From Vicinamibacterales bacterium (GTDB lineage Bacteria > Acidobacteriota > Vicinamibacteria > Vicinamibacterales > UBA2999): a DNA stretch of 64,000 nucleotides. This document shows positions 1-64,000 of this stretch, one piece after another (the stretch's first letter is position 1; each line of letters begins with the position of its first letter). The notes below the pieces were generated by a model, which saw nothing but the letters and a program-made list of their open reading frames with translations, had not been told where the DNA came from and did not search any database. The stretch covers positions 482 through 64,481 of the forward strand of contig DASTZI010000221.1 of assembly GCA_035764385.1 (NCBI GenBank). The letters are read 5' to 3'. A program made the position numbers and the translations under genes.

Positions 1-721
1 TCGCCTTCGGCACGCGCACGTTTTCGAACAACACCTCTCCATGTCCGTGCGGCGCATCGTCGTACCCAAACACGCTCAGCATGCGCGTGACCGTGATGCC
101 AGCGGTATCGCGTGGGACCAGGATCATCGATTGCTGCTTGTGACGGTCGGGATTGTGAGCGTCTGTCTTTCCCATGACGATCAGCAGTCTGCAACGCGGA
201 TCGCCGATCCCTGAAGTCCACCACTTCCGGCCGTTAATCACGTATTGGTCGCCGTCGCCACCGATCGATGCCTGAATGTTCGTCGCGTCCGACGAGGCGA
301 CGTCCGGCTCCGTCATCGCGAAAGCGGAACGGATCGTGCCCTCGAGCAGCGGCACGAGCCATTGCTTTCGTTGAGCGTCGGTGCCGTAGCGGACCAGTAC
401 CTCCATGTTGCCGGTGTCGGGAAACGAGCAGTTGAACACCTCGGGCGCGATGGGAGACCTTCCCATCAACTCACAGAGAGGCGCGTACTCGAGATTGGTG
501 AGTCCGGGGCCGTATTCACTTTCCGGCAGGAACAGGTTCCAGAGGCCTTCGCGCCTCGCGCGTGCCTTCAACTCCTCCATGACCGGAGGAATCGCCCAGC
601 GGGACGGACCGGATTCAAGTTGCGCGGCAAAGACAGTTTCGGCCGGCAGGACGTGCTCGTCCATGAATCGCTGCAGCTTCGCCAGCAGGTCCTTCGTCCG
701 CGCGCTGAGATCGAAATCCAT
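1..721 (-). CDS. Acyl-CoA dehydrogenase (ACAD10/11-like FadE family), N-terminal ~240 aa; 3' end runs off the left edge
   Basis: Not in the ORF track because it is open at the edge. Own reverse translation from ATG 721-719 gives [28 protein letters not shown]...[23 protein letters not shown]...[39 protein letters not shown] and KWWxSGxxDPRC are classic ACAD motifs. It supersedes the Arg-rich + ORF 245..739. Confidence 0.85.
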
Positions 722-735
722 TTATCGCCTGATAC

Positions 736-2103
736 CTAGATATCCCAAATTCTTTCGCGATCGAAGAACGTGATCTCGCCGTCTTCGCTGACTTTCAACA
801 CGGGGCCAAACTTGCCGGCCGCCATTGCCGCGGTCGTTCGAGCGCCCTCGACAATGCCTCCTGTCTCGAGCTCCGACGGTGGATGCCGGAGTATCGCTCC
901 CGCCGCAAGGAGGCGTCCTTCACGGTCAACGACAATGGCACCATCGAGCGACGCAAGCGTCGAGAGCACACTCAAATCAAGGTCCGTGACTGTTCGGCCC
1001 TCGAGCAGATGAAGGACCTCCCGGCGCGATACGGTTCCCGAGCCAGGCAAGTCCGTCTGGAACGGTATGTCCAGCCGATCGGCAGGCGCGACGAGCTGCG
1101 GAACGGCTTCGGCAGGATCGCGAAGCACGGCGAAGAGCGCGCCTTCGCGCGCGTCGGCCAAATCGAGTGCGAGCTGGAACAGCCGCAGCGCCAGCGCCGC
1201 GTTGCCCACGGCATCTGCCCACAGCTCGTACTTCCCTTTGAGATCCAGCAGATGCCACGCGGCGCTGTGAAACGAAAACACCTCCGCCCCTTCAGCAAAG
1301 ACCTTGATATCCCGCGAGGGGCTGAGCACGACACACACGCTCCGCAGCGTGAGCGTGGCGCGCGCGTGCGCCTGGTAAGCGGTGGCGCCCGGCACATCCA
1401 GGAGTTCATCTGGACAGAGCTGGCGACCCCAGCGATCGATGTCAATGATGTCGAGCAGCCGCCCTTCCGCATTGGCGAGGAACACGGTCCGCACCCCGTC
1501 CGCCAGCCGATAGAAGCTTTTGATGGACGTCAACGCCTGCATATCTGAGGGCGGAGGTTTGTCGGCCGCGGACAGCTCGGGCCGACATGGGTCGTAATCA
1601 CCAGCGAGCAGGAGTATCCCCGTCGAAATCGGGCGATTCTCATATGTCGACAGCGCCGCCACGCGCAGCATCTCGATAATCGACGCGATGCGATCGACGG
1701 CGCCCTCGGCTCCGGCGTCGCTGTACGGCCGTTCGTCGAAGAAGGCGCCCACGTAACGGTCCTCGATCGGCCCGCGAAACAGTTCGCCGCGCTCGGCAGC
1801 GAGTTCAGGATTCAGAACCGCGCGATACCGGGCGCGGATGACCGCCACGATTGCCTGTGCCATGCGGATCTGGTGCGGCGTAAACGTGCCGCGGCCCGGC
1901 ATCCGCAGCAGGTAGCGAGTCCCGGCCCATGAAAGGCTCAGCGTCGATGGCTCGGTCGACGGTTCGATGATGAGCGGACGCTCGGAGGTCGCGGACTGGC
2001 GCGGCTCGACGGCGAGCGACGCGCGGCGGAAGAACTGCCGCAGCGCCGCCTGAAGGATGCCGTCGTAGAACGTGTTGAGCGCAAGTCCGGGTGGGGTCGA
2101 CAT
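736..2103 (-). CDS. Hypothetical protein with two tandem degenerate DisA_N/DAC (diadenylate-cyclase-like) domains
   Basis: 455-aa ORF. The C-terminal region (REGALFAVL...LDGAIVVDREGRLLAAGAIL...EGARTTAAMAAGKFGPVLKVSEDGEITFF) follows the DAC pattern GALIVI...DGAvIi..g.i.AA...GTRHRAA...vVSEEtG.is, but RHR is replaced by RTT. A second, weaker copy lies upstream (STGILLLAGD...DGVRTVFLANAEGRLLDI...AHARATL...VVLSPSRDIKVF). Confidence 0.8.
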   Translation of the reverse strand: MSTPPGLALNTFYDGILQAALRQFFRRASLAVEPRQSATSERPLIIEPSTEPSTLSLSWAGTRYLLRMPGRGTFTPHQIRMAQAIVAVIRARYRAVLNPELAAERGELFRGPIEDRYVGAFFDERPYSDAGAEGAVDRIASIIEMLRVAALSTYENRPISTGILLLAGDYDPCRPELSAADKPPPSDMQALTSIKSFYRLADGVRTVFLANAEGRLLDIIDIDRWGRQLCPDELLDVPGATAYQAHARATLTLRSVCVVLSPSRDIKVFAEGAEVFSFHSAAWHLLDLKGKYELWADAVGNAALALRLFQLALDLADAREGALFAVLRDPAEAVPQLVAPADRLDIPFQTDLPGSGTVSRREVLHLLEGRTVTDLDLSVLSTLASLDGAIVVDREGRLLAAGAILRHPPSELETGGIVEGARTTAAMAAGKFGPVLKVSEDGEITFFDRERIWDI

Positions 2104-4688
2104 ATGAGGCTCAGGGCTCAGGGCTCGTCTTGAGCCATCATAATTCGACCGTGCAGCGCGAGACGCTGATCGACTTCTTTCGCGACCTCGTCACCATCCG
2201 CGGCGAATTCCTCGTCTACGACGATGGCTATCGCGTCCGCGGACATACGTACGAGGAGGTCGGACGCGCGGCGCGTGGATTTGCCCTCCGCCTAGCAGCC
2301 GCTGGACTGAAAAAGGGAGACAAGGTCGTCTTCTGGGGCGAGAACCGCCCTGAATGGATCGTCTGTTACTGGGGCTGTCTGATTGCCGGCGTCATCGTCG
2401 TTCCAATCGATTACCGATCGTCTGCTGAATTTGTCGGTAAGGTGCGGGGGCTGGTTGAGGCCGGGATCGTCGTGGTTGGCGAAGACGTGAATGAAACCGG
2501 GTTTGCCCGCGAGCGATCGGATCGAAATGGCGTTACCGTCTGGCGCTTTGGCGACATCGATTGGCGTGCGGATGGCCCGATGCCGGAGGTCGCGATTTCA
2601 CGTGACGACATCATCCAGATCATTTTCACGTCGGGCGCGACTGCGGAACCGAAGGGCGTCGTCATCCGACATCGGAACGTGCTCGCGAATATCGTCCCTG
2701 TCGAGCGCGAGATCATCAAATACCGCCAATACACGCGCCTGTTTCATCCGCTGCGATTCCTGAACCTGCTGCCGCTCAGCCACATGTTTGGACAGTCGAT
2801 GGCCACCAACATCCCACCGATGGTGCGTGGGACGGTCATCTTCACGCGCAGCTTCAATCCGCATGACATCCTGCGGCTGATCAAAACGCGCCGAGTCTCG
2901 GTGCTGGTCTGCGTGCCGAAGATTCTCGATGTGCTGCGCGAGCACGCGATTCGCGCCTGGCCCGAATCGAATCAGGCGCCGCCCTCGGGTATTTCCATCC
3001 CGGGGCGATGGTGGCGATACCGTCGCATCCATGCCGCCTTTGGTCTGAAGTTCTGGGCCTTCGTCGTCGGCGCTGCCCCGCTGCCGCCCGACGTCGAGGA
3101 GTTCTGGCGCCGCATGGGACTTGCCGTGATCCAGGGCTATGGACTGACGGAAACTGCGCCGATCGTCACGCTGAATCATCCGTTCAGGACAAGCAAGGGA
3201 TCGGTTGGCACCCCAATCGGTGGCGTTGAAGTCCGCATCGCGGACGACGGCGAGATTCTTGTTCGCGGCGAGAACGTGACGAGCGGCTATTACAAGGCTC
3301 CCGGCTCCGGACTACAGGCTCCGGAGTCGGACGCCCGAAGCCCGGAGCCGGTCTTTGATGCCGAGGGCTGGTTTCACACCGGCGACATCGGCGAACGAGA
3401 CGAGCAGGGGCGCATTTTCATCAAGGGCCGCAAGAAGGAAATGATCGTCACGCCCGACGGACTGAACGTCTTTCCCGAGGACGTCGAGCGGGTGCTGAAC
3501 GAGCTGCCAGGCGTACGCGAGTCCGCGGTCGTCGGCGTGACGCAGGGCGCCGAAGAGCGCGTCCACGCGGTGATGGTGCTCGATCCCGGTGCAGATAAAG
3601 ACGCGATACTGCGTACGGCGAACAGCCGCCTGCAGGATCACCAGCGCATTCGTTCCGCCTCTGTCTGGAACGCGGGGTCTCTCCCGCGCACCGAAGGGAC
3701 GCGGAAGTTGAAACGGGCGGCAATCCGTGAATGGGTGCAGGCGGGTGAAAAGCCGGTGACGGTCGCGGGCGGCGACAGCCTTGAATCGCTGATCGCGCGG
3801 TTCGCGCATGGCCGCGACATCACCGGGACAACGACGCTGGAGGAGCTCGGCCTCAGCTCGCTCGAGCGCGTCGAGTTGATGATTGCGCTCGAGGATCGGT
3901 TTCAGACCAGGCTCGACGAAGGGCGGTTCTCACAAGCGGCTCGCGTCGCCGATCTGAAAGACCTCGTCGAGCAGCCGGGTGCGATCGAGGAGGTCACTGA
4001 ACCCGTCGATTTCCCGTCGTGGAATCGCACGTGGCCCGTGCGCATCATCCGGCACCTGGCTCAGGCCACCTGGATCCTGCCGCTCGCTCGCGCCTTCGCC
4101 TGGACCCGAATCGAAGGACGTGAACATCTGCGGGAGCTCGACGGACCCGTGATCTTCGCCGCGAACCATCAGAGCCACATGGACGTCCCGGTCATACTGG
4201 CGGCGCTGCCGGCGCGCATTCGCGCAAACGTCGCACCGGCGATGGCAAAGGAATTCTTCAAGGCGCACTTCTTTCCGGAGGGGCACACCTGGACGCAGTG
4301 GTTTACCAATACTGTGAACTACTATCTGGCTGCGTTCTACTTCAACGCCTTCCCTCTTCCGCAGCGCGAAGCCGGGGCGCGACAGACGCTCACCTACGTG
4401 GGCGAAATGGTCGGCGATGGCTGGTCGATTCTGATTTTTCCAGAGGGTGAGCGCTCGGCAACCGGGGACATCAAACCGTTCCGAGGTGGAATCGGGATGA
4501 TGGCGTCACGTCTCGATGTGCCTGTCGTACCCGTACGGCTGGATGGCGTCGACCGCGTACTGCACATGAAGTGGAAAATGGCGAAGCCTGGTCACGTCCG
4601 AGTGGCGTTTGGGGCCCCGATGCGCTTGCGCGGAGAAGACTACGCGGCGCTCGCCGCAGAGGTAGAACGTCGCGTTAAGTCACTGTAA
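2091..4688 (+). CDS. Tri-domain lipid enzyme: fatty acyl-AMP/CoA ligase + carrier (phosphopantetheine-binding) domain + PlsC/LPLAT acyltransferase
   Basis: Ligase core motifs IIFTSGATAEPKGVVIRHRN and TGDIGERDEQGRIFIKGRKKEMI. Carrier-domain Ser motif LEELGLSSLERVELMIALEDRF. LPLAT motifs ANHQSHMDVPV (HX4D) and FPEGERS. The start is uncertain: GTG 2091 overlaps the divergent gene, while TTG 2130 or GTG 2151 lie just after the heptad repeat. Confidence 0.85.
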   Translation: MGSTYEAQGSGLVLSHHNSTVQRETLIDFFRDLVTIRGEFLVYDDGYRVRGHTYEEVGRAARGFALRLAAAGLKKGDKVVFWGENRPEWIVCYWGCLIAGVIVVPIDYRSSAEFVGKVRGLVEAGIVVVGEDVNETGFARERSDRNGVTVWRFGDIDWRADGPMPEVAISRDDIIQIIFTSGATAEPKGVVIRHRNVLANIVPVEREIIKYRQYTRLFHPLRFLNLLPLSHMFGQSMATNIPPMVRGTVIFTRSFNPHDILRLIKTRRVSVLVCVPKILDVLREHAIRAWPESNQAPPSGISIPGRWWRYRRIHAAFGLKFWAFVVGAAPLPPDVEEFWRRMGLAVIQGYGLTETAPIVTLNHPFRTSKGSVGTPIGGVEVRIADDGEILVRGENVTSGYYKAPGSGLQAPESDARSPEPVFDAEGWFHTGDIGERDEQGRIFIKGRKKEMIVTPDGLNVFPEDVERVLNELPGVRESAVVGVTQGAEERVHAVMVLDPGADKDAILRTANSRLQDHQRIRSASVWNAGSLPRTEGTRKLKRAAIREWVQAGEKPVTVAGGDSLESLIARFAHGRDITGTTTLEELGLSSLERVELMIALEDRFQTRLDEGRFSQAARVADLKDLVEQPGAIEEVTEPVDFPSWNRTWPVRIIRHLAQATWILPLARAFAWTRIEGREHLRELDGPVIFAANHQSHMDVPVILAALPARIRANVAPAMAKEFFKAHFFPEGHTWTQWFTNTVNYYLAAFYFNAFPLPQREAGARQTLTYVGEMVGDGWSILIFPEGERSATGDIKPFRGGIGMMASRLDVPVVPVRLDGVDRVLHMKWKMAKPGHVRVAFGAPMRLRGEDYAALAAEVERRVKSL
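2108..2128. repeat. Heptanucleotide tandem repeat GGCTCAG GGCTCAG GGCTCGT in a divergent intergenic region
   Basis: Read directly: catatga ggctcag ggctcag ggctcgt cttgag. It lies between the start of the minus gene (2103) and the plausible starts of the plus gene (2130/2151). Confidence 0.8.
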
Positions 4689-4741
4689 CGACAAAAGTTC
4701 TTTCGAGGTTGCGCCTGTCGTACGACGTGTGGCACACTCGT

Positions 4742-4750
4742 TGCTAGAAT
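4742..4750 (+). promoter_or_regulatory. Candidate extended -10 promoter element TGcTAGAAT upstream of infA
   Basis: An AT-rich TAGAAT preceded by TGn stands out in a GC-rich intergenic region, 20 nt upstream of the infA TTG start. AAAGGA (4757-4762) is a plausible SD. There is no convincing -35. It overlaps a sigma-54-like TGGCAC-N5-TTGCT match (4730-4745). Confidence 0.3.
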
Positions 4751-4769
4751 TGCGTGAAAGGATGAGCTG

Positions 4770-4988
4770 TTGAGCAAAGACGATCTAATCGATATGCAGG
4801 GAACCGTAGTGGCGGTGCACTCCGGTGGGCTGTATCGCGTGCAATGCGATGCCGGCCACGAGGTGCTCGCTCAGCTGAGCGGCCGGATGCGGCGCTTCCG
4901 TATCAAGGTCGTCCCCGGTGACCGCGTAACGGTTGGCGTCTCTCCCTACGATCCAGTGCGCGGCATCATCACGTTCCGCGCACGATAG
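4770..4988 (+). CDS. infA: Translation initiation factor IF-1
   Basis: The 72-aa product MSKDDLIDMQGTVV...LSGRMRRFRIKVVPGDRVTVGVSPYDPVRGIITFRAR aligns along its whole length with the IF-1 S1-fold (E. coli MAKEDNIEMQGTVL...[35 protein letters not shown]). TTG start. Confidence 0.95.
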   Translation: MSKDDLIDMQGTVVAVHSGGLYRVQCDAGHEVLAQLSGRMRRFRIKVVPGDRVTVGVSPYDPVRGIITFRAR

Positions 4989-4994
4989 TTACTG

Positions 4995-6254
4995 GTGACA
5001 CTTCATACCAACGCCCCAACATCGAAGCGCAGGGGCCGCCGCCCTGGCCCGAATCGTTCACGACGCCGCAAGGGTGCTCACAAGCCGGTTCATGTCACGC
5101 CCGAGCCGCCGGTGCTGGCATACGAGGCGGAGGCGTTTGACCCTGCGCCGATTGCCTTCGATAGTCTGAATCTCGACGCCCGGCTGCTCCACGGCATCCG
5201 CGATCTCGGCTGGGGAGAAACCCGCCCCGTCCAAAGCGGCGTGATCCCGCTGGCGCTAGCCGGCGACGACGTGATCGCGTGCGCCGAGACCGGCACCGGC
5301 AAGACCGCCGCATTCCTCGTCCCGATTCTTCAGCGGTTCCTCCGCGAAGGACCGACGCGGACCCCCGCGACACGTGCCTTGATTCTCGCGCCGACTCGCG
5401 AGCTGGCGGTGCAGATCGAGGATCAAGTTCAAGGCCTTACGTACCACACGACGGTGTCGAGCGTCGCCGTCTTCGGCGGAGTCCCGATGACGCAGCAGGA
5501 GCAGGCGCTGAAAGCGAACGTCGATATCGTCGTCGCGACGCCAGGACGGCTCATGGACCACATGCGGCATAACGCGGTGAGCTTCGAGTCGCTCGAGGTG
5601 CTCGTGCTCGACGAAGCCGACCGCATGCTGGACATGGGCTTCTGGCCGGACGTGCAGCGCATCCTCGCCGCGCTGCCGGCGAAGCGGCAGACGCTGCTGT
5701 TCTCGGCGACGATGCCGGCCGAGGTGCTGAAGCTGACGAAGGAGTTCCTGCACCATCCAAAATACGTGCAGGTTGGCAGACGCGGCGGTCCCGCGCAGAC
5801 AATCACTCACGCGGTCCAGACCGTGCCGGCAAGCGAGAAGGTGCAATGGCTCGCGCGATGGCTGCGGCAGGAAGCGACTGGGCCGGTGCTGGTATTCTGC
5901 CGAACGAAGATTGGCGCGGATCGAGTTGCGTCGCGCCTGAGCGGTATGGGCATCCGCACCGTGGCGCTGCATGCGGATCGCACGCAACAGCAGCGGATGG
6001 CTGCTGTCGAAGGGTTTCGGACCGGGACCTACCCGGTGATGGTCGCCACCGATGTCGCCGCACGTGGCCTCGACATCGATGGCATCGCGCACGTCGTGAA
6101 TTTCGAAGTGCCTGACACGCCCGAAGCCTATGTCCACCGCGTCGGCCGTACCGGCCGCGCCGAGTCAACCGGGAGCGCGCTCACGTTGGCCGCCCCTGAA
6201 GAATTGCGCGCGCTCCGCGCGCTGGAGAAAGCCGTTGGCGTCCAACTTCAATAA
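4995..6254 (+). CDS. DEAD-box ATP-dependent RNA helicase (RhlE-like) with basic N-terminal extension
   Basis: Motifs AETGTGKTAAF (I), PTRELA (Ia), VLDEADRM (DEAD), SAT (III) and HRVGRTGRA (VI). The N-terminus is Arg/Lys-rich (KRRGRRPGPNRSRRRKG). Confidence 0.95.
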   Translation: MTLHTNAPTSKRRGRRPGPNRSRRRKGAHKPVHVTPEPPVLAYEAEAFDPAPIAFDSLNLDARLLHGIRDLGWGETRPVQSGVIPLALAGDDVIACAETGTGKTAAFLVPILQRFLREGPTRTPATRALILAPTRELAVQIEDQVQGLTYHTTVSSVAVFGGVPMTQQEQALKANVDIVVATPGRLMDHMRHNAVSFESLEVLVLDEADRMLDMGFWPDVQRILAALPAKRQTLLFSATMPAEVLKLTKEFLHHPKYVQVGRRGGPAQTITHAVQTVPASEKVQWLARWLRQEATGPVLVFCRTKIGADRVASRLSGMGIRTVALHADRTQQQRMAAVEGFRTGTYPVMVATDVAARGLDIDGIAHVVNFEVPDTPEAYVHRVGRTGRAESTGSALTLAAPEELRALRALEKAVGVQLQ

Positions 6255-6291
6255 CGACGCGCTCGTTGGCGGCACGGCCGACGATCACACC

Positions 6292-6570
6292 GTGTCGCCC
6301 GTGGAACCCGCGGAACCTGCACCGGTCAAACCGGGCGAGGGACCAGTCACGTCAGATCGCCCCGAATCGGCCGCATTCGTGCGCTTCCGGTCGTGCCGAT
6401 GGATGCAGCCGGCGGAGAACGGAAATCAGGAGTTCTGCACGCATCGCGAGGTGAAGCCGTACGCGGGAACCCAGGGATTCGATGCCGACGCATGGTGCCC
6501 CGAGTGTCAGTACTACAAGCTGCGACGCGCGCCGAAGAAGCGCAATCCGACAGACGATTACACGTATTAG
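6292..6570 (+). CDS. Small Cys-rich hypothetical protein (possible zinc ribbon); start uncertain
   Basis: This is the tail of track ORF 6130..6570 lying beyond the helicase stop. Sequence ...SCRWMQPAENGNQEFCTHREVKPYAGTQGFDADAWCPECQYYKLRRAPKKRNP. Codon usage looks coding. Candidate starts are GTG 6292 or ATG 6402. No recognisable family. Confidence 0.35.
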   Translation: MSPVEPAEPAPVKPGEGPVTSDRPESAAFVRFRSCRWMQPAENGNQEFCTHREVKPYAGTQGFDADAWCPECQYYKLRRAPKKRNPTDDYTY

Positions 6571-7379
6571 TCGGAAAATTCCCGCGCCAGCTCCACCCAC
6601 TCTCCGTTCGGCGCAAGCTGCTGATAGGCCTTCCAATGCATGCGCGCGTCCTGTGACTGGCCGTTCTTTTCGAGGGTGACGGCCAGATAAAAATGCGCGT
6701 CGGCGTAGGTCGGGTTCAGTTTCAGCGCATCCCGATAGCACGCCTGCGCTTCGCGGTAGCGCCCAAGATCGTGAAAGATGTTGCCGAGATTGAAGTGGGC
6801 TTCGAAGACGTCGGCCTCGAGCGCTATGGCGCGTTCGTAGAGCGCCTGCGCCTCCGCGATCTCATCGCGTGAGTAGTGGATGTTGGCCAGATTGATCAGG
6901 GCGGGAACGAGGTAGGGGTCGATTTCGAGCGCGCGTCGGTAGGCGGTCGCTGCCTCGTCGAAATTCTCCGGGTTCTCATCGTCGAGAATGGACGCGGCGG
7001 CGAAATACTGCGCGGCGGACGATTCTTCGACGACGGGAGCGGGGCCCATCAGCGCGGCCATCGGCGGCGGCTCACGCCGTTTCAGCTGGAGCACCTTCGC
7101 GTGCTGCGCATCGAGGCGGAAATCAAAAGTCAGTTGCCCGTTCCGGGACGCCAGCAGGTTGCGCAGCACCGAGCGGAACTTCGCACCTCCGGCGACCGCT
7201 TCGTCGGCCTGGCGAACGATCGAGACGTCCGCAAATGAAAAGAAGGAATCGCCGTGCGGCCGATGGAAGGGACGGATCAGTCCCCACTTCTGCATGTAGC
7301 GCAGATGATCCTCGCGTACGTGCTTGTAGCGCTCGAGGAGCTGACGCTTGGAGATGTGAGCCGACTCCGGCGACGGCAC
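6567..7379 (-). CDS. TPR-repeat protein with N-terminal HTH-like region
   Basis: The C-terminal half has 4-5 TPR units (AYRRALEIDPYLVPALINLANIHY, EAQALYERAIALEADVFEAHFNLGNIF, EAQACYRDALKLNPTYADAHFYLAVTL). The N-terminus ISKRQLLERYKHVREDHLRYMQKWGLIRP resembles a MerR-type HTH. Confidence 0.85.
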   Translation of the reverse strand: MPSPESAHISKRQLLERYKHVREDHLRYMQKWGLIRPFHRPHGDSFFSFADVSIVRQADEAVAGGAKFRSVLRNLLASRNGQLTFDFRLDAQHAKVLQLKRREPPPMAALMGPAPVVEESSAAQYFAAASILDDENPENFDEAATAYRRALEIDPYLVPALINLANIHYSRDEIAEAQALYERAIALEADVFEAHFNLGNIFHDLGRYREAQACYRDALKLNPTYADAHFYLAVTLEKNGQSQDARMHWKAYQQLAPNGEWVELAREFSD

Positions 7380-7490
7380 GCGCGTTCACTATAATCTAGT
7401 GGTGAGTCCTTCCGACCCTTCGACCGGCCGTTCCGTTGTCGCGGCCGGCAGATGCGTGGTCTTCGGCTCGTGTGATTCCAGCTCCCGCAG

Positions 7491-8483
7491 TTGAAACGGA
7501 CCACTGGAATGATCTTGGCTGGCGATCTTGGAGGCACCAAGACGCTGCTCGGTCTCTTCGAACGCGCTGACCCGCGGCCGCAGCCGGTCATCGCGCGCGG
7601 ATATCCGACTCAGGAGTTCGACAGTTTCACCGCGATTCTCGACGTGTTCGCACGTGATGTCGGCACACCGCTCGCGATCGAAGCCGCCGCCGTCGGCGTT
7701 GCCGGACCGATCGTCGATCAGCACGCACGCCTGACGAACATCCTGTGGGATGTCAGCGCGACGCAAATTGGCAATCACCTGCACGTGCGCGGCGTCGCGC
7801 TCCTCAACGATCTCGAAGCGATGGCCACAAGCGTCGCCCTGCTCAACGGCGACGAACTTGTGCCGCTGCAGCGAGGCGACCCGAACCCGAGCGGCAACGC
7901 GGCGGTCATCGCGGCAGGAACGGGACTCGGACAGGCATATCTGCACCGTGTGAATGGGCGTCTACTGCCGGTGCCATCAGAGGCCGGGCATGCCGATTTT
8001 GCGGCTCGCACCGATCGTGAATTCGAGCTCGTGCGAATGCTCCGCGATCTCTATGGGCGTGCAGAAGTCGAGCAGGTGCTCAGTGGTCCGGGGCTGGTGA
8101 ACATTCATCGGTTGACGCACGCGGGACGCTCGTGCGCGTCTGTCGATGGGGTCGCACCCGCGGAACAGCCTGCTGCCATTTCGGAAGCCGCGCTGTCGCA
8201 GCAGTGCAGCGGTTGCGTCGAGGCCCTCGAGATGTTCGTCGAGGCATATGGTGCCGAGGCCGGAAATCTCGCGCTTCGCGGGGTGGCCACTGCCGGCGTC
8301 TACATTGGCGGCGGCATTGCGCCGAAGATTCTCTCCGCGCTTCAGAACGGGCGGTTCATCCGGGCATTCCGCGCCAAAGCTCCGATGGCGGATCTCGTCG
8401 CCGCGATGCCTGTCAGCGTCATCGTCAAACAGGACGCTGGCCTGCTGGGAGCAGCGATCGCCGCACAGCAGCTCATTCCCTAA
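7491..8483 (+). CDS. glk: Glucokinase (Glk family)
   Basis: LAGDLGGTKT (ATP-binding), LLNDLEAMA, AAGTGLGQA, SEAGHADFA, LSGPGLVNI, AGNLALRGVATAGVYIGGGIAPKI and GLLGAA together match the Glk family pattern. An alternative start is ATG 7509. Confidence 0.9.
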   Translation: MKRTTGMILAGDLGGTKTLLGLFERADPRPQPVIARGYPTQEFDSFTAILDVFARDVGTPLAIEAAAVGVAGPIVDQHARLTNILWDVSATQIGNHLHVRGVALLNDLEAMATSVALLNGDELVPLQRGDPNPSGNAAVIAAGTGLGQAYLHRVNGRLLPVPSEAGHADFAARTDREFELVRMLRDLYGRAEVEQVLSGPGLVNIHRLTHAGRSCASVDGVAPAEQPAAISEAALSQQCSGCVEALEMFVEAYGAEAGNLALRGVATAGVYIGGGIAPKILSALQNGRFIRAFRAKAPMADLVAAMPVSVIVKQDAGLLGAAIAAQQLIP

Positions 8484-10168
8484 TTGCTCATCGCGTCGAG
8501 CGCCCGGATGCCGGACCGCATGCCGTGCAGCCACGTCGACACCGTGAGCAGGATTGCACCAACGAAACAGGCCCCCATGGATGCGAGCCGCAAGCCTGGA
8601 ATCGGCCTGTGCCGCACTTGGTAATACAGATAGGTCGTTGAAGGCCATCCCACCAGCGCGATGATCGCGATGACGAGGAGCACCGCAATGACCATGAATG
8701 CGACGCCGCCATAGGATCCGGAGACGTCGCTCGGATTGTCTGCCGTGAACCGCGGGTAGCGTGCACCGAGACCGGTGGCGAGCCCGACGAGAGCGAAGCT
8801 CAAAAACAGAATCGCGACCGCCGCAACGCTCTTCAGAAACGGATCGACATCCAGCAACTCGTTGGCGGCAACGGTCAGAGTCTCGGCGAGCAACAAGACA
8901 GGAATCAATCCGATCCAGAACTTCGACCAGAGAAACTCGCGCATCTCCAACGGGGATTTGCGAACCAACCAGAAGGCACGTCCCTCGGCAGACACCATCG
9001 GGAACACAAAGCGAACCGCCACGGTGGCGAGCACGAAACCTGCCATACCAAGATTCAGCAGCGCGTAGACGTTCTTCACGAACCCGCTCATGTACGGGAT
9101 GCGGCCGAGATCGAGAACGCGGAAGTTGTAGAGGTAAATGAGGACCAGCGCGAGCAGCAGCAGGAGCTGCGACCACTGACTCACGTCACGGAGAAAGATT
9201 TTCACATCCTTGATGAAGAGCTGTTTGCGAACCGGTGACAGCGGCAGCCTGCCTGCGATCAAGTCGACGCCTCGAAAGTGAGCGAATCGTGCCTTCGGCG
9301 CTTCCTGCGAGCGGCTGTAACCGGAAAAGTGCCAGCGTTCATCGGCGACGCGAAGACCGACGCAGCAGGCGAGCGCCGTGGACCAGATCGCGCCGGCATG
9401 CATCGGATCCCAGCCGCCCTTGAGACTCGCAAACACCAGCTCGCCGGCCCAGAACGATGGCAGAAGCGGGGTGAGCGGCGACTGAAGCGAGCTGAAAAAT
9501 CCGGTGAGGTCAGGCAGCGATTCTGCGTGCATCAGCTGTTCCGGTCGGAGCATGCGCAACAGAATGACGACGCTGCCCACGAACAGGAAGCCCATCAGCA
9601 TCAGCAGGTCTCGCGCTCGCCTCGCGGGAAAGACGTTGACCAGCAGGAGCGTGGACGCGGTTCCGACAGCGACTGGAATAATCGCGAACGGCACAATGGT
9701 GAGCGCTGACGTGACGTAAAACGAAACCGGTGCACACCGCACGACTCCGACCCCGAGAAGCACGGGCGCGATGAACACGACCACCATCCACGACGACTGG
9801 GCGACGGTTTTTGCGAATCGCGCATAGAACAGCCGCCGCGACGCAATCGGCGCGGTGAGCAGAAGGCGCAGGTCGTCAGAAAGAAAGAACGTCGACAGCC
9901 CCGTGACGATCCCGCTGAAGGTCAGAAACGCCAGGAAGGTCATGAAGATCCACGAAAGCCCCAGCCGCAGCAGGTAGTCGCCCAGTTCCTCATAGCTATT
10001 GAGCTGCCAGGTCACCCAGGCGGCGGCGTAGAACAACGCGGCGAAGACTCCGATCCCCATTGCCCCAAACAGAAAGGCTCGTGTGAGATCGCCGGGTTGC
10101 CGGCGTGCAGCCCGATTCCGCGACGACCAGATCGCCGGCAGCAGCAAATAGGTGAACGCGCCTTTCAT
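8480..10168 (-). CDS. Large polytopic ABC-exporter permease
   Basis: Real start taken at MKGAFTYLLLPAIW (ATG 10168), which forms an ATGA overlap with the ATPase stop at 10165. The protein is 562 aa with many hydrophobic helices. The track's Arg/Pro-rich N-terminal extension to 10489 overlaps the ATPase gene and is rejected. Confidence 0.8.
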   Translation of the reverse strand: MKGAFTYLLLPAIWSSRNRAARRQPGDLTRAFLFGAMGIGVFAALFYAAAWVTWQLNSYEELGDYLLRLGLSWIFMTFLAFLTFSGIVTGLSTFFLSDDLRLLLTAPIASRRLFYARFAKTVAQSSWMVVVFIAPVLLGVGVVRCAPVSFYVTSALTIVPFAIIPVAVGTASTLLLVNVFPARRARDLLMLMGFLFVGSVVILLRMLRPEQLMHAESLPDLTGFFSSLQSPLTPLLPSFWAGELVFASLKGGWDPMHAGAIWSTALACCVGLRVADERWHFSGYSRSQEAPKARFAHFRGVDLIAGRLPLSPVRKQLFIKDVKIFLRDVSQWSQLLLLLALVLIYLYNFRVLDLGRIPYMSGFVKNVYALLNLGMAGFVLATVAVRFVFPMVSAEGRAFWLVRKSPLEMREFLWSKFWIGLIPVLLLAETLTVAANELLDVDPFLKSVAAVAILFLSFALVGLATGLGARYPRFTADNPSDVSGSYGGVAFMVIAVLLVIAIIALVGWPSTTYLYYQVRHRPIPGLRLASMGACFVGAILLTVSTWLHGMRSGIRALDAMSN

Positions 10169-10917
10169 ACCGCTTCTTCGAGTTCCTGGAGCGCGGACCC
10201 ACCGGTCAGGCGAAGGAACACGGACGTGAGGTGATCGTCGGCGCCGCCCGCGATCTGGCGAATTTCGTCCGCGGTCCCCTGCGCGATGATCTTTCCCTTC
10301 AGGATGATGCTGAGGCGGTGGCACATCTCCTGGGCGACTTCGAGCGTGTGGGTGCTCATGAGGATCGCAACGCCACGTTCGCTCATGCGACGGAACACGT
10401 CCTTGATCAGCCGGGCGCCCCGCGGATCGAGGCCGACCATCGGCTCGTCGACCGCCACGGCACGCGGACGATGAAGAAACGCCGCGCACATGACCAGACG
10501 CTGCTTCATACCGTGCGAGAAGCTCTCGACAAGCTCGTGTTCCACACGCCGCAGCTCAAACAAATCGAGCATCTCGTGGACGCGATCCGTGACGCCATCG
10601 CCGTCGAGTCCGTAGAGCCCCCCGTGAAAACGCAGGAACTCACCCGCGGTGAGCTTCTCGTAAATGAACGGACGATCGGGGATGAAACCGAGCGACGATT
10701 TCGCTTGCTCCGGCTCAAGCGCGACATTGTGCCCGTCCACGACGACACGACCCGACGTTGGTTTCAACAGTCCCGCAATCATGCGCAGCGTCGTCGTCTT
10801 GCCGGCGCCATTGGGACCGAGAAACCCATGAATCTCACCGGGCTGCACGTCGAGTGAGATGTCATCGACTGCGGTAAACCGGCCATACTGCTTCACGAGG
10901 TGCTCGACCGCGATCAT
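10165..10917 (-). CDS. ABC transporter ATP-binding protein
   Basis: Start at MIAVEHLVKQYG (ATG 10917), with an ATGA overlap onto the upstream stop. Walker A GPNGAGKTT, signature FSHGMKQRL, Walker B AVAVDEPMVGLD. Confidence 0.95.
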   Translation of the reverse strand: MIAVEHLVKQYGRFTAVDDISLDVQPGEIHGFLGPNGAGKTTTLRMIAGLLKPTSGRVVVDGHNVALEPEQAKSSLGFIPDRPFIYEKLTAGEFLRFHGGLYGLDGDGVTDRVHEMLDLFELRRVEHELVESFSHGMKQRLVMCAAFLHRPRAVAVDEPMVGLDPRGARLIKDVFRRMSERGVAILMSTHTLEVAQEMCHRLSIILKGKIIAQGTADEIRQIAGGADDHLTSVFLRLTGGSALQELEEAV

Positions 10918-12590
10918 CGGGTGTTCCTGTACGGGTTGAGAGAGCGAGGTTTCAGCAAGCTGCTCAACCAGCAGCAATCCGCCGCTGGCTGTTCCGGGGT
11001 CGCTGATTGAATGGGCACCGGATCCGATTGCGCGCCGACGAGGATCGGCGTCGTGTTCTCGGCAAGTTTCATGTCCAGGATGGTCATGCGGAGCCGCCCA
11101 ATCAGCGGGAGGATGGCGGCCTGTTTGTCGAGGCCACCACGGGCGAGCCGCAGATGCGTGGCATCGGCTGGAAACTCGTTGAGGGTCGGATCGACGGGCA
11201 GCCACAGGCCACGGTCGTCACCTTCATCGATATAGACCTCCGGCCACGCGTGGTAATAAAACGCGCCGCTGATGCCCCTCACATACGTCAGGCCTACGGC
11301 GATGCGAGCGGGAATGCCAATCGACCGTGCCATTGCGACGTACAGCGCGGTGTGCTCGTTGCAGTCGCCCACTTTGGTCCTCAGCACCTCGCGCGCAGAG
11401 GGGAGGCTGATCGTCGGCTTCTTGTCGAGTAGGCCGTTGACGTAGCGCGTCAACTTTTCGGCGCGTGCACGCGTGTCGACGGCGCCCGCGACGGCCTTCT
11501 CGGCCTCGGCGCGGATTTCCGGCGCGTCGCTTTCGATCAACGGCTCGGGTCTCAGGTACTCGCGAACATCTGTTTCGAGAGGGCCCGGCTCGAGCGACTG
11601 TGGATCGATCAATTCAATGGTCGATCCGCGCACCGTTTGCCCACTGCCCTGCAGATCCGCATTCGTCAGGTCCGCGCCATTCAGCTCGAGGCGCAGCAGC
11701 CTGACGTCGCGCGGCTCATCGATGCGCCGGCGCATGGCGGGGACGACGGCCGCGGCCTGCAGCAAGTCGCTCTGCACGGGTTCAGGGACGCTGAGACTCT
11801 GCGCGCGATCTGCCGACTCGCGAACGGTCATAAGTCCGAGCGGGCTTTCTTCTCGAATGACCTCTCCCGTGTCCGTGATCCACGACGTCGTGTGTAGTCC
11901 CGCGTATTCCAGATCGACGCGGAACGCCGGAAGCGGTCGCGCGCCGTCGTTTCGGACAACCTCGCGATTGCCGATCGCCACGGTGACCGGAGCATTCCGC
12001 AGCGTGGCGGGATCGAAAATCGTCCACTGCTGCCGCGAGCCCGCGACGAGCCGTCCGCCCGCAAGCAGCCGCGCAAAGTTCTGTGTGAGAACCGGCACCT
12101 CCGGAAGGTCGCGCGTTTCTGTCCGCGTGCTGCCGGCCGATGTAATCGCAATGACGAGACGCGCTCGCCCCCCGGCGCCGTCAATCGGATCCACGCGTCC
12201 TCGGACCACGATCGCGCCAGTGCCGGGGTCGAGCGAAAAATCGAACGATCGCAAGGCGAACTTCGAATCGACGCGCGCGGCCGTGTGCAGCGCGGCCGCG
12301 CTGGGTGCACCAAGCAACGACATTTGCAGGCGGCCGTCTTCCTGCAGTTCGAATCCGTCATCGCGCGGTACGGTTTGACTGACGGTGAACCCAATCTTTT
12401 CGCCGCGGTAGTACACGCCGCGCCATTCAGCGTTCGACCCGTAGCGGGCGAGGTCCGTCGCCAGATTCGCGGCCGACGGGTCGAAGTACGACCGTTTGAC
12501 CAGAATGGCCATCGACGCAATCCAGGCGACGACGATGATGGCGGAAACGGGCCGCGTGACCGACCGCGGCAGTGGCGTGAATACCGTCAT
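10914..12590 (-). CDS. Membrane-anchored transglutaminase-like (Cys-His-Asp core) protein
   Basis: GDCNEHTALYVAMARSIGIPARIAVGL...FYYHAWPEVYI is the transglutaminase-core Cys/His pattern. There is an N-terminal TM helix (VSAIIVVAWIASMAILV). The start was chosen at ATG 12590 (MTVFTPLP), preceded by GGGGGAGA. Confidence 0.85.
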   Translation of the reverse strand: MTVFTPLPRSVTRPVSAIIVVAWIASMAILVKRSYFDPSAANLATDLARYGSNAEWRGVYYRGEKIGFTVSQTVPRDDGFELQEDGRLQMSLLGAPSAAALHTAARVDSKFALRSFDFSLDPGTGAIVVRGRVDPIDGAGGRARLVIAITSAGSTRTETRDLPEVPVLTQNFARLLAGGRLVAGSRQQWTIFDPATLRNAPVTVAIGNREVVRNDGARPLPAFRVDLEYAGLHTTSWITDTGEVIREESPLGLMTVRESADRAQSLSVPEPVQSDLLQAAAVVPAMRRRIDEPRDVRLLRLELNGADLTNADLQGSGQTVRGSTIELIDPQSLEPGPLETDVREYLRPEPLIESDAPEIRAEAEKAVAGAVDTRARAEKLTRYVNGLLDKKPTISLPSAREVLRTKVGDCNEHTALYVAMARSIGIPARIAVGLTYVRGISGAFYYHAWPEVYIDEGDDRGLWLPVDPTLNEFPADATHLRLARGGLDKQAAILPLIGRLRMTILDMKLAENTTPILVGAQSDPVPIQSATPEQPAADCCWLSSLLKPRSLNPYRNTR

Positions 12591-12790
12591 GGATCTGTGA
12601 AGTCTCCCCCTATCTATCGGTCCGTTCGCGCTCGCCATGAATCTGAACCCCAGGCATTTGAGAAGCGTTACGGATCTGGCATTGCCATGCAGAATTGAGA
12701 CGCCCACGCGCCGTTCAGGGACATGAAATCAACGACTTAGTGTGGGCACGGCCGTTGCCCCTGTGGGCGCGCATGAGGACATCCATTTCT

Positions 12791-13366
12791 ATGGAAACAA
12801 CCCTGCTCCGGACGATCGCAGGGACGGGCGTGGTACTGCTGGCGATCACGGTCGCTGCGTGCGGCGGTTCCACCCAGGCCATGACGGGAACCGCACCCTC
12901 GCAGGTCTCATCCATCGCCGCAGTGGGCGGAGACGGCGGCAGCTTCAGTCTCTTGAAGGAAGGTAAGGGAAAGGGTCATTCACCCGCGCCTGAACTCGGC
13001 GCTCCCACGACGGGCGACACTCCCGAGCCGGACGACCCCGAAGGTGACGAATCCGGGGACGGCCATGGTCACGGCAAAGCCCAGATTCAGATCGAAGGGT
13101 TCACCAAGTCGATCACCGGCGACTGTCCGGCATTGACCATCGTCTTTGACGACAAAGACGAGACCACGGTCAAAACAGAAGATCTCACGACCGCATTCCA
13201 GCGCGCGACATGCAAGGCGCTGAAGGAGTCGACGGCATCATCGATTCACCTCCATATCGCCGCCACGCGATTGGAGGATGACTCATTGGTCGCGACCTAC
13301 GTTCGGATGCAGGGACCAAAGTTTGACGACAGCGACGATGCTGACGACGAGGAGACGACGAACTAA
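12791..13366 (+). CDS. Putative lipoprotein with acidic, low-complexity regions
   Basis: [27 protein letters not shown] is a signal peptide plus lipobox Cys. The protein has an Asp/Glu/Gly/His-rich linker and the tail [13 protein letters not shown]. The track ORF start at 12695 is rejected in favour of ATG 12791. Confidence 0.7.
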
Positions 13367-13367
13367 T

Positions 13368-13448
13368 CGTTCGGATCGTTCGGATCGTTCGTTGCTTAGC
13401 AGTACGAACGAACCGAACGATCCGAACGTCCCGAACGACCCGAATCCT
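13368..13448. repeat. 9-mer tandem repeats forming a long imperfect inverted repeat (25-bp stem) downstream of the lipoprotein gene
   Basis: Left arm 13368-13392 is cgttcggatcgttcggatcgttcgt and right arm 13404-13428 is acgaacgaaccgaacgatccgaacg, with 1 mismatch and an 11-nt loop. The right arm continues as ccgaacgtc ccgaacgac ccgaatcc. No U-tract follows, so it is not a canonical intrinsic terminator. Confidence 0.85.
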
Positions 13449-13504
13449 CCAACATCCACCAGCCCTCAGATTCCCTAGAGTAGAATTCAGCAAGACCCAC
13501 GCCC

Positions 13505-13720
13505 GTGCGTATTACGCTCAACGGGGACCCTTACGATCTCGAGCAGCCGGTGTCGGTGCAGGAACTGCTCGAACGGCTGAACATCGATCCCCGGCGCGTT
13601 GCGGTCGAACACAACATGGTCATCGTCAAACGACACGCGTTTGCCGCAACGCTGGTCGGCGACGGCGACGAAGTCGAGATCGTCAATTTTGTCGGCGGCG
13701 GCGCCTCCAACGGGGCGTAG
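13505..13720 (+). CDS. thiS: Sulfur-carrier protein ThiS, with a 5-residue extension after the GG motif
   Basis: [66 protein letters not shown] is a typical ThiS fold and ending. The ORF then continues with ASNGA before the stop. GTG start. It lies directly upstream of thiG. Confidence 0.85.
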
Positions 13721-13761
13721 TCAGACGCGCTCCGTGGGCAGGGCTTGAAGCAGGGAAGGCC

Positions 13762-14541
13762 ATGAACGATTCTCCATTCACCATTGCGGGCCGCACGTTC
13801 AAGTCGCGGCTCATCGTCGGCACCGGCAAGTACTCATCGCACCCGGTCATGGCGCAGGCGCATGCGGCCTCCGGCGCGGATATGGTGACCGTCGCGGTGC
13901 GACGTGTGAACATTTCGGACCGCAGCCGCGAATCGCTGCTCGATTACATCGACACCTCACGCATGTTCATCCTGCCGAACACTGCGGGATGTTACACGGC
14001 GGACGAGGCCGTCAGGACGGCGAGGCTCGCGCGCGAAGCCGGCCTGTCCAACTGGGTCAAGCTCGAAGTCATTGGTGACGAGCGAACGCTGTTCCCGGAC
14101 AACGAAGCGCTGGTCGAGGCCACGCGCACTCTGGTGCGCGACGGGTTCGTCGTCCTGCCGTATACCAGCGACGATCCGGTCGTGTGCCGCAAGCTCGAAG
14201 ACGCGGGGGCCGCCGCGGTGATGCCGCTCGGCGCGCCGATCGGCTCCGGCCTGGGCATTCAGAACGTCAACAACATCCGGATCATCCGCGAGTTCTCCCG
14301 AGTCCCGGTCATCGTTGATGCGGGCGTCGGCACAGCATCGGACGCGACGCTCGCCATGGAGCTCGGCGCCGATGGCGTGTTGATGAATACGGCCATTGCG
14401 GGCGCCCAGGAGCCTGTCGCGATGGCCGAAGCGATGAAATACGCGGTCACCGCCGGCCGTCTTGCGTACCTCGCAGGCCGCATCCCGAAGAAGATGTACG
14501 CGAGCGCGAGCAGCCCCGTCGAAGGACTGGTCGGCCGCTGA
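13762..14541 (+). CDS. thiG: Thiazole synthase
   Basis: [56 protein letters not shown] and [13 protein letters not shown] match ThiG across its full length. Confidence 0.95.
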
Positions 14542-14544
14542 TCG

Positions 14545-15804
14545 ATGACGGACGTCAAGGCAGGACCGCAGCCTTCGGCAATTCCTCCGCCCGATCGATC
14601 CCAGCTGGAACGTCTCAACACGCTCTACAGAATCATCGACCAGGCGCCGGCCGGCGCAGGGCTGAAGGCGCGCCTGGCCACCAGCGCGCGGCGCCTGCTC
14701 GGACGCATTCTGTCTCGCCAGCAGGAGTTCAACGCGGCCGTCGTTGAACACATCAATCGAAACATGGCGCTCGGTTTGGAGGCGCACCACGCGAGCGCCA
14801 ACACGATCGAATGGATGGCTGGGACCATCGATGGGTACCGGGACGCGCGCGACGAGGTCGAACGGCACCTCGAGGCGCTCCTCGCACGGGAACGACGGAA
14901 CGACACCGCCGTGCGCGCGCTGGCCGCGCAACACGAAGAACTGCGCTCGGCACTGAGCGTCGTGCAGCAGGCCGCGCACAACCTCAAGCGCGAGGTCGAG
15001 AAGGTGTCGGCTGGAAATCCCAACTCCCAAATCCCAAATTCCAAATCCCAAGAGTCGAATCCCGAATCCCGAATCCCGAATCCCGGCCTGAGTTCTCAAT
15101 TCGACGATCTCGACAGCCACAAGTACGTCGGCTTCGAAGACCAGTTCCGTGGTTCACCCGCCGACATCCGGCGGCGAGTGGAGGACTACCTGCCAGTCTT
15201 CGAGAACGCGAGCGACGTGCTGGATGTCGGGTGTGGACGCGGCGAGTTCCTCGAACTGCTGCGTGATCGCGGCGTGAGGGCCCAGGGCATCGACATCAAC
15301 CCCGCGATGGTGGAAGTGTGCAGGGGAAAGGGACTACAGGCGGAAACCGGTGACGCGCTGGCGTACCTGGGAGGGGTGCCGGACGGTTCGCTGGGCGGAC
15401 TCTTTGCGGCGCAGGTCGTCGAGCACCTCGAGCCGAGATACCTGATGCGCCTGCTCGACGCGGCGTTCGACAAGCTGCGGCCGGGCGCGCCGATCGTCCT
15501 TGAAACGATCAATCCAGCGTGCTGGTTCGCGTTCTTCGAAAGCTACATTCGCGATCTGACCCACGTCCGACCGGTGCATCCCGACACGTTGAAGTATCTA
15601 CTGGTGGCGACGGGATTCCAGCGCGTTGAAATCCGATACCAGGCGCCCTATCCAGAAGCCGACAAGCTGCAGACGCTGGCGCACGGCAGGGGCGCGCCCA
15701 CCTCGTTGGACGACATGATCGAAACCCTCAACGCGAATGTCGAGAAGATCAATCGTCTGCTGTTCACGTATCTGGATTACGCGGCGATCGGAGTTCGTGG
15801 ATGA
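14545..15804 (+). CDS. Class I SAM-dependent methyltransferase with N-terminal coiled-coil region
   Basis: YVGFEDQFRGSPADIRRRVEDYLPVF followed by VLDVGCGRGEFLELL (SAM motif I) and LFAAQVVEHL. The N-terminal ~150 aa are helical. The linker is encoded by a heptad DNA repeat (15015-15084). Confidence 0.85.
   Translation: MTDVKAGPQPSAIPPPDRSQLERLNTLYRIIDQAPAGAGLKARLATSARRLLGRILSRQQEFNAAVVEHINRNMALGLEAHHASANTIEWMAGTIDGYRDARDEVERHLEALLARERRNDTAVRALAAQHEELRSALSVVQQAAHNLKREVEKVSAGNPNSQIPNSKSQESNPESRIPNPGLSSQFDDLDSHKYVGFEDQFRGSPADIRRRVEDYLPVFENASDVLDVGCGRGEFLELLRDRGVRAQGIDINPAMVEVCRGKGLQAETGDALAYLGGVPDGSLGGLFAAQVVEHLEPRYLMRLLDAAFDKLRPGAPIVLETINPACWFAFFESYIRDLTHVRPVHPDTLKYLLVATGFQRVEIRYQAPYPEADKLQTLAHGRGAPTSLDDMIETLNANVEKINRLLFTYLDYAAIGVRG
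15015..15084 (+). repeat. 70-bp heptanucleotide tandem array inside the methyltransferase CDS
   Basis: Read directly as aaatccc aactccc aaatccc aaattcc aaatccc aagagtc gaatccc gaatccc gaatccc gaatccc, which is 10 x 7 nt with the last four copies perfect. It encodes NPNSQIPNSKSQESNPESRIPNP. Confidence 0.9.
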
Positions 15805-15809
15805 TGCCT

Positions 15810-17105
15810 CTACAAACGAAACACGTTTTCGGCGTGGATATTCTTCAGCGCATTGCGCGTATCGACGACGAGCGCGAACCGCTTCGGCATCTCGCCATAG
15901 TTGAACACCGAGTGATTGGTGCAGATCACCGCGCAATCGATATCGCCGCTGGCCGCGTCCGCCTCGGGCACCGACTTCAGCGACAAATCGCCATGTTCGA
16001 GAACCGCGACGTGAGGATCGGTGTAGCTGAGAACCGCCCCGCGGCGGTGAAGCAGTTCCAGGACGTCAAGGGCCGGTGATTCGCGCATATCGCCGACGTC
16101 CTTCTTGTACGCGATTCCGAAAATGTGGATACGCGATCCATTGATCGCCTTCTTCTGCGAATTGAGCGCCTCGCTGACCCGCTCGACGACGAACGCGGGC
16201 ATCGAGCCATTGATATGGCCAGCGAGCTCGATGAAACGGCACTCGAAGCCATTCTGCCGCGCCTTCCACGACAGATAGAAGGGATCGATCGGGATGCAGT
16301 GGCCGCCGAGACCTGGGCCCGGGAAGAACGGCATGAAACCGAACGGCTTGGTGCTCGCGGCTTCGATCACTTCCCACACGTCGATATTCATCCGGTGCGA
16401 CATCAACGCGATTTCGTTGACCAGACCGATGTTGACGGCTCGGAACGTGTTCTCGAGCAGTTTGACCATCTCGGCGACCTGCGTCGAGCTGACGGGCACA
16501 ATCGTGCTGATGATCGAACCGTACAACTCCTTGGCGAGCTCGGTGCTGATCTCGTTCACACCGCCGACGACTTTCGGGATCGTCCGCGTCGTGTAGGTCG
16601 GATTGCCGGGATCGACTCGTTCGGGCGAGAACGCCAGGTAGAAGTCCTTCCCTGCCTTGAGACCACCTTCCTCCAGCGCCGGCTGGACCACCTCGTCGGT
16701 CGTACCGGGGTACGTCGTCGATTCGAGGATAACGAGTTGGCCTGGCTTGAGCCGCGCACGCACGGCGTCGACCGCGAGCACGACGTAGGACAGATCGGGA
16801 TCGCGGGTCTTCCGCAGCGGCGTCGGGACGCAGATGTCGATCGCATCCATGTCGTGCAGCTTCGACATGTCGTCGGTCGCTGAGAGCTTGCCCGCTTTCA
16901 CGGCGGCAGCGACGTCCTTGCTCGCGACGTCGCCGATGTAGCTGTGGCCTTTGTTGATCGAGCTGACCTTGGCGACGTCCACGTCGAAGCCGGTGACCGC
17001 GAACCCCGCTTTGGCGAACTCGACGGCGAGCGGCAGCCCGACATAGCCCAGGCCGATGATGCCGATCCTGGCCTGTCTGTTCCGTATCCTGTCCCTCAGT
17101 TCCAA
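15810..17105 (-). CDS. Nucleotide-sugar 6-dehydrogenase, UDP-N-acetylhexosamine type (WbpA/TviB-like)
   Basis: IGIIGLGYVGLPLAVEFAKAG (NAD fold), ICVPTPL, FSPERVDPGN and the catalytic GPGLGGHCIPIDPFYL are typical of the UDP-GlcNAc/ManNAc dehydrogenase clade. Confidence 0.9.
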   Translation of the reverse strand: MELRDRIRNRQARIGIIGLGYVGLPLAVEFAKAGFAVTGFDVDVAKVSSINKGHSYIGDVASKDVAAAVKAGKLSATDDMSKLHDMDAIDICVPTPLRKTRDPDLSYVVLAVDAVRARLKPGQLVILESTTYPGTTDEVVQPALEEGGLKAGKDFYLAFSPERVDPGNPTYTTRTIPKVVGGVNEISTELAKELYGSIISTIVPVSSTQVAEMVKLLENTFRAVNIGLVNEIALMSHRMNIDVWEVIEAASTKPFGFMPFFPGPGLGGHCIPIDPFYLSWKARQNGFECRFIELAGHINGSMPAFVVERVSEALNSQKKAINGSRIHIFGIAYKKDVGDMRESPALDVLELLHRRGAVLSYTDPHVAVLEHGDLSLKSVPEADAASGDIDCAVICTNHSVFNYGEMPKRFALVVDTRNALKNIHAENVFRL

Positions 17106-17157
17106 GTCATCTCCGCTTCCAGCTGGAAGAATGGAAAAGTGAACAACAATCTGCTGC

Positions 17158-18141
17158 TTATCTGACGGCGACGCGCGCGGCCGGCGCCAGACGCGCGAGA
17201 TCGGCGTCCACCATCATGCCAATCAATTGCTCAAACGTGACCGATGGCGTCCATCCCAGGCGCTGGCGTCCTTTCGATGCATCGCCAATCAGATGATCGA
17301 CTTCGGCGGGCCGCATGAGAGTGGGGTCAATCCGCACGTACTTCTGCCAGTCCAGACCGGCGTGACCGAAGGCTGTTTCCGCAAGTGTCCTGACAGAGTG
17401 GCTGACGCCGGTCGCGATGACGTAATCATCGGGTTGATCCTGCTGAAGCATCAGCCACATCGCGCGCACGTAGTCGCCGGCGAACCCCCAGTCACGACAT
17501 GCATCCAGGTTGCCAAGGCTGAGGTGATCCGCAAGGCCGAGCTTGATACGAGCGACACCGTCGGTCACCTTCCGCGTCACGAACTCCACACCGCGCCGTG
17601 GCGACTCGTGGTTGAAGAGGATGCCGGAGCACGCGAACATTCCATAGCTTTCGCGATAGTTGACCGTGATGTAGTGCCCGAACACCTTCGCCACGCCGTA
17701 TGGACTGCGCGGGTAAAACGGCGTCACCTCGGTCTGCGGCACTTCGCGGACACGCCCATACATCTCGCTTGACGAGGCCTGATACAGCCGAATCCCTACA
17801 TCCACCTGACGAATCGCCTCGAGCACACGCGTGACGCCTTGTGAATTGAATTCGCCGGTCAGCAGCGGCTGGTCCCAGGACGCAGGCACAAAGGACATCG
17901 CGGCAAGGTTGTAGAACTCGTGTGGTCGCACATCGTGCACGATGCGCATGATCGACAGCTGATCGACGAGATCGGCCGGCCGCAGTGTGATGCGATCGAG
18001 CAGGTGCTCGATTCGCCAGAGATTCGGCGAACTCGAACGCCGTACGATGCCGGTGACCTCATACCCCTTTTCAAGGAGCAGTTCGGTGAGATACGAGCCG
18101 TCCTGGCCGGTAATGCCGGTAATAATTGCGCGTTTACCCAT
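17158..18141 (-). CDS. gmd: GDP-mannose 4,6-dehydratase
   Basis: [74 protein letters not shown]. Confidence 0.95.
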
Positions 18142-18150
18142 GAGTGCTTT

Positions 18151-19074
18151 TCATTCTATATGTGCGTCCATTCTGTTGCCCGGTCCCTCGACGCCGCTCG
18201 GAACGAGCGGCCTGCGCACAATCAGCCAACGCCGCAGCGCATCCTGCCATGTCGGCATGTCGAACCCGGCAGAGGCGAGCTTGCGATTCGACAGTGCACA
18301 GAATCGGGGGCGCGCCGCGGCCAGGCGAACGTCTTCCGTCGTAATCGGCTTCAGACGCGCCGACACGCCGAGCAGTCTTGCGGCCTCGGTGGCAATCTGA
18401 TACCACGTCGCGTGCCCGGAGTTCACGCAGTGATAAAGACCGTATGCCGCGTCAGCGTCGACAAGGTATCGTGTCGCAGCCGCCACGTCGACGACGTAGC
18501 TCGGTGAGATGGTGCGATCCGTGAAGACCGGTATCTCACGTCCGGCCTCGAGACCAGCAACGATGCTGTCCAGCGAACCTCGCCGGCCCTTCCAGTCCGC
18601 GGGCATACCGAACAGGCTTTCGACTCGAAGGACGTACGCGCGCGACTCTAGTGCCAGCCACTCACCGACGAGTTTCGATGCGGCATAGACGCTTTGCGGC
18701 GACGGCGCCGCGGATTCATCGTACGGTGCGCTGTCCGGGCCGCCGAGTCCCGCAAAGACGAAATCGGTTCCGTAATGCACGAGCATGGCGCCGTGCTCTT
18801 CCGCGGCACGCGCCAGCGTGCGCACCGCGAACGCGTTGACGCCAAATGCCTCGAGCGGCCGGCTCTCCGCATCGTCTACAAGGTTGAACGCGGCGCAGTT
18901 GACGATGACATCCGGCCGCGCTTCCGCGACTGCGCGCTTGACCGCCTCGATGTTGGTGATATCGAGGGAATCGTGCGTGTGCGCCGCGATGTGGCACCCG
19001 GAAAACGCGCGCAGAATCGCGGTGCCGAGCTGACCCGAAGATCCCGTGACGAGCACGCGTCTCTTCTCAGACAC
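18151..19074 (-). CDS. RmlD-fold NAD(P)H-dependent 4-keto-6-deoxy sugar-nucleotide reductase
   Basis: VLVTGSSGQLGTAI, PDVIVNCAAFNLVDDAE, NAFAVRTLARAA, STDFVF-like YGTDFVFAG and YAASKLVGE match the RmlD substrate-binding-domain pattern. It lies next to gmd, so it may reduce GDP-4-keto-6-deoxymannose. Confidence 0.8.
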   Translation of the reverse strand: MSEKRRVLVTGSSGQLGTAILRAFSGCHIAAHTHDSLDITNIEAVKRAVAEARPDVIVNCAAFNLVDDAESRPLEAFGVNAFAVRTLARAAEEHGAMLVHYGTDFVFAGLGGPDSAPYDESAAPSPQSVYAASKLVGEWLALESRAYVLRVESLFGMPADWKGRRGSLDSIVAGLEAGREIPVFTDRTISPSYVVDVAAATRYLVDADAAYGLYHCVNSGHATWYQIATEAARLLGVSARLKPITTEDVRLAAARPRFCALSNRKLASAGFDMPTWQDALRRWLIVRRPLVPSGVEGPGNRMDAHIE

Positions 19075-19143
19075 AACCGACGGATCGTACTTGGTCCGTG
19101 CGTTGACGTCTACCGAGCCCTAAACTGGTTCGTGATTGGCGCG

Positions 19144-19171
19144 CAGTGGTGTGGTGCGTCGTGAGTGGTTG
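19144..19171 (+). repeat. Degenerate heptad tract (cagtggt gtggtgc gtcgtga gtggttg) immediately upstream of a start codon
   Basis: Read directly. It ends 4 nt before ATG 19176. It is weaker than the other heptad arrays. Confidence 0.4.
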
Positions 19172-19175
19172 AGGC

Positions 19176-20276
19176 ATGGAGGAAATAGAAACTGCCGTGA
19201 TTGGAGGCGGCGCCGTCGGTCTTGCGGCGGCGCTCGCCGTGGCGCGCCGGGGCCACACAGTGTGCGTCCTCGAGAAGGAGCCGCGCCCTGGCATGGCCAC
19301 GAGCACGCACAACAGTCAGGTGATCCATGCAGGGATCTACTACCCGGCCGGATCACTCAAAGCGCGACATTGCGTCGAAGGTGCGCGGCGGATGTACGAG
19401 TTCTGCGCCACCTACGGGGTCCCGCATCGGCGCTGTGGAAAGCTCGTAGTGGCTCACGACGAGAGCGAGATCCCGGCGCTCGAGCAGCTGCGGACAACGG
19501 GAGCGGCCAACGGTGTGGACGGTCTCGAAATCATCGATGCGGCCGCGGTGCGGACACGCGAGCCGCACATACGCGCCGCGGCAGCATTGCTTTCGCCGAA
19601 TTCCGGCATTCTCGAAGCGGAGGCACTTGTCCGCACGCTGGCGCGGTTGCTCAACGAACGCGGTGGTTACGTACTACCTGGATCGCCGGTCGTCGCCGGC
19701 CATCTCGACGATGCCGCCATCGAACTGGCCACGCCGGCAGAGCGCATACGAGCGCGATCCGTCGTCAACGCCGCAGGTCTTTACGCCGACGACGTGTCCG
19801 CCGCGCTTGGCGGATCGGCGTTTCGAATCTATCCGTGCCGCGGTGAATACGCGGAACTGGTGCCGTCCAAACGCGGCCTGGTCAATGCACTGGTCTATCC
19901 GCTGCCACACACCCACAGCCTCGGCACACATCTGAGCAAGACCGTTCACGGCAACGTCACGCTTGGTCCGACGGCGCGGTTTCAGGAGCGGAAAGACGAC
20001 TACGAACGCGATCGGCTGCCGCTCGAATCCTTTCTCGAACCGGCGCGACGGCTGCTTCCATCGTTGCAGCTCTCGGACCTGAGGCCCGGCGGGAGCGGCA
20101 TCCGTCCGAAGCTGCATGGACCAGATACGTCGTATGCCGATTTCATGATCGTCAGAGACGACAAATGCCCGCGCCTGGTGCAGGCTGCGGGCATTGAGTC
20201 TCCGGGGTTGACCGCCTGTCTCGCCATCGGCGAGCACGTGGCGGATTTGGTTGACGAGATCCTAGGTCGGTCTTAG
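19176..20276 (+). CDS. FAD-dependent oxidoreductase (DAO / L-2-hydroxyglutarate oxidase-like)
   Basis: [30 protein letters not shown] (FAD dinucleotide fold), [35 protein letters not shown]. Confidence 0.85.
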
Positions 20277-21151
20277 CGCCAGGCAGCCGTCAGCAATTGC
20301 ATCCAGCAGCGCGTACCAAGAATCGCGCGCGCCAGAGCCCGCTTCGGACTGAGCGGTGCGGGAGCGACGTGGGTGGCGTAGTACAGATACGCGCTTCGAT
20401 GGAATGCGCGGATCGCCGATCGCCGCGTGGTGCGGCTGGACTGTCCGACGCGATGAATCGCCGCCGCGCCTGGCACGTACCGCACGTGATAACCCTTCGC
20501 GCGCAGCCGTCGACAGAGGTCAGCGTCCTCCCAATACAGGAAAAAACGCTCGTCGAAGCCCTTCACGGCGTCGAGCGCGTCGCGCCGCGCAAGCATGCAC
20601 GCGCCGGATACCCAGTCGACCTCCACACTCTGCTGGCCGCTTCGAATCGCCTCGTCGACGACGACGTGGCGCCTCCCGATCGGAAGGAACGGGGCGACTC
20701 TCCGAAGCAGCGTCGTACGGCCAAACAACCCGGTAAGCATGTCCGGGTCTCCGCGCGCGCTTCCCTGCACGGAGCCATCGGGATTGAGCACACGAGGCCC
20801 GGTAATCGCACACTGCGGCTGCGCGTCGAGAACGCCTCGCAGCGCTGCGATCGCGCCGGCCATCAGGCGACAGTCGGGATTCATGATCAGGACGTATGGC
20901 GCGGTGGTCGCGGCGAGTCCCTGGTTCACGCCGCACGCAAAGCCGACATTCGCCTCGTTGCGAATCAGCCGGACGTCGGACAGAAACTGATTCACCTTTG
21001 CCGCGCTGCCATCGACCGACGCGTTGTCGACGACCATACCCTGCCAGGACTGCCCGGCCATCTCGTCGGCTATTGAGCGAAGCGCCCGCTCGAGCTCCGG
21101 CCCGGCGTTGTAGTTCACGAGGATCGCCGCAAACTGCGGGCCTGTGGTCAT
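20273..21151 (-). CDS. GT2-family glycosyltransferase
   Basis: [14 protein letters not shown]...[10 protein letters not shown]...[11 protein letters not shown]...[10 protein letters not shown] is the GT-A/GT2 pattern (rhamnosyltransferase-like). It is the last gene of the minus-strand array, and its stop overlaps the convergent gene's stop. Confidence 0.9.
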
Positions 21152-22155
21152 TTCTCAGCCACCCGCTCGCGCATATTCGCGTCGAACTGTTTCTCACGGA
21201 TCTTCGCCGACAACCACTTCGTCTCGAGCAGCGATGCAATCGCCGCCGCATTGACACGACGCCCGCGCTGAACGACCGCGCGTTTTCTCAACATGCGCGG
21301 CAAGCGCACGGCGGCCGCTGCCTTCGCGCGCAGGTACGGCCCGAGCATCCCCATACGCGCGAAATGCACGCCCGCCGCAACGTCATAGACGATGTGGCCA
21401 GGCAGCGTCTTCCACAGGAGACTGGCAGGGGTGTCCTTGAAATAGACCCATTCGAGATTGCGCTGTCCGTGAAACACGGACGACGGACTCACAGTTCCAA
21501 GCGTCGCGCTTCCCACGTGACGCACGACCGCGTCGGCGACATAGCGGCAGCGATATCCGCGAAGCCGGGCTCGATACGAGAGGTCCACGTCTTCGTGCGA
21601 CGCAAAAAAATCCTCGTCGAATCCGCCAAGCTCCTCGAAGACCGCCTTCGGCATCATGCAGGCCGCGCCGCAGACGCCAAAGACTTCCTGGCTGACCAGC
21701 GCCGCGGACGCGGGCTCGCCGTGGTGGCGTTTGAACGCCCCACCCCACCGCAGCACGCCATCGCCGGCGCTGTCGATCGTGTCGGGATCGTGCATGTACA
21801 CGATGCGTGAGGTGACCAGCGCACAGCGATTCCGTTCGTCAACGGCCGCCGCCAGCGCTCGCAGCCAGCCGGCATCCGCGGCGGTGTCGTTGTTCAAGAA
21901 GGCAACCAGATGTCCGCGGGCCTCGCGGACGCCGGCGTTGTTCCCTCCCGCAAAGCCGCGATTTCCGCCGAGGGCGACGAGTCTGACCCACGGGAATTGT
22001 GATCGCACGTACTCCGCGGTGCCATCAGTCGAACCGTTATCGACGACGATCGTTTCGGCGCGAACAGCGATCTGTGCGGCCACACTCGACAGGCACGTCT
22101 GCAGATGCTGACGGCCGTTCCACGTCACGATGACGACCGAAATCTCAGGCTCCAC
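21148..22155 (-). CDS. GT2-family glycosyltransferase
   Basis: ISVVIVTWNGRQHL...VVDNGSTDGT...NRGFAGGNNAG...SHEDVDLSYR. ATGA overlap with the downstream gene. Confidence 0.9.
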   Translation of the reverse strand: MEPEISVVIVTWNGRQHLQTCLSSVAAQIAVRAETIVVDNGSTDGTAEYVRSQFPWVRLVALGGNRGFAGGNNAGVREARGHLVAFLNNDTAADAGWLRALAAAVDERNRCALVTSRIVYMHDPDTIDSAGDGVLRWGGAFKRHHGEPASAALVSQEVFGVCGAACMMPKAVFEELGGFDEDFFASHEDVDLSYRARLRGYRCRYVADAVVRHVGSATLGTVSPSSVFHGQRNLEWVYFKDTPASLLWKTLPGHIVYDVAAGVHFARMGMLGPYLRAKAAAAVRLPRMLRKRAVVQRGRRVNAAAIASLLETKWLSAKIREKQFDANMRERVAEK

Positions 22156-23266
22156 GCGCGACCTCGCGATACACGTCGAGTGTCAGCCGTGCCGTTCGCT
22201 GCCAGGTGAAGGTCGCCGCGCGCGCCAGGCCGCGCGCTCTCAGATCGGTCCGCAGCGCTTCGTCGTTCAACAGCCGGATGATCGCCTCACGCCAGGCCGA
22301 GACGTCCCGCGGATCCAGCAGCACACCGGCGCCCCCGAGCACTTCTGGCATCGACGCCTCGTGGGATGCCAACACAGGCGTGCCGCTCGCCATCGCTTCG
22401 ACGAGCGGCAGACCGAATCCCTCGTATAAGGATGGATACACGAGTGCGAGCGCGCCTTGGTAGAGCGCTCGTAATCGACGTTCCTCCACTCGTCCAAGAG
22501 CCACGACCGCGTCCGGCGTACCGGCTTCGGCAGCCATCGCACACAACCCATCGGCGACACCACGATCGACGCCCGCAAGTACGAGCGACAGGGCCGCCGC
22601 GCCCCCGAAATGACGGCGCGCCTCGAGCAGCGCGTCGACGACAACCGTGAGGTTCCTCCGTTCATGCAAATCGCCGACGTGCAGCACAAATGGCTCGACG
22701 ACGTTTGCCGGCAAGTCGAGCGGCAGATTCGGATCACCGGCGCCGAACATGCTGTGAACACCCAGCGGAATCACCCTGATGCGCTCGAGCGGAATCCCGT
22801 ACGCGCGCGAGATCTCCGAGGCGGAGAACCTCGAGTCGGTGAGCACGCGCGACGGCGTCTTTGCGCTGCGGCGATAGAAGTACCGGCGGAGCCGATCGCG
22901 GCGGTACGGGTACCACTCCGGATGCAGCTCGTAGCTGACGTCGTGAATCGATAGGACGACGGGGACGCCGGCCCAGAACGGGGCGGTGTAGGAGGGAGCG
23001 TGAAGGACGTGGACGCGGGCGCGGGCGGCGGTCCGCGGCAGCCCGATCAGCGTCCAGCCTGCGTTGCTCGGCGGGTGCGCCGATTCGCGAACGCGTTCGA
23101 CGCCGGGGGGAATGGCACCGGCGTCACCGCCGAGGGCGACGATCTCCAGCGGCTCGCCAAGCAAGGTCAGCGCAGAGACGAGCTCGGTTGAGTAGCGGCG
23201 GATGCCCGCAGCGGGAGAGGTGAAGGCGCGGCCGTCGAAGCCGATTCGGAGCGTGCGGGAATTCAA
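22145..23266 (-). CDS. GT4-family (GT-B, retaining-type) glycosyltransferase
   Basis: C-terminal motif LVYPSLYEGFGLPLVEAMASGTPVLAS. TTG start at 23266. There is an 11-nt overlap with the next gene. Confidence 0.9.
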   Translation of the reverse strand: MNSRTLRIGFDGRAFTSPAAGIRRYSTELVSALTLLGEPLEIVALGGDAGAIPPGVERVRESAHPPSNAGWTLIGLPRTAARARVHVLHAPSYTAPFWAGVPVVLSIHDVSYELHPEWYPYRRDRLRRYFYRRSAKTPSRVLTDSRFSASEISRAYGIPLERIRVIPLGVHSMFGAGDPNLPLDLPANVVEPFVLHVGDLHERRNLTVVVDALLEARRHFGGAAALSLVLAGVDRGVADGLCAMAAEAGTPDAVVALGRVEERRLRALYQGALALVYPSLYEGFGLPLVEAMASGTPVLASHEASMPEVLGGAGVLLDPRDVSAWREAIIRLLNDEALRTDLRARGLARAATFTWQRTARLTLDVYREVARGA

Positions 23267-23279
23267 AATTCAAAGTTCA
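23259..23279. repeat. Heptad repeat gaattca aaattca aagttca in a 15-nt intercistronic gap
   Basis: Read directly. It spans the TTG start of the GT4 gene and ends 3 nt from the stop codon (TAA 23282-23284) of the WecA-like gene. Confidence 0.7.
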
Positions 23280-23281
23280 AT

Positions 23282-25069
23282 TTACTGAATACTCATATGC
23301 AGCCTGCGGACGGGGCACTCGCGCGATGCGCAGACCTGGCGGATGGTGTACTCGATGTTCCCGTTGATCAATGGGCTGCTCAGAATCACTTCATCCACCT
23401 TGTATTTCTGCATCGCCGCTTCGAGCTGATCGAGCGCGCCCCGCACCGGGACACCCATGATCCACCGATGCGTCTTCATCGGGTCGTCATCGATGAAGAC
23501 AACGGGATTCATCAGCCAATCAGGGTTGGCGCGCATTTCCCTGACGATCAGCTGACCGAACGCGCCGGCGCCGTATACGAGCACGCGCCGGCTCCTTTTG
23601 CTGCGCGCCGCCGCGACGAGACTCATGCTGCGGAATGAGACACGCGTCGCGACGATCGCGAGGAGGAGCAACAGCCCGTCGATGATGAAGACAACGCGGG
23701 AGAATCCTTCGAATCGGTAGAAATAGGCGACCGCGAGCACCGACAAGAGCGAGCCGGTGAAGACACCGCGCACGACGACAGCGATGTCGCGCAGGCTGAA
23801 TGTCTGCCACGATCGTTGATACAAGCCCGATCCGTACAACGAGGCAAGCTTGCAGCCGAGCACGACCGGCACCGATGCCGTGAAATACGGAAGAAAGTGA
23901 TTGAGGCCTTCCCCCTCGAAGCGCAGCCGGTAGGCAAAGTAGTAGCACGCCGTGATGAGGATCAGGTCCAGCATCACCTCGCCCGCGTGCCATTTGAACG
24001 TCAGGTCCTTCAGTAACGGAGCGAATGCCGAACGCTCGAGCGCCTTGAAATCCTGGGCGTTGTACGCGGGAACGCGTGCCAGGTAAATGCCGACGAGCGT
24101 CACGAGCACCGCAAAGAGCGCAGCGACCGGACTCATCTGCTCGATGCCACCCGTCACCAATGCCCACGCGGTCAGGCCGCCGACAATGCCCAGCAGGTAA
24201 AGAATGCGGACGGCGCTGCGCTCTGAGAACCCCAGCGAGACCAGACGATGCGACACGTGGTCGGTGCCGCCGCGAGTCGCGCTGCGTCCTGCAAACCGTC
24301 TGAGGACCAGGACGAAGCCGGTATCAAACAGTGGGACGACCAGGATGGCAACGACGAGAATGGATGTCCACGGGAACGGGGTCCGTTCCTGCAGGACCGG
24401 CACAAGTGACGCACCCGCGAGCACCGCGCCGATGAAGAGGCTGCCACAGTCACCCATGAACAAGCGGGCGGGCGGACGGTTCCAGTACAGAAACCCAATC
24501 AGCGCGCCGCACAAGGCGACGAGCAGCAGCACAATTGGAGCCCCGAGAGACGGTCCGAGGAGCCAGGCGAGAAAGGCGGCAGCGACAAACGCAACACCGG
24601 CCGCAAGACCGTCCATGTTGTCGAGCAGGTTGAACGCGTGGCAGACGCCGGCAAACCAGATCGTCGCAACGAGCGTATGCGTGAGCGGCAGCGCGTTGTC
24701 AGGGCGCCTCACCAGCGAGAAGACGAGGAACGCGCCGATGATGAGCGACGACACCAGCTTCGCCAGCGGCGTGAGCTGCAGACGGTCGTCGAGGACGCCG
24801 ACCACGAACATCGCGATACCCGCGAGCGGGATCGCGAGCCATGTGGGCGACATACCCGCTGGGGTCACACGCTGCACAATCAGCGCAAACCCGAGAACGG
24901 TCGCAACCGCGATCGCGACACCACCCATCGTCGGGGTGGGCTCGCTGTGCCATCGATCCGGCCTGGGTGGCACGACGGCACCGATGGCGGGCGCTCCTCG
25001 ACGTACGAGCGCGCACAGCGCCACTGACGCGAGCAGCGAGATCAACAGCGCCAGTGGAAGATGGATCAC
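23282..25069 (-). CDS. Polyprenyl-phosphate HexNAc-1-phosphate transferase (WecA/MraY family) fused to a 4-TM + Rossmann-like (CoA_binding_3 / WbpM-N-terminal-like) module
   Basis: N-terminal half: VGVLDDRLQL, NLLDNMDGLAAG, FMGDCGSLFIG, VPLFDTGFV (WecA/MraY motifs). C-terminal ~250 aa: extra TM helices, then RRVLVYGAGAFGQLIVREMRANPDWLMNPVVFIDDDP...VPVRG...VDEVILS. Confidence 0.85.
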   Translation of the reverse strand: MIHLPLALLISLLASVALCALVRRGAPAIGAVVPPRPDRWHSEPTPTMGGVAIAVATVLGFALIVQRVTPAGMSPTWLAIPLAGIAMFVVGVLDDRLQLTPLAKLVSSLIIGAFLVFSLVRRPDNALPLTHTLVATIWFAGVCHAFNLLDNMDGLAAGVAFVAAAFLAWLLGPSLGAPIVLLLVALCGALIGFLYWNRPPARLFMGDCGSLFIGAVLAGASLVPVLQERTPFPWTSILVVAILVVPLFDTGFVLVLRRFAGRSATRGGTDHVSHRLVSLGFSERSAVRILYLLGIVGGLTAWALVTGGIEQMSPVAALFAVLVTLVGIYLARVPAYNAQDFKALERSAFAPLLKDLTFKWHAGEVMLDLILITACYYFAYRLRFEGEGLNHFLPYFTASVPVVLGCKLASLYGSGLYQRSWQTFSLRDIAVVVRGVFTGSLLSVLAVAYFYRFEGFSRVVFIIDGLLLLLAIVATRVSFRSMSLVAAARSKRSRRVLVYGAGAFGQLIVREMRANPDWLMNPVVFIDDDPMKTHRWIMGVPVRGALDQLEAAMQKYKVDEVILSSPLINGNIEYTIRQVCASRECPVRRLHMSIQ

Positions 25070-25071
25070 TG

Positions 25072-26844
25072 TTACCCGCCGGACACCGGCTGATGGGCGC
25101 GCGCCATACGGTCGCCGACGCCGGATCGCTCTTCGGCCTCGTCCTGCTTCAATCGTACGGGCGCGTCGCGCAGCACAAACGGCGCTTTCGACAGGATGCC
25201 TTCGCAGATCGTGTCGAGTCCGGACGATGCGCCTGGCAGCAGCTGCTGCAGGCGATCCAGTTTGAGACGGTAGACGGGATAGCCAGCCTTCGGCTCGATA
25301 AAGGGCAGCGGAATCATTCGGTTGAAGAAGAAGTGATACGCGTACCGGCGCGCGCGCGCCAGCTGCGTTGCCGGCAGCCGCTCCGGTATCGGGAGCTGCG
25401 CCAGCAACCGGAAGTACTCGTCGGGCGAACTGGCGTCGAGCGTGATCCCCTTATTACGAATCCACGCCTCGCCCGCCACGATCACGGGTAATCCGACGCT
25501 CGTCAGCTCGACGCCCATCTTCGTGCCGTAGATGATGGCCGAATTACACAACGACATCAGCGCGTACGTGCTGAGCCCGCTCTCCGGGGGAACCACAATG
25601 ATGTTGGGCGCGAGTCGAGGCAGCCGTTTGCGCAACTCGGTGAGAATCGGCTGGCGCGACGGCGGAAAGCCGCTGATCTCCGCCGGATGCACGCGAATCA
25701 GCAGCTGCAGGTCCGGCCGCGTAGCGAAGTACTCGCACGTCTGGACGAGCCACTCGAACATGTTCGGAAATGCGTTGGCCGGATAGTGCAGCTGCGCGTC
25801 CCAGGATACGTTGGTCAGCAGCCCGATGACCGGCTTGGATGGGTCGACGCCGATCTGTCTGGCAATCGCAGCAGGATCCTGACTCGTCGGCCGATGGAAG
25901 ACGATCCAGTCGAACATGCCTTCCCGTCGGCTGTCGAGATACTGCAGCAGCTCTCGCTCCTGCGCGGCAGACAGCTCGAGCCGCTCCCAGTGATCCCGCG
26001 GCTCGCTCAGCAACGTATGGTGGTAGGTGTCGTCGTGGCTGAAGATGAAGCGGCGCTTGCGGTATGCCACGTTCCAGTTCGAAACCTGCACGCGCTCCTG
26101 ACGCGCGACCTCCCCCACGATTCCCCACGGCACATAGATCCCGTGGGTGAACACGGCCGATCGAAACCCGATCGCGCGGATCAGGTTGCGTGAGGCGAAG
26201 GCGGTCAGCAGCGCCGACTCCAGATACCTGCGGAGGATTGGTTCCGCCAGCGGCTCGTCGTCGAGCGTTCCGGTGGCAAAGAAACGCAGCGTACCGGCGT
26301 GCGCATGTTCACCGATGTTGAGGCCGTCGTAGACGAAGTGCTCGATTTCACCAACCGGGAGTGTCGAACCGACGCGTGTTGCCTCGGCACGATCGGCCGG
26401 CGTGAGCCATTCGCTCATGCGATGGACCTTGAGGCCGAGCCTGTTGTAGACAGCTTCCGCGGGCCACGTGCAGTCACGGCAGAGATCGCGTGAGGGACCA
26501 TGTTGAACGAAGCGCTGGAGATCCGGGTAGATTGAGGCTTCGCACTCGGCGCACGCGCTCATCGTCCCATCGCACAACAGCGCGTGCACCTCGGCGCCGC
26601 GGAACGTCAACGCCGCCGCCAGCGCACTTTCCAGTGTGACCGCATGCGCGTACGAACCGATCGCGGTCGCCATTAGCACGCGCGGGCCGCCTTCGGCGGA
26701 CGTCCGCGCTGAATTCCAGAGCGCCGGCTCGGCATCAAGCACGCCGCGCCAATCGGGATAGGCCTCGCGCCGGGCGTGGTACCAGCGCCGGGCGAGCCGC
26801 GTCGCTCGCCAGATCGACGGAAAGTTCCGGATGAAATGCTTCAC
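25072..26844 (-). CDS. Capsule-biosynthesis-like GT-B protein (KpsC/KpsS/TagF-type HP motif) with N-terminal Cys cluster; distant relative of Family B
   Basis: LLIRVHPAE ... ALMSLCNSAIIYGTKMGVELTSVGLPVIVAG resembles the HP plus xNSxxGxEA pattern of capsule-synthesis proteins. Cys cluster CDGTMSACAECE...CRDC. The start was chosen at GTG 26844 (GTGA overlap with the HAD stop). Confidence 0.7.
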   Translation of the reverse strand: MKHFIRNFPSIWRATRLARRWYHARREAYPDWRGVLDAEPALWNSARTSAEGGPRVLMATAIGSYAHAVTLESALAAALTFRGAEVHALLCDGTMSACAECEASIYPDLQRFVQHGPSRDLCRDCTWPAEAVYNRLGLKVHRMSEWLTPADRAEATRVGSTLPVGEIEHFVYDGLNIGEHAHAGTLRFFATGTLDDEPLAEPILRRYLESALLTAFASRNLIRAIGFRSAVFTHGIYVPWGIVGEVARQERVQVSNWNVAYRKRRFIFSHDDTYHHTLLSEPRDHWERLELSAAQERELLQYLDSRREGMFDWIVFHRPTSQDPAAIARQIGVDPSKPVIGLLTNVSWDAQLHYPANAFPNMFEWLVQTCEYFATRPDLQLLIRVHPAEISGFPPSRQPILTELRKRLPRLAPNIIVVPPESGLSTYALMSLCNSAIIYGTKMGVELTSVGLPVIVAGEAWIRNKGITLDASSPDEYFRLLAQLPIPERLPATQLARARRYAYHFFFNRMIPLPFIEPKAGYPVYRLKLDRLQQLLPGASSGLDTICEGILSKAPFVLRDAPVRLKQDEAEERSGVGDRMARAHQPVSGG

Positions 26845-27542
26845 GCCGTCGTTTCGGTCACCTTCAACTGACCCAACCCAATGAGATCCAGAAATTCGGC
26901 CGGCGGCGGAAGCTGTTCGAACACCCGCCACGGATGATGGGCGCACAGCTCGTCGACCGAATAACCGCCGCTCGCGACCGCGATAGTACGGGCCCTGATT
27001 GCATCCGCGGCTTCAATGTCGTGCGGCGTGTCGCCAATGACGAAGAGCTGCTCTTCGGTCACGGGACCGTTGCGCCGCGCGAGCTCGAGGGCGCGGGTCG
27101 CGATCGACGCGCGCACGCTCTGATCTTCGGCGAACGCGCCGTCGGGAAAATACTTGAACAGATCGTAATGGGTCAGCTTCGCGCGCGCACCGCGGCGCGT
27201 GTTGCCGGTCAACAGATACGATCGAACGTCGTTCCTCGGGCGAAGCGTCTCGAGAATCTCGCGGACGTTGGGCATCACCTGTCCCTGCTTGAGCGGCAGC
27301 GTCGACGGCAGGAGGTCCTCGTAGCGTGTCACCATCCGTTCGAGCATCCCGTTTTCCGGCTGCAGGCTGAGCAATTCGAACGTCCGCGAGGCAATCTGGA
27401 AGTCCGTCAGGCCGGGCACCCGGATCGAGGACAACTGAAACTCTTTCCCGGTGGTTTCCCGCACTGCTGTTTCCCATGCAGGCACACCAGCCTTGCCGGT
27501 CGTCAGCAGAGTGCCGTCAATGTCCCAGAACAGGATCGTCAT
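26841..27542 (-). CDS. HAD-superfamily phosphatase (phosphoglycolate-phosphatase-like subfamily IA)
   Basis: ILFWDIDGTLL (motif I DxD), LLTGNTR (motif II), GDTPHDIEAA (motif IV). Confidence 0.9.
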   Translation of the reverse strand: MTILFWDIDGTLLTTGKAGVPAWETAVRETTGKEFQLSSIRVPGLTDFQIASRTFELLSLQPENGMLERMVTRYEDLLPSTLPLKQGQVMPNVREILETLRPRNDVRSYLLTGNTRRGARAKLTHYDLFKYFPDGAFAEDQSVRASIATRALELARRNGPVTEEQLFVIGDTPHDIEAADAIRARTIAVASGGYSVDELCAHHPWRVFEQLPPPAEFLDLIGLGQLKVTETTA

Positions 27543-29503
27543 GCGATTTGAGGAATGGAATGCGCGAGTACGCGACGGAATTGCTCGACGAGCCCAGGCA
27601 CGTCGAGACGGTGATAGGCAAGCACCTCATCGTTGGTGCCGCACTCCGGAAGTTGAGTCACGCCGATTCGAGACACGCGCACCGGAGGAGCCAGTCCGAG
27701 CTCCGCAACTGCGGCCGCAACCATCTCGCCCTGCCCCCCATGGACGTAATGGTTGTCGAGCGTGATCACGGTGCGGCTCTCGTCGATCGTCTGCTTCAGC
27801 CATCCTGCGTCAACGCGATTGAGCCATGGCAAATTGACAAGGCGGATACTCGCACCAGTGCTGCGCTGCAGTTCTTCGGCCGCGTGCCACGCGTTCGACA
27901 ACAGCCACGGGCCGTAGCCGAACACGACGGCGTCCGTCCCCGCACGCACGACCCAACCCTTGCCTGGCTGCACCCGGATGTTCGACGGGTAGGCAAATGG
28001 CAACGGCCACTTGACCGATACCAGCCGGAGATACCCGCTCTCGCTCGTCTGATTCACGAGATAGTCGAGGAGCGCGTGCACCTCAGGCTCGGCGGACGGC
28101 TCGGTCAGGAGGAGATTCGGAACGGCGCTCAACGCGCTGATGTCGCGCACCGATTGGTGAGAATGGCCCGGTCCGCCAGGCAGCACACCGGCGAGTGATC
28201 CGACGTAGATCACCTTTGAACCTTCGCTGCACTGGTTGTAAATCTGCTCATTGGGTCGCGTCGACAGGAAACACGCGAACGAGTGTGCAACCGGCAGCGC
28301 ACCACGGCGCGCCATTCCGCCTGCCATCGACACCATGTCCTGTTCGGCGATCCCGCATTCCACAAAACGTTCCGGGTACTTCGCGGCGAACTCCAGAAGG
28401 CCGCAGTCCTTGATCAGATCCGCGTCGAGGACCATCAGATGCGGATGCTTCTCCGCCTGCTGCACGACGGCCTTTCCGTACGCGGCCACGAGATTGTGGG
28501 TCTCGCGCGGTTCGCGACGCGGGTTACGGATGCGGGTTTCGATCGTCAGCTCGCCCAGTCCAAGGCTGGCGAACGCCGTTCGTGCGCTGGCGAGCAACTC
28601 CTCGAGGCCGTCAACGTACTGCCGTTCGGGAGGCGCACCAGAGTGGAACAGATACAAATCGCCGTCGTTCTTGAGCGCGTTCCAGCCTTCCATGAAGGAG
28701 ACGCCGCGCCCTTTTGTCGTGTCCGCGACAATCGCCTTCGGTCGATCCGTGATTGCATCCAGCGAACGGAACGTCCGCTGAAGTGCGGCCAGGTCGTGGC
28801 CGTCGCATCGCGAGACGTGCCAGCCGAACGCTCGAAGCTTGGCTTCGACATCGCCCAGATCGCTGACGTTGCGCACCCAGGTGTCCGATTGGATCTTGTT
28901 GTGGTCCACGATCGCGACAATCTCGCCAAGTCCCAGGTTCGCGGCCGAACCGAGCGATTCCCAGAACTGCCCCTCTTGAAGCTCACCGTCCCCGGTCAGG
29001 ACGAAGATGCGACGTTCGCGATGCGCAAGGCGATTGGCCAGCGCCATCCCCTTCGCCTTGGAGATCCCCATCCCGAGTGAACCGGTATTGGCCTGGATAT
29101 AGGGCGTCTCGACATGCGGATGTCCGGGCAGACCGCCGATGCGTCGGAGTAGATGAAGCTTGTCGGCTGGCAGCAACCCGAGCCCGAGCAGGACGGAATA
29201 GAGCGCTGGAGCATCGTGCCCCTTCGACGAAAAGAAAATGTCGCATGCGTCGGCGCCCTTCTCGAGGTCGCGCAGCTCATTGAGGAACAACCAGCTCATG
29301 ATCTCGAGCGAGCTGAAACTCGTGCCGATGTGTCCGGACCACGCGCCGGCAATCATGTAGAGCGTGTTGATGCGCGCCAGCGCCGCAAACGCGGCGGCCT
29401 TCAACACCGGATCGGCGTTCGTCCTCACGACGCCCGCAAACTCCGACACCGGTACGAAACGAAGCTCTAAGCTGTCGCCTTGGTCTGTCTGTAAATCGCC
29501 CAT
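27539..29503 (-). CDS. Transketolase-family ThDP enzyme (full-length, N+C fused) embedded in the glycan array
   Basis: GHIGTSFSSLEIM, GSLGMGISKAKG, VLTGDGELQEGQFWES (ThDP motif), then a Pyr/C-terminal half with CGIAEQDMVSMAGG. ATGA overlap with the HAD start. Confidence 0.9.
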   Translation of the reverse strand: MGDLQTDQGDSLELRFVPVSEFAGVVRTNADPVLKAAAFAALARINTLYMIAGAWSGHIGTSFSSLEIMSWLFLNELRDLEKGADACDIFFSSKGHDAPALYSVLLGLGLLPADKLHLLRRIGGLPGHPHVETPYIQANTGSLGMGISKAKGMALANRLAHRERRIFVLTGDGELQEGQFWESLGSAANLGLGEIVAIVDHNKIQSDTWVRNVSDLGDVEAKLRAFGWHVSRCDGHDLAALQRTFRSLDAITDRPKAIVADTTKGRGVSFMEGWNALKNDGDLYLFHSGAPPERQYVDGLEELLASARTAFASLGLGELTIETRIRNPRREPRETHNLVAAYGKAVVQQAEKHPHLMVLDADLIKDCGLLEFAAKYPERFVECGIAEQDMVSMAGGMARRGALPVAHSFACFLSTRPNEQIYNQCSEGSKVIYVGSLAGVLPGGPGHSHQSVRDISALSAVPNLLLTEPSAEPEVHALLDYLVNQTSESGYLRLVSVKWPLPFAYPSNIRVQPGKGWVVRAGTDAVVFGYGPWLLSNAWHAAEELQRSTGASIRLVNLPWLNRVDAGWLKQTIDESRTVITLDNHYVHGGQGEMVAAAVAELGLAPPVRVSRIGVTQLPECGTNDEVLAYHRLDVPGLVEQFRRVLAHSIPQIA

Positions 29504-29512
29504 TGAGTTATC

Positions 29513-29564
29513 GAATCCCGAATTCCCCTCGACTGCGCTCGGGGCAAGCCGAATACTGAATTCC
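29513..29564. repeat. Two pairs of GAAT-heptads (gaatccc gaattcc ... gaatact gaattcc) in the largest intercistronic gap
   Basis: Read directly: 29513-29526 and 29551-29564, separated by 24 nt. The gaatccc unit is the same as in the 15057-15084 array. Confidence 0.7.
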
Positions 29565-29565
29565 G

Positions 29566-30324
29566 TTACGCACGCACAGCGCCGTACGGTTCTTGTACAA
29601 CAGGCGGCAAGCTCACGGCGCCTTCCGCGAGCAGGCGCTCCGCGATCATCCAGTCGTGCGGATCGTTGATGTCGAACCCTTCGTACTTTTCCGTTATGAA
29701 CGGCATCAACACGTCACCTGCGATCGTTCGCTTCTCCAGTACGACGCGCGCCCACGCGAGCTCGAGCGAGGCATTCTGCACGTACACACGAGGCAAGGCC
29801 TGGTACGGCGTGCTGTGCCACGGCTGCGTGCGTGGCTCCGGCTGATCGAGCAGCGGCCGCATCCGGCTGCCCTCGATGACCCACATCTTGCCGGGGTGCT
29901 GTGCGCATAACTCCACCGCGCGCAGCGAATCAACTCCCGCTTCGGGCCCGAACAACTGCCATGCGCGACGAATCGTATCGGCCGTACGGAAGGGACTTGT
30001 CGGCCGCAGAAGCGAAAATGCGTCCCACTGCCGTCCGCGCCGGCCGAGCTCGCGCAGCGTATAGTCCACCCATTCGATATCAGGCGACGTGTCTGTCGCA
30101 AACGCGGCTGGCCGCAGAAACGGCACTTCGGCGCCGTAGTGTCGCGCGATGGCCGCCGTCTCTTCCGAATCGGTCGACACGATCACCGCGTCGAACACGC
30201 CACTCTGAATGGCCGGCGCAATCGTGTAGGCCAGCATCGGATGGCCGTTCAGCAGACGAATGTTCTTGCCAGGGACGCGCTTGGAACCTTGGCGAGCGGG
30301 AATCAGTGCAACGGCGGAAGGCAT
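29566..30324 (-). CDS. CMP-nonulosonic/ulosonic acid synthetase (acylneuraminate cytidylyltransferase family), paralogue 1
   Basis: VALIPARQGSKRVPGKNIRLLNGHPMLAYTI, LLRPTSPFR and YVQNASLE fit the CTP_transf_3 pattern. Confidence 0.9.
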   Translation of the reverse strand: MPSAVALIPARQGSKRVPGKNIRLLNGHPMLAYTIAPAIQSGVFDAVIVSTDSEETAAIARHYGAEVPFLRPAAFATDTSPDIEWVDYTLRELGRRGRQWDAFSLLRPTSPFRTADTIRRAWQLFGPEAGVDSLRAVELCAQHPGKMWVIEGSRMRPLLDQPEPRTQPWHSTPYQALPRVYVQNASLELAWARVVLEKRTIAGDVLMPFITEKYEGFDINDPHDWMIAERLLAEGAVSLPPVVQEPYGAVRA

Positions 30325-30354
30325 TCACATTCGGACGCGCCGCAAAAGCGCGCC

Positions 30355-31863
30355 CTACACCTGATTGGGATTGTGATTGATGTAAACCGTCTTCAAATCG
30401 GAGTAGACGTCCAACGCTTGCGTGCCGGCTTCACGCCACCCATTGCCTGACTGACGGAGGCCCCCAAATGGCATATGTGGCTCGCTGCCGTAGGTGCCGC
30501 CGTTGACCACGGCCACGCCGGCCTGAATGCGGCCGATGAAGGTCATCGCCCTGTGAATATTCTGCGTATGAATCGCCGCGGTAAGCCCGAACGGTGAATC
30601 ATTCGCCAACGCAATGGCTTCCTCGAAATCCCGAACGCGGTACAGACACGTAATGGGGCCGAAGAGCTCGCTGCGGGTGATCTCGTCATTCGGTCCGACG
30701 TGCTCGACGATGGTCGGCGAGACGAAATATCCATCGCCGTACGGAGATCCAGTCAACCGCGCGCCCCCCGTGAGGACGACTGCGCCCGTATCCTTCGCGC
30801 GCGCAACGGCTGCAAGCATGTTGCGCATCTGCTCTTCGTTGATGACCGGGCCGTAATCGTCCGTATCCGCCGTGCCGACCTTGAGCTTCCGCGTCGCCTC
30901 GACCAGCATCGTTTTGAACCGGTCGTAAACGCTGTCGAACACGATGATGCGGCTGCCGGCGGCGCAGCGCTGACCCGCATTGCTGAACGCGGACCCGAGC
31001 GTCCACGTCACCGCGTTGGCTAAATCCGCATCGTCACAGACGATCAACGGATTCTTGCCGCCGAGTTCGAGACAGACTTTTGCCAGCCTCCGCCCGGCGG
31101 TTTCGGCAATCCAACGGCCGACTTCGCACGAACCGGTGAAACTGACAATCGCCACGTCAGGATGCTCGACGAGCGGCGCACCCGCCTCTTCGCCGAACCC
31201 GTGCAGCGTCGTATAGACGCCGTCAGGCACTCCCGCTTCGCGCGCCAGCACGCCAAACGCCCAGGCGGAGAGCGGCGTATCTTCCGCCGCCTTGAGGATC
31301 GCTGCGTTGCCGCACAGCAGCGCGGGAAATGCCTTCCAGGCCACGTTGGCAATGGGCGTATTCGCGGCGATGATGAGCCCGGCCACACCGAGCGGCTGTC
31401 GTACGACCATCGCCGACTTGTTCGGCACCGCGCTGGTCGTCGTCTGGCCATAGAACCGGCGTCCCTCGCCGGCGACGAAGAAGCCCATCTCGATGGCGGC
31501 ATCGGTTTCGCCAAGCGCGTCTTTTCTGGACTTGCCCGTCTCCATCGCAACGAGCCTCGCGATCTCGTCGCGATGCTGGCGCATCAACAGCGCGATCTGC
31601 CTGAGGATGTCGCCGCGTCGAACGACGGTCATCGCTGCCCACGCGGGCTGCGCAGCTTTCGCTGTCTTCACCGCCAGATCGACATCGTCACGTGTGGATC
31701 GCGCAACTTCGCAAAGCGGTTGGCCCGTCGCCGGGTTCATCTTCGTGAATGACCGGCCAACATCGGCCGTCATGTCCACGTGACCGATCTGGTTCGGGAT
31801 TCGCGCTGGTATGACCGAGAGATCGCTGGCCGCCGGTGTCGTCGCTGAAAGATTCGCGTTCAT
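30355..31863 (-). CDS. NAD(P)-dependent aldehyde dehydrogenase
   Basis: Start at MNANLSATT (ATG 31863). Motifs FTGSCEVGRWI, the catalytic-Glu region CLELGGKNPLIV, and the Cys region NAGQRCAAGSRI. Confidence 0.9.
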   Translation of the reverse strand: MNANLSATTPAASDLSVIPARIPNQIGHVDMTADVGRSFTKMNPATGQPLCEVARSTRDDVDLAVKTAKAAQPAWAAMTVVRRGDILRQIALLMRQHRDEIARLVAMETGKSRKDALGETDAAIEMGFFVAGEGRRFYGQTTTSAVPNKSAMVVRQPLGVAGLIIAANTPIANVAWKAFPALLCGNAAILKAAEDTPLSAWAFGVLAREAGVPDGVYTTLHGFGEEAGAPLVEHPDVAIVSFTGSCEVGRWIAETAGRRLAKVCLELGGKNPLIVCDDADLANAVTWTLGSAFSNAGQRCAAGSRIIVFDSVYDRFKTMLVEATRKLKVGTADTDDYGPVINEEQMRNMLAAVARAKDTGAVVLTGGARLTGSPYGDGYFVSPTIVEHVGPNDEITRSELFGPITCLYRVRDFEEAIALANDSPFGLTAAIHTQNIHRAMTFIGRIQAGVAVVNGGTYGSEPHMPFGGLRQSGNGWREAGTQALDVYSDLKTVYINHNPNQV

Positions 31864-31873
31864 TGGCACGTCG

Positions 31874-32728
31874 TTACCAGGCTGTGAATCCGCCGTCGAC
31901 GCGCAGTTCGTGGCCGGTGACGTAGGAGGATGCCGACGAAGCGAGGAAGACGAGTGGACCCGTGAGGTCCTCAGGCTGCGCCATCCGACCAAGCGGCACG
32001 CGTGATCCGTATTTCTCCTTGAACGCCTCGTCCTGTCCACCAGCGACGCCACCCGGCGACAGCGTGTTGACGCGAACGCCGCGAGCGCCCCACAGCGTCG
32101 AAAAATACTTCGTCATGTTGACGACAGCCGCTTTCGACGCACCGTACGCAGGCGACTTCAAAAACGGGAGGTCGCCGGGCAGGTGATCGTAGAAGCGCTG
32201 ATCGGGCGACACGGATGCGTACAGCGATCCAATGTTGATGACCGAACCGCTGCCACGCTCAGCCATCTGAGAGCCGAACACCTGCGTCACCTGGAACGTC
32301 CCCATCAGGTTTACTTCAAGCATCCGGTGGAACTGGTCCATCGGCAGGTTTTCGATCCGTGACCGGGTACCCGCTGAATCCGGCGGTTGATCGACGCCCG
32401 CATTATTCACAAGGATGCTGACGGGACCCATGCGTTCGGCAACCACTGACGCGGCATTCACGATTGATTGCCGATTGGTGACGTCGCAGTCGAACCGTTG
32501 AACCTGGCCAGGCGTGCGCTCCTCGACTTTGCGGAATGCAGGAGAGGCGGAAGCGCCTGGCAGCTCGAGAGCCGCCACCTGCGCCCCCGCATCGATGAGC
32601 GCCTCGATCCAGATCGGCCCCAGTTTGCCGCACGCGCCGGTAACGACTGCGATCTGGCCGTCGAGACGAAACCGATCCCTGTGGGGTCCGCCTTCAGGCG
32701 GACCTGACGAGCGGGACGAGTCTGTCAC
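31874..32728 (-). CDS. Short-chain dehydrogenase/reductase (classical SDR)
   Basis: VVTGACGKLGPIW (TGxxxGxG-like), NNAG, and catalytic YGASKAAV. GTG start with a GTGA overlap. Confidence 0.9.
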   Translation of the reverse strand: MTDSSRSSGPPEGGPHRDRFRLDGQIAVVTGACGKLGPIWIEALIDAGAQVAALELPGASASPAFRKVEERTPGQVQRFDCDVTNRQSIVNAASVVAERMGPVSILVNNAGVDQPPDSAGTRSRIENLPMDQFHRMLEVNLMGTFQVTQVFGSQMAERGSGSVINIGSLYASVSPDQRFYDHLPGDLPFLKSPAYGASKAAVVNMTKYFSTLWGARGVRVNTLSPGGVAGGQDEAFKEKYGSRVPLGRMAQPEDLTGPLVFLASSASSYVTGHELRVDGGFTAW

Positions 32729-33789
32729 GAACGCGCGAACTCGACGTCCGGCTTGCTGAGCACCTCGAAGGTGAGGAAGTCGTCTTCCATCAGCGCCCGG
32801 AGCGTCACGCGACCGAGGACCTTGTCCAGCTCGTATGGCGGGATGCCGCCGCCAGGCGACTTCATGACGATGTCTCCAGGCCCGAGGATGTGTCCACTCG
32901 GCACATCGCGAGCGAGGACGAGGCTCTTGCCCATCTTGGTAATGGGCGCTTTTTCGCTGTCGTAGATCTTCTTGAAGCCGTTGCCGAGCGCCTTGTGCGT
33001 GCGCTCGAGGTCGCGAACCATCTTGCGCAAGCCAACAGGCTCCAGCGAGAACGCGTGATCGGTGCCCTTGCTGGCGCGGTTCAGGGTGAAGTGCTTCTCC
33101 ACGATTCGCGCGCCGAGCATGTAGGCCGCCACGGGCATGGCGATCCCGTTGTCATGGCTCGAAAAGCCGATGACGGCGCCGGGGAACCGCTCGCGGAAGG
33201 TGCTGATGACGCGCAGGTCGAGCTCCTCGAACGCCGCCGGATATCCCGCCGTGCACTGCAGAATGGCGAGCTGCGGGTTGATCGGCATGATCGTGTCGTA
33301 GGCGCGCTGCACGTCGTCGATGACCGCGCCGCCGGTGGAAATGACGACAGGTTTACCGAAGCTCGCGACGTGCCGCAACAGCGGCGTGCTTTTGAGATCG
33401 CCCGAGGCAATCTTGTACGCGGGGACGTCGAGATCACGCAGGAAGTCGGCGCTGGCCAGGTCGAATGCGGTGGAGAAGAAATCGACGCCGAGTTCCGCCG
33501 CGAACGTCTGCAGCTGACGGTACTCCTGCAGGCCGAACTCGAGGAATTCGCGGTGCTCACCGTAGGTTGAACCGAAGCTGTTCTCGTTGTCGTACGGCTT
33601 GTTGTAGGCAGCGCGAGTGTACAGCCCCCGGTTGTCGCGCTTCTGCAGCTTGACCGCGTGCGCGCCGGCGAGTTTCGCTTCGCGGAATAGCTCGCGCGCC
33701 TTATCGAGGTTGCCCTGGTGGTTGTGTCCGATTTCAGCGATGACATAGCACCTGGACTCGTCGCCGATCTCGTGCCGCCCGATTCTCAT
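32725..33789 (-). CDS. NeuB-family ulosonic-acid synthase, sugar-phosphate (animal NANS / Bacteroides Kdn-9-P synthase-like) type, with C-terminal SAF domain
   Basis: Start at MRIGRHEIG (ATG 33789). VIAEIGHNHQGNLDKARELFREAKLAGAHAVKLQK, FGSTYGEHREFLEF, LQCTAGYP, GFSSHDNGIAMPVAA and KGTDHAFSLEP parallel, from memory, human NANS (IIAEIGQNHQGDLDVAK..., WGKTYGEHKRHLEF, LQCTSAYP, GYSGHETGIAISVAA, KGSDHSASLEP). Confidence 0.85.
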   Translation of the reverse strand: MRIGRHEIGDESRCYVIAEIGHNHQGNLDKARELFREAKLAGAHAVKLQKRDNRGLYTRAAYNKPYDNENSFGSTYGEHREFLEFGLQEYRQLQTFAAELGVDFFSTAFDLASADFLRDLDVPAYKIASGDLKSTPLLRHVASFGKPVVISTGGAVIDDVQRAYDTIMPINPQLAILQCTAGYPAAFEELDLRVISTFRERFPGAVIGFSSHDNGIAMPVAAYMLGARIVEKHFTLNRASKGTDHAFSLEPVGLRKMVRDLERTHKALGNGFKKIYDSEKAPITKMGKSLVLARDVPSGHILGPGDIVMKSPGGGIPPYELDKVLGRVTLRALMEDDFLTFEVLSKPDVEFARS

Positions 33790-33811
33790 GGTTCCTGCCA
33801 ATGGTGTCTCC

Positions 33812-34807
33812 CTAGGCTTCAACGACCGGCCGCAGCTGCGCGACCAGCTGATCCCACCCGTAGTCGGCGTGCGCGATCTCCCGCGCGGCGCGACCAATCT
33901 TCTCTGCCTCGTCGTGGTCCGGAAGACGATCGCAGCGATTGATGTCGATGATGTTCTTCGCGTGCACGAGCCCCTGCGGCGAGTGCTGGTCAAGGTTGGT
34001 GATCACCGCGCAGCCGACTTCCATCGCCGCGTTCACCGTCGTGTTGTTCGCGCGCAGCCCTTTTTCGAAGAACGCCGCCAGGAATGTGCAGTCGACCAGA
34101 TGATTGAAGACTGCTGTGTCGGACAGATAGCCCATGAAGTACACGCGGCCGTTGAAGATGGACTGCAGCTCCTCGAAGCGGACGACAAAGGAATCGTCGA
34201 AACTGGTGTTCTCGTGCAGCGCCGTCGAGACGAACACTGAATACGTCTTGCCCGTCGCCTCGAGCAACTCGAGAAGCCTCCGGTAGAGCGGAACCCTGAT
34301 CTTGTGCGCCATCCCGAAGGTGAAGACCTTGATCTCCGTATCGTCGAATCGCTGGGGGTTCAGCAGGGTGCCCGGGCAGAACGCCTCGACAATATCGGGA
34401 CGCGCCGCCCGCAGCTGCTCGAACAGCTCACGATTGCCGCACGAGACGCGGGCAGCGGCAGCAAGCATCCGCTTCTCGAGTGCGGTGTTGTCGAATGCGT
34501 GCAGAAACAGTTCGAATTCGCCGACGTGCCGCTCGATCCAGGTGTCGAGCGCGAGGGCATCTTCGGCGGAAAATTCCGACATCTTCAGCGACAGCAGCGG
34601 CCGGCCGTAACGCGCCAGCTCCGGTGCGCCGATCCGGACAACTGGCAGGTCGAGCCGCCGCGCCAGGATCGCATTGAACTTGGCGATGCCGCACGTCCAC
34701 GGGTTCAGGTGATAACCGGCTATACAGTCGATCAAACGGACCTCAGGTGCTTCGAACTGTTTTGAGTGTGCGGGGAGTGCGCAGCCCAGCCGTTCGGACC
34801 CGCGCAA
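33812..34807 (-). CDS. Hypothetical protein, possible GT-B-type glycosyltransferase
   Basis: 331-aa ORF in the operon frame. The only hint of function is a GT1-like C-terminal pattern (VYFMGYLSD...FLAAFFEKGLRANNTTVNAAMEVGCAVITN). No firm family assignment. Confidence 0.6.
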   Translation of the reverse strand: MRGSERLGCALPAHSKQFEAPEVRLIDCIAGYHLNPWTCGIAKFNAILARRLDLPVVRIGAPELARYGRPLLSLKMSEFSAEDALALDTWIERHVGEFELFLHAFDNTALEKRMLAAAARVSCGNRELFEQLRAARPDIVEAFCPGTLLNPQRFDDTEIKVFTFGMAHKIRVPLYRRLLELLEATGKTYSVFVSTALHENTSFDDSFVVRFEELQSIFNGRVYFMGYLSDTAVFNHLVDCTFLAAFFEKGLRANNTTVNAAMEVGCAVITNLDQHSPQGLVHAKNIIDINRCDRLPDHDEAEKIGRAAREIAHADYGWDQLVAQLRPVVEA

Positions 34808-34816
34808 GTGGCCATT

Positions 34817-35749
34817 CTACTGCAGCTTGGCGGCTTCCCGCTGTCCCGCCATCGCCTCGATCAGATAGGGCGGACGTCGCCGCGTTTCCTCCAGCGCGCG
34901 CCACACGTACTCGCCGACGATTCCGAGGGCGACCAACTGGAACCCGGCGAGGCCGACAATCAACGACAGAACGAGCAGCAGACCTCCACCGAGCTCCGGC
35001 AACAGCGCGACGGCGAACAACAACAACACGAGGGACCCGACCAAGAACATCAACCCGATATAGGTGCAGAGCCGGATTGGAAAGCCCGAGAACGACGTCA
35101 TCGAATCGACGACAAGCTTGATTTTGCGCGCGAGCGTCCATCCGGATTGTCCTGACCGCCGCGGCTGTTTGTCGTACTCGACGCACTCCTGGCGGAAACC
35201 GAGCCACGTGATCAACGCAAGCACGCTGACGTTCCGCTCGGAAAAGCGCCGGAACGCATCGACCACCACGCGATCGACGAGAAAGAAGTCGGCGCCGCGA
35301 GCCGGCATCTCGGTCATTCCGACCAGGCGTCGCATCATCCAGTAATACAGCGCGGCGAATCCCCGGTGCGACGGATCACCGGGCCGGGCCCGCCGCGTTG
35401 CCCACACAACCTGCGCACCCTGACGCCACCGCGCGACCATCGAGGCGAGCGTCTCGGGGGGATCCTGCAGGTCGGCCGCCATCATCACGGCGGCGTCCGA
35501 GTCGACCTGATGAAGGCCGCACGTAATCGCGACGTGCGACCCCGAATTCCGCGAGAGTCGGAAGCCGCGTACACGCGCGTCGCGAAGCGCCAGGGCTTCG
35601 ATCACCGCGAACGTCTCGTCGCGCGAATGGTCGTCGACCACGATCCATTCCCAGTCGCTACCGACATCGCGCATCGCGGCCACGAGACGCTCGTAGAGCA
35701 CCGGCAGGTTAGTGGCTTCGTTGAACGCCGGCGTCACGATGGAGATCAT
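34817..35749 (-). CDS. GT2 polyprenyl-phosphate glycosyltransferase (ArnC/GtrB/DPM1-like) with two C-terminal TM helices
   Basis: ISIVTPAFNEATNLPVLYERL, IVVDDHSRDET, MMAADLQDPPE, then the C-terminal hydrophobic pair (LCTYIGLMFLVGSLVLLLFAVALL / LLLVLSLIVGLAGFQLVALGIVG). Confidence 0.9.
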   Translation of the reverse strand: MISIVTPAFNEATNLPVLYERLVAAMRDVGSDWEWIVVDDHSRDETFAVIEALALRDARVRGFRLSRNSGSHVAITCGLHQVDSDAAVMMAADLQDPPETLASMVARWRQGAQVVWATRRARPGDPSHRGFAALYYWMMRRLVGMTEMPARGADFFLVDRVVVDAFRRFSERNVSVLALITWLGFRQECVEYDKQPRRSGQSGWTLARKIKLVVDSMTSFSGFPIRLCTYIGLMFLVGSLVLLLFAVALLPELGGGLLLVLSLIVGLAGFQLVALGIVGEYVWRALEETRRRPPYLIEAMAGQREAAKLQ

Positions 35750-35753
35750 TCGT

Positions 35754-35781
35754 GATTTCGGATTTGTGATTTGTGATCTAG
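35754..35781. repeat. Heptad repeat gatttcg gatttgt gatttgt gatctag in an intercistronic gap
   Basis: Read directly. It includes the TAG stop (35778-35780) of the aminotransferase and ends 5 nt upstream (minus sense) of the ArnC-like start at 35749. Confidence 0.8.
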
Positions 35782-36953
35782 ACGTCGCGCATGACGCGGG
35801 CGACTGCGTCGATCACCCTGTCCTGATCTTCTTCAGTGAGCTGATGGAACAGCGGAAGGATGATGGTCGTATCCTGCGCCTCCTCGCTCTGGCCGAGGCC
35901 GCCGGCGCTGCGCCAGGTTCCTGCCGGATACGCGCGTTCGCGGTGCGCGTTCATCACCCCGCGGCGGGTGGCGATCCCCGCGTCGAGCATCCGCTGCATG
36001 AACGTCCGCTGATCGATCCAGGCGCCGATGCGGACGGCGTAGCTCTGCCAGTTGCTTCGACCCCACTGCGGCTCGCGGGGCACGACGACACCATCAATGG
36101 ACTGCAGCCGTGCCTCATACCGCGCCGCAAGCTCGCGCCGCCGGGCGATGATCGCTGGCAGGCGCTTCAACTGCTCGCGTCCGATGGCCGCCTGGATGTC
36201 TGTCATCCGGTAGTTGTAGCCAGCAACCACGTATTCCTCGAACACCACTTGCGTGGATGAGTGTCGCACTGCGTCAGGGACATTCATTCCATGCTGCCGC
36301 AACAAACGGAACGCGCGATCGAGGTCGGCGCTCCTCGTGGTCAGCATTCCGCCGTCACCGGTCGACAGCAGCTTTCGCGGATGAAATGAAAAGCACGCGA
36401 TGTCGCCGTGCGGCCTGCCGATGCGCTGCCACGTGCCTTCCCATTCGACTTCACTGCCGATCGCGCATGCGGCGTCTTCGATGAGCGGCAGGCGATGCCG
36501 AGCCGCGATCGCGGTCAGCGCCCGAAGGTCACACGGCATACCGAGCTGGTGCACCACGAGAATCGCTTTCGTCCGTCGTCCGATTGCGGCTTCGACGAGA
36601 CCGGGATCAATGTTCAGGGTCGCCCGATCGATGTCGACGAAGACCGGAATCGCAGCGCAATACCGGATGGCGTTTGCGGTGGCAATAAATGAGTGGCTGA
36701 CGGTGATGACTTCGTCATCCGTGCCGACGCCCAGCGCCACCAGCGCGACATGCAACGCGGTGGTGCAGCTCGACACGGCGCACGCGTGCGGTGCGCCGAC
36801 AGCATCACCGAACTCGCGCTCGAATGCGGCCACCTCTGGCCCCTGCGTGATCCAGCCTGAAAGAATGGCGCGACGCGCCGCCGCTGCCTCCTGCTCGTCC
36901 ATCCACGGACGTGCGACAGGAATGATCGTGCTCACGGCGTTACCGCGAACCAT
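35778..36953 (-). CDS. DegT/DnrJ/EryC1/StrS-family sugar aminotransferase (PLP)
   Basis: PWMDEQEAAAARRAILSGWITQGPEVAAFEREF, VSSCTTALHVAL and FSFHPRKLLSTGDGG (PLP-Lys region). ATG 36953 is preferred over the track's GTG 36959. Confidence 0.9.
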   Translation of the reverse strand: MVRGNAVSTIIPVARPWMDEQEAAAARRAILSGWITQGPEVAAFEREFGDAVGAPHACAVSSCTTALHVALVALGVGTDDEVITVSHSFIATANAIRYCAAIPVFVDIDRATLNIDPGLVEAAIGRRTKAILVVHQLGMPCDLRALTAIAARHRLPLIEDAACAIGSEVEWEGTWQRIGRPHGDIACFSFHPRKLLSTGDGGMLTTRSADLDRAFRLLRQHGMNVPDAVRHSSTQVVFEEYVVAGYNYRMTDIQAAIGREQLKRLPAIIARRRELAARYEARLQSIDGVVVPREPQWGRSNWQSYAVRIGAWIDQRTFMQRMLDAGIATRRGVMNAHRERAYPAGTWRSAGGLGQSEEAQDTTIILPLFHQLTEEDQDRVIDAVARVMRDV

Positions 36954-36956
36954 CGC

Positions 36957-36991
36957 CACTAATCACCACCCACTAACCACTAACCACTAAC
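36957..36991. repeat. Heptad repeat cactaat caccacc cactaac cactaac cactaac in an intercistronic gap
   Basis: Read directly (3 perfect copies at 36971-36991). It contains the TAG stop (36987-36989) of the upstream epimerase gene. Confidence 0.85.
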
Positions 36992-37994
36992 TACGAACCG
37001 GATTCACGTCCCAGTTTCGAACAACTTCGTCGCGCAGCAATTGCTCGGGCGATACGTTCCGCGAGCGATACCAGTCGAGCAGCATCGCCAGACCCTGTTC
37101 CAACGGCACTTGCGGTTCATAACCGAGCAGGCTTCTCGCCTGCGACATGTCGGCATACAGCCGCAACACGTCGCCCGGGCGCGCCTCGTCGTGCACGACC
37201 TCCGCGGCGGGGCGTTCCGTGATTTCCGCGACCGTCCGCGCCAGGTCGTTGATCGACAGCTCAAATCCGCTGCCGAGATTCAGCGTCCGGCCAACGGCCT
37301 CGGCCGTGCTCCCCGCGAGAACAATCCCTCGCGCGGAATCGCTCACGTAGGTGAAGTCCCGCGTCTGCGTTCCATCGCCGAAGATCACCATTGGCCTGTC
37401 CGCCAGGCATCGCAGCATGAATTTCGGAATGACTTCGCCGCTGTCGCCCTCGTGATGGCACCGGGGGCCGTAGGTGTTGAACGGCCGGACCACGACGGTT
37501 GGAAATCCGTAGGTGCGGTGATAGGCGCGGGTGTACGCCTCCCCCGCCAGCTTCGACCCTCCGTAGACGGTGCTTGGAAACGTCGGGTGATCTTCGGTCA
37601 TCGGCACTCGCTGCGCGGTGCCGTAGACCTCGGAACTCGAGACGTACACGAATTTCGGTACGCCGGCCGCGCGGCTGGCTTCGAGCAGTTGCAACGTACC
37701 GGTCGCGTTGACATCGTGATTGTCGAGCGGCGAGTGGACCGAATGCCGGACACCGAGACAGGCGAGGTGATACACGACATCCGCCTCCCGCAGGATCGGC
37801 GCGTAGGCGCTGACGTCGCGGATGTCGTATTCGAGCAGCGTGATGCGACCATTCACACCGGCCAGATTCTCACGCTTGCCATTGACGAGATTGTCGATCA
37901 CGACCACCGGCGAACCCGCCGCGATGAGCTGTCGGACCAACTCGGATCCGATGAAGCCCGCACCGCCGGTGACAACCGTGCTCGTGCGGCTCAC
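36987..37994 (-). CDS. Extended-SDR NAD-dependent sugar-nucleotide epimerase/dehydratase
   Basis: Start at GTG 37994 (VSRTSTVVTGGAGFIGSELV), with a GTGA overlap onto the upstream stop. SSSEVYG and YGGSKLAGE form the catalytic triad region. Confidence 0.9.
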   Translation of the reverse strand: MSRTSTVVTGGAGFIGSELVRQLIAAGSPVVVIDNLVNGKRENLAGVNGRITLLEYDIRDVSAYAPILREADVVYHLACLGVRHSVHSPLDNHDVNATGTLQLLEASRAAGVPKFVYVSSSEVYGTAQRVPMTEDHPTFPSTVYGGSKLAGEAYTRAYHRTYGFPTVVVRPFNTYGPRCHHEGDSGEVIPKFMLRCLADRPMVIFGDGTQTRDFTYVSDSARGIVLAGSTAEAVGRTLNLGSGFELSINDLARTVAEITERPAAEVVHDEARPGDVLRLYADMSQARSLLGYEPQVPLEQGLAMLLDWYRSRNVSPEQLLRDEVVRNWDVNPVRS

Positions 37995-39217
37995 GCGGAG
38001 TGCTCGGGACGTGCAGGTTCGAGGATGTCGATTTGATCCAGCACCGCCAGATCCATCGGCGTGAAGCGCGCCGCGTCCATCGAGTTGTAAGCGTGCCGAG
38101 CCGCATACAGGTGCGGCGTCAGGAAATGGTCGTCCGCGTACACCGCCAGCGTGTCGGTCCCCAGCATCGGCGCGAGCCACGCGAGGCTCCCACACGTGCC
38201 CACGAAACGGGTCGCGCGTCGAATGATTTCCGTCTGGACCGCAAGATTGTTCTGGGGCGTCAACCAGCCGTCGAGCGTGATCAGGCCTGGCACATCCTTG
38301 AACACGTAGTCGGCGTGCTCGTCGAGCGAGAGATTCGTGTTCAGCGCAACAACGGGGTACCGGCGGCTGATCCGCTCGACAAGGTGGCGCAGCTGCTCCC
38401 GGTTCGCAGGCGTATCCATCAGGGCTCGTCCCGTGTAGAACTTCACGGCGACGAACGTGTCCGGAAGCCTCGGAAGATCGACCGCGGCGATCGCGGTTGC
38501 GCGCTCGTACTCCGTGTAGTCGAGGAGCGATTGCAGCGAGTCGTTGCCGAGCCAGAACTGTCGAAGCAACTGGAACATCGTTGACGGATGTAACACCGCG
38601 GAGGTGAGAATGCCGACGTGGGCGCGGGCGCGGCCGAGGATCTCCTCGTCGAAGTTCGAGGACGCGAGCTGCTTCTGATCGGCGTCACGCTGCCGCGCCT
38701 GGTTGCGCGACGCGAATGCCTCCGGGCTGAACAGGTCGAACTGTTCGACGTACCGTGAGGCAATGCCCGTGTACCACGTCGCCACGCCGCCTCGCGAAAC
38801 CGCGATCACGCGATCGGGATCCACGTCGTACTGGCGGATGAACCAGCGGAGAAACGGAACCCAGTACAGCGCCTCGTAGCCGACTTCAGACAGCCACGGA
38901 CCGACGATGATCGGACCGGGGCTCGTCGCGATCGACCGCAGGGTCCGGCGAACCGAGACGTCGCGCACGATGACAGGCCACGTGCGATGGCGCAGCCGAT
39001 CCCAGTAGCGGGACGTCCGCACCACGCCTGCGTACGCATGCTGCGCCGCATCGCGGCCCCGGTCGCTTCCGAGCTTCACCTGCGCGCGAGCGTGTTTGTG
39101 CGTCTCATGCAGATCCTTCTGCCGCCGCAGCGTCCAGTGGCGACCGCGCCTGTAAAGCTTGGCGGTCCGGTTCCAGACGACGCGGGCCAGGTTCTGCGCG
39201 GCGAGCGAAATACTCAT
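37991..39217 (-). CDS. Family A uncharacterised putative transferase, paralogue A1
   Basis: Start at MSISLAAQN (ATG 39217). Signatures IIVGPWLSEVGYEALYWVPFLRW, VSRGGVATWY, LHPSTMFQLL, FVAVKFY, LSLDEHADY, NLAVQTEIIRRATRFVGTCGSLAWLAPMLG. Confidence 0.85.
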   Translation of the reverse strand: MSISLAAQNLARVVWNRTAKLYRRGRHWTLRRQKDLHETHKHARAQVKLGSDRGRDAAQHAYAGVVRTSRYWDRLRHRTWPVIVRDVSVRRTLRSIATSPGPIIVGPWLSEVGYEALYWVPFLRWFIRQYDVDPDRVIAVSRGGVATWYTGIASRYVEQFDLFSPEAFASRNQARQRDADQKQLASSNFDEEILGRARAHVGILTSAVLHPSTMFQLLRQFWLGNDSLQSLLDYTEYERATAIAAVDLPRLPDTFVAVKFYTGRALMDTPANREQLRHLVERISRRYPVVALNTNLSLDEHADYVFKDVPGLITLDGWLTPQNNLAVQTEIIRRATRFVGTCGSLAWLAPMLGTDTLAVYADDHFLTPHLYAARHAYNSMDAARFTPMDLAVLDQIDILEPARPEHSA

Positions 39218-39234
39218 AGGGCCGTCGGTCGCCT

Positions 39235-39903
39235 TTACCGCTTTTCGTGACCCGCGCGCCAGCGGAGAAACGTCGCGGGGACGCCGGCGACGATGGAAAA
39301 GGCGGCGACATCGCGTGTGACGATCGCGCCCGCGCCGACGATGGCTCCCTGGCCGATCACGACGCCTGGAAGCACGACGGCATTCACGCCGATGTCCGCC
39401 CACGCCTCGATACGCGTGCTCTTGATCTCGAGATCGGTCTGAATGATCGGAATATCGTGGGGCTGTCCGATGTGTTGCGACCCGAGCGCCCGTGCCCCCG
39501 GTCCCCACCCGACGTACTCGCCAATGACGAGGTCGCGTGCGTCGAGATAACTTTGCGGACCGATCCACGCGTGATCACCGATGATGCATCGGCCTTCCGC
39601 ACGCCCCTGGATAAACGCTTGTTCACCGACGAACACGCCGTCGCCGATCTCGAATGTCTCGAAATGAGAAGCGATGGCGCCGCGGCCAATCCGAACACCG
39701 TGGCCAAACCGGCGCGACAGCGCGCGCCAGGCCGCGCGGCGCATACGGGCGGCATGGTCGTCCTCGCCGAGCGCGTGCACGGAGGCCAGCTGCAGGATCT
39801 CCTCACGCGACTTCGATCGACGCAGGTCTTCGGCAAACGCAATTTCATCTGGCGGATCGTGCTCAACGGGCCGTACTCCGTGAACGGCACGAACAAGCGT
39901 CAC
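39235..39903 (-). CDS. Left-handed beta-helix (hexapeptide-repeat) acyl/acetyltransferase
   Basis: Start at GTG 39903 (GTGA overlap). Hexapeptide repeats IGDGVFVGEQAFIQG, IGDHAWIGPQSYL, IGVNAVVLPGVVIGQGAIVGAGAIVTRDV. Confidence 0.85.
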   Translation of the reverse strand: MTLVRAVHGVRPVEHDPPDEIAFAEDLRRSKSREEILQLASVHALGEDDHAARMRRAAWRALSRRFGHGVRIGRGAIASHFETFEIGDGVFVGEQAFIQGRAEGRCIIGDHAWIGPQSYLDARDLVIGEYVGWGPGARALGSQHIGQPHDIPIIQTDLEIKSTRIEAWADIGVNAVVLPGVVIGQGAIVGAGAIVTRDVAAFSIVAGVPATFLRWRAGHEKR

Positions 39904-40997
39904 ACGCGGGCCTTCGACACGACTGCGGCGACGGTCTCCACCTGCCCTTGAGTCATCTCCGGGAAAATCGGCAGCGACAACACCTCGCGCGCCGCGGCCT
40001 CGGCGACCTGGAAATCGCCCGCGCAATACCCGAGGTCGGCGTGCGCCGGCTGGAGGTGAACGGGAATCGGATAGTGGATGCCGGTCTGGATGCCCTCTTT
40101 CGAGAGCGCCTCGCGCAGGGCGTCGCGGTCGTCGCTTCGAACGACGTAGACGTGGTAGACGTGCCGGCATCCCGGCCGCTCTTTCGGCACACGGACGCTG
40201 TCATGGTCCAGGACCTCGGTGTACCACCGCGCGACCTGACGGCGCTTTTCCGTCCACGCCTCGAGATGTCGAAGTTTCACCCGCAGCACCGCGCCCTGGA
40301 TGCCGTCCATCCGGTAGTTGAATCCCTTCAACCGGTGTTCGTACCGTTTCTCCTGTCCCCAGTCGCGGAGAATGCGGCATGTCGTCGCCAGGTCGCTTCG
40401 TGTCGTTGTAATCGCGCCTCCTTCTCCGTAGGCGCCAAGATTCTTCCCCGGGTAGAAGCTGAAGGTGGCGATGTCGGTCAACGATCCGCAGCGCCGGCCG
40501 TGATATTCGGAGCCATGCGCCTGCGCGGCATCTTCAATCACAACCAGGCCTCGCCGGCGCGCGATCTCCAGGATTGGCGTCATGTCCGCCGGCTGGCCGT
40601 AGAGGTGCACGGGCATGATGGCCCTGGTCTTCCCCGTAATGGCGGACTCGATCCTGGTCGCGTCAATCGCGAAGTAATCAGGCTCGATGTCGACCAAGAC
40701 CGGTGTCGCACCCGCATACCGGATCGCTGCGACGGTTGCGACGAAGGTGAACGGCGTGGTGATCACTTCGTCGCCCGGACCAATCCCCGCAGCGAGCAGT
40801 GCCAGGTGCAGCGCGCTGGTGCCCGAATTCACGCCCACACATTCCGATGCCTGGCAGTAGGTCGCGAACTCGCGTTCAAAGGCCGCGACTTCGTCTCCCA
40901 GAATGAACTGCGTGCTGTCGAGGACACGCAGAACCGCCGCATCGATTTCGTCCTTGATGCCGCGGTACTGCGCCTTCAAATCCAGGTATGGAATCAT
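39900..40997 (-). CDS. DegT-family aminotransferase (WbpE/WlbC-like)
   Basis: Start at MIPYLDLKAQY (ATG 40997). FILGDEVAAFEREFATY, GVNSGTSALHLAL, FSFYPGKNLGAYGEGG. Confidence 0.9.
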   Translation of the reverse strand: MIPYLDLKAQYRGIKDEIDAAVLRVLDSTQFILGDEVAAFEREFATYCQASECVGVNSGTSALHLALLAAGIGPGDEVITTPFTFVATVAAIRYAGATPVLVDIEPDYFAIDATRIESAITGKTRAIMPVHLYGQPADMTPILEIARRRGLVVIEDAAQAHGSEYHGRRCGSLTDIATFSFYPGKNLGAYGEGGAITTTRSDLATTCRILRDWGQEKRYEHRLKGFNYRMDGIQGAVLRVKLRHLEAWTEKRRQVARWYTEVLDHDSVRVPKERPGCRHVYHVYVVRSDDRDALREALSKEGIQTGIHYPIPVHLQPAHADLGYCAGDFQVAEAAAREVLSLPIFPEMTQGQVETVAAVVSKARV

Positions 40998-41016
40998 CGA
41001 CAACAGGGTCGAGCGT

Positions 41017-42045
41017 TCAGAGAACGGGCGATGTGAGGTCGAGCGGGACAAGGGCACCGTGATGGGTCATCGACTGCGTCGCGGCTTCAAGCAATCGCAC
41101 CACCCGCAGTCCGGCTTGCCCATCCGTCGTCGGCTTCTTCTGCTGATCGATGCACTCGATGAAATGCCTGGCTTCGGTCTGCAGCGCTTCCGCCAGTGGA
41201 ATCTGCGGCGCCCACATGTCGCCTGCACGATAGCCAACCAGCATCTCGTACACGTTTTCGGGACTCGGATTCACGGAGATGCCGCGGTCGTAGACCTTGA
41301 TCTTTTCGCTCGCCTCGAGGTCGTCGAAGACGATCATCCGGCGGCTGCCGCCGAGCAGCGTGCGCCGCACCTTCACCGGCGCAAGCCAGTTGACGTGCAC
41401 ATGCGCGATCAGGCGTCCGTCGAAGAACATCGTCATGTAGGCGATGTTCTCGGGTTGGCCGGCGACATGCGCGAGCCCGGTGGCCGAGACCGAGACCGGC
41501 GTCTGCGCCAGCACGTAATCCATGATCGAGAGGTCGTGAACGGCGAGGTCCCAGAGCACGTTCACGTCATGCTGAAACAAACCGAGATTGATGCGAACCG
41601 AATCGTAGTAATAAATTTCCCCGAGATCGCCGTTTTGCGTTAGCTCCCGAATCTTCCTCACGGCATTCGTGTAGACGAAGGTGTGATCCACCATCAGCAC
41701 GAGCCGGCGCTTGTCGGCTTCATCAATCAGCGCCAGCGACTGTTCCGAGGTCGCGGTCATCGGCTTCTCGACAAGGACGTGCTTGCCCGCGCGAAGCGCT
41801 GCCATCGCCAGCTCGAAATGTGAGGAGACAGGCGTCGCAATCGCCACCGCGTCGACACTCGCGTCACTGATCAGGTCGCGGTAATCGGTCGACACTTTTG
41901 CTGTCGGGTATCTCGCCGTCAGCTGTGCGAGCCGCTCGGGGCGCATGTCCGTGACGAACCCGACACGGGCACCGGGCGCCTCGGCGAAGTTGCGCACCAG
42001 GTTCGGTCCCCAGTACCCGTAACCAATCACGCCGATGGAAATCAC
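41017..42045 (-). CDS. Gfo/Idh/MocA-family sugar-nucleotide oxidoreductase (WbpB/WlbA-like)
   Basis: ISIGVIGYGYWGPNLVRNF (NAD fold), HVLVEKPM, and the position next to the aminotransferase and acetyltransferase. Confidence 0.85.
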   Translation of the reverse strand: MISIGVIGYGYWGPNLVRNFAEAPGARVGFVTDMRPERLAQLTARYPTAKVSTDYRDLISDASVDAVAIATPVSSHFELAMAALRAGKHVLVEKPMTATSEQSLALIDEADKRRLVLMVDHTFVYTNAVRKIRELTQNGDLGEIYYYDSVRINLGLFQHDVNVLWDLAVHDLSIMDYVLAQTPVSVSATGLAHVAGQPENIAYMTMFFDGRLIAHVHVNWLAPVKVRRTLLGGSRRMIVFDDLEASEKIKVYDRGISVNPSPENVYEMLVGYRAGDMWAPQIPLAEALQTEARHFIECIDQQKKPTTDGQAGLRVVRLLEAATQSMTHHGALVPLDLTSPVL

Positions 42046-42518
42046 CGCGTCTCCTGCGCCCGTCCGTGAAGGCGCGCGGGCACACCCGCCACGACGGCAT
42101 CGGCCGGGACATCGTGCGTGACCACGGCGCCGGCGCCGACCAGCGCCCGCTCACCAATCGTCACGCCGCACATGATCACGGCTCCGCTGCCGATGGACGC
42201 ACCTCGGCGCACGCGCGTCGGAACGACTTTCCAGTCCGCCTGCGTCTGCAGTACGCCCTCGTTGGTTGCGCGCGGATAGGGATCGTTGATGAACATCACG
42301 CCGTGACCGACGAAGACCTCGTCTTCAATGTCGACGCCTTCGCAGATGAAGGTGTGCGATGAAATCTTGCAGCGGGCGCCGATGGTCGCGTTTTTCTGAA
42401 TCTCGACGAACGCGCCGATCTTCGTCTCGTCGCCAACCTCACAGCCATACAGATTCACCAGATCTGGGTGGTGAATCACGACATTGCGACCAAGCCGGAC
42501 CGTTGGCGCGAGCGGCAT
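42042..42518 (-). CDS. Hexapeptide-repeat N-acetyltransferase (WbpD/WlbB-like)
   Basis: Start at MPLAPTVRLG (ATG 42518, ATGA overlap). VGDETKIGAFVEIQKNATIGARCKISSHTFICEGVDIEDEVFVGHGVMFIND, IGSGAVIMCGVTIGERALVGAGAVVTHDV. Confidence 0.85.
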   Translation of the reverse strand: MPLAPTVRLGRNVVIHHPDLVNLYGCEVGDETKIGAFVEIQKNATIGARCKISSHTFICEGVDIEDEVFVGHGVMFINDPYPRATNEGVLQTQADWKVVPTRVRRGASIGSGAVIMCGVTIGERALVGAGAVVTHDVPADAVVAGVPARLHGRAQETR

Positions 42519-43192
42519 CAGTTGCCGGTTCCGAGCTTTTCGAGGACGAGCACGCGGCCCTTGTTGCCCCAATCCATGCGCGCTTCGAGGTCGGGCCTGG
42601 ACCGGCAGCCTTCGAGCACGAACATCAGGCGCAGCATGTCCTTGTTGAGGAGCGTGATGTGCGTGGGGTCGACGTCAAACTGGGTTGTGAAGTCGAGCAG
42701 GTTCGACGGATTCGGGTGAAACCGCGTCGTGACGTAGATGAACCGCGAGGTCATGCGCACCATATTGGTGACCGTCTGCTTCACCTGCAGGACAGTCAGG
42801 TGCTCGAGCACCTCGCGACAGATCACAAGGTCGTAGGCGTTCGCAGGCTTGATCGTCGGATCGCCGACATAGCCGACGGTGATGCGATCGCGCACCTCGG
42901 ATGTCGCGAGCTGCCTGCTGCTGTCCGCGAAGTCGATGCCTTCGACGTTGACGCCCAGCTCCCAGAGCAGATGCATCAGCGCCCCGGGGCCGCATCCGAG
43001 GTCCAACACCTTCTCCGGCTGGAACACGTCCTTGATGAGAGACGGATTCTTGGCCTCGATCTGCCGCCGCGTCTCGAGGCTGTAGTTGTTCCCCTCGGCG
43101 CGCCAGTCGCCGGTGAAATATTCCGAATCGTAGTGGCCCGACTCGACCGGCTTCTGATCGAGGACCTGCTGCTCGAACTGTGTAATGTTCAT
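42518..43192 (-). CDS. Class I SAM-dependent methyltransferase
   Basis: Start at MNITQFEQQ (ATG 43192, ATGA overlap). VLDLGCGPGALMHLL (motif I), DLVICREVLEHL. Confidence 0.85.
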   Translation of the reverse strand: MNITQFEQQVLDQKPVESGHYDSEYFTGDWRAEGNNYSLETRRQIEAKNPSLIKDVFQPEKVLDLGCGPGALMHLLWELGVNVEGIDFADSSRQLATSEVRDRITVGYVGDPTIKPANAYDLVICREVLEHLTVLQVKQTVTNMVRMTSRFIYVTTRFHPNPSNLLDFTTQFDVDPTHITLLNKDMLRLMFVLEGCRSRPDLEARMDWGNKGRVLVLEKLGTGN

Positions 43193-43635
43193 CGCTGACT
43201 TAGCTGCTTGATCATGTCGTTGAGAATCCGGGTCGACGAATCGAATACGGTGTCGAGATACACGACGTCGATCCCCTGCTCGCGGCAGATCTTCACCTGC
43301 TCCGGCGGCAGCCGGCCCTCCCAGTCCTTCCCCTTGACGTAATACTTCGGCTGGAGCTCGCGCAGGATGGTCTCGGTGTCGAACTGGTTGATGTGTGTGT
43401 AACCGATGAACCGAATCGCATCCACGATCGCCGCGCGTTGATCCTCTGGCAGCAGCGGCGGATGCTTGGTCCACACGTACCGGTCGGATGCCACATTGCA
43501 CAGCAATGGAACATCGAGCTGTGCGGCGGCCGCGCGGAAGTACTCGATGTGGCCACGGTGCAGTGGATCGAATGCACCGTCCACCATCGCCACTTTCTTG
43601 CGGTACTCCTTCAGTTGGTCGAAGGTGAGAATCAC
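43189..43635 (-). CDS. HxGH nucleotidyltransferase (TagD / RfaE-domain-II-like cytidylyl/adenylyltransferase)
   Basis: 148 aa. VAMVDGAFDPLHRGHIEYF (HxGH motif), VASDRYV, YVKGKDW. Confidence 0.85.
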   Translation of the reverse strand: MILTFDQLKEYRKKVAMVDGAFDPLHRGHIEYFRAAAAQLDVPLLCNVASDRYVWTKHPPLLPEDQRAAIVDAIRFIGYTHINQFDTETILRELQPKYYVKGKDWEGRLPPEQVKICREQGIDVVYLDTVFDSSTRILNDMIKQLSQR

Positions 43636-44768
43636 GATTTGACGAGGAGACCTTTTTCCTGCAGTTCCTGCAGCGCCTTGTCGAAGAAATCAACCGCCAC
43701 GTCGGGCGTTGTTTTCGCCCACTCGATCAGCTCCGAGAACCCTTCTTCGAGCGAGATTTTCGGAGCGTATCCGAGCGTCTGGCGCGCGCGAGCAATGTCC
43801 GCGGTGTTGTGCCGGATGTCGAACTTGCGGCCCGTCTGCGTGACCTGCGCCTCGATCGACACGCCAAGAAGACGTGTGAGCAGTTTCGCGATATCGAGAA
43901 TGGTGATCGTCTCGCCCGAGCCGATGTTCACCGGCAGGTAGTCGGCGCCCGGTTGTTCGAGCATGAGCACGAGACAATCGACGACGTCGTGTATGGACAC
44001 GAAGTCGCGCAGCTGCCCCCCGTCCTCGAACACGATCGGTTGCTTGCCGTTGAGCAGGCGGCTCAACCAGATTGCGGCGACACCCGCGTACGGATTGCTC
44101 AGACTCTGACGCGGCCCGTAGACGTTGAAGAACCGCGGCGCAACCGATGGAATCCCGTACGTCTTTCCGATCAGCAGCACCATTTCTTCCTGGTGGTACT
44201 TCGTCATCGAGTAGATGTTGTCGCGGTAGAGCGCTTTGTCTTCGGGGGTCGGGATCGATCGCACGTGCGTCGAGCAGTAGGGGCAGTGCTGTTCCCAGTC
44301 GCGCAGCGCCAGCTGCTGCTCGGAACGGATGGTCGGTGCGACGACACCGTGCGTCGCACATTCGTACGCACCCTCGCCGTAGACGCCGATCGACGAGGCG
44401 ACGATCACCTTCTCGACGTGGTGCGCAGCGTTGACGAGGATGTCGAGCAGCACCGCCGTGCCGCGCGTGTTGACGTCGACGTACCGATCGACCTGGTACA
44501 TGCTCTGGCCGACGCTCACGGCCGCACCGAAGTGCACCACCGCCTGCGATCGCAGCACGAGCGGTTCGAACACGGCTCGATCGCGCACGTCGCCTTTCAC
44601 GTATTCCGCCTTCGCATTGGCGTAGGTCGGCCACGTGCCGGAACGATGGACCTGTGGCTCGAGGTTGTCGAGGACGGTCACGCGGTACTCACGCGCCACC
44701 AGCGCATCGACGAGATGTGAACCGATATAACCGGCGCCGCCGGTCACGAGAATGTCGCGAATCGCCAT
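43632..44768 (-). CDS. Extended-SDR sugar-nucleotide epimerase/dehydratase with Cys/His insertion
   Basis: ILVTGGAGYIGSHLV, ASSIGVYG, YSMTKYHQE. An insertion contains YECATHG...CPYCSTH (possible metal site). Confidence 0.9.
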   Translation of the reverse strand: MAIRDILVTGGAGYIGSHLVDALVAREYRVTVLDNLEPQVHRSGTWPTYANAKAEYVKGDVRDRAVFEPLVLRSQAVVHFGAAVSVGQSMYQVDRYVDVNTRGTAVLLDILVNAAHHVEKVIVASSIGVYGEGAYECATHGVVAPTIRSEQQLALRDWEQHCPYCSTHVRSIPTPEDKALYRDNIYSMTKYHQEEMVLLIGKTYGIPSVAPRFFNVYGPRQSLSNPYAGVAAIWLSRLLNGKQPIVFEDGGQLRDFVSIHDVVDCLVLMLEQPGADYLPVNIGSGETITILDIAKLLTRLLGVSIEAQVTQTGRKFDIRHNTADIARARQTLGYAPKISLEEGFSELIEWAKTTPDVAVDFFDKALQELQEKGLLVKS

Positions 44769-44771
44769 GTG

Positions 44772-45977
44772 TCAGTTGATGAGCGGTGTTGAAAGGCCCA
44801 GTTGTTCGAATGCCGAGATGTCGAGCGGCGAGAAACGTCCGCCGCCTATCAATTGGTAGACGCGGCGTGCCACCTGCAGGTGTCCGTGAAGAAATCGCGC
44901 ATCGGCGAGGATCGCGGTCGTGTCGACGCCGAGCATCGGCGCCAGCCACGCCAGCGCACCGCACGTCCCCACAAATGACGACGCGCGGCTGATGATGGCC
45001 GTCTGCACCGCCAAATTGTCGCGCGGCGTCAGGGCATCGCGCACGCTGTGGATTCGGGAGGCCGCGAACGAGTAGTCCTCGTGGTCATCGAGCGAGAGTC
45101 CTGTATCGAGCATGACGACCGGCGTCCGTTCGGCGAGACCAACCACGATCGACCGAAGTGCCCGGCGGACCGCGTCGGTCGGCGGCAGTGACGCCGCCGT
45201 GTACAACTTCACCGCGACGAAGTCGGCGGGCAGCGGCGGCACGGCGACATTCGGCGCCGCAATGCGGCGATACCGCGTCCGGCGGTCGAGGAATGACGGC
45301 GGCCGGTGACCCAGCCAGAACTGATGGAACAACTGATACAGCAATGACGGGTGCAGCACCTGCGCCCGTGCGGCGCCGATCCGGCGCTGGGCCTCCGCCA
45401 CAATTCGCTGATCCATCGACGAGATGACGAACTGTTTGAGCGTTCCGCGATCTTCGGCGCTGCGCTGCGCATTGGCAGCCGCGTACTCGTCGGGAGACAT
45501 CAGGTCGAACAGTTCCACGGCGTTGGTGGTGATGTCCGAGTACCACGACGCCGCGCCGCCACGCGTCACGATGACCAGCCGATCGGCCGGGATGCCGTGC
45601 CGCGACTGGATCCAGCGCACGAACGGCACCCAATAGAGCACCTCGTAGCCCACTTCCGAGAGCCACGGTCCGACAATGATGGGGTCCGAACCAGAGACGA
45701 CACGGGCGATGTCGCGCTCGACGCGCCACTCGGCGCGATAGGTATCAACGCGCTTCTTCGCCTCGCCGATCTCGTGCATCTGTTTGTGGACCCGCGCCCG
45801 CAGCCACCCCGCACGACGCAGTTGCTTGGCTGAAATGTTGACGATCGCCACGCCGCCGTTGCGAATCTTCTCCCGCAGCAGCTTGAGCCGGCGCCTGGTT
45901 TCCGCAAACACCGCTCGCTTCGCGGTGCGCGCCCGCGCATCAACCCCGGCCCACCCGGACGCGGGACCCGCCGTCAT
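44772..45977 (-). CDS. Family A uncharacterised putative transferase, paralogue A2
   Basis: Start at ATG 45977 (ATGA overlap). IIVGPWLSEVGYEVLYWVPFVRW, VTRGGAASWY, LHPSLLYQLF, FVAVKLY, LSLDDHEDY, NLAVQTAIISRASSFVGTCGALAWLAPMLG. Confidence 0.85.
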   Translation of the reverse strand: MTAGPASGWAGVDARARTAKRAVFAETRRRLKLLREKIRNGGVAIVNISAKQLRRAGWLRARVHKQMHEIGEAKKRVDTYRAEWRVERDIARVVSGSDPIIVGPWLSEVGYEVLYWVPFVRWIQSRHGIPADRLVIVTRGGAASWYSDITTNAVELFDLMSPDEYAAANAQRSAEDRGTLKQFVISSMDQRIVAEAQRRIGAARAQVLHPSLLYQLFHQFWLGHRPPSFLDRRTRYRRIAAPNVAVPPLPADFVAVKLYTAASLPPTDAVRRALRSIVVGLAERTPVVMLDTGLSLDDHEDYSFAASRIHSVRDALTPRDNLAVQTAIISRASSFVGTCGALAWLAPMLGVDTTAILADARFLHGHLQVARRVYQLIGGGRFSPLDISAFEQLGLSTPLIN

Positions 45978-47017
45978 CTGTGACCCCACGTGCTGACGTC
46001 GCCGGCAATGTCCGCACCTCCCGCCGCGTCGCGGACCTCCAGCAGGCCCGACGCGCCGATCTGGTCGAACGCCGATCGCGCCATGTGCAGGTGCTTCTGG
46101 GAGAAGCCGCCGGGGTCGCTGTAGAACGCGAGCGATTTCACACCATGGAACGGTGCCATGTAGGAGAAGCCACCGTAGGTGCCGACAAACGCGTCCGCGC
46201 CAGCCACGATGGCGCTCTGAATGTGCAGATTGCGTGCGGGATCGAGACCTTCAGGCAGATGGCGCACACCATGCTCGTCGACACGATCGCCACGATGGTC
46301 GTCGATGTTCAATCCCGTGGAGAGAGCCACGACCGGACCGACCGCCGCGAAGGTCCTGAGCGCGTCACGAACAAATGCGCGATTCTGCGGCGTCGCGGGG
46401 AAGCACTCGTTGAAATAGAACTTGGCCGCAACGTAGCGCGGTGGCAGGTCGAGCACGTCGGTTTTCGGGGGCGTATCGAGGCGGGCATAGCGAACATGGT
46501 TGTGAACCCACCGATCCGCTTGATGGCCCCACCAGTACGGGTTCAGCACGTCGTACATCAATGACGGGTGCAGCAGAGACCACTCGCGCACCTGCGCGTG
46601 ACGCATTGCCGCGGCGACAATCTCGCGGTCGAACTCAGTGATGCGCGTCTGCTTCTGTTCACCAAGATCCCGCACCCTTGCATCGTGCTGCTCGCGGAAC
46701 ATCTCGGCGGTGACCTGGTCGAACACGTCCGCATAGCGCGACGCGAAGGGGCGGTACCAGTTTTCCGTGCCGCCACGCGAGACGACCACGAAGCGCTCCG
46801 GATCGATCGTCAACCGCTCGGCACACCACCGAAGAAACGGCACCCAGTAAAGCAGCTCGAACCCCACCTCGCCCAGCCAAGGACCGGCGACAATTGGGAT
46901 GCCGCGTGTGGCCATCGCGGCAAGCTCGCGTTGCAGTCGCTCGCTCTTGCGCTGCGCGAGAAACGCGCTTGCCGCGCGCCGAATGGGGCGCGGCACCACG
47001 TGACGCAGCGAATTCAT
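45974..47017 (-). CDS. Family A uncharacterised putative transferase, paralogue A3 (divergent subtype)
   Basis: IVAGPWLGEVGFELLYWVPFLRW, VSRGGTENWY, LHPSLMYDVL, YVAAKFY, LNIDDHRGD, NLHIQSAIVAGADAFVGTYGGFSYMAPFHG. Confidence 0.85.
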   Translation of the reverse strand: MNSLRHVVPRPIRRAASAFLAQRKSERLQRELAAMATRGIPIVAGPWLGEVGFELLYWVPFLRWCAERLTIDPERFVVVSRGGTENWYRPFASRYADVFDQVTAEMFREQHDARVRDLGEQKQTRITEFDREIVAAAMRHAQVREWSLLHPSLMYDVLNPYWWGHQADRWVHNHVRYARLDTPPKTDVLDLPPRYVAAKFYFNECFPATPQNRAFVRDALRTFAAVGPVVALSTGLNIDDHRGDRVDEHGVRHLPEGLDPARNLHIQSAIVAGADAFVGTYGGFSYMAPFHGVKSLAFYSDPGGFSQKHLHMARSAFDQIGASGLLEVRDAAGGADIAGDVSTWGHR

Positions 47018-47712
47018 TGCCGACTGAGCAGACGTTCGGCTTCATCCCAGTCCGCCGGAGAGTCGATGCTGAGCGAGTCGGACGGATCGATGAGCAGCGG
47101 CCGGCAATCTTCCCCATAAATGCCGCCGGATTTCTCGATGGTCGAGCGCCGGAACGCGTACACCGTGCCATCGCGCGAGTAGGCCGGCCGTGCATCCTGC
47201 CGGCGGGTGACGCGTTCACCGTCAGGCAAAAACGTCTTGAGGCGCCCATCGGCGATCCGCATGACATAGTCCGGTGACAAGTGACGTGGAACTTCCACCA
47301 CCGTGACCACCGAATCGGCGCTGGTCTCGCGCAGCAGCGTCACCGCTGCGCGAATGTGATCGGGCCGTCGAAGCGGAGACGTGGGTTGCAGCAGCACGAC
47401 GATCTCAGGCGACCAACCCTGCCGCGACAACTCGGCAAGCGCATGCACGATGACGGGAACCATCGGCGTATCGTCCGCCGCCAGCGCGGCCGGTCGCATG
47501 AACGGCACTTCGAGGCCTGCACGGCGACCCTCGTCGGCAATTTCGGGAGAGTCGGTGCTCAGAATGATTCGGTCGACGACACCCGATTCGCGCGCCGCAC
47601 GCGCGGTGTAGTCCAGTAGCGAATGGCCGGCGAGCAGCTTCACGTTCTTCCGTGGAACACCTTTCGATCCGCCACGTGCAGGGACAAGTGCGAGAACCAG
47701 CTCTCGAGTCAT
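47014..47712 (-). CDS. CMP-nonulosonic acid synthetase (acylneuraminate cytidylyltransferase family), paralogue 2
   Basis: Start at MTRELVLALVPARGGSKGVPRKNVKLLAGHSLLDYT (ATG 47712, ATGA overlap). LLQPTSPLRR. About half of its positions are identical to paralogue 3 by eye. Confidence 0.9.
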   Translation of the reverse strand: MTRELVLALVPARGGSKGVPRKNVKLLAGHSLLDYTARAARESGVVDRIILSTDSPEIADEGRRAGLEVPFMRPAALAADDTPMVPVIVHALAELSRQGWSPEIVVLLQPTSPLRRPDHIRAAVTLLRETSADSVVTVVEVPRHLSPDYVMRIADGRLKTFLPDGERVTRRQDARPAYSRDGTVYAFRRSTIEKSGGIYGEDCRPLLIDPSDSLSIDSPADWDEAERLLSRQ

Positions 47713-48155
47713 CGCGTGCACGAAGCGACGGCTACTGTCGAGGGCCGATAGGCATCGATGGCTTCGATGACGTCGTCCTCTCCAATATCGGCAGCGATGC
47801 AATGAAGATGGTGCCAGCCGGGTTCATCCACGGCAGCCCCTTCACGCATCAATAGCTGGACAATCTCAGGGCGCCGCGCAAGAACCGCGGCCTCGAGCGG
47901 GGTCGCGCGACTGACAGCGAGAACGTCGGGACGCAATGCGTACTCGATGTTTGGATCCGCGCCTGCTTCGATGAGCCGCGCGACCTCTGCCTGATCCCGC
48001 AGGGCGGCAGCTTCCGCGAGCGTCAGCGGACCGCCCTGCCAGAATGTCGGTGTGTAGCCGAACACGGCCGCGCCGAACACCGCGCCGCAAAAAGCGACTG
48101 CGGCCAGCGGTGGGATGCCGGCACAGACCGCCGGCAAAGTCGTCAAGCGAGCCAC
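47709..48155 (-). CDS. Small membrane-anchored ankyrin-repeat protein
   Basis: N-terminal hydrophobic helix (IPPLAAVAFCGAVFGAAVFG), then ANK-like units (EVARLIEAGADPN; TPLEAAVLARRPEIVQLLMREGAAVD). The start is uncertain (GTG 48155 chosen; the track gives 48212). Confidence 0.6.
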   Translation of the reverse strand: MARLTTLPAVCAGIPPLAAVAFCGAVFGAAVFGYTPTFWQGGPLTLAEAAALRDQAEVARLIEAGADPNIEYALRPDVLAVSRATPLEAAVLARRPEIVQLLMREGAAVDEPGWHHLHCIAADIGEDDVIEAIDAYRPSTVAVASCTR

Positions 48156-48168
48156 GTGACTGCCGCCA

Positions 48169-49560
48169 CTAGTAGTCGATATCGAACACGCGGTCCGCCC
48201 ATCGGGGCACAAACCAGGGGTTGACGACAGGCCTAGACAAAGCGTCGGCGCGCAGCGACGAGACGAGCCGGTGAGCCGCCGGATCGTCCGGCAAGTAGTC
48301 GCGCATACCCGCCCAATCGTTGTGAAACGCGAACGCCTGGGTCCTCATGACATGGTGCACCCCGACGACGCGCACCGCCCATAGCGAGCTCGCCGCGAGA
48401 AGGACGATTGTGGTCACGAGGGCGGGACCAACGCGCCGCGCCCGAATCAGGTGATCGCGGACCGCCCAGAACGCGACGATCGCATAGCAGGCGCCCGCGG
48501 TGCTCATGATGACGTCCTTCGCGTACGCAAACGACGACACCGCACTCGCAGCAAGCAAGGCGCCGAAGATCAGGAAATCGCCGCGTATCGCTGCGCGATC
48601 GCCGTCCGTGTTGGCGCTGCCTTCACGCGACCATCGCCATGCCGTGATTGCGATCAGAACCGTCGTCAGCGTCGACGAGACGATGTTGATCCACATCCTC
48701 GGCGGAATGTCTCCATGCTGCCATCCTCGCAAGATCACGAACGTCCCGTCGCGCGGCTCCGAGAAGAGCACCGAGGATATCGATGCATACACCGTATAGA
48801 TCGTGAATCGGCTGAGGCCCGCGCCGAAGCGCTCTCGAATCTGTTCCGGTTCGAGCCGCTCCGCCAGGTACCCGGAGGCGTTCTGCGTGTCCAGCGGAAG
48901 CAGTGTGAGACGCCCCACCACGTAAACCACCATCAAAATCGTGACGCTGATCAAGGCACGATCTGAAACACCGCGACGTCCAGCAAGGCGTCCAGCCACC
49001 AGCGCGACCCACACCAGAACGCCGGATTCGAGCGTCAGGCACGCGGCGACAAACGTGAGCACTGCCGCAAGGTCGATCCAGACTCCGCCGCGGCCGCGCG
49101 ACAAAAGCATCGCCAGCAGGACGAGCCCGACGATCGGCAGATACACGTTCACGGGGGTCGCTTCTTTCACGAGACCAACAAATGTGTTGCTGCCGACAAA
49201 GACATTCAGCGCGAAGAGCGAAGCGGCGAGGTCTACGCCGCTTTCGATACGCAACGCGGTAACGAACAAGCACAACGCCGCTACCAAGAGTGCAATATGA
49301 AACGCCTTGTAAGCGACGTGCACGTGACCGCCCGACAGATCGAACAGCAGCTTTGTTTCCGCCATCCACAGCGGACGAAAATCCGTGGTTCCGATCTCCG
49401 AGGTGAAGGACGCCCACACTCCGGGCGAACGTCCGGCCTCCACAATTTTCGGTAGCGAATCCTGCACCTGCAGCGGTACGCGCAGAAGACCGTAGCCGAG
49501 CGAACCCGCCATCAGCGCCGCGCAGAAAAGAGCACACGCCCGGGGCGCCGAGATCGTCAC
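48169..49560 (-). CDS. Polytopic membrane protein (about 10 TM); candidate polymerase/ligase or GT-C-type transferase
   Basis: 463 aa dominated by hydrophobic helices, with a soluble C-terminal tail. No recognisable motif. It is the only large integral-membrane protein in the array apart from the WecA-like enzyme. Confidence 0.75.
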   Translation of the reverse strand: MTISAPRACALFCAALMAGSLGYGLLRVPLQVQDSLPKIVEAGRSPGVWASFTSEIGTTDFRPLWMAETKLLFDLSGGHVHVAYKAFHIALLVAALCLFVTALRIESGVDLAASLFALNVFVGSNTFVGLVKEATPVNVYLPIVGLVLLAMLLSRGRGGVWIDLAAVLTFVAACLTLESGVLVWVALVAGRLAGRRGVSDRALISVTILMVVYVVGRLTLLPLDTQNASGYLAERLEPEQIRERFGAGLSRFTIYTVYASISSVLFSEPRDGTFVILRGWQHGDIPPRMWINIVSSTLTTVLIAITAWRWSREGSANTDGDRAAIRGDFLIFGALLAASAVSSFAYAKDVIMSTAGACYAIVAFWAVRDHLIRARRVGPALVTTIVLLAASSLWAVRVVGVHHVMRTQAFAFHNDWAGMRDYLPDDPAAHRLVSSLRADALSRPVVNPWFVPRWADRVFDIDY

Positions 49561-50483
49561 ACCCGGTGTGGAGAGTTTTGCACGAAGCGCACTTCCCGAA
49601 GCAGCGCGTCAACCGAGGCAACCGTTGGCATCACGTCCACATTGCCGGTGCCTGGACGGCACACGTAGCTGACGTGCAGATGATCGCTGGCGTAGTCGCT
49701 ACGGAGCACTTCGAACGCCGCCCTGCGCAAGTGCGCGACGATGGTCGGTTCGGTGAGGTAGTACGGATGATCGATCTTGATCGCATCCTCAACCGACCAG
49801 TTGCGGAGATAGGCCGCCCGAAAATCGACGATATCGATGAAGAGCAATCCATCGTCGGACAGCAACTGGCGGACACGCGTCAGCGTCCCCGCAACATCGA
49901 GCAGGTGATCGACCGTCTGGCAGATGGTGACGACGTCGAAACGACGGCTCCCGAAGTCGTGGTGTTCGACCAATCCCGAGATCGTCTCGAGCCCGAGGCG
50001 CTGCGCCTGCTCGATTTCGAGCGGCGCCGGATCGATGACGGTTCCGTCCAGTCCGAACTCTCGCGCGAAGTGCGCGGCCACCACTCCCGTCGAACCTCCG
50101 ATGTCCAGCAGCGTCCGTCGTCGGGTACTGGCGGTGAAGGGCCTCAGGAATTCCGCACGTTCCACCGCATACTCGCGCTGCTCGGCCTGGATCGTGCGCG
50201 CATCGATGAGCCGGCCGTGGAACGCGCTGACGAGCGGACGATACACGCCGTTGTAGAAACGTGCGTACGCCTCCGCCGCGAGGCGCGGGTTCAGAAAGAC
50301 AAGACCGCACTGGCGGCACGCGTGCGCCTGCGCCGGGTAGCCATACCGGTCCCGATGCGTGAGGATGACGAACTGGCCTGCGCCACACAGGTTACAGGCC
50401 GTCAAGGTCTGTTTCGGCTGCGTCGCGTAGTCGTACTCGAGCGCGGCAATCCGCTCTCTGCGATCTGCTGAAACTGTCGTCAT
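49557..50483 (-). CDS. SAM-dependent methyltransferase with N-terminal Cys4 zinc-ribbon, paralogue 1
   Basis: Start at MTTVSADRR (ATG 50483, sharing 1 nt with the upstream TGA). CNLCG...CRQCGLVFLNP, then LLDIGGSTGVVAAHF, VTICQTVDHL. Confidence 0.85.
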   Translation of the reverse strand: MTTVSADRRERIAALEYDYATQPKQTLTACNLCGAGQFVILTHRDRYGYPAQAHACRQCGLVFLNPRLAAEAYARFYNGVYRPLVSAFHGRLIDARTIQAEQREYAVERAEFLRPFTASTRRRTLLDIGGSTGVVAAHFAREFGLDGTVIDPAPLEIEQAQRLGLETISGLVEHHDFGSRRFDVVTICQTVDHLLDVAGTLTRVRQLLSDDGLLFIDIVDFRAAYLRNWSVEDAIKIDHPYYLTEPTIVAHLRRAAFEVLRSDYASDHLHVSYVCRPGTGNVDVMPTVASVDALLREVRFVQNSPHRV

Positions 50484-51640
50484 CAGTACGTCAGTCTCTT
50501 CTCGATCGTCAGCTCGGCCTGCGACAGACAGTCGGCAATGCGTTCTCCAGCCCTGCCGTCGCCGTAGAGCAAGTCCCGTGACGCTCTGCCACGCTTGATG
50601 TGCGCCGCCAGGGCGTCGGTAATCTCGACGCGATCGTGGCTGACGTCTATGACGTTGCGGCCACGCTCGCGACCAAGCTGCCTGGTGCCGATGTTGACCG
50701 CAGGTACGCCCAGATAAGAACACTCGCGGATGGCGACGCTCGAATTGCCGACGATGGCTGTCGCACTACAGAGCAGGCGCAGGAAGTCCTCGGGGAACAT
50801 GTTGCGGAACAGGTGGAAGTTCTCCGGCTGCTCCCTTTCGCGGAACATCCGGATGCCTTTCGAGGTCCCGTCGGACCCCGCATCCACATTCGGCCAGAAC
50901 CACAGCACCGGAAGGCCGAAGTCTTTGACGGCATACAACGTCTCGTCGACCTGATGCCGCGCTTCTTCGTACTCGGTCGTCACGGGATGCTGCATCACGA
51001 CGAGATACCCGTTCGACAGATCGGTGGTCGGACCGACGCCGCCATATTTTCCAAACGGATCGAAATCCATCTCCGGACGCGCCGCGACTTCGGCCGCGAT
51101 GTCGATCGACGGACAACCGGTGACATGCACGTTGGCTGGATCTTCACCGAGCTTCTTGACGCGCTCACCGGCGAGATTGGTCGACACGAGATGCAGGTTG
51201 GCGAGCTTGGTGACCGAATGTCGTACCTTCTCATCGATCGAGCCCGTCACCTCGCCGCCCTGGATATGCACAAGCGGGATGTTCATGTACGACGCGGCCA
51301 CGGCCGTCGCGAGCGTCTCGTAACGATCCGCGATCGTGACCACCGCGTCGGGCTTGATGTTGTCGAACACGGTCGCCAGCTCCGACAGGCCGATACCCGT
51401 CGACTTGGCGGAGGTGACGAGGTTTTCTCCCTCGAGCACCATGTACACCCGCGCAACAATCGGAAATCCGTCGCGTTCAATCGAATGGATGGCGCTGCCG
51501 TACCGATCCAGCAGCGCCGACGCCGCAACGACCAGCTGCAACTCGAGATCGCTGTGCTGATCGATGGCTTTGAGCGCCGTACGAATGCGGGAGTAGCTCG
51601 GACGAGCAGTCACGACGACGCAGATTTTCCGTTTGGGCAA
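50483..51640 (-). CDS. neuC: UDP-N-acetylhexosamine 2-epimerase, hydrolysing (NeuC-type), paralogue 1
   Basis: KICVVVTARPSYSRI, DRYETLATAVAASYMNIPLVHIQGGEVTGSIDEKVRHSVTKLANLH, GNSSVAIRECSYLGVPAVNIGTRQ. TTG start. Confidence 0.9.
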   Translation of the reverse strand: MPKRKICVVVTARPSYSRIRTALKAIDQHSDLELQLVVAASALLDRYGSAIHSIERDGFPIVARVYMVLEGENLVTSAKSTGIGLSELATVFDNIKPDAVVTIADRYETLATAVAASYMNIPLVHIQGGEVTGSIDEKVRHSVTKLANLHLVSTNLAGERVKKLGEDPANVHVTGCPSIDIAAEVAARPEMDFDPFGKYGGVGPTTDLSNGYLVVMQHPVTTEYEEARHQVDETLYAVKDFGLPVLWFWPNVDAGSDGTSKGIRMFREREQPENFHLFRNMFPEDFLRLLCSATAIVGNSSVAIRECSYLGVPAVNIGTRQLGRERGRNVIDVSHDRVEITDALAAHIKRGRASRDLLYGDGRAGERIADCLSQAELTIEKRLTY

Positions 51641-51641
51641 C

Positions 51642-52679
51642 CTAGGCGAGTCCTTCGATGTCTTCAGCGGTCAGAACCTGATCTGCGGTGACCCGCCGCG
51701 CTAGGCGTCGGCCAATCACGTCCTCGAGTCGATCGGGCGGCAGACCGGTTCCAGGTTTCTTGATGACCACATGTTCACGTTCGATGACCGTGCCGGCTGG
51801 CAGGCTGGCGCACGCCACAAGACTTCGCGTGAACAGCTTGCGCAGCGGAGCCGTCTCCTGCGCCGATTCGTCCTTGTCGAGCGGGTGCGCGCGCATCCGT
51901 TCGATGAACCGGATCCCGTCCACAAGCTGCCGTAGTTCCTGCGTGGTAATCGAGGCGATGACATCGGGACCGAACATCTCGCGAGAAAGCGCCACGTGCA
52001 CTTCGAGCATGTCCATTCCCATCGCAGCCCCCGCGAGGCCCGGAAAGATCGTCGCCGAATGATCCGACAACCCCACCCAACAGCCATAGCGCCCGCGATA
52101 GAACGGAATCAGATTGAGCCCGATCTTCTCTGGTGGACATGGGTAGGCGGTCGTGCACTGGAAGACACCGAGATCGGCGTGGCGCGCGCGAACCCGTGCG
52201 ACGGCGCGGTCGATTTCCTCGAGCGGACTCATCCCGGTCGACAGCAACACCGGCTTCCGCGTATCGAGGATGCGATCGAGCAGTGTTGTGTTCGAGGTCT
52301 CGCCTGATGCGATTTTCCAGAGCGGGACGCCGATGCGCTCGAGCAGGTCGACGGCCTGGATTGAAAAGGGCGACGAGAGGAACAGAATGCCGCGCTCGCG
52401 CGCGTGCTCGGCCAGCCCGCGCCAGCCCTCTTCGGTGAACTCCATCCGTTTCCAGTAGTCGTATCGCGTCTTGTCCTGACGGCTGAATTTCACGCGAAAC
52501 GGTTCGGACGGCGTGCTCTCGGCCGCGGCGATGTGGGTCTGGAATTTCACGGCATCAGCGCCCGCATCGGCAATCGCATCCACAAATGCGTGTGCGAGCC
52601 CGAGACTGCCGTCGTGTGTCAGCGCGACTTCGCCGATGACGAGACTGCGGCCGGCAACAAGAAATCGCTCGGAAATCAA
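51642..52679 (-). CDS. neuB: NeuB-family nonulosonic acid synthase (bacterial NeuB/LegI/PseI type) with SAF domain
   Basis: VIGEVALTHDGSLGLAHAFVDAIADAGADAVKFQTH, WKIASGE, FQCTTAYPCPPE, GLSDHS, and a C-terminal SAF-like region. Confidence 0.9.
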   Translation of the reverse strand: MISERFLVAGRSLVIGEVALTHDGSLGLAHAFVDAIADAGADAVKFQTHIAAAESTPSEPFRVKFSRQDKTRYDYWKRMEFTEEGWRGLAEHARERGILFLSSPFSIQAVDLLERIGVPLWKIASGETSNTTLLDRILDTRKPVLLSTGMSPLEEIDRAVARVRARHADLGVFQCTTAYPCPPEKIGLNLIPFYRGRYGCWVGLSDHSATIFPGLAGAAMGMDMLEVHVALSREMFGPDVIASITTQELRQLVDGIRFIERMRAHPLDKDESAQETAPLRKLFTRSLVACASLPAGTVIEREHVVIKKPGTGLPPDRLEDVIGRRLARRVTADQVLTAEDIEGLA

Positions 52680-53734
52680 GGATTCGCCTCTTGAGCCATG
52701 AGTCTCGAGCCTTGAGCCGAACCCATTGGATCGAGCGCCCGGAGATCAAGGGCAGCGAAATGACCCGCCCCGGTCCGGTGGCATGCGCGCAGCATGACGC
52801 CGAGATGGGCATGCAGCCACTTCGGATCCATGTAGACGGCAGATGTGTTCACGCCGAGCATTGGCGCGAGCCACGCCACGCTGCCGCACGTCCCGACAAA
52901 TGCCTGCGCGCTGGCGATGATCTGAGTCTGGACGGCGAGATTGTTGTTCGGAGCCATCCATGATCGGGCGCTGATGACGCGCCCGGTCGGTCCAAACGCA
53001 TAGTCGGCGTGCTCATCAAGCGCCAGCCCAGTGTCGAGCAGGACGACGTGGGTGCGCTCGGCGAGGGTGTCGACGAACCACGCGAGCGTGCGACGCACGT
53101 CTGGTGTGTCCGGCAACGATCGCGCCGCATAGAGCTTCACCGCGACGTACTCGCGGGGAAGAGCCGCGGCATCCAGAACCTGCGGTGGCGGAATCGCCTC
53201 GAAGCGCATATGGGCATCGAGGAAGCTCTGCGCGCGCTGACCGGACCAGAAGAGCGAGAACAGGCGATACATCAACGAAGGGTGCAGTACGGCGACGCGG
53301 GTTCCCGCAACTCGCTCGACGACGTGCACCACCTCACGATCGAACGCCGAGACCTCCAACTGTTTCGTCGCGCCGCGCTCTCCGGTCCGCCGAGCGAAGT
53401 CGGCAGGGTCGATGTGATCCCAGATCTCCACGTACCGATCGGAGATGCCGCGGTACCACGACGCAACGCCCCCGCGCGAGACGGCGATCACACGCGACGG
53501 CTCGACACGAAAGGCCGCCTTGACCCATCGCAGGAACGGCACCCAGTAGAGCGCCTCGAAGCCGACTTCCGAGAGCCACGGTCCCGCAACAATCGTCTCC
53601 GCGCCGTTGACGACCGCCTCGATCTCCCGCTCGACGGCCCAGCCGGCGCGAGACCATTCGAGCTGCTCGCGTATCTCCGCGCGGTGGCGGAGTGCATCGC
53701 GCAACGGCCGCTTAGCTCTTCGCAACAAACTCAT
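52676..53734 (-). CDS. Family A uncharacterised putative transferase, paralogue A4
   Basis: Start at MSLLRRAKRP (ATG 53734, overlapping the upstream gene end by 23 nt). IVAGPWLSEVGFEALYWVPFLRW, VSRGGVASWY, LHPSLMYRLF, YVAVKLY, LALDEHADY, NLAVQTQIIASAQAFVGTCGSVAWLAPMLG. Confidence 0.85.
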   Translation of the reverse strand: MSLLRRAKRPLRDALRHRAEIREQLEWSRAGWAVEREIEAVVNGAETIVAGPWLSEVGFEALYWVPFLRWVKAAFRVEPSRVIAVSRGGVASWYRGISDRYVEIWDHIDPADFARRTGERGATKQLEVSAFDREVVHVVERVAGTRVAVLHPSLMYRLFSLFWSGQRAQSFLDAHMRFEAIPPPQVLDAAALPREYVAVKLYAARSLPDTPDVRRTLAWFVDTLAERTHVVLLDTGLALDEHADYAFGPTGRVISARSWMAPNNNLAVQTQIIASAQAFVGTCGSVAWLAPMLGVNTSAVYMDPKWLHAHLGVMLRACHRTGAGHFAALDLRALDPMGSAQGSRLMAQEANP

Positions 53735-56369
53735 GATGCGCGACGCCGAAACCGAGTCGAAGCATGTCCACCGAACGCAGATCGAGCTCGACGAAGCTTC
53801 CCTTCCGAAGCCCTGAAAACACACGCTTGGCGACTTCGAGATGGTCGAACCGGAAACCCGTGATGTGCGAGTAAAACGTCAGCGCGTGCGTTCCCGACAG
53901 CGGCGCGACGTACGAGAACCCGCCATACGTCCCAACGTAGGCCTCGGCGCCGGCAATGACACGTGTCTGCACGTCGAGATTGGTGGCCGGCGTCATCAAA
54001 TGATCGATCGTGTGAATCCGGCTGCGATTTCCTCTGGCGATGTCGGAGTGATCGTCGAAGCGATGCGGCGTGTTCAGCAGGACCACGTCCGTGTGACGCG
54101 TCAGCTCGTCGAGATACGACGCGACGAACGCGTGGTTTTCGGGCGTGTCGGGCAAGGCCGTATTGCTGTAGAACTTCGCTGCCACGTATCGCTGCGGCAG
54201 GTGATTGCGCAATTCGCCGGGGTCGACCGGCGGCAGGGCTCCAAACGACGTGAATGCCTCGATGAGCGTCACCGGCACGCGCTGGAACCAGAAATGATCG
54301 AACAGACGATACATGCTCGACGGGTGCAGTAGACGCACTCCGCTCAGACCGCGCTTCTCGGTGACCTTCGCAATGATCTCGCGGTCGAAGCTTGACACCT
54401 CAACATGCTTGAGGCGACCACGCTGTTCGACGATGCGTGCCTCGTTGCGCACGCGGAACTGTTCGGGCGAATAGAACGAGAGCACGTCCTCGTAGTTCGT
54501 CGTGATGTCGCGATACCAGGAGGCCGCGCCGCCACGTGAAATGACGACGAGTTGCGATGGGTCGAGGTTGCCGTAGGTCTTTGCCCACGTCAGAAATGGA
54601 ATCCAGTAGAGCAGCTCGAACCCTGCCTCCGAGAGCCACGGACCGATCAGAATCGGTCGGCCACTTCGTCCCAGGCCGGTAATCAACTCGCGGGTTTCCT
54701 CCGCCTCCGGAAGGTTCCATCCAGCGAGTTTTTTTGCGGGATCGCGCTGGCGCCCAGGCTTTGGTGTCAGCGCGGATGGCGGCCCCACCGGCGGCGCGGT
54801 CAGCTCTTTCTCGCCGAGCTGTTTTTGCGCGAACTGCTTGACCCAGACGAATACGCGGCGGCGGCCATCCTGGAACAGCTTCTTGATCTCCAGGCGCACG
54901 CGCTTGCGATGTGGCTGCGTGATTAGAAGGAGCTGAAGTGCTCCGACGGCGGGATACATCACCAAACGCAGCACGCGTTCCGTCACACCGACGCCGGAAG
55001 GCCGGGGAGCCGGCAACGCCACGAGCTGTTCGATCGCGTCCGCAAATCGCGGCGTCGCGGCCTGCGCCAGACCAAAGGGACGAATAAAGCCTTCGACGAA
55101 GCAGCGCGCCTTCGGGTCGCCTCCCCCTTCAGGCGCGAGCGAGTCGGCGAGCACCTGCACGTGTTCGTCGAGCGTTCGCGCGACGCGAAGCAGCCCGCCG
55201 TTCACATCCAGCAGATAGTGAAAGTGAATCGTGCCTTCCTGGTTATGCCTCGAGATGTGTTCATCGAGAACGGTGTGCACCGGCTTGCCGACGACCGCGG
55301 CTTCGAGAAACGCGCTCGTATTGAGGCCGACCACCGCCGCGCTGTAGTACATCGAGTCGAAGTAGTCGTTCTTCGCGTCATCGTCAACCGGATGGTCACC
55401 CCAGAATGCGAGGTTCCTGAAACCGGACAGATCGATCTGCTTCCACTCGTCCGGCCGTGCCGGGTGCGGCCTGATCAGGATGCCGATGTCGTGCAGGCGA
55501 GGATCGCTGCTCGTGCGAATCGCTTCAACCCAGCGCTCGACAAAGGCAGCTTCGCTTGCGGTGCCGCGGAAGAGCGACGAACACAGGTACACCACGAACG
55601 GGCGATCCGCACGAAGGCCGACGCGCGAGCAGAAGCTGTCGCGACTGCGCGACGGCGCCCGGCCAAACCACTGATCATAGGGATGTGCGCCGGTGACAAC
55701 TACCCGGTCCGCCGCGACGCCGTGCATCTCGATCGCTTCCTGCTTCTGAATCTCGTTCCACACCAGCAGGAGATCCGGCACGTTGCGAATGAGCGCTTTG
55801 CTCGACAGGTGATCCCAGCTGGCAACGGGAAGCGCCGTTCGAATCCCAAGCGCCTTGGCGGCGGCAAGGTGATCCATCTGCGGCGATCCGAGCTCGATGA
55901 GCGGAGTCACGAGCACGGCATCTGGGTGATGGCTTGCGATGTAGTGCTCGAGGTCGGTTCTCGCGGGGATGCCACGCTCGAGCGTGCGCAACAGGTGTGC
56001 GAACGTCTCTCGTGCGCCTGCGCCAAAGCGATCCGCGATGGCCACGACGCTGCGTGGCGCGCGCTCACGTGCCCGCGCGCGAATATGCGGTGTCGCCGCG
56101 TAACGCGGATCGAGGTAACGCAGATAGTCGATGCCGAGCCGCAGCCGCCGCGCGAATTCACTCCACGCACCGGGTGCGCGCCCTGGAGTCGTCGCGAGCG
56201 TGATGTTGGGAAATCGCTCCGCCAGCCGCTCAACCATCCGCCGGCCCCCCATCGCCTCCTCGCGATCGGCCGACAACGTCAGCTGGTGGCCGCGACGCGC
56301 GAGCTCTTCGATGGACGACTCGAACAGTCGGAGGTACGCATAGTGGCGAGCGAAAAACAGGATCTTCAC
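53712..56369 (-). CDS. Fusion protein: Family B domain (N-terminal, ~aa 1-450) + Family A domain (C-terminal, ~aa 555-885; paralogue A5)
   Basis: Single 885-aa ORF. B signatures: ASWDHLSSKALIRNVPDLLLVWNE, ILIRPHPARPDEW, YYSAAVVGLNTSAFLEAAVVGKPV, EGTIHFHYLLDVNGGLL. A signatures: ILIGPWLSEAGFELLYWIPFLTW, ISRGGAASWY, LHPSSMYRLF, YVAAKFY, NLDVQTRVIAGAEAYVGTYGGFSYVAPLSG. GTG start with a GTGA overlap. Confidence 0.85.
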   Translation of the reverse strand: MKILFFARHYAYLRLFESSIEELARRGHQLTLSADREEAMGGRRMVERLAERFPNITLATTPGRAPGAWSEFARRLRLGIDYLRYLDPRYAATPHIRARARERAPRSVVAIADRFGAGARETFAHLLRTLERGIPARTDLEHYIASHHPDAVLVTPLIELGSPQMDHLAAAKALGIRTALPVASWDHLSSKALIRNVPDLLLVWNEIQKQEAIEMHGVAADRVVVTGAHPYDQWFGRAPSRSRDSFCSRVGLRADRPFVVYLCSSLFRGTASEAAFVERWVEAIRTSSDPRLHDIGILIRPHPARPDEWKQIDLSGFRNLAFWGDHPVDDDAKNDYFDSMYYSAAVVGLNTSAFLEAAVVGKPVHTVLDEHISRHNQEGTIHFHYLLDVNGGLLRVARTLDEHVQVLADSLAPEGGGDPKARCFVEGFIRPFGLAQAATPRFADAIEQLVALPAPRPSGVGVTERVLRLVMYPAVGALQLLLITQPHRKRVRLEIKKLFQDGRRRVFVWVKQFAQKQLGEKELTAPPVGPPSALTPKPGRQRDPAKKLAGWNLPEAEETRELITGLGRSGRPILIGPWLSEAGFELLYWIPFLTWAKTYGNLDPSQLVVISRGGAASWYRDITTNYEDVLSFYSPEQFRVRNEARIVEQRGRLKHVEVSSFDREIIAKVTEKRGLSGVRLLHPSSMYRLFDHFWFQRVPVTLIEAFTSFGALPPVDPGELRNHLPQRYVAAKFYSNTALPDTPENHAFVASYLDELTRHTDVVLLNTPHRFDDHSDIARGNRSRIHTIDHLMTPATNLDVQTRVIAGAEAYVGTYGGFSYVAPLSGTHALTFYSHITGFRFDHLEVAKRVFSGLRKGSFVELDLRSVDMLRLGFGVAHHEFVAKS

Positions 56370-57898
56370 AGCCAGCTGACTTCGCGTCCCTCGCTATCGG
56401 CGCGCCGGAGCTTTCCTTCGATCTCGCGCTTGTTGAGCAGCAGCTTGCGACCGCGCGGGATTCGCGCCAACGCTCGTAATGTGATGAACCCGAATCGTGC
56501 GACGGTGGCCGGCGCGCTCACGGCATGCTGCGGCCGCACCGTGCCGAGTGCTTCGACCGCATCTGCGATCGCGCACGTGGCGGACATGTCGAGACCAAGC
56601 GGTCTCACGAATGTATGGACGAACTCGCGCTGTCGTCGAAGAATCTCTTGCGTGTTCCCACCCAGAATGGAGGCCAACTGCCCACAGTGTTCGGCAAGAG
56701 AGCGCGAAATGGTCAGTAAGCCTCCCTCCACGAGATATCGAAAGTGCAGCGTCCCTTCCTGATTCGGTCGAAACTCTTCGGGCAAAATGGCCAATACGGG
56801 AGGACCGACGATGCCTGCCTCGATGAACGCACTGGTGTTCAGGCCGACAACGGCAGCGCTGTAATGGAGTGAGTCGAAGTAATCGGCGCGCGACTCCGTG
56901 TCGATCGGATTGTCGCCCCATAAGGCGAGGTCGGGTACGCTTCGCCCGTCGACCTCATCCCACTCACGCTTCCTGGATGGGTGCGGGCGCACCAGGATCG
57001 CCGCGTCGCGCAGGGACGGATCCGAAGAATTTCGCAGCGCGGCAGCCCACCTGAGCACGAACTGCGCCTCCGACGGACTTCCTGGAAACAGGGCCGAACA
57101 TACCCACAGGACGACTGGCCGGCCATCGGGCAACCCGACGCGGTGCACGAAATCCGCACGGCTGCGAGAGGGGCGCTGGTCGAACCAGCGGTCGAACGAT
57201 TGTGCACCCGTCACGACCACGCGCTCCGCAGGCACGCCATGCATCTCGGTCGCTTCGCGCCGCTGCACGTCGTTCCATACGAACAAGCGATCGGGCATGT
57301 CGCGGATGATGGCCTTGCTGGACAGATGGTCCCAGCTCCAGACGCACACTGCGGTCGGGATACCGCGCGCTCGCGCGCTGCGCAACAGGTCCAGCTGCGA
57401 TGAAGGGACAAGCCCAATCAGCGGTGTGATCACCACCGCGTCAGGCGCCTGCACGTCGAGAAAACGTTCAATGTCCGGACTTGCGGGAACCGAACGATCG
57501 ATCGCGTGCAGCGCGCTCGCAAGCAGGCGGCGCGCCCGCGGCGAGCGCAGCAAGCCATGCTCGGCGAGCGTAATGAAGCCGCTCGGCGTCCGCACTTCCG
57601 CCCGTTGCCGCAGCGCGGGGGTGCCTTCGTACTGTGGCTCGAGGTAACGGAGGTAATCGAGCGTCAGCCTGACCTTAGTGGCGAGGAACCGGGTCTTCTG
57701 CTCGCGGGTGGGAACTCTCCCGTAACTGACGTTCGAATGAGCTGCCGCCAGGCGCTGGACGATCGACCCTCCACCCAGCGCGGATTCGTGGCGCTCCGCG
57801 CCGAGATGGAGCTGGTGCCCCCGTGCCGCCAGCTCGTCCACCATTGACTCGATGTTGCGGTAGTAGCCGTTGTGAAGAGCGGCGATGAGAATTTTCAC
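56366..57898 (-). CDS. Family B uncharacterised putative GT-B transferase, paralogue B2
   Basis: Start at GTG 57898 (VKILIAALHNGYYRN; GTGA overlap). WSWDHLSSKAIIRDMPDRLFVWND, ILVRPHPSRKREW, HYSAAVVGLNTSAFIEAGIVGPPV, EGTLHFRYLVEGGLL. Confidence 0.85.
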   Translation of the reverse strand: MKILIAALHNGYYRNIESMVDELAARGHQLHLGAERHESALGGGSIVQRLAAAHSNVSYGRVPTREQKTRFLATKVRLTLDYLRYLEPQYEGTPALRQRAEVRTPSGFITLAEHGLLRSPRARRLLASALHAIDRSVPASPDIERFLDVQAPDAVVITPLIGLVPSSQLDLLRSARARGIPTAVCVWSWDHLSSKAIIRDMPDRLFVWNDVQRREATEMHGVPAERVVVTGAQSFDRWFDQRPSRSRADFVHRVGLPDGRPVVLWVCSALFPGSPSEAQFVLRWAAALRNSSDPSLRDAAILVRPHPSRKREWDEVDGRSVPDLALWGDNPIDTESRADYFDSLHYSAAVVGLNTSAFIEAGIVGPPVLAILPEEFRPNQEGTLHFRYLVEGGLLTISRSLAEHCGQLASILGGNTQEILRRQREFVHTFVRPLGLDMSATCAIADAVEALGTVRPQHAVSAPATVARFGFITLRALARIPRGRKLLLNKREIEGKLRRADSEGREVSWL

Positions 57899-58923
57899 CG
57901 GCTCTGTCTTCGCAGCCCCGTGCGATGCGTGAACATCAGGATTTCGTACACCACCTTGCGGGTCGCGCGGCGGCTCTTGCCGGCCAGCTTCCTGCCGCCA
58001 ACAAGCGTGTAGTAGACAGCGTGATGAAAGGCCTTCTTCACCAGCTTCTTCGCAAAGTGCACTTGATCGAGACCACGACCAACGCGCTTCGACGTTTCGG
58101 TCTTTCGGGTCGCGCGCCAGGTTGATGCAATGACATAGGTCGCAATCATCGAGACGTCGTATCCTTCGCGCCGCAGGAGCACGGCGTGCTGGAGCGACGG
58201 CGGCCAGTTGAATCGCGACGGCGGCGAACCGGCAAACAGCGAAACGCGCTGCCGGTCGACACTCGCGCCATCGGACTGCCGCCGGCTCCACAACGGCTCA
58301 GCGACCTGGCGGATCTCGCCTTGGTGCGACAGCTCCGCGACCAGGAGGCGGTCCGGATTGAGAACAGACCGGAAGATACCGGCCGCCTCGAGCGCGCGCA
58401 CGCGCATGAGGCCGTAGACCATGTCGCCGGATCCGAAGCCGCTCCAGCAGAAATGCCGCCACCGGTCGCGCGGATCGCCAATCCCTGATGTGTCGAACAT
58501 CCGCGGCTCTTTGTCGACGAGCGCGCCGCCCTCGTCGACACGAAGCGTCTGTGGATATACGAGCACCGCCTCCGGATGCGCGTCGAGCTCCGCGACCATG
58601 CGCGCCAGCCATTGCGGAGCCCATCGATCGTGATCGCTGACCCACGCGAAGTACTCGGCAGATGGATGCTCGCGGCGCGCAATCTGGACGACTTCCCGCC
58701 ACGTCGGCACCATCCCACGCCGTTCCGGATGACGCCAGTACCGAACTCGGCGATCTCGCGTTTCGAACTCGCGCGCGATGTGCTCGCTGTCCGTGTTCGT
58801 GCCATCGTCGAGCATGACGAGCGCGAAATCGCCATCGGTCTGGGCGAGAAGCGACTCGGTCGCTTCGCGGAGGTGCCCGGCGTTGTTGTACAAGGTCATG
58901 CCGAGCACAACGCGCGGCTTCAC
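57895..58923 (-). CDS. GT2-family glycosyltransferase
   Basis: VLGMTLYNNAGHLREATESLLAQTDGDFALVMLDDGTNTDS fits the GT-A fold with a DxD-type region. GTG start. Confidence 0.85.
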   Translation of the reverse strand: MKPRVVLGMTLYNNAGHLREATESLLAQTDGDFALVMLDDGTNTDSEHIAREFETRDRRVRYWRHPERRGMVPTWREVVQIARREHPSAEYFAWVSDHDRWAPQWLARMVAELDAHPEAVLVYPQTLRVDEGGALVDKEPRMFDTSGIGDPRDRWRHFCWSGFGSGDMVYGLMRVRALEAAGIFRSVLNPDRLLVAELSHQGEIRQVAEPLWSRRQSDGASVDRQRVSLFAGSPPSRFNWPPSLQHAVLLRREGYDVSMIATYVIASTWRATRKTETSKRVGRGLDQVHFAKKLVKKAFHHAVYYTLVGGRKLAGKSRRATRKVVYEILMFTHRTGLRRQSR

Positions 58924-58924
58924 G

Positions 58925-60634
58925 TCAGTGATGGCCCACCTCGATCAACCGTTTGACGCTCGCCTTCAGACGCGCGACCTGCTTGCGGGCGCTGAGACCT
59001 CGACGCCACTTGCGCCATTCCTTGGCGGCCCGTTCCTGGCGTGTTGCACGGATGATCGCTTCGCGTTCACGGTGCTCGCGCTCGCGGTAAGCGGCCCTCG
59101 CGCCGAGTATCTGTTCCTTCTGTGCACGATTGGCGCGCTCGCTGTCGTCGCGCGCGATGTCTATGGCATCCATCAGCAGCCATCTCCCGATCGCCGTGTT
59201 CGACGCAGCAATCGCGGCTCTCAACATGAGCGGCGGGTCATCGAACGTGGGCTCAGGCTGCGCATGTCCTGCGGAGCGTCCGAGCCCCTCGACCGTCTCA
59301 ACAAACCTCGGCGTTGATGGCGACTCGAGACCGCCGGGCCTGACAAACGCGGTGAGAAAGCGTCGGTTGCGCGCCTCGCGCGATCCATCGCTCTTCATGA
59401 CCCCGGCGAGGTGCGACAGATGCGAGCCGACGTCGGGCGCGGTGTGCAGCAGCCCGCCTTCCACATTCAACAGATACCGGAAATGCACCATACCGTCCTG
59501 ATGCATCCGATACGCCGGCAGCTGCATCGTCAGGACCGGCCGTCCGATGATGGCAGCCTCGAGGAACACGGTCGTGCAGAGACCCACAACGGCGCGGCTG
59601 TAGTAGATCGAATCGAAGTAGTCCGCCTTCGCGTCTGCGTCGATCGGGTTGCGTCCGCCTATCGCTACATTCTCCAAACCGTCGAGAGAAATGCCCGTCC
59701 ATTCCTTGATCCGCTCGGGGTGCGGTCGTACGAGTACACCCGCAGTCCGAAGAACAGGATCGCTGCTGGATCGAAGCGCCTGGATCCATTCCTTGACGAA
59801 CACGGGCTCCGCCGGGTCTGGAACAGGGCTCATCGCCGAGCAGACGTAGAGGACGAATGGGCGCTCTGGATCGAGGCCCACGGCGCGACAAAACTGCTGC
59901 CGCGACCGCTCCGGGTGTTTGTCGAACCATTGGTCGTAGCACTGCGCGCCTGTCACGATGATGCGGGATGCCGGAATGCCGTGCATCTCGATGGCCTCGC
60001 GCTTCTGCACGTCATTCCAGACAATCGTCACGTCCGGTTGGATGTGCACCAGCGCCTTGCTCGACAGGTGGTCCCAGCTCATGATGCAGGCGGCGGTTGG
60101 AACACCAAGCGACCGCGCGGCCTTCATCTGCTCCATCGCAAACGAGCGCGAGAAGGTCAGCGATGTCAGCAGCACAACGTCCGGCTGCTGAGCCTCGAGT
60201 AACCTGGTGATCGCACGGCTCGGCGGCAGTCTTCGCTCGATGGCCTTGAGCCACGCGGCCGTCCTGCGGTGGCCAACGACCGCCCCTCCAACACCCGATG
60301 TGATCCACTTGATGACGCGGGGTGTGCGTTCGATGTTGCGAAGGCGGAGCTTTTCAGCCGACGCATAGCGTGAATCGAGAAAGCGCACGTAGTCGAGCGC
60401 AAAACGCAGCTTCTGGGCGAGGTGGAACCATGGCTCGTCCACCGGCGACGGCGTCAGTCCGAAGCTGACGTTGGGATATTCGGCGGCAAGTCGCTCGACA
60501 AACGCCTGGCCGCCGAAGGTTTCCCGCTCGTCGGCGAGCAGGTGGACGTCATGCCCTCGCCCGGCGAGCGAACGGATGACAGACTCGAAGTTGCGATAGT
60601 TCGCAAAGTGCAGCGCCGTTAAGAGAACCTTCAT
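58925..60634 (-). CDS. Family B uncharacterised putative GT-B transferase, paralogue B3, with basic coiled C-terminal tail
   Basis: Start at MKVLLTALHFANYRN (ATG 60634). MSWDHLSSKALVHIQPDVTIVWND, VLVRPHPERIKEW, YYSRAVVGLCTTVFLEAAIIGRPV, DGMVHFRYLLNVEGGLL. Tail REREHREREAIIRATRQERAAKEWRKWRR. Confidence 0.85.
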   Translation of the reverse strand: MKVLLTALHFANYRNFESVIRSLAGRGHDVHLLADERETFGGQAFVERLAAEYPNVSFGLTPSPVDEPWFHLAQKLRFALDYVRFLDSRYASAEKLRLRNIERTPRVIKWITSGVGGAVVGHRRTAAWLKAIERRLPPSRAITRLLEAQQPDVVLLTSLTFSRSFAMEQMKAARSLGVPTAACIMSWDHLSSKALVHIQPDVTIVWNDVQKREAIEMHGIPASRIIVTGAQCYDQWFDKHPERSRQQFCRAVGLDPERPFVLYVCSAMSPVPDPAEPVFVKEWIQALRSSSDPVLRTAGVLVRPHPERIKEWTGISLDGLENVAIGGRNPIDADAKADYFDSIYYSRAVVGLCTTVFLEAAIIGRPVLTMQLPAYRMHQDGMVHFRYLLNVEGGLLHTAPDVGSHLSHLAGVMKSDGSREARNRRFLTAFVRPGGLESPSTPRFVETVEGLGRSAGHAQPEPTFDDPPLMLRAAIAASNTAIGRWLLMDAIDIARDDSERANRAQKEQILGARAAYREREHREREAIIRATRQERAAKEWRKWRRGLSARKQVARLKASVKRLIEVGHH

Positions 60635-60659
60635 CGATGACCCGCTCGGCGACGTTCCC

Positions 60660-61670
60660 TCAGGGCGCCCGGCGCGCGACAACGCGCAGGTTCTTACCGT
60701 AACAACCGGCGTTGGCGAGGAACTGGACGACATCGGCAATTTCCGTCAGCGCCTGCGCATCGCGATGGAGTACCTCGCGGCGGTACCAGATGTAATCCTC
60801 GATGTCGAGACCTTCGGTGACGATCAGCTCCGGCGTCAACGAATGCCGCAGCATCAGATCGCGCATTGTCGTCGGCGTGTAGTAATTGAGATGGTGCGTC
60901 GGCCAGATGAAGTGCGCGTTGGCGCCCATCAGCAGCCGCGACGCCGAGTCGAAGTTTGGCACATAGAGAAACAGAATGCCGTCGGGCGCGAGCAGATCCA
61001 CGCAGGCCCGCAGCGTGCGTCCTGGATCGAGGAGGTGCTCGAGCACGTCGAACAACGACACTGCGTCGAAGGTGCCTGCGGCAAGACCCGCGTCCTCGAG
61101 CCCGACCGTCCGCAGGTCGAGCCCGCGCGACCGTCCGAATTCGATCGCCGAGGGGTTCAGATCGATCCCAGTCGCCTTCCAGCCGTTGGCCTGAGCGGCC
61201 TCGACGACAAAGCCCGTGCTGCAGCCGACATCGAGGTACCTTGGCGCACGGCCGTTCGCCATCCGCAAATGCTCGCCCATGATGCGCACACGCTCCGCAC
61301 CGAAGCGCTTCACGCGGTAGTCATGACTGTTGATCCCGAGGTCCCGGACGATGTCCTGGTATGCCTGTGAGGCGTAGACCTGCTGGTAGTGTGCCTGGTC
61401 GAAGGTCGGATTGACGAAGACGAGATCGCACTCCCTGCAGCGGACGATCCGCATGTGATCTTTTTCGAGTTCGAGCGTCTCCTCCACACTGCCGCACGTG
61501 GGGCACGCCCGGCGTGACAGCAACTCCTGCGGAATGTGGCCAAAGCGCCTGACGAGCTCGTCGATCGGGTGGGTCCGCTTGTCGATCAGGCTCTTATACG
61601 ACGCGCCTGGCCGCAGCTGGTTCACGTCCACCGGCTGGTATTCAGAGACGCGTCTATACGGAATCTGCAT
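60660..61670 (-). CDS. SAM-dependent methyltransferase with N-terminal Cys4 zinc-ribbon, paralogue 2
   Basis: CPTCGS...CRECDLVFVNP, then YLDVGCSTGFVVEAA, VSLFDVLEHL. It has the same architecture as 49557..50483. Confidence 0.85.
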   Translation of the reverse strand: MQIPYRRVSEYQPVDVNQLRPGASYKSLIDKRTHPIDELVRRFGHIPQELLSRRACPTCGSVEETLELEKDHMRIVRCRECDLVFVNPTFDQAHYQQVYASQAYQDIVRDLGINSHDYRVKRFGAERVRIMGEHLRMANGRAPRYLDVGCSTGFVVEAAQANGWKATGIDLNPSAIEFGRSRGLDLRTVGLEDAGLAAGTFDAVSLFDVLEHLLDPGRTLRACVDLLAPDGILFLYVPNFDSASRLLMGANAHFIWPTHHLNYYTPTTMRDLMLRHSLTPELIVTEGLDIEDYIWYRREVLHRDAQALTEIADVVQFLANAGCYGKNLRVVARRAP

Positions 61671-62358
61671 TCGAACGCGCAGCGACGACCGACTCGGCGA
61701 GTCGTAAATCCCACGGTGTGTCGATGTCGAGCGACTCTTCCGGCGTCATGATCAGCGGCCACGTCTCGTCGCCGTACAGCGAACCCTGTTCGATGACACG
61801 CGCATGAACCGCCAGCACGGCCGGACCATTACGCGCGTAGAGACGAGGTTTGTCCTGTCGCCGCGTCGGCCCGGAACCTTCGAGGAATGGCTTGAGAACT
61901 CCTTCGTCGAGCCGCATCACCGATGTCGGGTTGAACTGATGCGGTAATTCCACAACCGAGACGACTGAGTCGCCGCGCACGCGCTGCAGCCAGTCGATGG
62001 CTGCGTCGATGTGCTGCCCGCGGCGCAGCGGTGACGTCGGCTGAAGCAGGACGACCATATCGGCGTCGAAACCGGCTTCACGCATTGCGCGAATGGCATG
62101 CTGCAGGACGGGCAGCATGGGAGCGTCGTCTGCGGCGAGCGACGCGGGTCGCATGAACGGCACTTCGAGCCCGAGCAACCTCGCGCAGTCAGCCACGCGA
62201 GCGTCGTCGGTGCTCACGATCGTGCGGGTCAGCTTCTTGCTTTCTTTGACTGCATCCGCGGTGTAGGCAAGCAACGGGCGTCCACAGAGTGGCGCCAGGT
62301 TCTTCATCCCAATGCCTTTGGACCCACCGCGGGCGGGGATGACCCCGAGAACGTTCAT
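61654..62358 (-). CDS. CMP-nonulosonic acid synthetase (acylneuraminate cytidylyltransferase family), paralogue 3
   Basis: Start at MNVLGVIPARGGSKGIGMKNLAPLCGRPLLAYT (ATG 62358, sharing 1 nt with the upstream TAA). LLQPTSPLRR. Confidence 0.9.
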   Translation of the reverse strand: MNVLGVIPARGGSKGIGMKNLAPLCGRPLLAYTADAVKESKKLTRTIVSTDDARVADCARLLGLEVPFMRPASLAADDAPMLPVLQHAIRAMREAGFDADMVVLLQPTSPLRRGQHIDAAIDWLQRVRGDSVVSVVELPHQFNPTSVMRLDEGVLKPFLEGSGPTRRQDKPRLYARNGPAVLAVHARVIEQGSLYGDETWPLIMTPEESLDIDTPWDLRLAESVVAARSNADSV

Positions 62359-63512
62359 TAATAGGACAAACGCTTCTGGATGCGCAGCGGCGTGTCGACG
62401 AGGATCTTCGCGATGCGTGCGCCCGCGCCGCCGTCGCCATACAGATGGCTCGACGGGTATCGGCCACGGGCAAGCTGCTTCTTGACCGCAGCGGCAATCT
62501 CCCGCCGGTCGTATCCGACGTCGCTCACGTTGTCCGCCCGATCCCGACCCTGCTGCCGGCTGCCGATATTGACGGTTGGAACACCGATGTACGCACCTTC
62601 GCGTACCGGCGCGGACGAATTCCCGACGGCGCACGCGCAGCTCAACATCAATTTGACGTAGGTCTCGATCGGGAAATTCTTGTAAAAGCGGATGTACTCA
62701 GGGCGATAGTGCTCCCTGAATTTCCGCATGCCGCGCGAGATGTCCTCGGACCCGGCGTCGGCATTGGGCCACAGCATGATCGTCGGCATCTGCAACTCGT
62801 GCAGCGCCATCAATGTCTCGACGATCTGGTCTTCGCCATGACCGTATTCGGTCGTAACCGGATGCTGACTGACGAGCAGGAAGGGTTTGTCGAGCGTGAT
62901 GTGCGCGCCGACGCCCTCGCGATCAAGCCAGTCAGGCGAGCCGAGGTGTCCATTGGCCCTCGCCATCTCGGCGACCAGGTCGATGCGCGGACACCCGACG
63001 ACATGAACAGTAGCTGGATCCTCCCCCATGCGGACAATGCGCTCGGCCGCGGCGGCATTCGCGGGGAAGTGCAGGTGCGACAGCTTCGTCACCGCGTGGC
63101 GGATGCTCTCGTCGATGGTGCCGCTGATTTCTCCGCCCATCGTGTGCGCCAGCGGAATGTTCATATAGGCCGCGGCAACCGCCGTCGCCATGGTCTCGAA
63201 ACGATCGCCGACGCTGACCACAACATCGGGCTTCAGCATGCCGAAGATTGTCGGCAGCTCGAGCAACCCCAGGCCGGTCGACTTCGCCATCGTGCCCGGT
63301 GTTTCTCCTTCGACGATCATCGTCACCTTTGCATCGGGGTGAAATCCGTCGGCTTCGATGACGTCCACAACCGAGCCGAAGCGATCCAGCAACGCCGATG
63401 CTCCGACGACAAGTTGCAGCTTCAAACCGGGCGTTGCCCGCACCGCGCACATGACCGACTTGATGCTGCTGTAGTTCGCGCGGGAGCCGACGACGATGCA
63501 GATCTTCCTCAT
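62358..63512 (-). CDS. UDP-N-acetylhexosamine 2-epimerase, hydrolysing (NeuC-type), paralogue 2
   Basis: MRKICIVVGSRANYSSI, DRFETMATAVAAAYMNIPLAHTMGGEISGTIDESIRHAVTKLSHLH, GNSSAPVREGAYIGVPTVNIGSRQ. Confidence 0.9.
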   Translation of the reverse strand: MRKICIVVGSRANYSSIKSVMCAVRATPGLKLQLVVGASALLDRFGSVVDVIEADGFHPDAKVTMIVEGETPGTMAKSTGLGLLELPTIFGMLKPDVVVSVGDRFETMATAVAAAYMNIPLAHTMGGEISGTIDESIRHAVTKLSHLHFPANAAAAERIVRMGEDPATVHVVGCPRIDLVAEMARANGHLGSPDWLDREGVGAHITLDKPFLLVSQHPVTTEYGHGEDQIVETLMALHELQMPTIMLWPNADAGSEDISRGMRKFREHYRPEYIRFYKNFPIETYVKLMLSCACAVGNSSAPVREGAYIGVPTVNIGSRQQGRDRADNVSDVGYDRREIAAAVKKQLARGRYPSSHLYGDGGAGARIAKILVDTPLRIQKRLSY

Positions 63513-64000
63513 CGGGTTCCCTGAGCATCGACGTTCTGCGCGCGCCGCGCTTCGGCACGGCGCAATGCCTTGAGACGTCGTGCTCCACGAAGCTTCTCGA
63601 CCGATGCGAGCTCGCGAGAGGAGAGCGTCCAGCGCTCGTATCGATCGTCATCGCGCATGCGTGCGGCGCGATGCGCAATCCAACGCCACATGGGGACCAA
63701 TGGACTGGAGCGCAGCACTGTTACCGTCAGGCCATTCATCGATTCGACCGCCTCGACGAACCGCTGGGCGGCTGAAACGTCGAGGCCGTGAGGCCGCACG
63801 AATTCGCGTACGAACGGCTTGATGAGCTGTTTGGGCTCGTTCAATGCGTGGTCGAGTTGTGGGATGTGTTCGTCGAAGCTGCGCGCCACCTCGAGCACGC
63901 CGCCTCCAGTGTTCAGCAGGTAAGTAAAGTGCACAGTGCCGGTCTGGTTATCGGCCGTTTCGGGAATCATCAGTGTGTGAACTGGACGACCCAGAATCGC
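63509..64000 (-). CDS. Family B uncharacterised putative GT-B transferase, paralogue B4, C-terminal part only (5' end beyond the right edge)
   Basis: The frame is open to the window edge. Own translation gives AILGRPVHTLMIPETADNQTGTVHFTYLLNTGGGVLEVARSFDEH, which aligns with B1 (AAVVGKPVHTVLDEHISRHNQEGTIHFHYLLDVNGGLLRVARTLDEH). Basic tail RRLKALRRAEARR. Confidence 0.8.
   Translation of the reverse strand, partial: AILGRPVHTLMIPETADNQTGTVHFTYLLNTGGGVLEVARSFDEHIPQLDHALNEPKQLIKPFVREFVRPHGLDVSAAQRFVEAVESMNGLTVTVLRSSPLVPMWRWIAHRAARMRDDDRYERWTLSSRELASVEKLRGARRLKALRRAEARRAQNVDAQGTR

Follow-up and report, generated by a model that had tools for sequence, protein, structure and literature searches.

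The 885-aa gene at positions 53712..56369 (minus strand) of the 64,000-nt stretch of DNA analyzed here, referred to as the window, is a genuine and widely conserved fusion of two very divergent, predicted glycosyltransferase modules, Family B and Family A. The gene resides in a cluster of soil Acidobacteria (order Vicinamibacterales) for a probable sialic-acid-like surface polymer, and the conserved fusion together with this location indicates that Families A and B are new glycosyltransferase families acting in one pathway.

A conserved fusion gene

The ORF listing and translation of the window gave a single stop-free ORF with a GTG start and a TAA stop at 53712-53714. The gene is complete, has orthologues of the same length, and encodes Family B (aa 1-455), a basic linker of 98 aa (aa 456-553) and Family A (aa 554-885) in this order. 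In a self-BLAST of the minus-strand ORFs, aa 1-449 had 50% identity to the stand-alone gene 56366-58291 (E 5e-139) and 46% to the stand-alone gene 58925-60739, and also matched the C-terminal piece 63509-63970. Residues ~550-870 matched four stand-alone genes with 34-40% identity (E 1e-57 to 1e-68; raw ORFs 52676-53824, 45974-47017, 44772-45989 and 37991-39568). Thus, the one uninterrupted B-linker-A ORF described in the initial annotation, and its statement that A and B occur as separate genes elsewhere in the array, were both borne out. The start of the fusion shares 4 nt (GTGA) with the stop of the upstream B gene, and the ATG of the downstream A gene lies 23 nt inside its 3' end.

In the rest of the array, A and B are neighbouring but separate genes and such overlapping start/stop signals are common, as would suit an assembly or frameshift artefact joining two neighbours. 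The probability of such an artefact is nevertheless negligible, because the same fusion was found in related genomes, as the initial annotation had proposed to check: more than 120 full-length orthologues from independent metagenomic assemblies (884-912 aa, 63-98% identity) share the layout, and the same continuous frame, a complete B-A gene of 860-930 aa, is present in 64 species-level genomes. The nearest relatives of the fused domains were also fused (82/82 for A and 80/82 for B), and both the A domains and the B domains of fusions constitute an orthologue group of their own, which likewise argues against an artefact. A single stop-free frame held both the B and A matches in ~70 of the 78 related genome loci, the others being contig ends and frameshift-ridden long-read MAGs. 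The linker motif is conserved as well, and the linker loop differed by 0.44/0.40/0.65 at the three codon positions, with the maximum at the third position that is expected of a translated region.

Stand-alone A and B genes occur together with the fusion in every locus, and 150 diverse representatives included 74 B-A and 24 B-B combinations, with one each of B-B-B, B-A-B, A-B-A and A-A. The B-B, A-A and mixed fusions point to multi-glycosyltransferase enzymes of modular build and not to a single obligate A:B pairing. The two families also co-occur outside this locus, side by side in Planctomycetota and Solirubrobacteraceae genomes. The functional link between A and B that the fusion had suggested is therefore retained as participation in one process, given the conserved fusion and the co-occurrence, but not as an exclusive pairing.

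Predicted folds of the two modules

Families A and B had no Pfam, above-cut-off NCBIfam or PDB sequence match, and no similarity to each other was detected (hhalign P 0.62). Calling them unknown families was an overstatement, since the AlphaFold models of both are GT-B glycosyltransferase folds, and both are predicted to belong, as highly divergent members, to the GT-B superfamily. The full-length fusion model (pLDDT 80.5) contains two well-predicted alpha/beta modules, with a pTM of 0.54 that leaves the geometry between them uncertain.

Module B (55005..56369, minus strand) was modeled as a generic GT-B fold with two Rossmann-like halves of alternating strands and helices (aa 1-235 and 258-451; pLDDT mostly 80-95). 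Foldseek matched it to GT-B enzymes in the PDB, including MshA, CalG, TagF and 2-epimerases, with a probability of 1.00 (E 7e-11 to 1e-7), and hhalign aligned residues 232-413 to WaaG 172-333 (P 8e-4). The predicted structure thus places module B in the GT-B superfamily. At the sequence level, the sole consistent NCBIfam family was NF046086, matched by the fusion B module at E 2.6e-6 and by 51/55 diverse B members (best E 1.5e-13). The three complete B copies of the window scored 26.8-29.5 bits and did not reach the 200-bit cut-off of this family, and a score of ~27 bits against 200 makes B a remote homologue of NF046086 rather than a member. PF04464 (TagB/TagF) was matched by 2/55 B members, and the KpsC/KpsS profile (Capsule_synth, PF05159) had no match among the modules or the B relatives. 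Precomputed PF02350 (UDP-GlcNAc 2-epimerase) matches exist on a few B relatives, B-B proteins among them.

The best structural matches of B were UDP-GlcNAc 2-epimerases and NeuC (target-normalised TM 0.67-0.70), which, with the PF02350 matches on some B-B relatives, would be compatible with B being a NeuC-like 2-epimerase or hydrolase that modifies a nucleotide sugar and supplies it to transferase A. We regard this role as improbable, as fusion B had no PF02350 match at E up to 1 (0/55 members at 1e-3) whereas the two genuine NeuC proteins of the cluster match at E 1e-66; furthermore, the consistent sequence relative NF046086 is a transferase family, and an epimerase role would hardly account for B-B-B triples or for three to four additional copies in each cluster.

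Conserved motifs of B are SWDHLSSK (184-191), RPHP (300-303), DYFDS (335-339), GLNTSAF (348-354) and NQEGT (376-380). The RPHP motif (R300-P301-H302-P303; 55461..55472, minus strand) has an HP dipeptide that follows strand two of the C-terminal half, and H302 is invariant in 55/55 diverse B members. For bacterial GT-B sialyltransferases (GT38, GT52, GT80), HP and D/E-D/E-G motifs have been defined, of which the HP motif, in the nucleotide-binding half, binds the CMP phosphate (PMC2169525). No D/E-D/E-G motif is conserved in aa 1-250, the acceptor-side half of B, where W185-D186-H187 forms the conserved acidic site; a conserved QEG occurs just once, at 377-379 of the C-terminal half. Invariant charged or polar residues of B include D186, H302, D335/D338 and E378.

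Module A (53715..54710, minus strand) was predicted by AlphaFold, Foldseek and hhalign to adopt a compact GT9-like GT-B fold (A-only model, pLDDT 84.6, pTM 0.86). Its best PDB match was WaaF (1psw, E 1.2e-5), followed by WaaC and TibC; 41 matches were obtained at E up to 1e-3, and among the matches listed all are GT-B enzymes, with low TM-scores of 0.3-0.48 to the GT9 structures. With E. coli GT9 WaaC/F/Q/U as the hhalign target, A residues 206-292 were in register with WaaC 200-282 (P 6e-4, probability 28%), and K732 and GTYGG in the C-terminal half of A coincided with the WaaC nucleotide-binding region. None of the 5/5 A copies of the window matched Pfam, PF01075 included, at E up to 1, and TIGR04414 gave E 0.12-0.15. 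On its modeled structure, module A would also belong to the GT-B superfamily, with a weak indication that GT9 heptosyltransferases are the closest in structure. Its conserved motifs are GPWLSE.GFE..YW.PF (576-592), SRGG (611-614), LHPS (681-684), K732, DDH (772-774), NL.VQT (797-802) and GTYGG (813-817).

With GT-B glycosyltransferases predicted for both modules, an enzyme with two activities is the interpretation that suggests itself, and the many invariant polar residues kept in both suggest that both would be active. The fusion and co-occurrence would equally fit one catalytic module with an obligate accessory subunit, that is, a non-catalytic GT-B-fold partner for acceptor binding, scaffolding or chaperoning, and no curated glycosyltransferase family matches A significantly at the sequence level. 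Such a division of labor is unlikely in view of the dense invariant charged and polar residues of both modules at positions typical of GT-B active sites, the existence of A-A and B-B fusions, and the many stand-alone copies of each family.

Linker, paralogues and genomic context

The linker contains 19 K+R versus 6 D+E (net charge +13). Its first part (aa 456-520; 54810..55004, minus strand) is weakly kept (30% identity) and forms one long predicted helix (462-518), with a net charge of +9 over aa 461-520. The only hydrophobic 19-mer of the linker, VLRLVMYPAVGALQLLLIT (aa 466-484; 54918..54974, minus strand; Kyte-Doolittle 1.76), is directly followed by HRKRVRLEIKK. This 19-mer is a probable membrane-interface anchor, and is unlikely to span the membrane because R and P break the stretch in orthologues. 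The second part (aa 521-553; 54711..54809, minus strand) is a predicted disordered loop (pLDDT below 50) with the conserved motif SALTPKPGRQRDPAKKLAGW. The residues K497, L534, P536, G539, D543, P544 and K546 of the linker are invariant.

All stand-alone paralogues in the window are encoded on the minus strand. The A gene directly downstream (52676..53734) starts at an ATG at 53734 that overlaps the fusion 3' end; the others are 45974..47017 (347 aa, P0300), 44772..45989 (~401-405 aa, P0272, with a ~100-aa basic helical leader) and 37991..39217 (408 aa as annotated elsewhere, P0271; raw ORF to 39568). The stand-alone B genes are 56366..57898 (510 aa when started at MKILIAALH; its C-terminal tail is basic and its stop overlaps the fusion start in GTGA), 58925..60634 (569 aa when started at MKVLLTALH; E, R and K are abundant in its tail of ~100 aa) and 63509..64000, the C-terminal portion of a fourth B gene, which runs past the window end. 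The basic leaders and tails noted previously were confirmed for three A proteins with K/R-rich N-terminal leaders (K+R versus D+E of 24/10, 9/2 and 22/6) and two B proteins with K/R-rich C-terminal tails (12/5 and 25/16); the leader of the fourth A protein, 52676-53824, is only weakly basic (13 K+R versus 10 D+E in the uncorrected GTG-start ORF).

A nonulosonic-acid module of five genes (47014..52679, minus strand) adjoins the fusion region, and most related loci also have this module adjacent to the fusion. It encodes a NeuB-type synthase (51642-52679), a hydrolysing NeuC epimerase (50483-51640), a methyltransferase (49557-50723), a polytopic membrane protein without family match (48169-49560) and a CMP-nonulosonate synthetase (47014-47802). 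The window as a whole contains three CMP-nonulosonate synthetases, two NeuB and two NeuC, a WecA-like initiating transferase and, besides A and B, four GT2 and one GT4 glycosyltransferases. Exporter genes of the Wzm/Wzt or KpsMT type and KpsC/KpsS-type primer genes were not found within the 64-kb window.

Across loci, the fusion is associated with NeuB/NeuC/CMP-synthetase genes and ABC exporters. Within 10 kb of the fusion, the 49 related loci of at least 20 kb contained NeuB in 43/49, NeuC in 36/49 and the synthetase in 35/49. In 11 related loci, Wzt and Wzm genes immediately precede the fusion on its own strand, and in 4 further ones they lie 7-9 kb upstream. A Planctomycetota genome has the gene order Wzt-Wzm-[B-B]-A, and a Solirubrobacteraceae (Actinobacteria) genome has B-B, B-A and A genes with ABC genes on their flanks. 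No NeuB was present within 10 kb of these A/B loci, indicating that nonulosonic acid is not the donor of B everywhere.

Proposed function and comparison with known systems

The fusion is probably a bifunctional, membrane-tethered glycosyltransferase in an ABC-transporter-dependent glycopolymer pathway. We infer its catalytic competence, donors, sequential action, membrane tethering and ABC-transporter route in this genome as follows. Two unrelated GT-B catalytic modules would be joined via the basic, partly hydrophobic helical linker, which would keep both active sites at the membrane. B, which is remotely related to the T. forsythia pseudaminic/legionaminic-acid transferases and to TagB/TagF-type enzymes, would most likely use a cytidine-nucleotide-activated donor, here a CMP-nonulosonic acid from the three synthetase sets of the cluster, and the GT9-like module A would attach a second, different sugar. 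B and A may act in succession on one lipid-anchored glycan on the cytoplasmic side of the inner membrane, and the product would be a nonulosonate-rich surface polymer, with a Wzm/Wzt-type ABC transporter as its probable exporter. Further modules of the same assembly line may be the A and B paralogues encoded as stand-alone genes, with the basic B tails and A leaders possibly corresponding to the two halves of the fusion linker.

Protein rather than a lipid-linked polymer could be the acceptor (S-layer protein, flagellin or adhesin), as A is weakly like the protein O-heptosyltransferases TibC/Aah and the nearest sequence family of B works in the T. forsythia protein O-glycan pathway (PMC5420450). 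This is very improbable given the WecA-like initiating phosphoglycosyl transferase and many sugar-nucleotide genes of the window and the polysaccharide-type Wzt/Wzm exporters adjoining the relatives, and no candidate target protein was evident.

The N. meningitidis W/Y capsule polymerases alternate hexose and sialic acid. A narrower version of the favored bifunctional transferase is a similar alternating co-polymerase, in which B-A alone would build a long heteropolymer from two sugars in turn. Two different glycosyltransferase modules on a single chain, immediately preceding Wzt/Wzm genes (11 loci and the Planctomycetota genome), B-B, B-B-B, B-A-B and A-B-A forms typical of ABC-transporter-dependent polymerases, and several cluster methyltransferases that could cap chains are all consistent with it. 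It is possible but doubtful, because nine A/B modules and five classical glycosyltransferases better fit a long defined repeat or many-step assembly, and the window yielded neither primer nor exporter genes. As an analogy, a polymerase is plausible since Wzt/Wzm exporters adjoin the fusion in relatives.

Among known systems, module A resembles GT9 WaaC, WaaF and TibC in being structurally best matched to them and of similar size (~320 aa), with the weak in-register profile match to WaaC over the nucleotide-binding half. It differs from GT9 in its TM-scores of 0.3-0.48, the lack of a PF01075 match and its own N-terminal signature, GPWLSE.GFE..YW.PF, and the window showed no genes of an ADP-heptose pathway.

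Module B compares with Tanf_01245, TFUB4_00887 and BFO_1060, the T. forsythia transferases for Pse/Leg derivatives in family NF046086. These genetically validated enzymes consist of a single module of ~445 aa and cap a protein O-glycan (PMC5420450). Module B and these enzymes are GT-B/TagB-like, carry an HP dipeptide and lie beside CMP-nonulosonate biosynthesis genes; in B, however, the D/E-D/E-G motif is unrecognisable, and the 27 bits scored against the 200-bit cut-off cover only ~80 aligned residues.

Other multi-module glycosyltransferases of ABC-transporter-dependent pathways are KpsC with its dual beta-Kdo module (PMC10148158), WbbB (PMC9587256) and the TagF-like capsule polymerases (PMC5974469). 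The A/B proteins share with them tandem, here predicted, GT-B-type modules that are variously combined and adjoin Wzm/Wzt- or KpsMT-type exporters, segments of helix or coil between or after modules, and putatively CMP-releasing donors. Their module families differ, and A/B have no Capsule_synth or other Pfam match to the models of those enzymes.

Romanow et al. reportedly described the N. meningitidis W/Y capsule polymerases as bifunctional in 2014. The module order is presumably reversed relative to these enzymes, the putative nonulosonate transferase coming first in the fusion. A sequence relationship is undetectable, a long basic, partly hydrophobic linker takes the place of the Neisseria linker, each cluster has nine A/B modules instead of a single polymerase, and the host is an environmental Acidobacteriota lineage. 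The N. meningitidis serogroup W/Y enzymes combine a hexosyltransferase and a sialyltransferase in one chain (PMC8600345), and the fusion is similar to them in its two distinct, here predicted, glycosyltransferase modules on one polypeptide, in a putative CMP-activated nine-carbon acid donor whose biosynthesis genes lie beside the gene, and in putative ABC-transporter export, with the exporters seen in related loci and none in the window.

The B-A gene, its paralogues and its linker

In the window (G+C content ~63%), genes on the minus strand follow one another over a long stretch; among them, the ORF 53712..56369 (-) starts with GTG and encodes 885 aa without an internal stop, confirming the single uninterrupted B-linker-A frame reported in the initial annotation. 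Both families were recovered by all-against-all BLASTP of the minus-strand ORFs of the window, which also bore out that A and B exist as separate genes elsewhere in the array. Family B paralogues matching fusion aa 1-449 are encoded at 56366-58291 (-; 50% identity, E 5e-139) and 58925-60739 (-; 46% identity), and a C-terminal fragment at 63509-63970 (-) represents a fourth B gene cut by the window end. The stand-alone Family A genes at 52676-53824, 45974-47017, 44772-45989 and 37991-39568 (all -) match fusion aa ~550-870 with 34-40% identity (E 1e-57 to 1e-68). The GTG start of the fusion overlaps the stop of the upstream B gene (GTGA) and the start of the following A gene lies 23 nt within the fusion 3' end, indicating that the fusion and the neighbouring A and B genes form a tightly packed operon. 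The 533-aa ORF opposite the fusion (55161-56762, +) was read not as a gene but as a shadow ORF, as is typical for coding DNA of high G+C content.

The linker (aa 456-553) contains 19 K+R vs 6 D+E, in agreement with the basic linker of ~100 aa described before. K/R-rich tails were likewise found at the ends of the stand-alone B proteins, and the basic leaders ascribed to the stand-alone A proteins were present in three of four, that of 52676-53824 being weakly basic on the raw ORF. Multiple alignment placed the A leaders on the second half of the linker and the B tails on its first half, and the orthologue alignment revealed invariant residues and the conserved motif SALTPKPGRQRDPAKKLAGW within the linker. 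A membrane-spanning linker was set aside: only one 19-mer exceeded a Kyte-Doolittle value of 1.6, this stretch is interrupted by Arg and Pro in orthologues and absent from the stand-alone B tails, and such a topology would place one nucleotide-sugar enzyme outside the cytoplasm.

Predicted folds of modules A and B

When single window proteins were scanned, A and B matched no Pfam family and gave sub-threshold NCBIfam matches only. Searching PDB sequences with the fusion or with profiles of A and B returned nothing meaningful, and tblastn of the two modules against 72,556 plasmids gave no hits. The AlphaFold model of the full-length fusion (pLDDT 80.5) comprises four regions: two alpha/beta modules (aa 1-451 and aa 554-865) and, between them, a helix of 57 residues (aa 462-518) followed by a disordered loop (aa 519-547). 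Foldseek matched module B to GT-B enzymes of the PDB, including UDP-GlcNAc 2-epimerases (E 7e-11), MshA, CalG, macrolide glycosyltransferases and TagF; an unlikely rival to the transferase reading is that B is epimerase-like. Module A modelled alone (pLDDT 84.6, pTM 0.86) best matched the GT9 heptosyltransferases WaaF, WaaC and TibC, followed by GT1 enzymes. Profile comparison with E. coli enzymes gave weak, in-register alignments of A 206-292 onto WaaC 200-282 (P 6e-4) and of B 232-413 onto WaaG 172-333 (P 8e-4), and the A and B profiles showed no similarity to each other (P 0.62). A and B, initially described as unknown families, are thus predicted by AlphaFold and Foldseek to be highly divergent glycosyltransferases of the GT-B fold that fall into no curated family, that is, new GT-B families and not unknown folds.

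In single scans of 55 diverse family members, the only family matched consistently was NF046086, the NCBIfam family of Tannerella forsythia nonulosonate transferases (51/55, best E 1.5e-13); Pfam matches were scattered, with Glyco_transf_4 in 5/55 and TagB/TagF Glyphos_transf in 2/55. NF046086 is named after BFO_1060, which is grouped with T. forsythia Tanf_01245 and TFUB4_00887, both genetically required for adding a pseudaminic/legionaminic acid derivative to the O-glycan (PMC5420450). The C-terminal half of B carries an invariant His-Pro, H302-P303. In bacterial sialyltransferases, the CMP phosphate is bound by an HP motif (PMC2169525); the motif that accompanies it there, D/E-D/E-G, is absent from B. 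At the sequence level, B is remotely tied to transferases of cytidine-activated donors.

Conservation of the fusion and module combinations

A search of 5.8 billion proteins returned >120 full-length orthologues (884-912 aa, 63-98% identity) from many independent assemblies, the named sources being mostly Vicinamibacterales. When each GTDB species was represented by one genome, 438 A relatives were identified; in about 70 of the best 78 loci, B directly precedes A and shares its frame without a stop, and the loci without the shared frame lie at contig ends or in long-read MAGs that carry several frameshifts. The search for the fusion in related genomes proposed earlier recovered a complete 860-930-aa B-A gene in 64 species genomes. 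Nucleotide differences in the linker loop at codon positions 1/2/3 (0.44/0.40/0.65) followed the pattern of translated sequence. An assembly or frameshift artefact, which would have undone the initial proposal, was rejected on the basis of these independent orthologues, the frame shared among loci, the 64 species genomes and the conserved, translated linker. The nearest relatives of fused A domains were fused A domains in 82/82 and those of fused B domains were fused B domains in 80/82, indicating by sequence grouping that the fusion is old and stably inherited and no recurrent accident. Two B-A genes per locus were present in 13 loci.

Eight loci (L002, L009, L051, L055, L056, L062, L069 and L075) share the gene order of the Vicinamibacterales loci, carry B-A genes with 48-90% identity to the Vicinamibacterales one and come from MAGs labelled as Gammaproteobacteria, Actinobacteria, Bifidobacteriaceae, Acidimicrobiia, Gemmatimonadaceae or Deltaproteobacteria; these MAGs are likely mis-binned or mislabelled.

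Clustering at 50% identity gave 5,860 representative proteins that match the fusion, none of which is assigned in Pfam, NCBIfam or PDB. The architectures of 150 representatives were 74 B-A, 47 B and 24 B-B, with B-B-B, B-A-B, A-B-A, A-A and A found once each, and the B-B proteins (~1,050-1,100 aa) make up a large separate group. Tandem A/B combinations, in proteins of up to 1,546 aa, were observed in P0122, P0123, P0167, P0176 and the 24 B-B representatives.

A and B also co-occur beyond Acidobacteriota, in a Planctomycetota contig (L080) and a Solirubrobacteraceae (Actinobacteria) contig (L081), contrary to the possibility raised initially that they never meet outside this locus. The former encodes, in order, a TagH/Wzt-type ATPase and a KpsM/Wzm-type permease (7928-9980, immediately upstream of B-B on the same strand), B-B, a stand-alone A (E 1e-120), a small nucleotidyltransferase and a methyltransferase. 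The nucleotidyltransferase (14287-14718) most resembles the HldE heptose-1-phosphate adenylyltransferase domain (a sub-threshold hit, E 2.6e-20) and, to a lesser degree, TagD (E 5e-10); an HldE-like enzyme would suit a GT9-like donor for Family A. The latter contig encodes two B-B, one B, one B-A and one transketolase-like-A fusion among ABC transporter genes. This last protein (L081:5583-7916, 777 aa) joins a transketolase-like N-terminal part to a Family A module, hinting at joint action of the thiamine-dependent enzyme and Family A, perhaps in the chemistry of sugar side chains.

Nonulosonate genes, export and a proposed role

The glycan cluster runs on the minus strand from ~15.8 kb to the window end and encodes three CMP-nonulosonate synthetases, two NeuB-type synthases and two NeuC epimerases, of which 50483-51640, the one scanned against NCBIfam, scored above the TIGR03568 cut-off. 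DegT aminotransferases, dehydratases, acetyltransferases, several methyltransferases, four GT2 and one GT4 classical glycosyltransferases, a WecA-like initiating transferase, and UDP-sugar dehydrogenase and GDP-mannose dehydratase/reductase genes are also present. The genes for a UDP-sugar dehydrogenase (15810-17105), a GFO/IDH/MocA oxidoreductase (39900-41057), a DegT aminotransferase (41017-42045) and a hexapeptide acetyltransferase (42042-42572; all -) presumably resemble a WbpA/B/E/D-type route to 2,3-diacetamido uronic acid.

Several further ORFs were recorded. A 463-aa ORF inside the nonulosonate module (48169-49560, -) has about 5-8 strongly hydrophobic segments and no Pfam/NCBIfam match, and its product may be a membrane protein resembling a polymerase, ligase or flippase. 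Cluster ORFs 25072-26946 (-, 624 aa) and 33812-34807 (-, 331 aa) likewise matched neither database. A stand-alone transketolase-like gene (27539-29503) lies beside genes for an aldehyde dehydrogenase, an SDR, NeuB and a CMP synthetase. At the cluster edge, a methyltransferase (14545-15804, +) has an N-terminal coiled-coil-like stretch that weakly matches CENPH (aa 70-173); coiled-coil methyltransferases act as chain terminators in some ABC-dependent O-antigen systems. Outside the cluster, 2091-4688 (+) encodes an 865-aa protein with AMP-binding, phosphopantetheine-binding and acyltransferase domains.

Among related loci of at least 20 kb, NeuB was found within 10 kb of the fusion in 43/49, NeuC in 36/49 and CMP synthetase in 35/49. 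No Wzt/Wzm genes were found within the window, and the upstream end of the cluster lies beyond its edge. In 11 Vicinamibacterales loci (L063, L066-L068, L070, L072-L076 and L078), genes for a TagH/Wzt-type ATPase and a KpsM/Wzm-type permease lie immediately upstream of B-A on the same strand (about 6200-8330 in those with a full 10-kb upstream flank), and in four more they lie 7-9 kb upstream.

We propose that B-A would act on a lipid-linked glycan as a bifunctional glycosyltransferase at the cytoplasmic side of the membrane, with B adding a cytidine-activated sugar, here probably a nonulosonic acid, and A a further one. Both modules would be tethered to the membrane by the basic linker and its single hydrophobic stretch, and the split linker halves of the stand-alone paralogues may serve membrane binding or mutual docking. 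Less likely readings are one catalytic module with one accessory module, and action of the modules in protein glycosylation. The functional link of A and B claimed initially is supported in its general form by the conserved fusion and the co-occurrence; its polymerase form is an analogy. That B-A may polymerise is favoured by the exporter adjacency and the multi-module architectures, whereas the large number of modules per cluster favours multi-step assembly instead.

A broader reading, possible but on balance doubtful, is that A and B are two unrecognised CAZy-level glycosyltransferase families in a modular Wzm/Wzt-coupled assembly line (mix-and-match B-A, B-B, A-A, B-A-B and so on), that B is a new cytidine-donor transferase class, and that the cluster polymer contains up to three nonulosonic acids. 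In Vicinamibacterales, B would then use CMP-activated acids of the pseudaminic, legionaminic or neuraminic type, and in other lineages different donors. On this reading, the cluster would offer a first genetic handle on the way in which abundant soil Acidobacteria make surface polymers resembling sialic acid.

Bacterial nonulosonic-acid transferases are few and poorly defined, and knowledge of them is scarce (PMC5420450). No publication that connects Vicinamibacter or Acidobacteria with nonulosonic acids or with the A/B proteins turned up in literature searches. Two large families can now be read as putative glycosyltransferase modules that, in a dominant soil lineage, go together with nonulosonate synthesis and ABC export. 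The conserved fusion is a concrete candidate for studying donor/acceptor specificity and would improve the annotation of thousands of 'hypothetical proteins'. It overturns no concept: fused glycosyltransferases are well known from surface-polymer clusters, and the whole is, as modelled, a variant of a familiar enzyme kind in which A and B are predicted new GT-B families.
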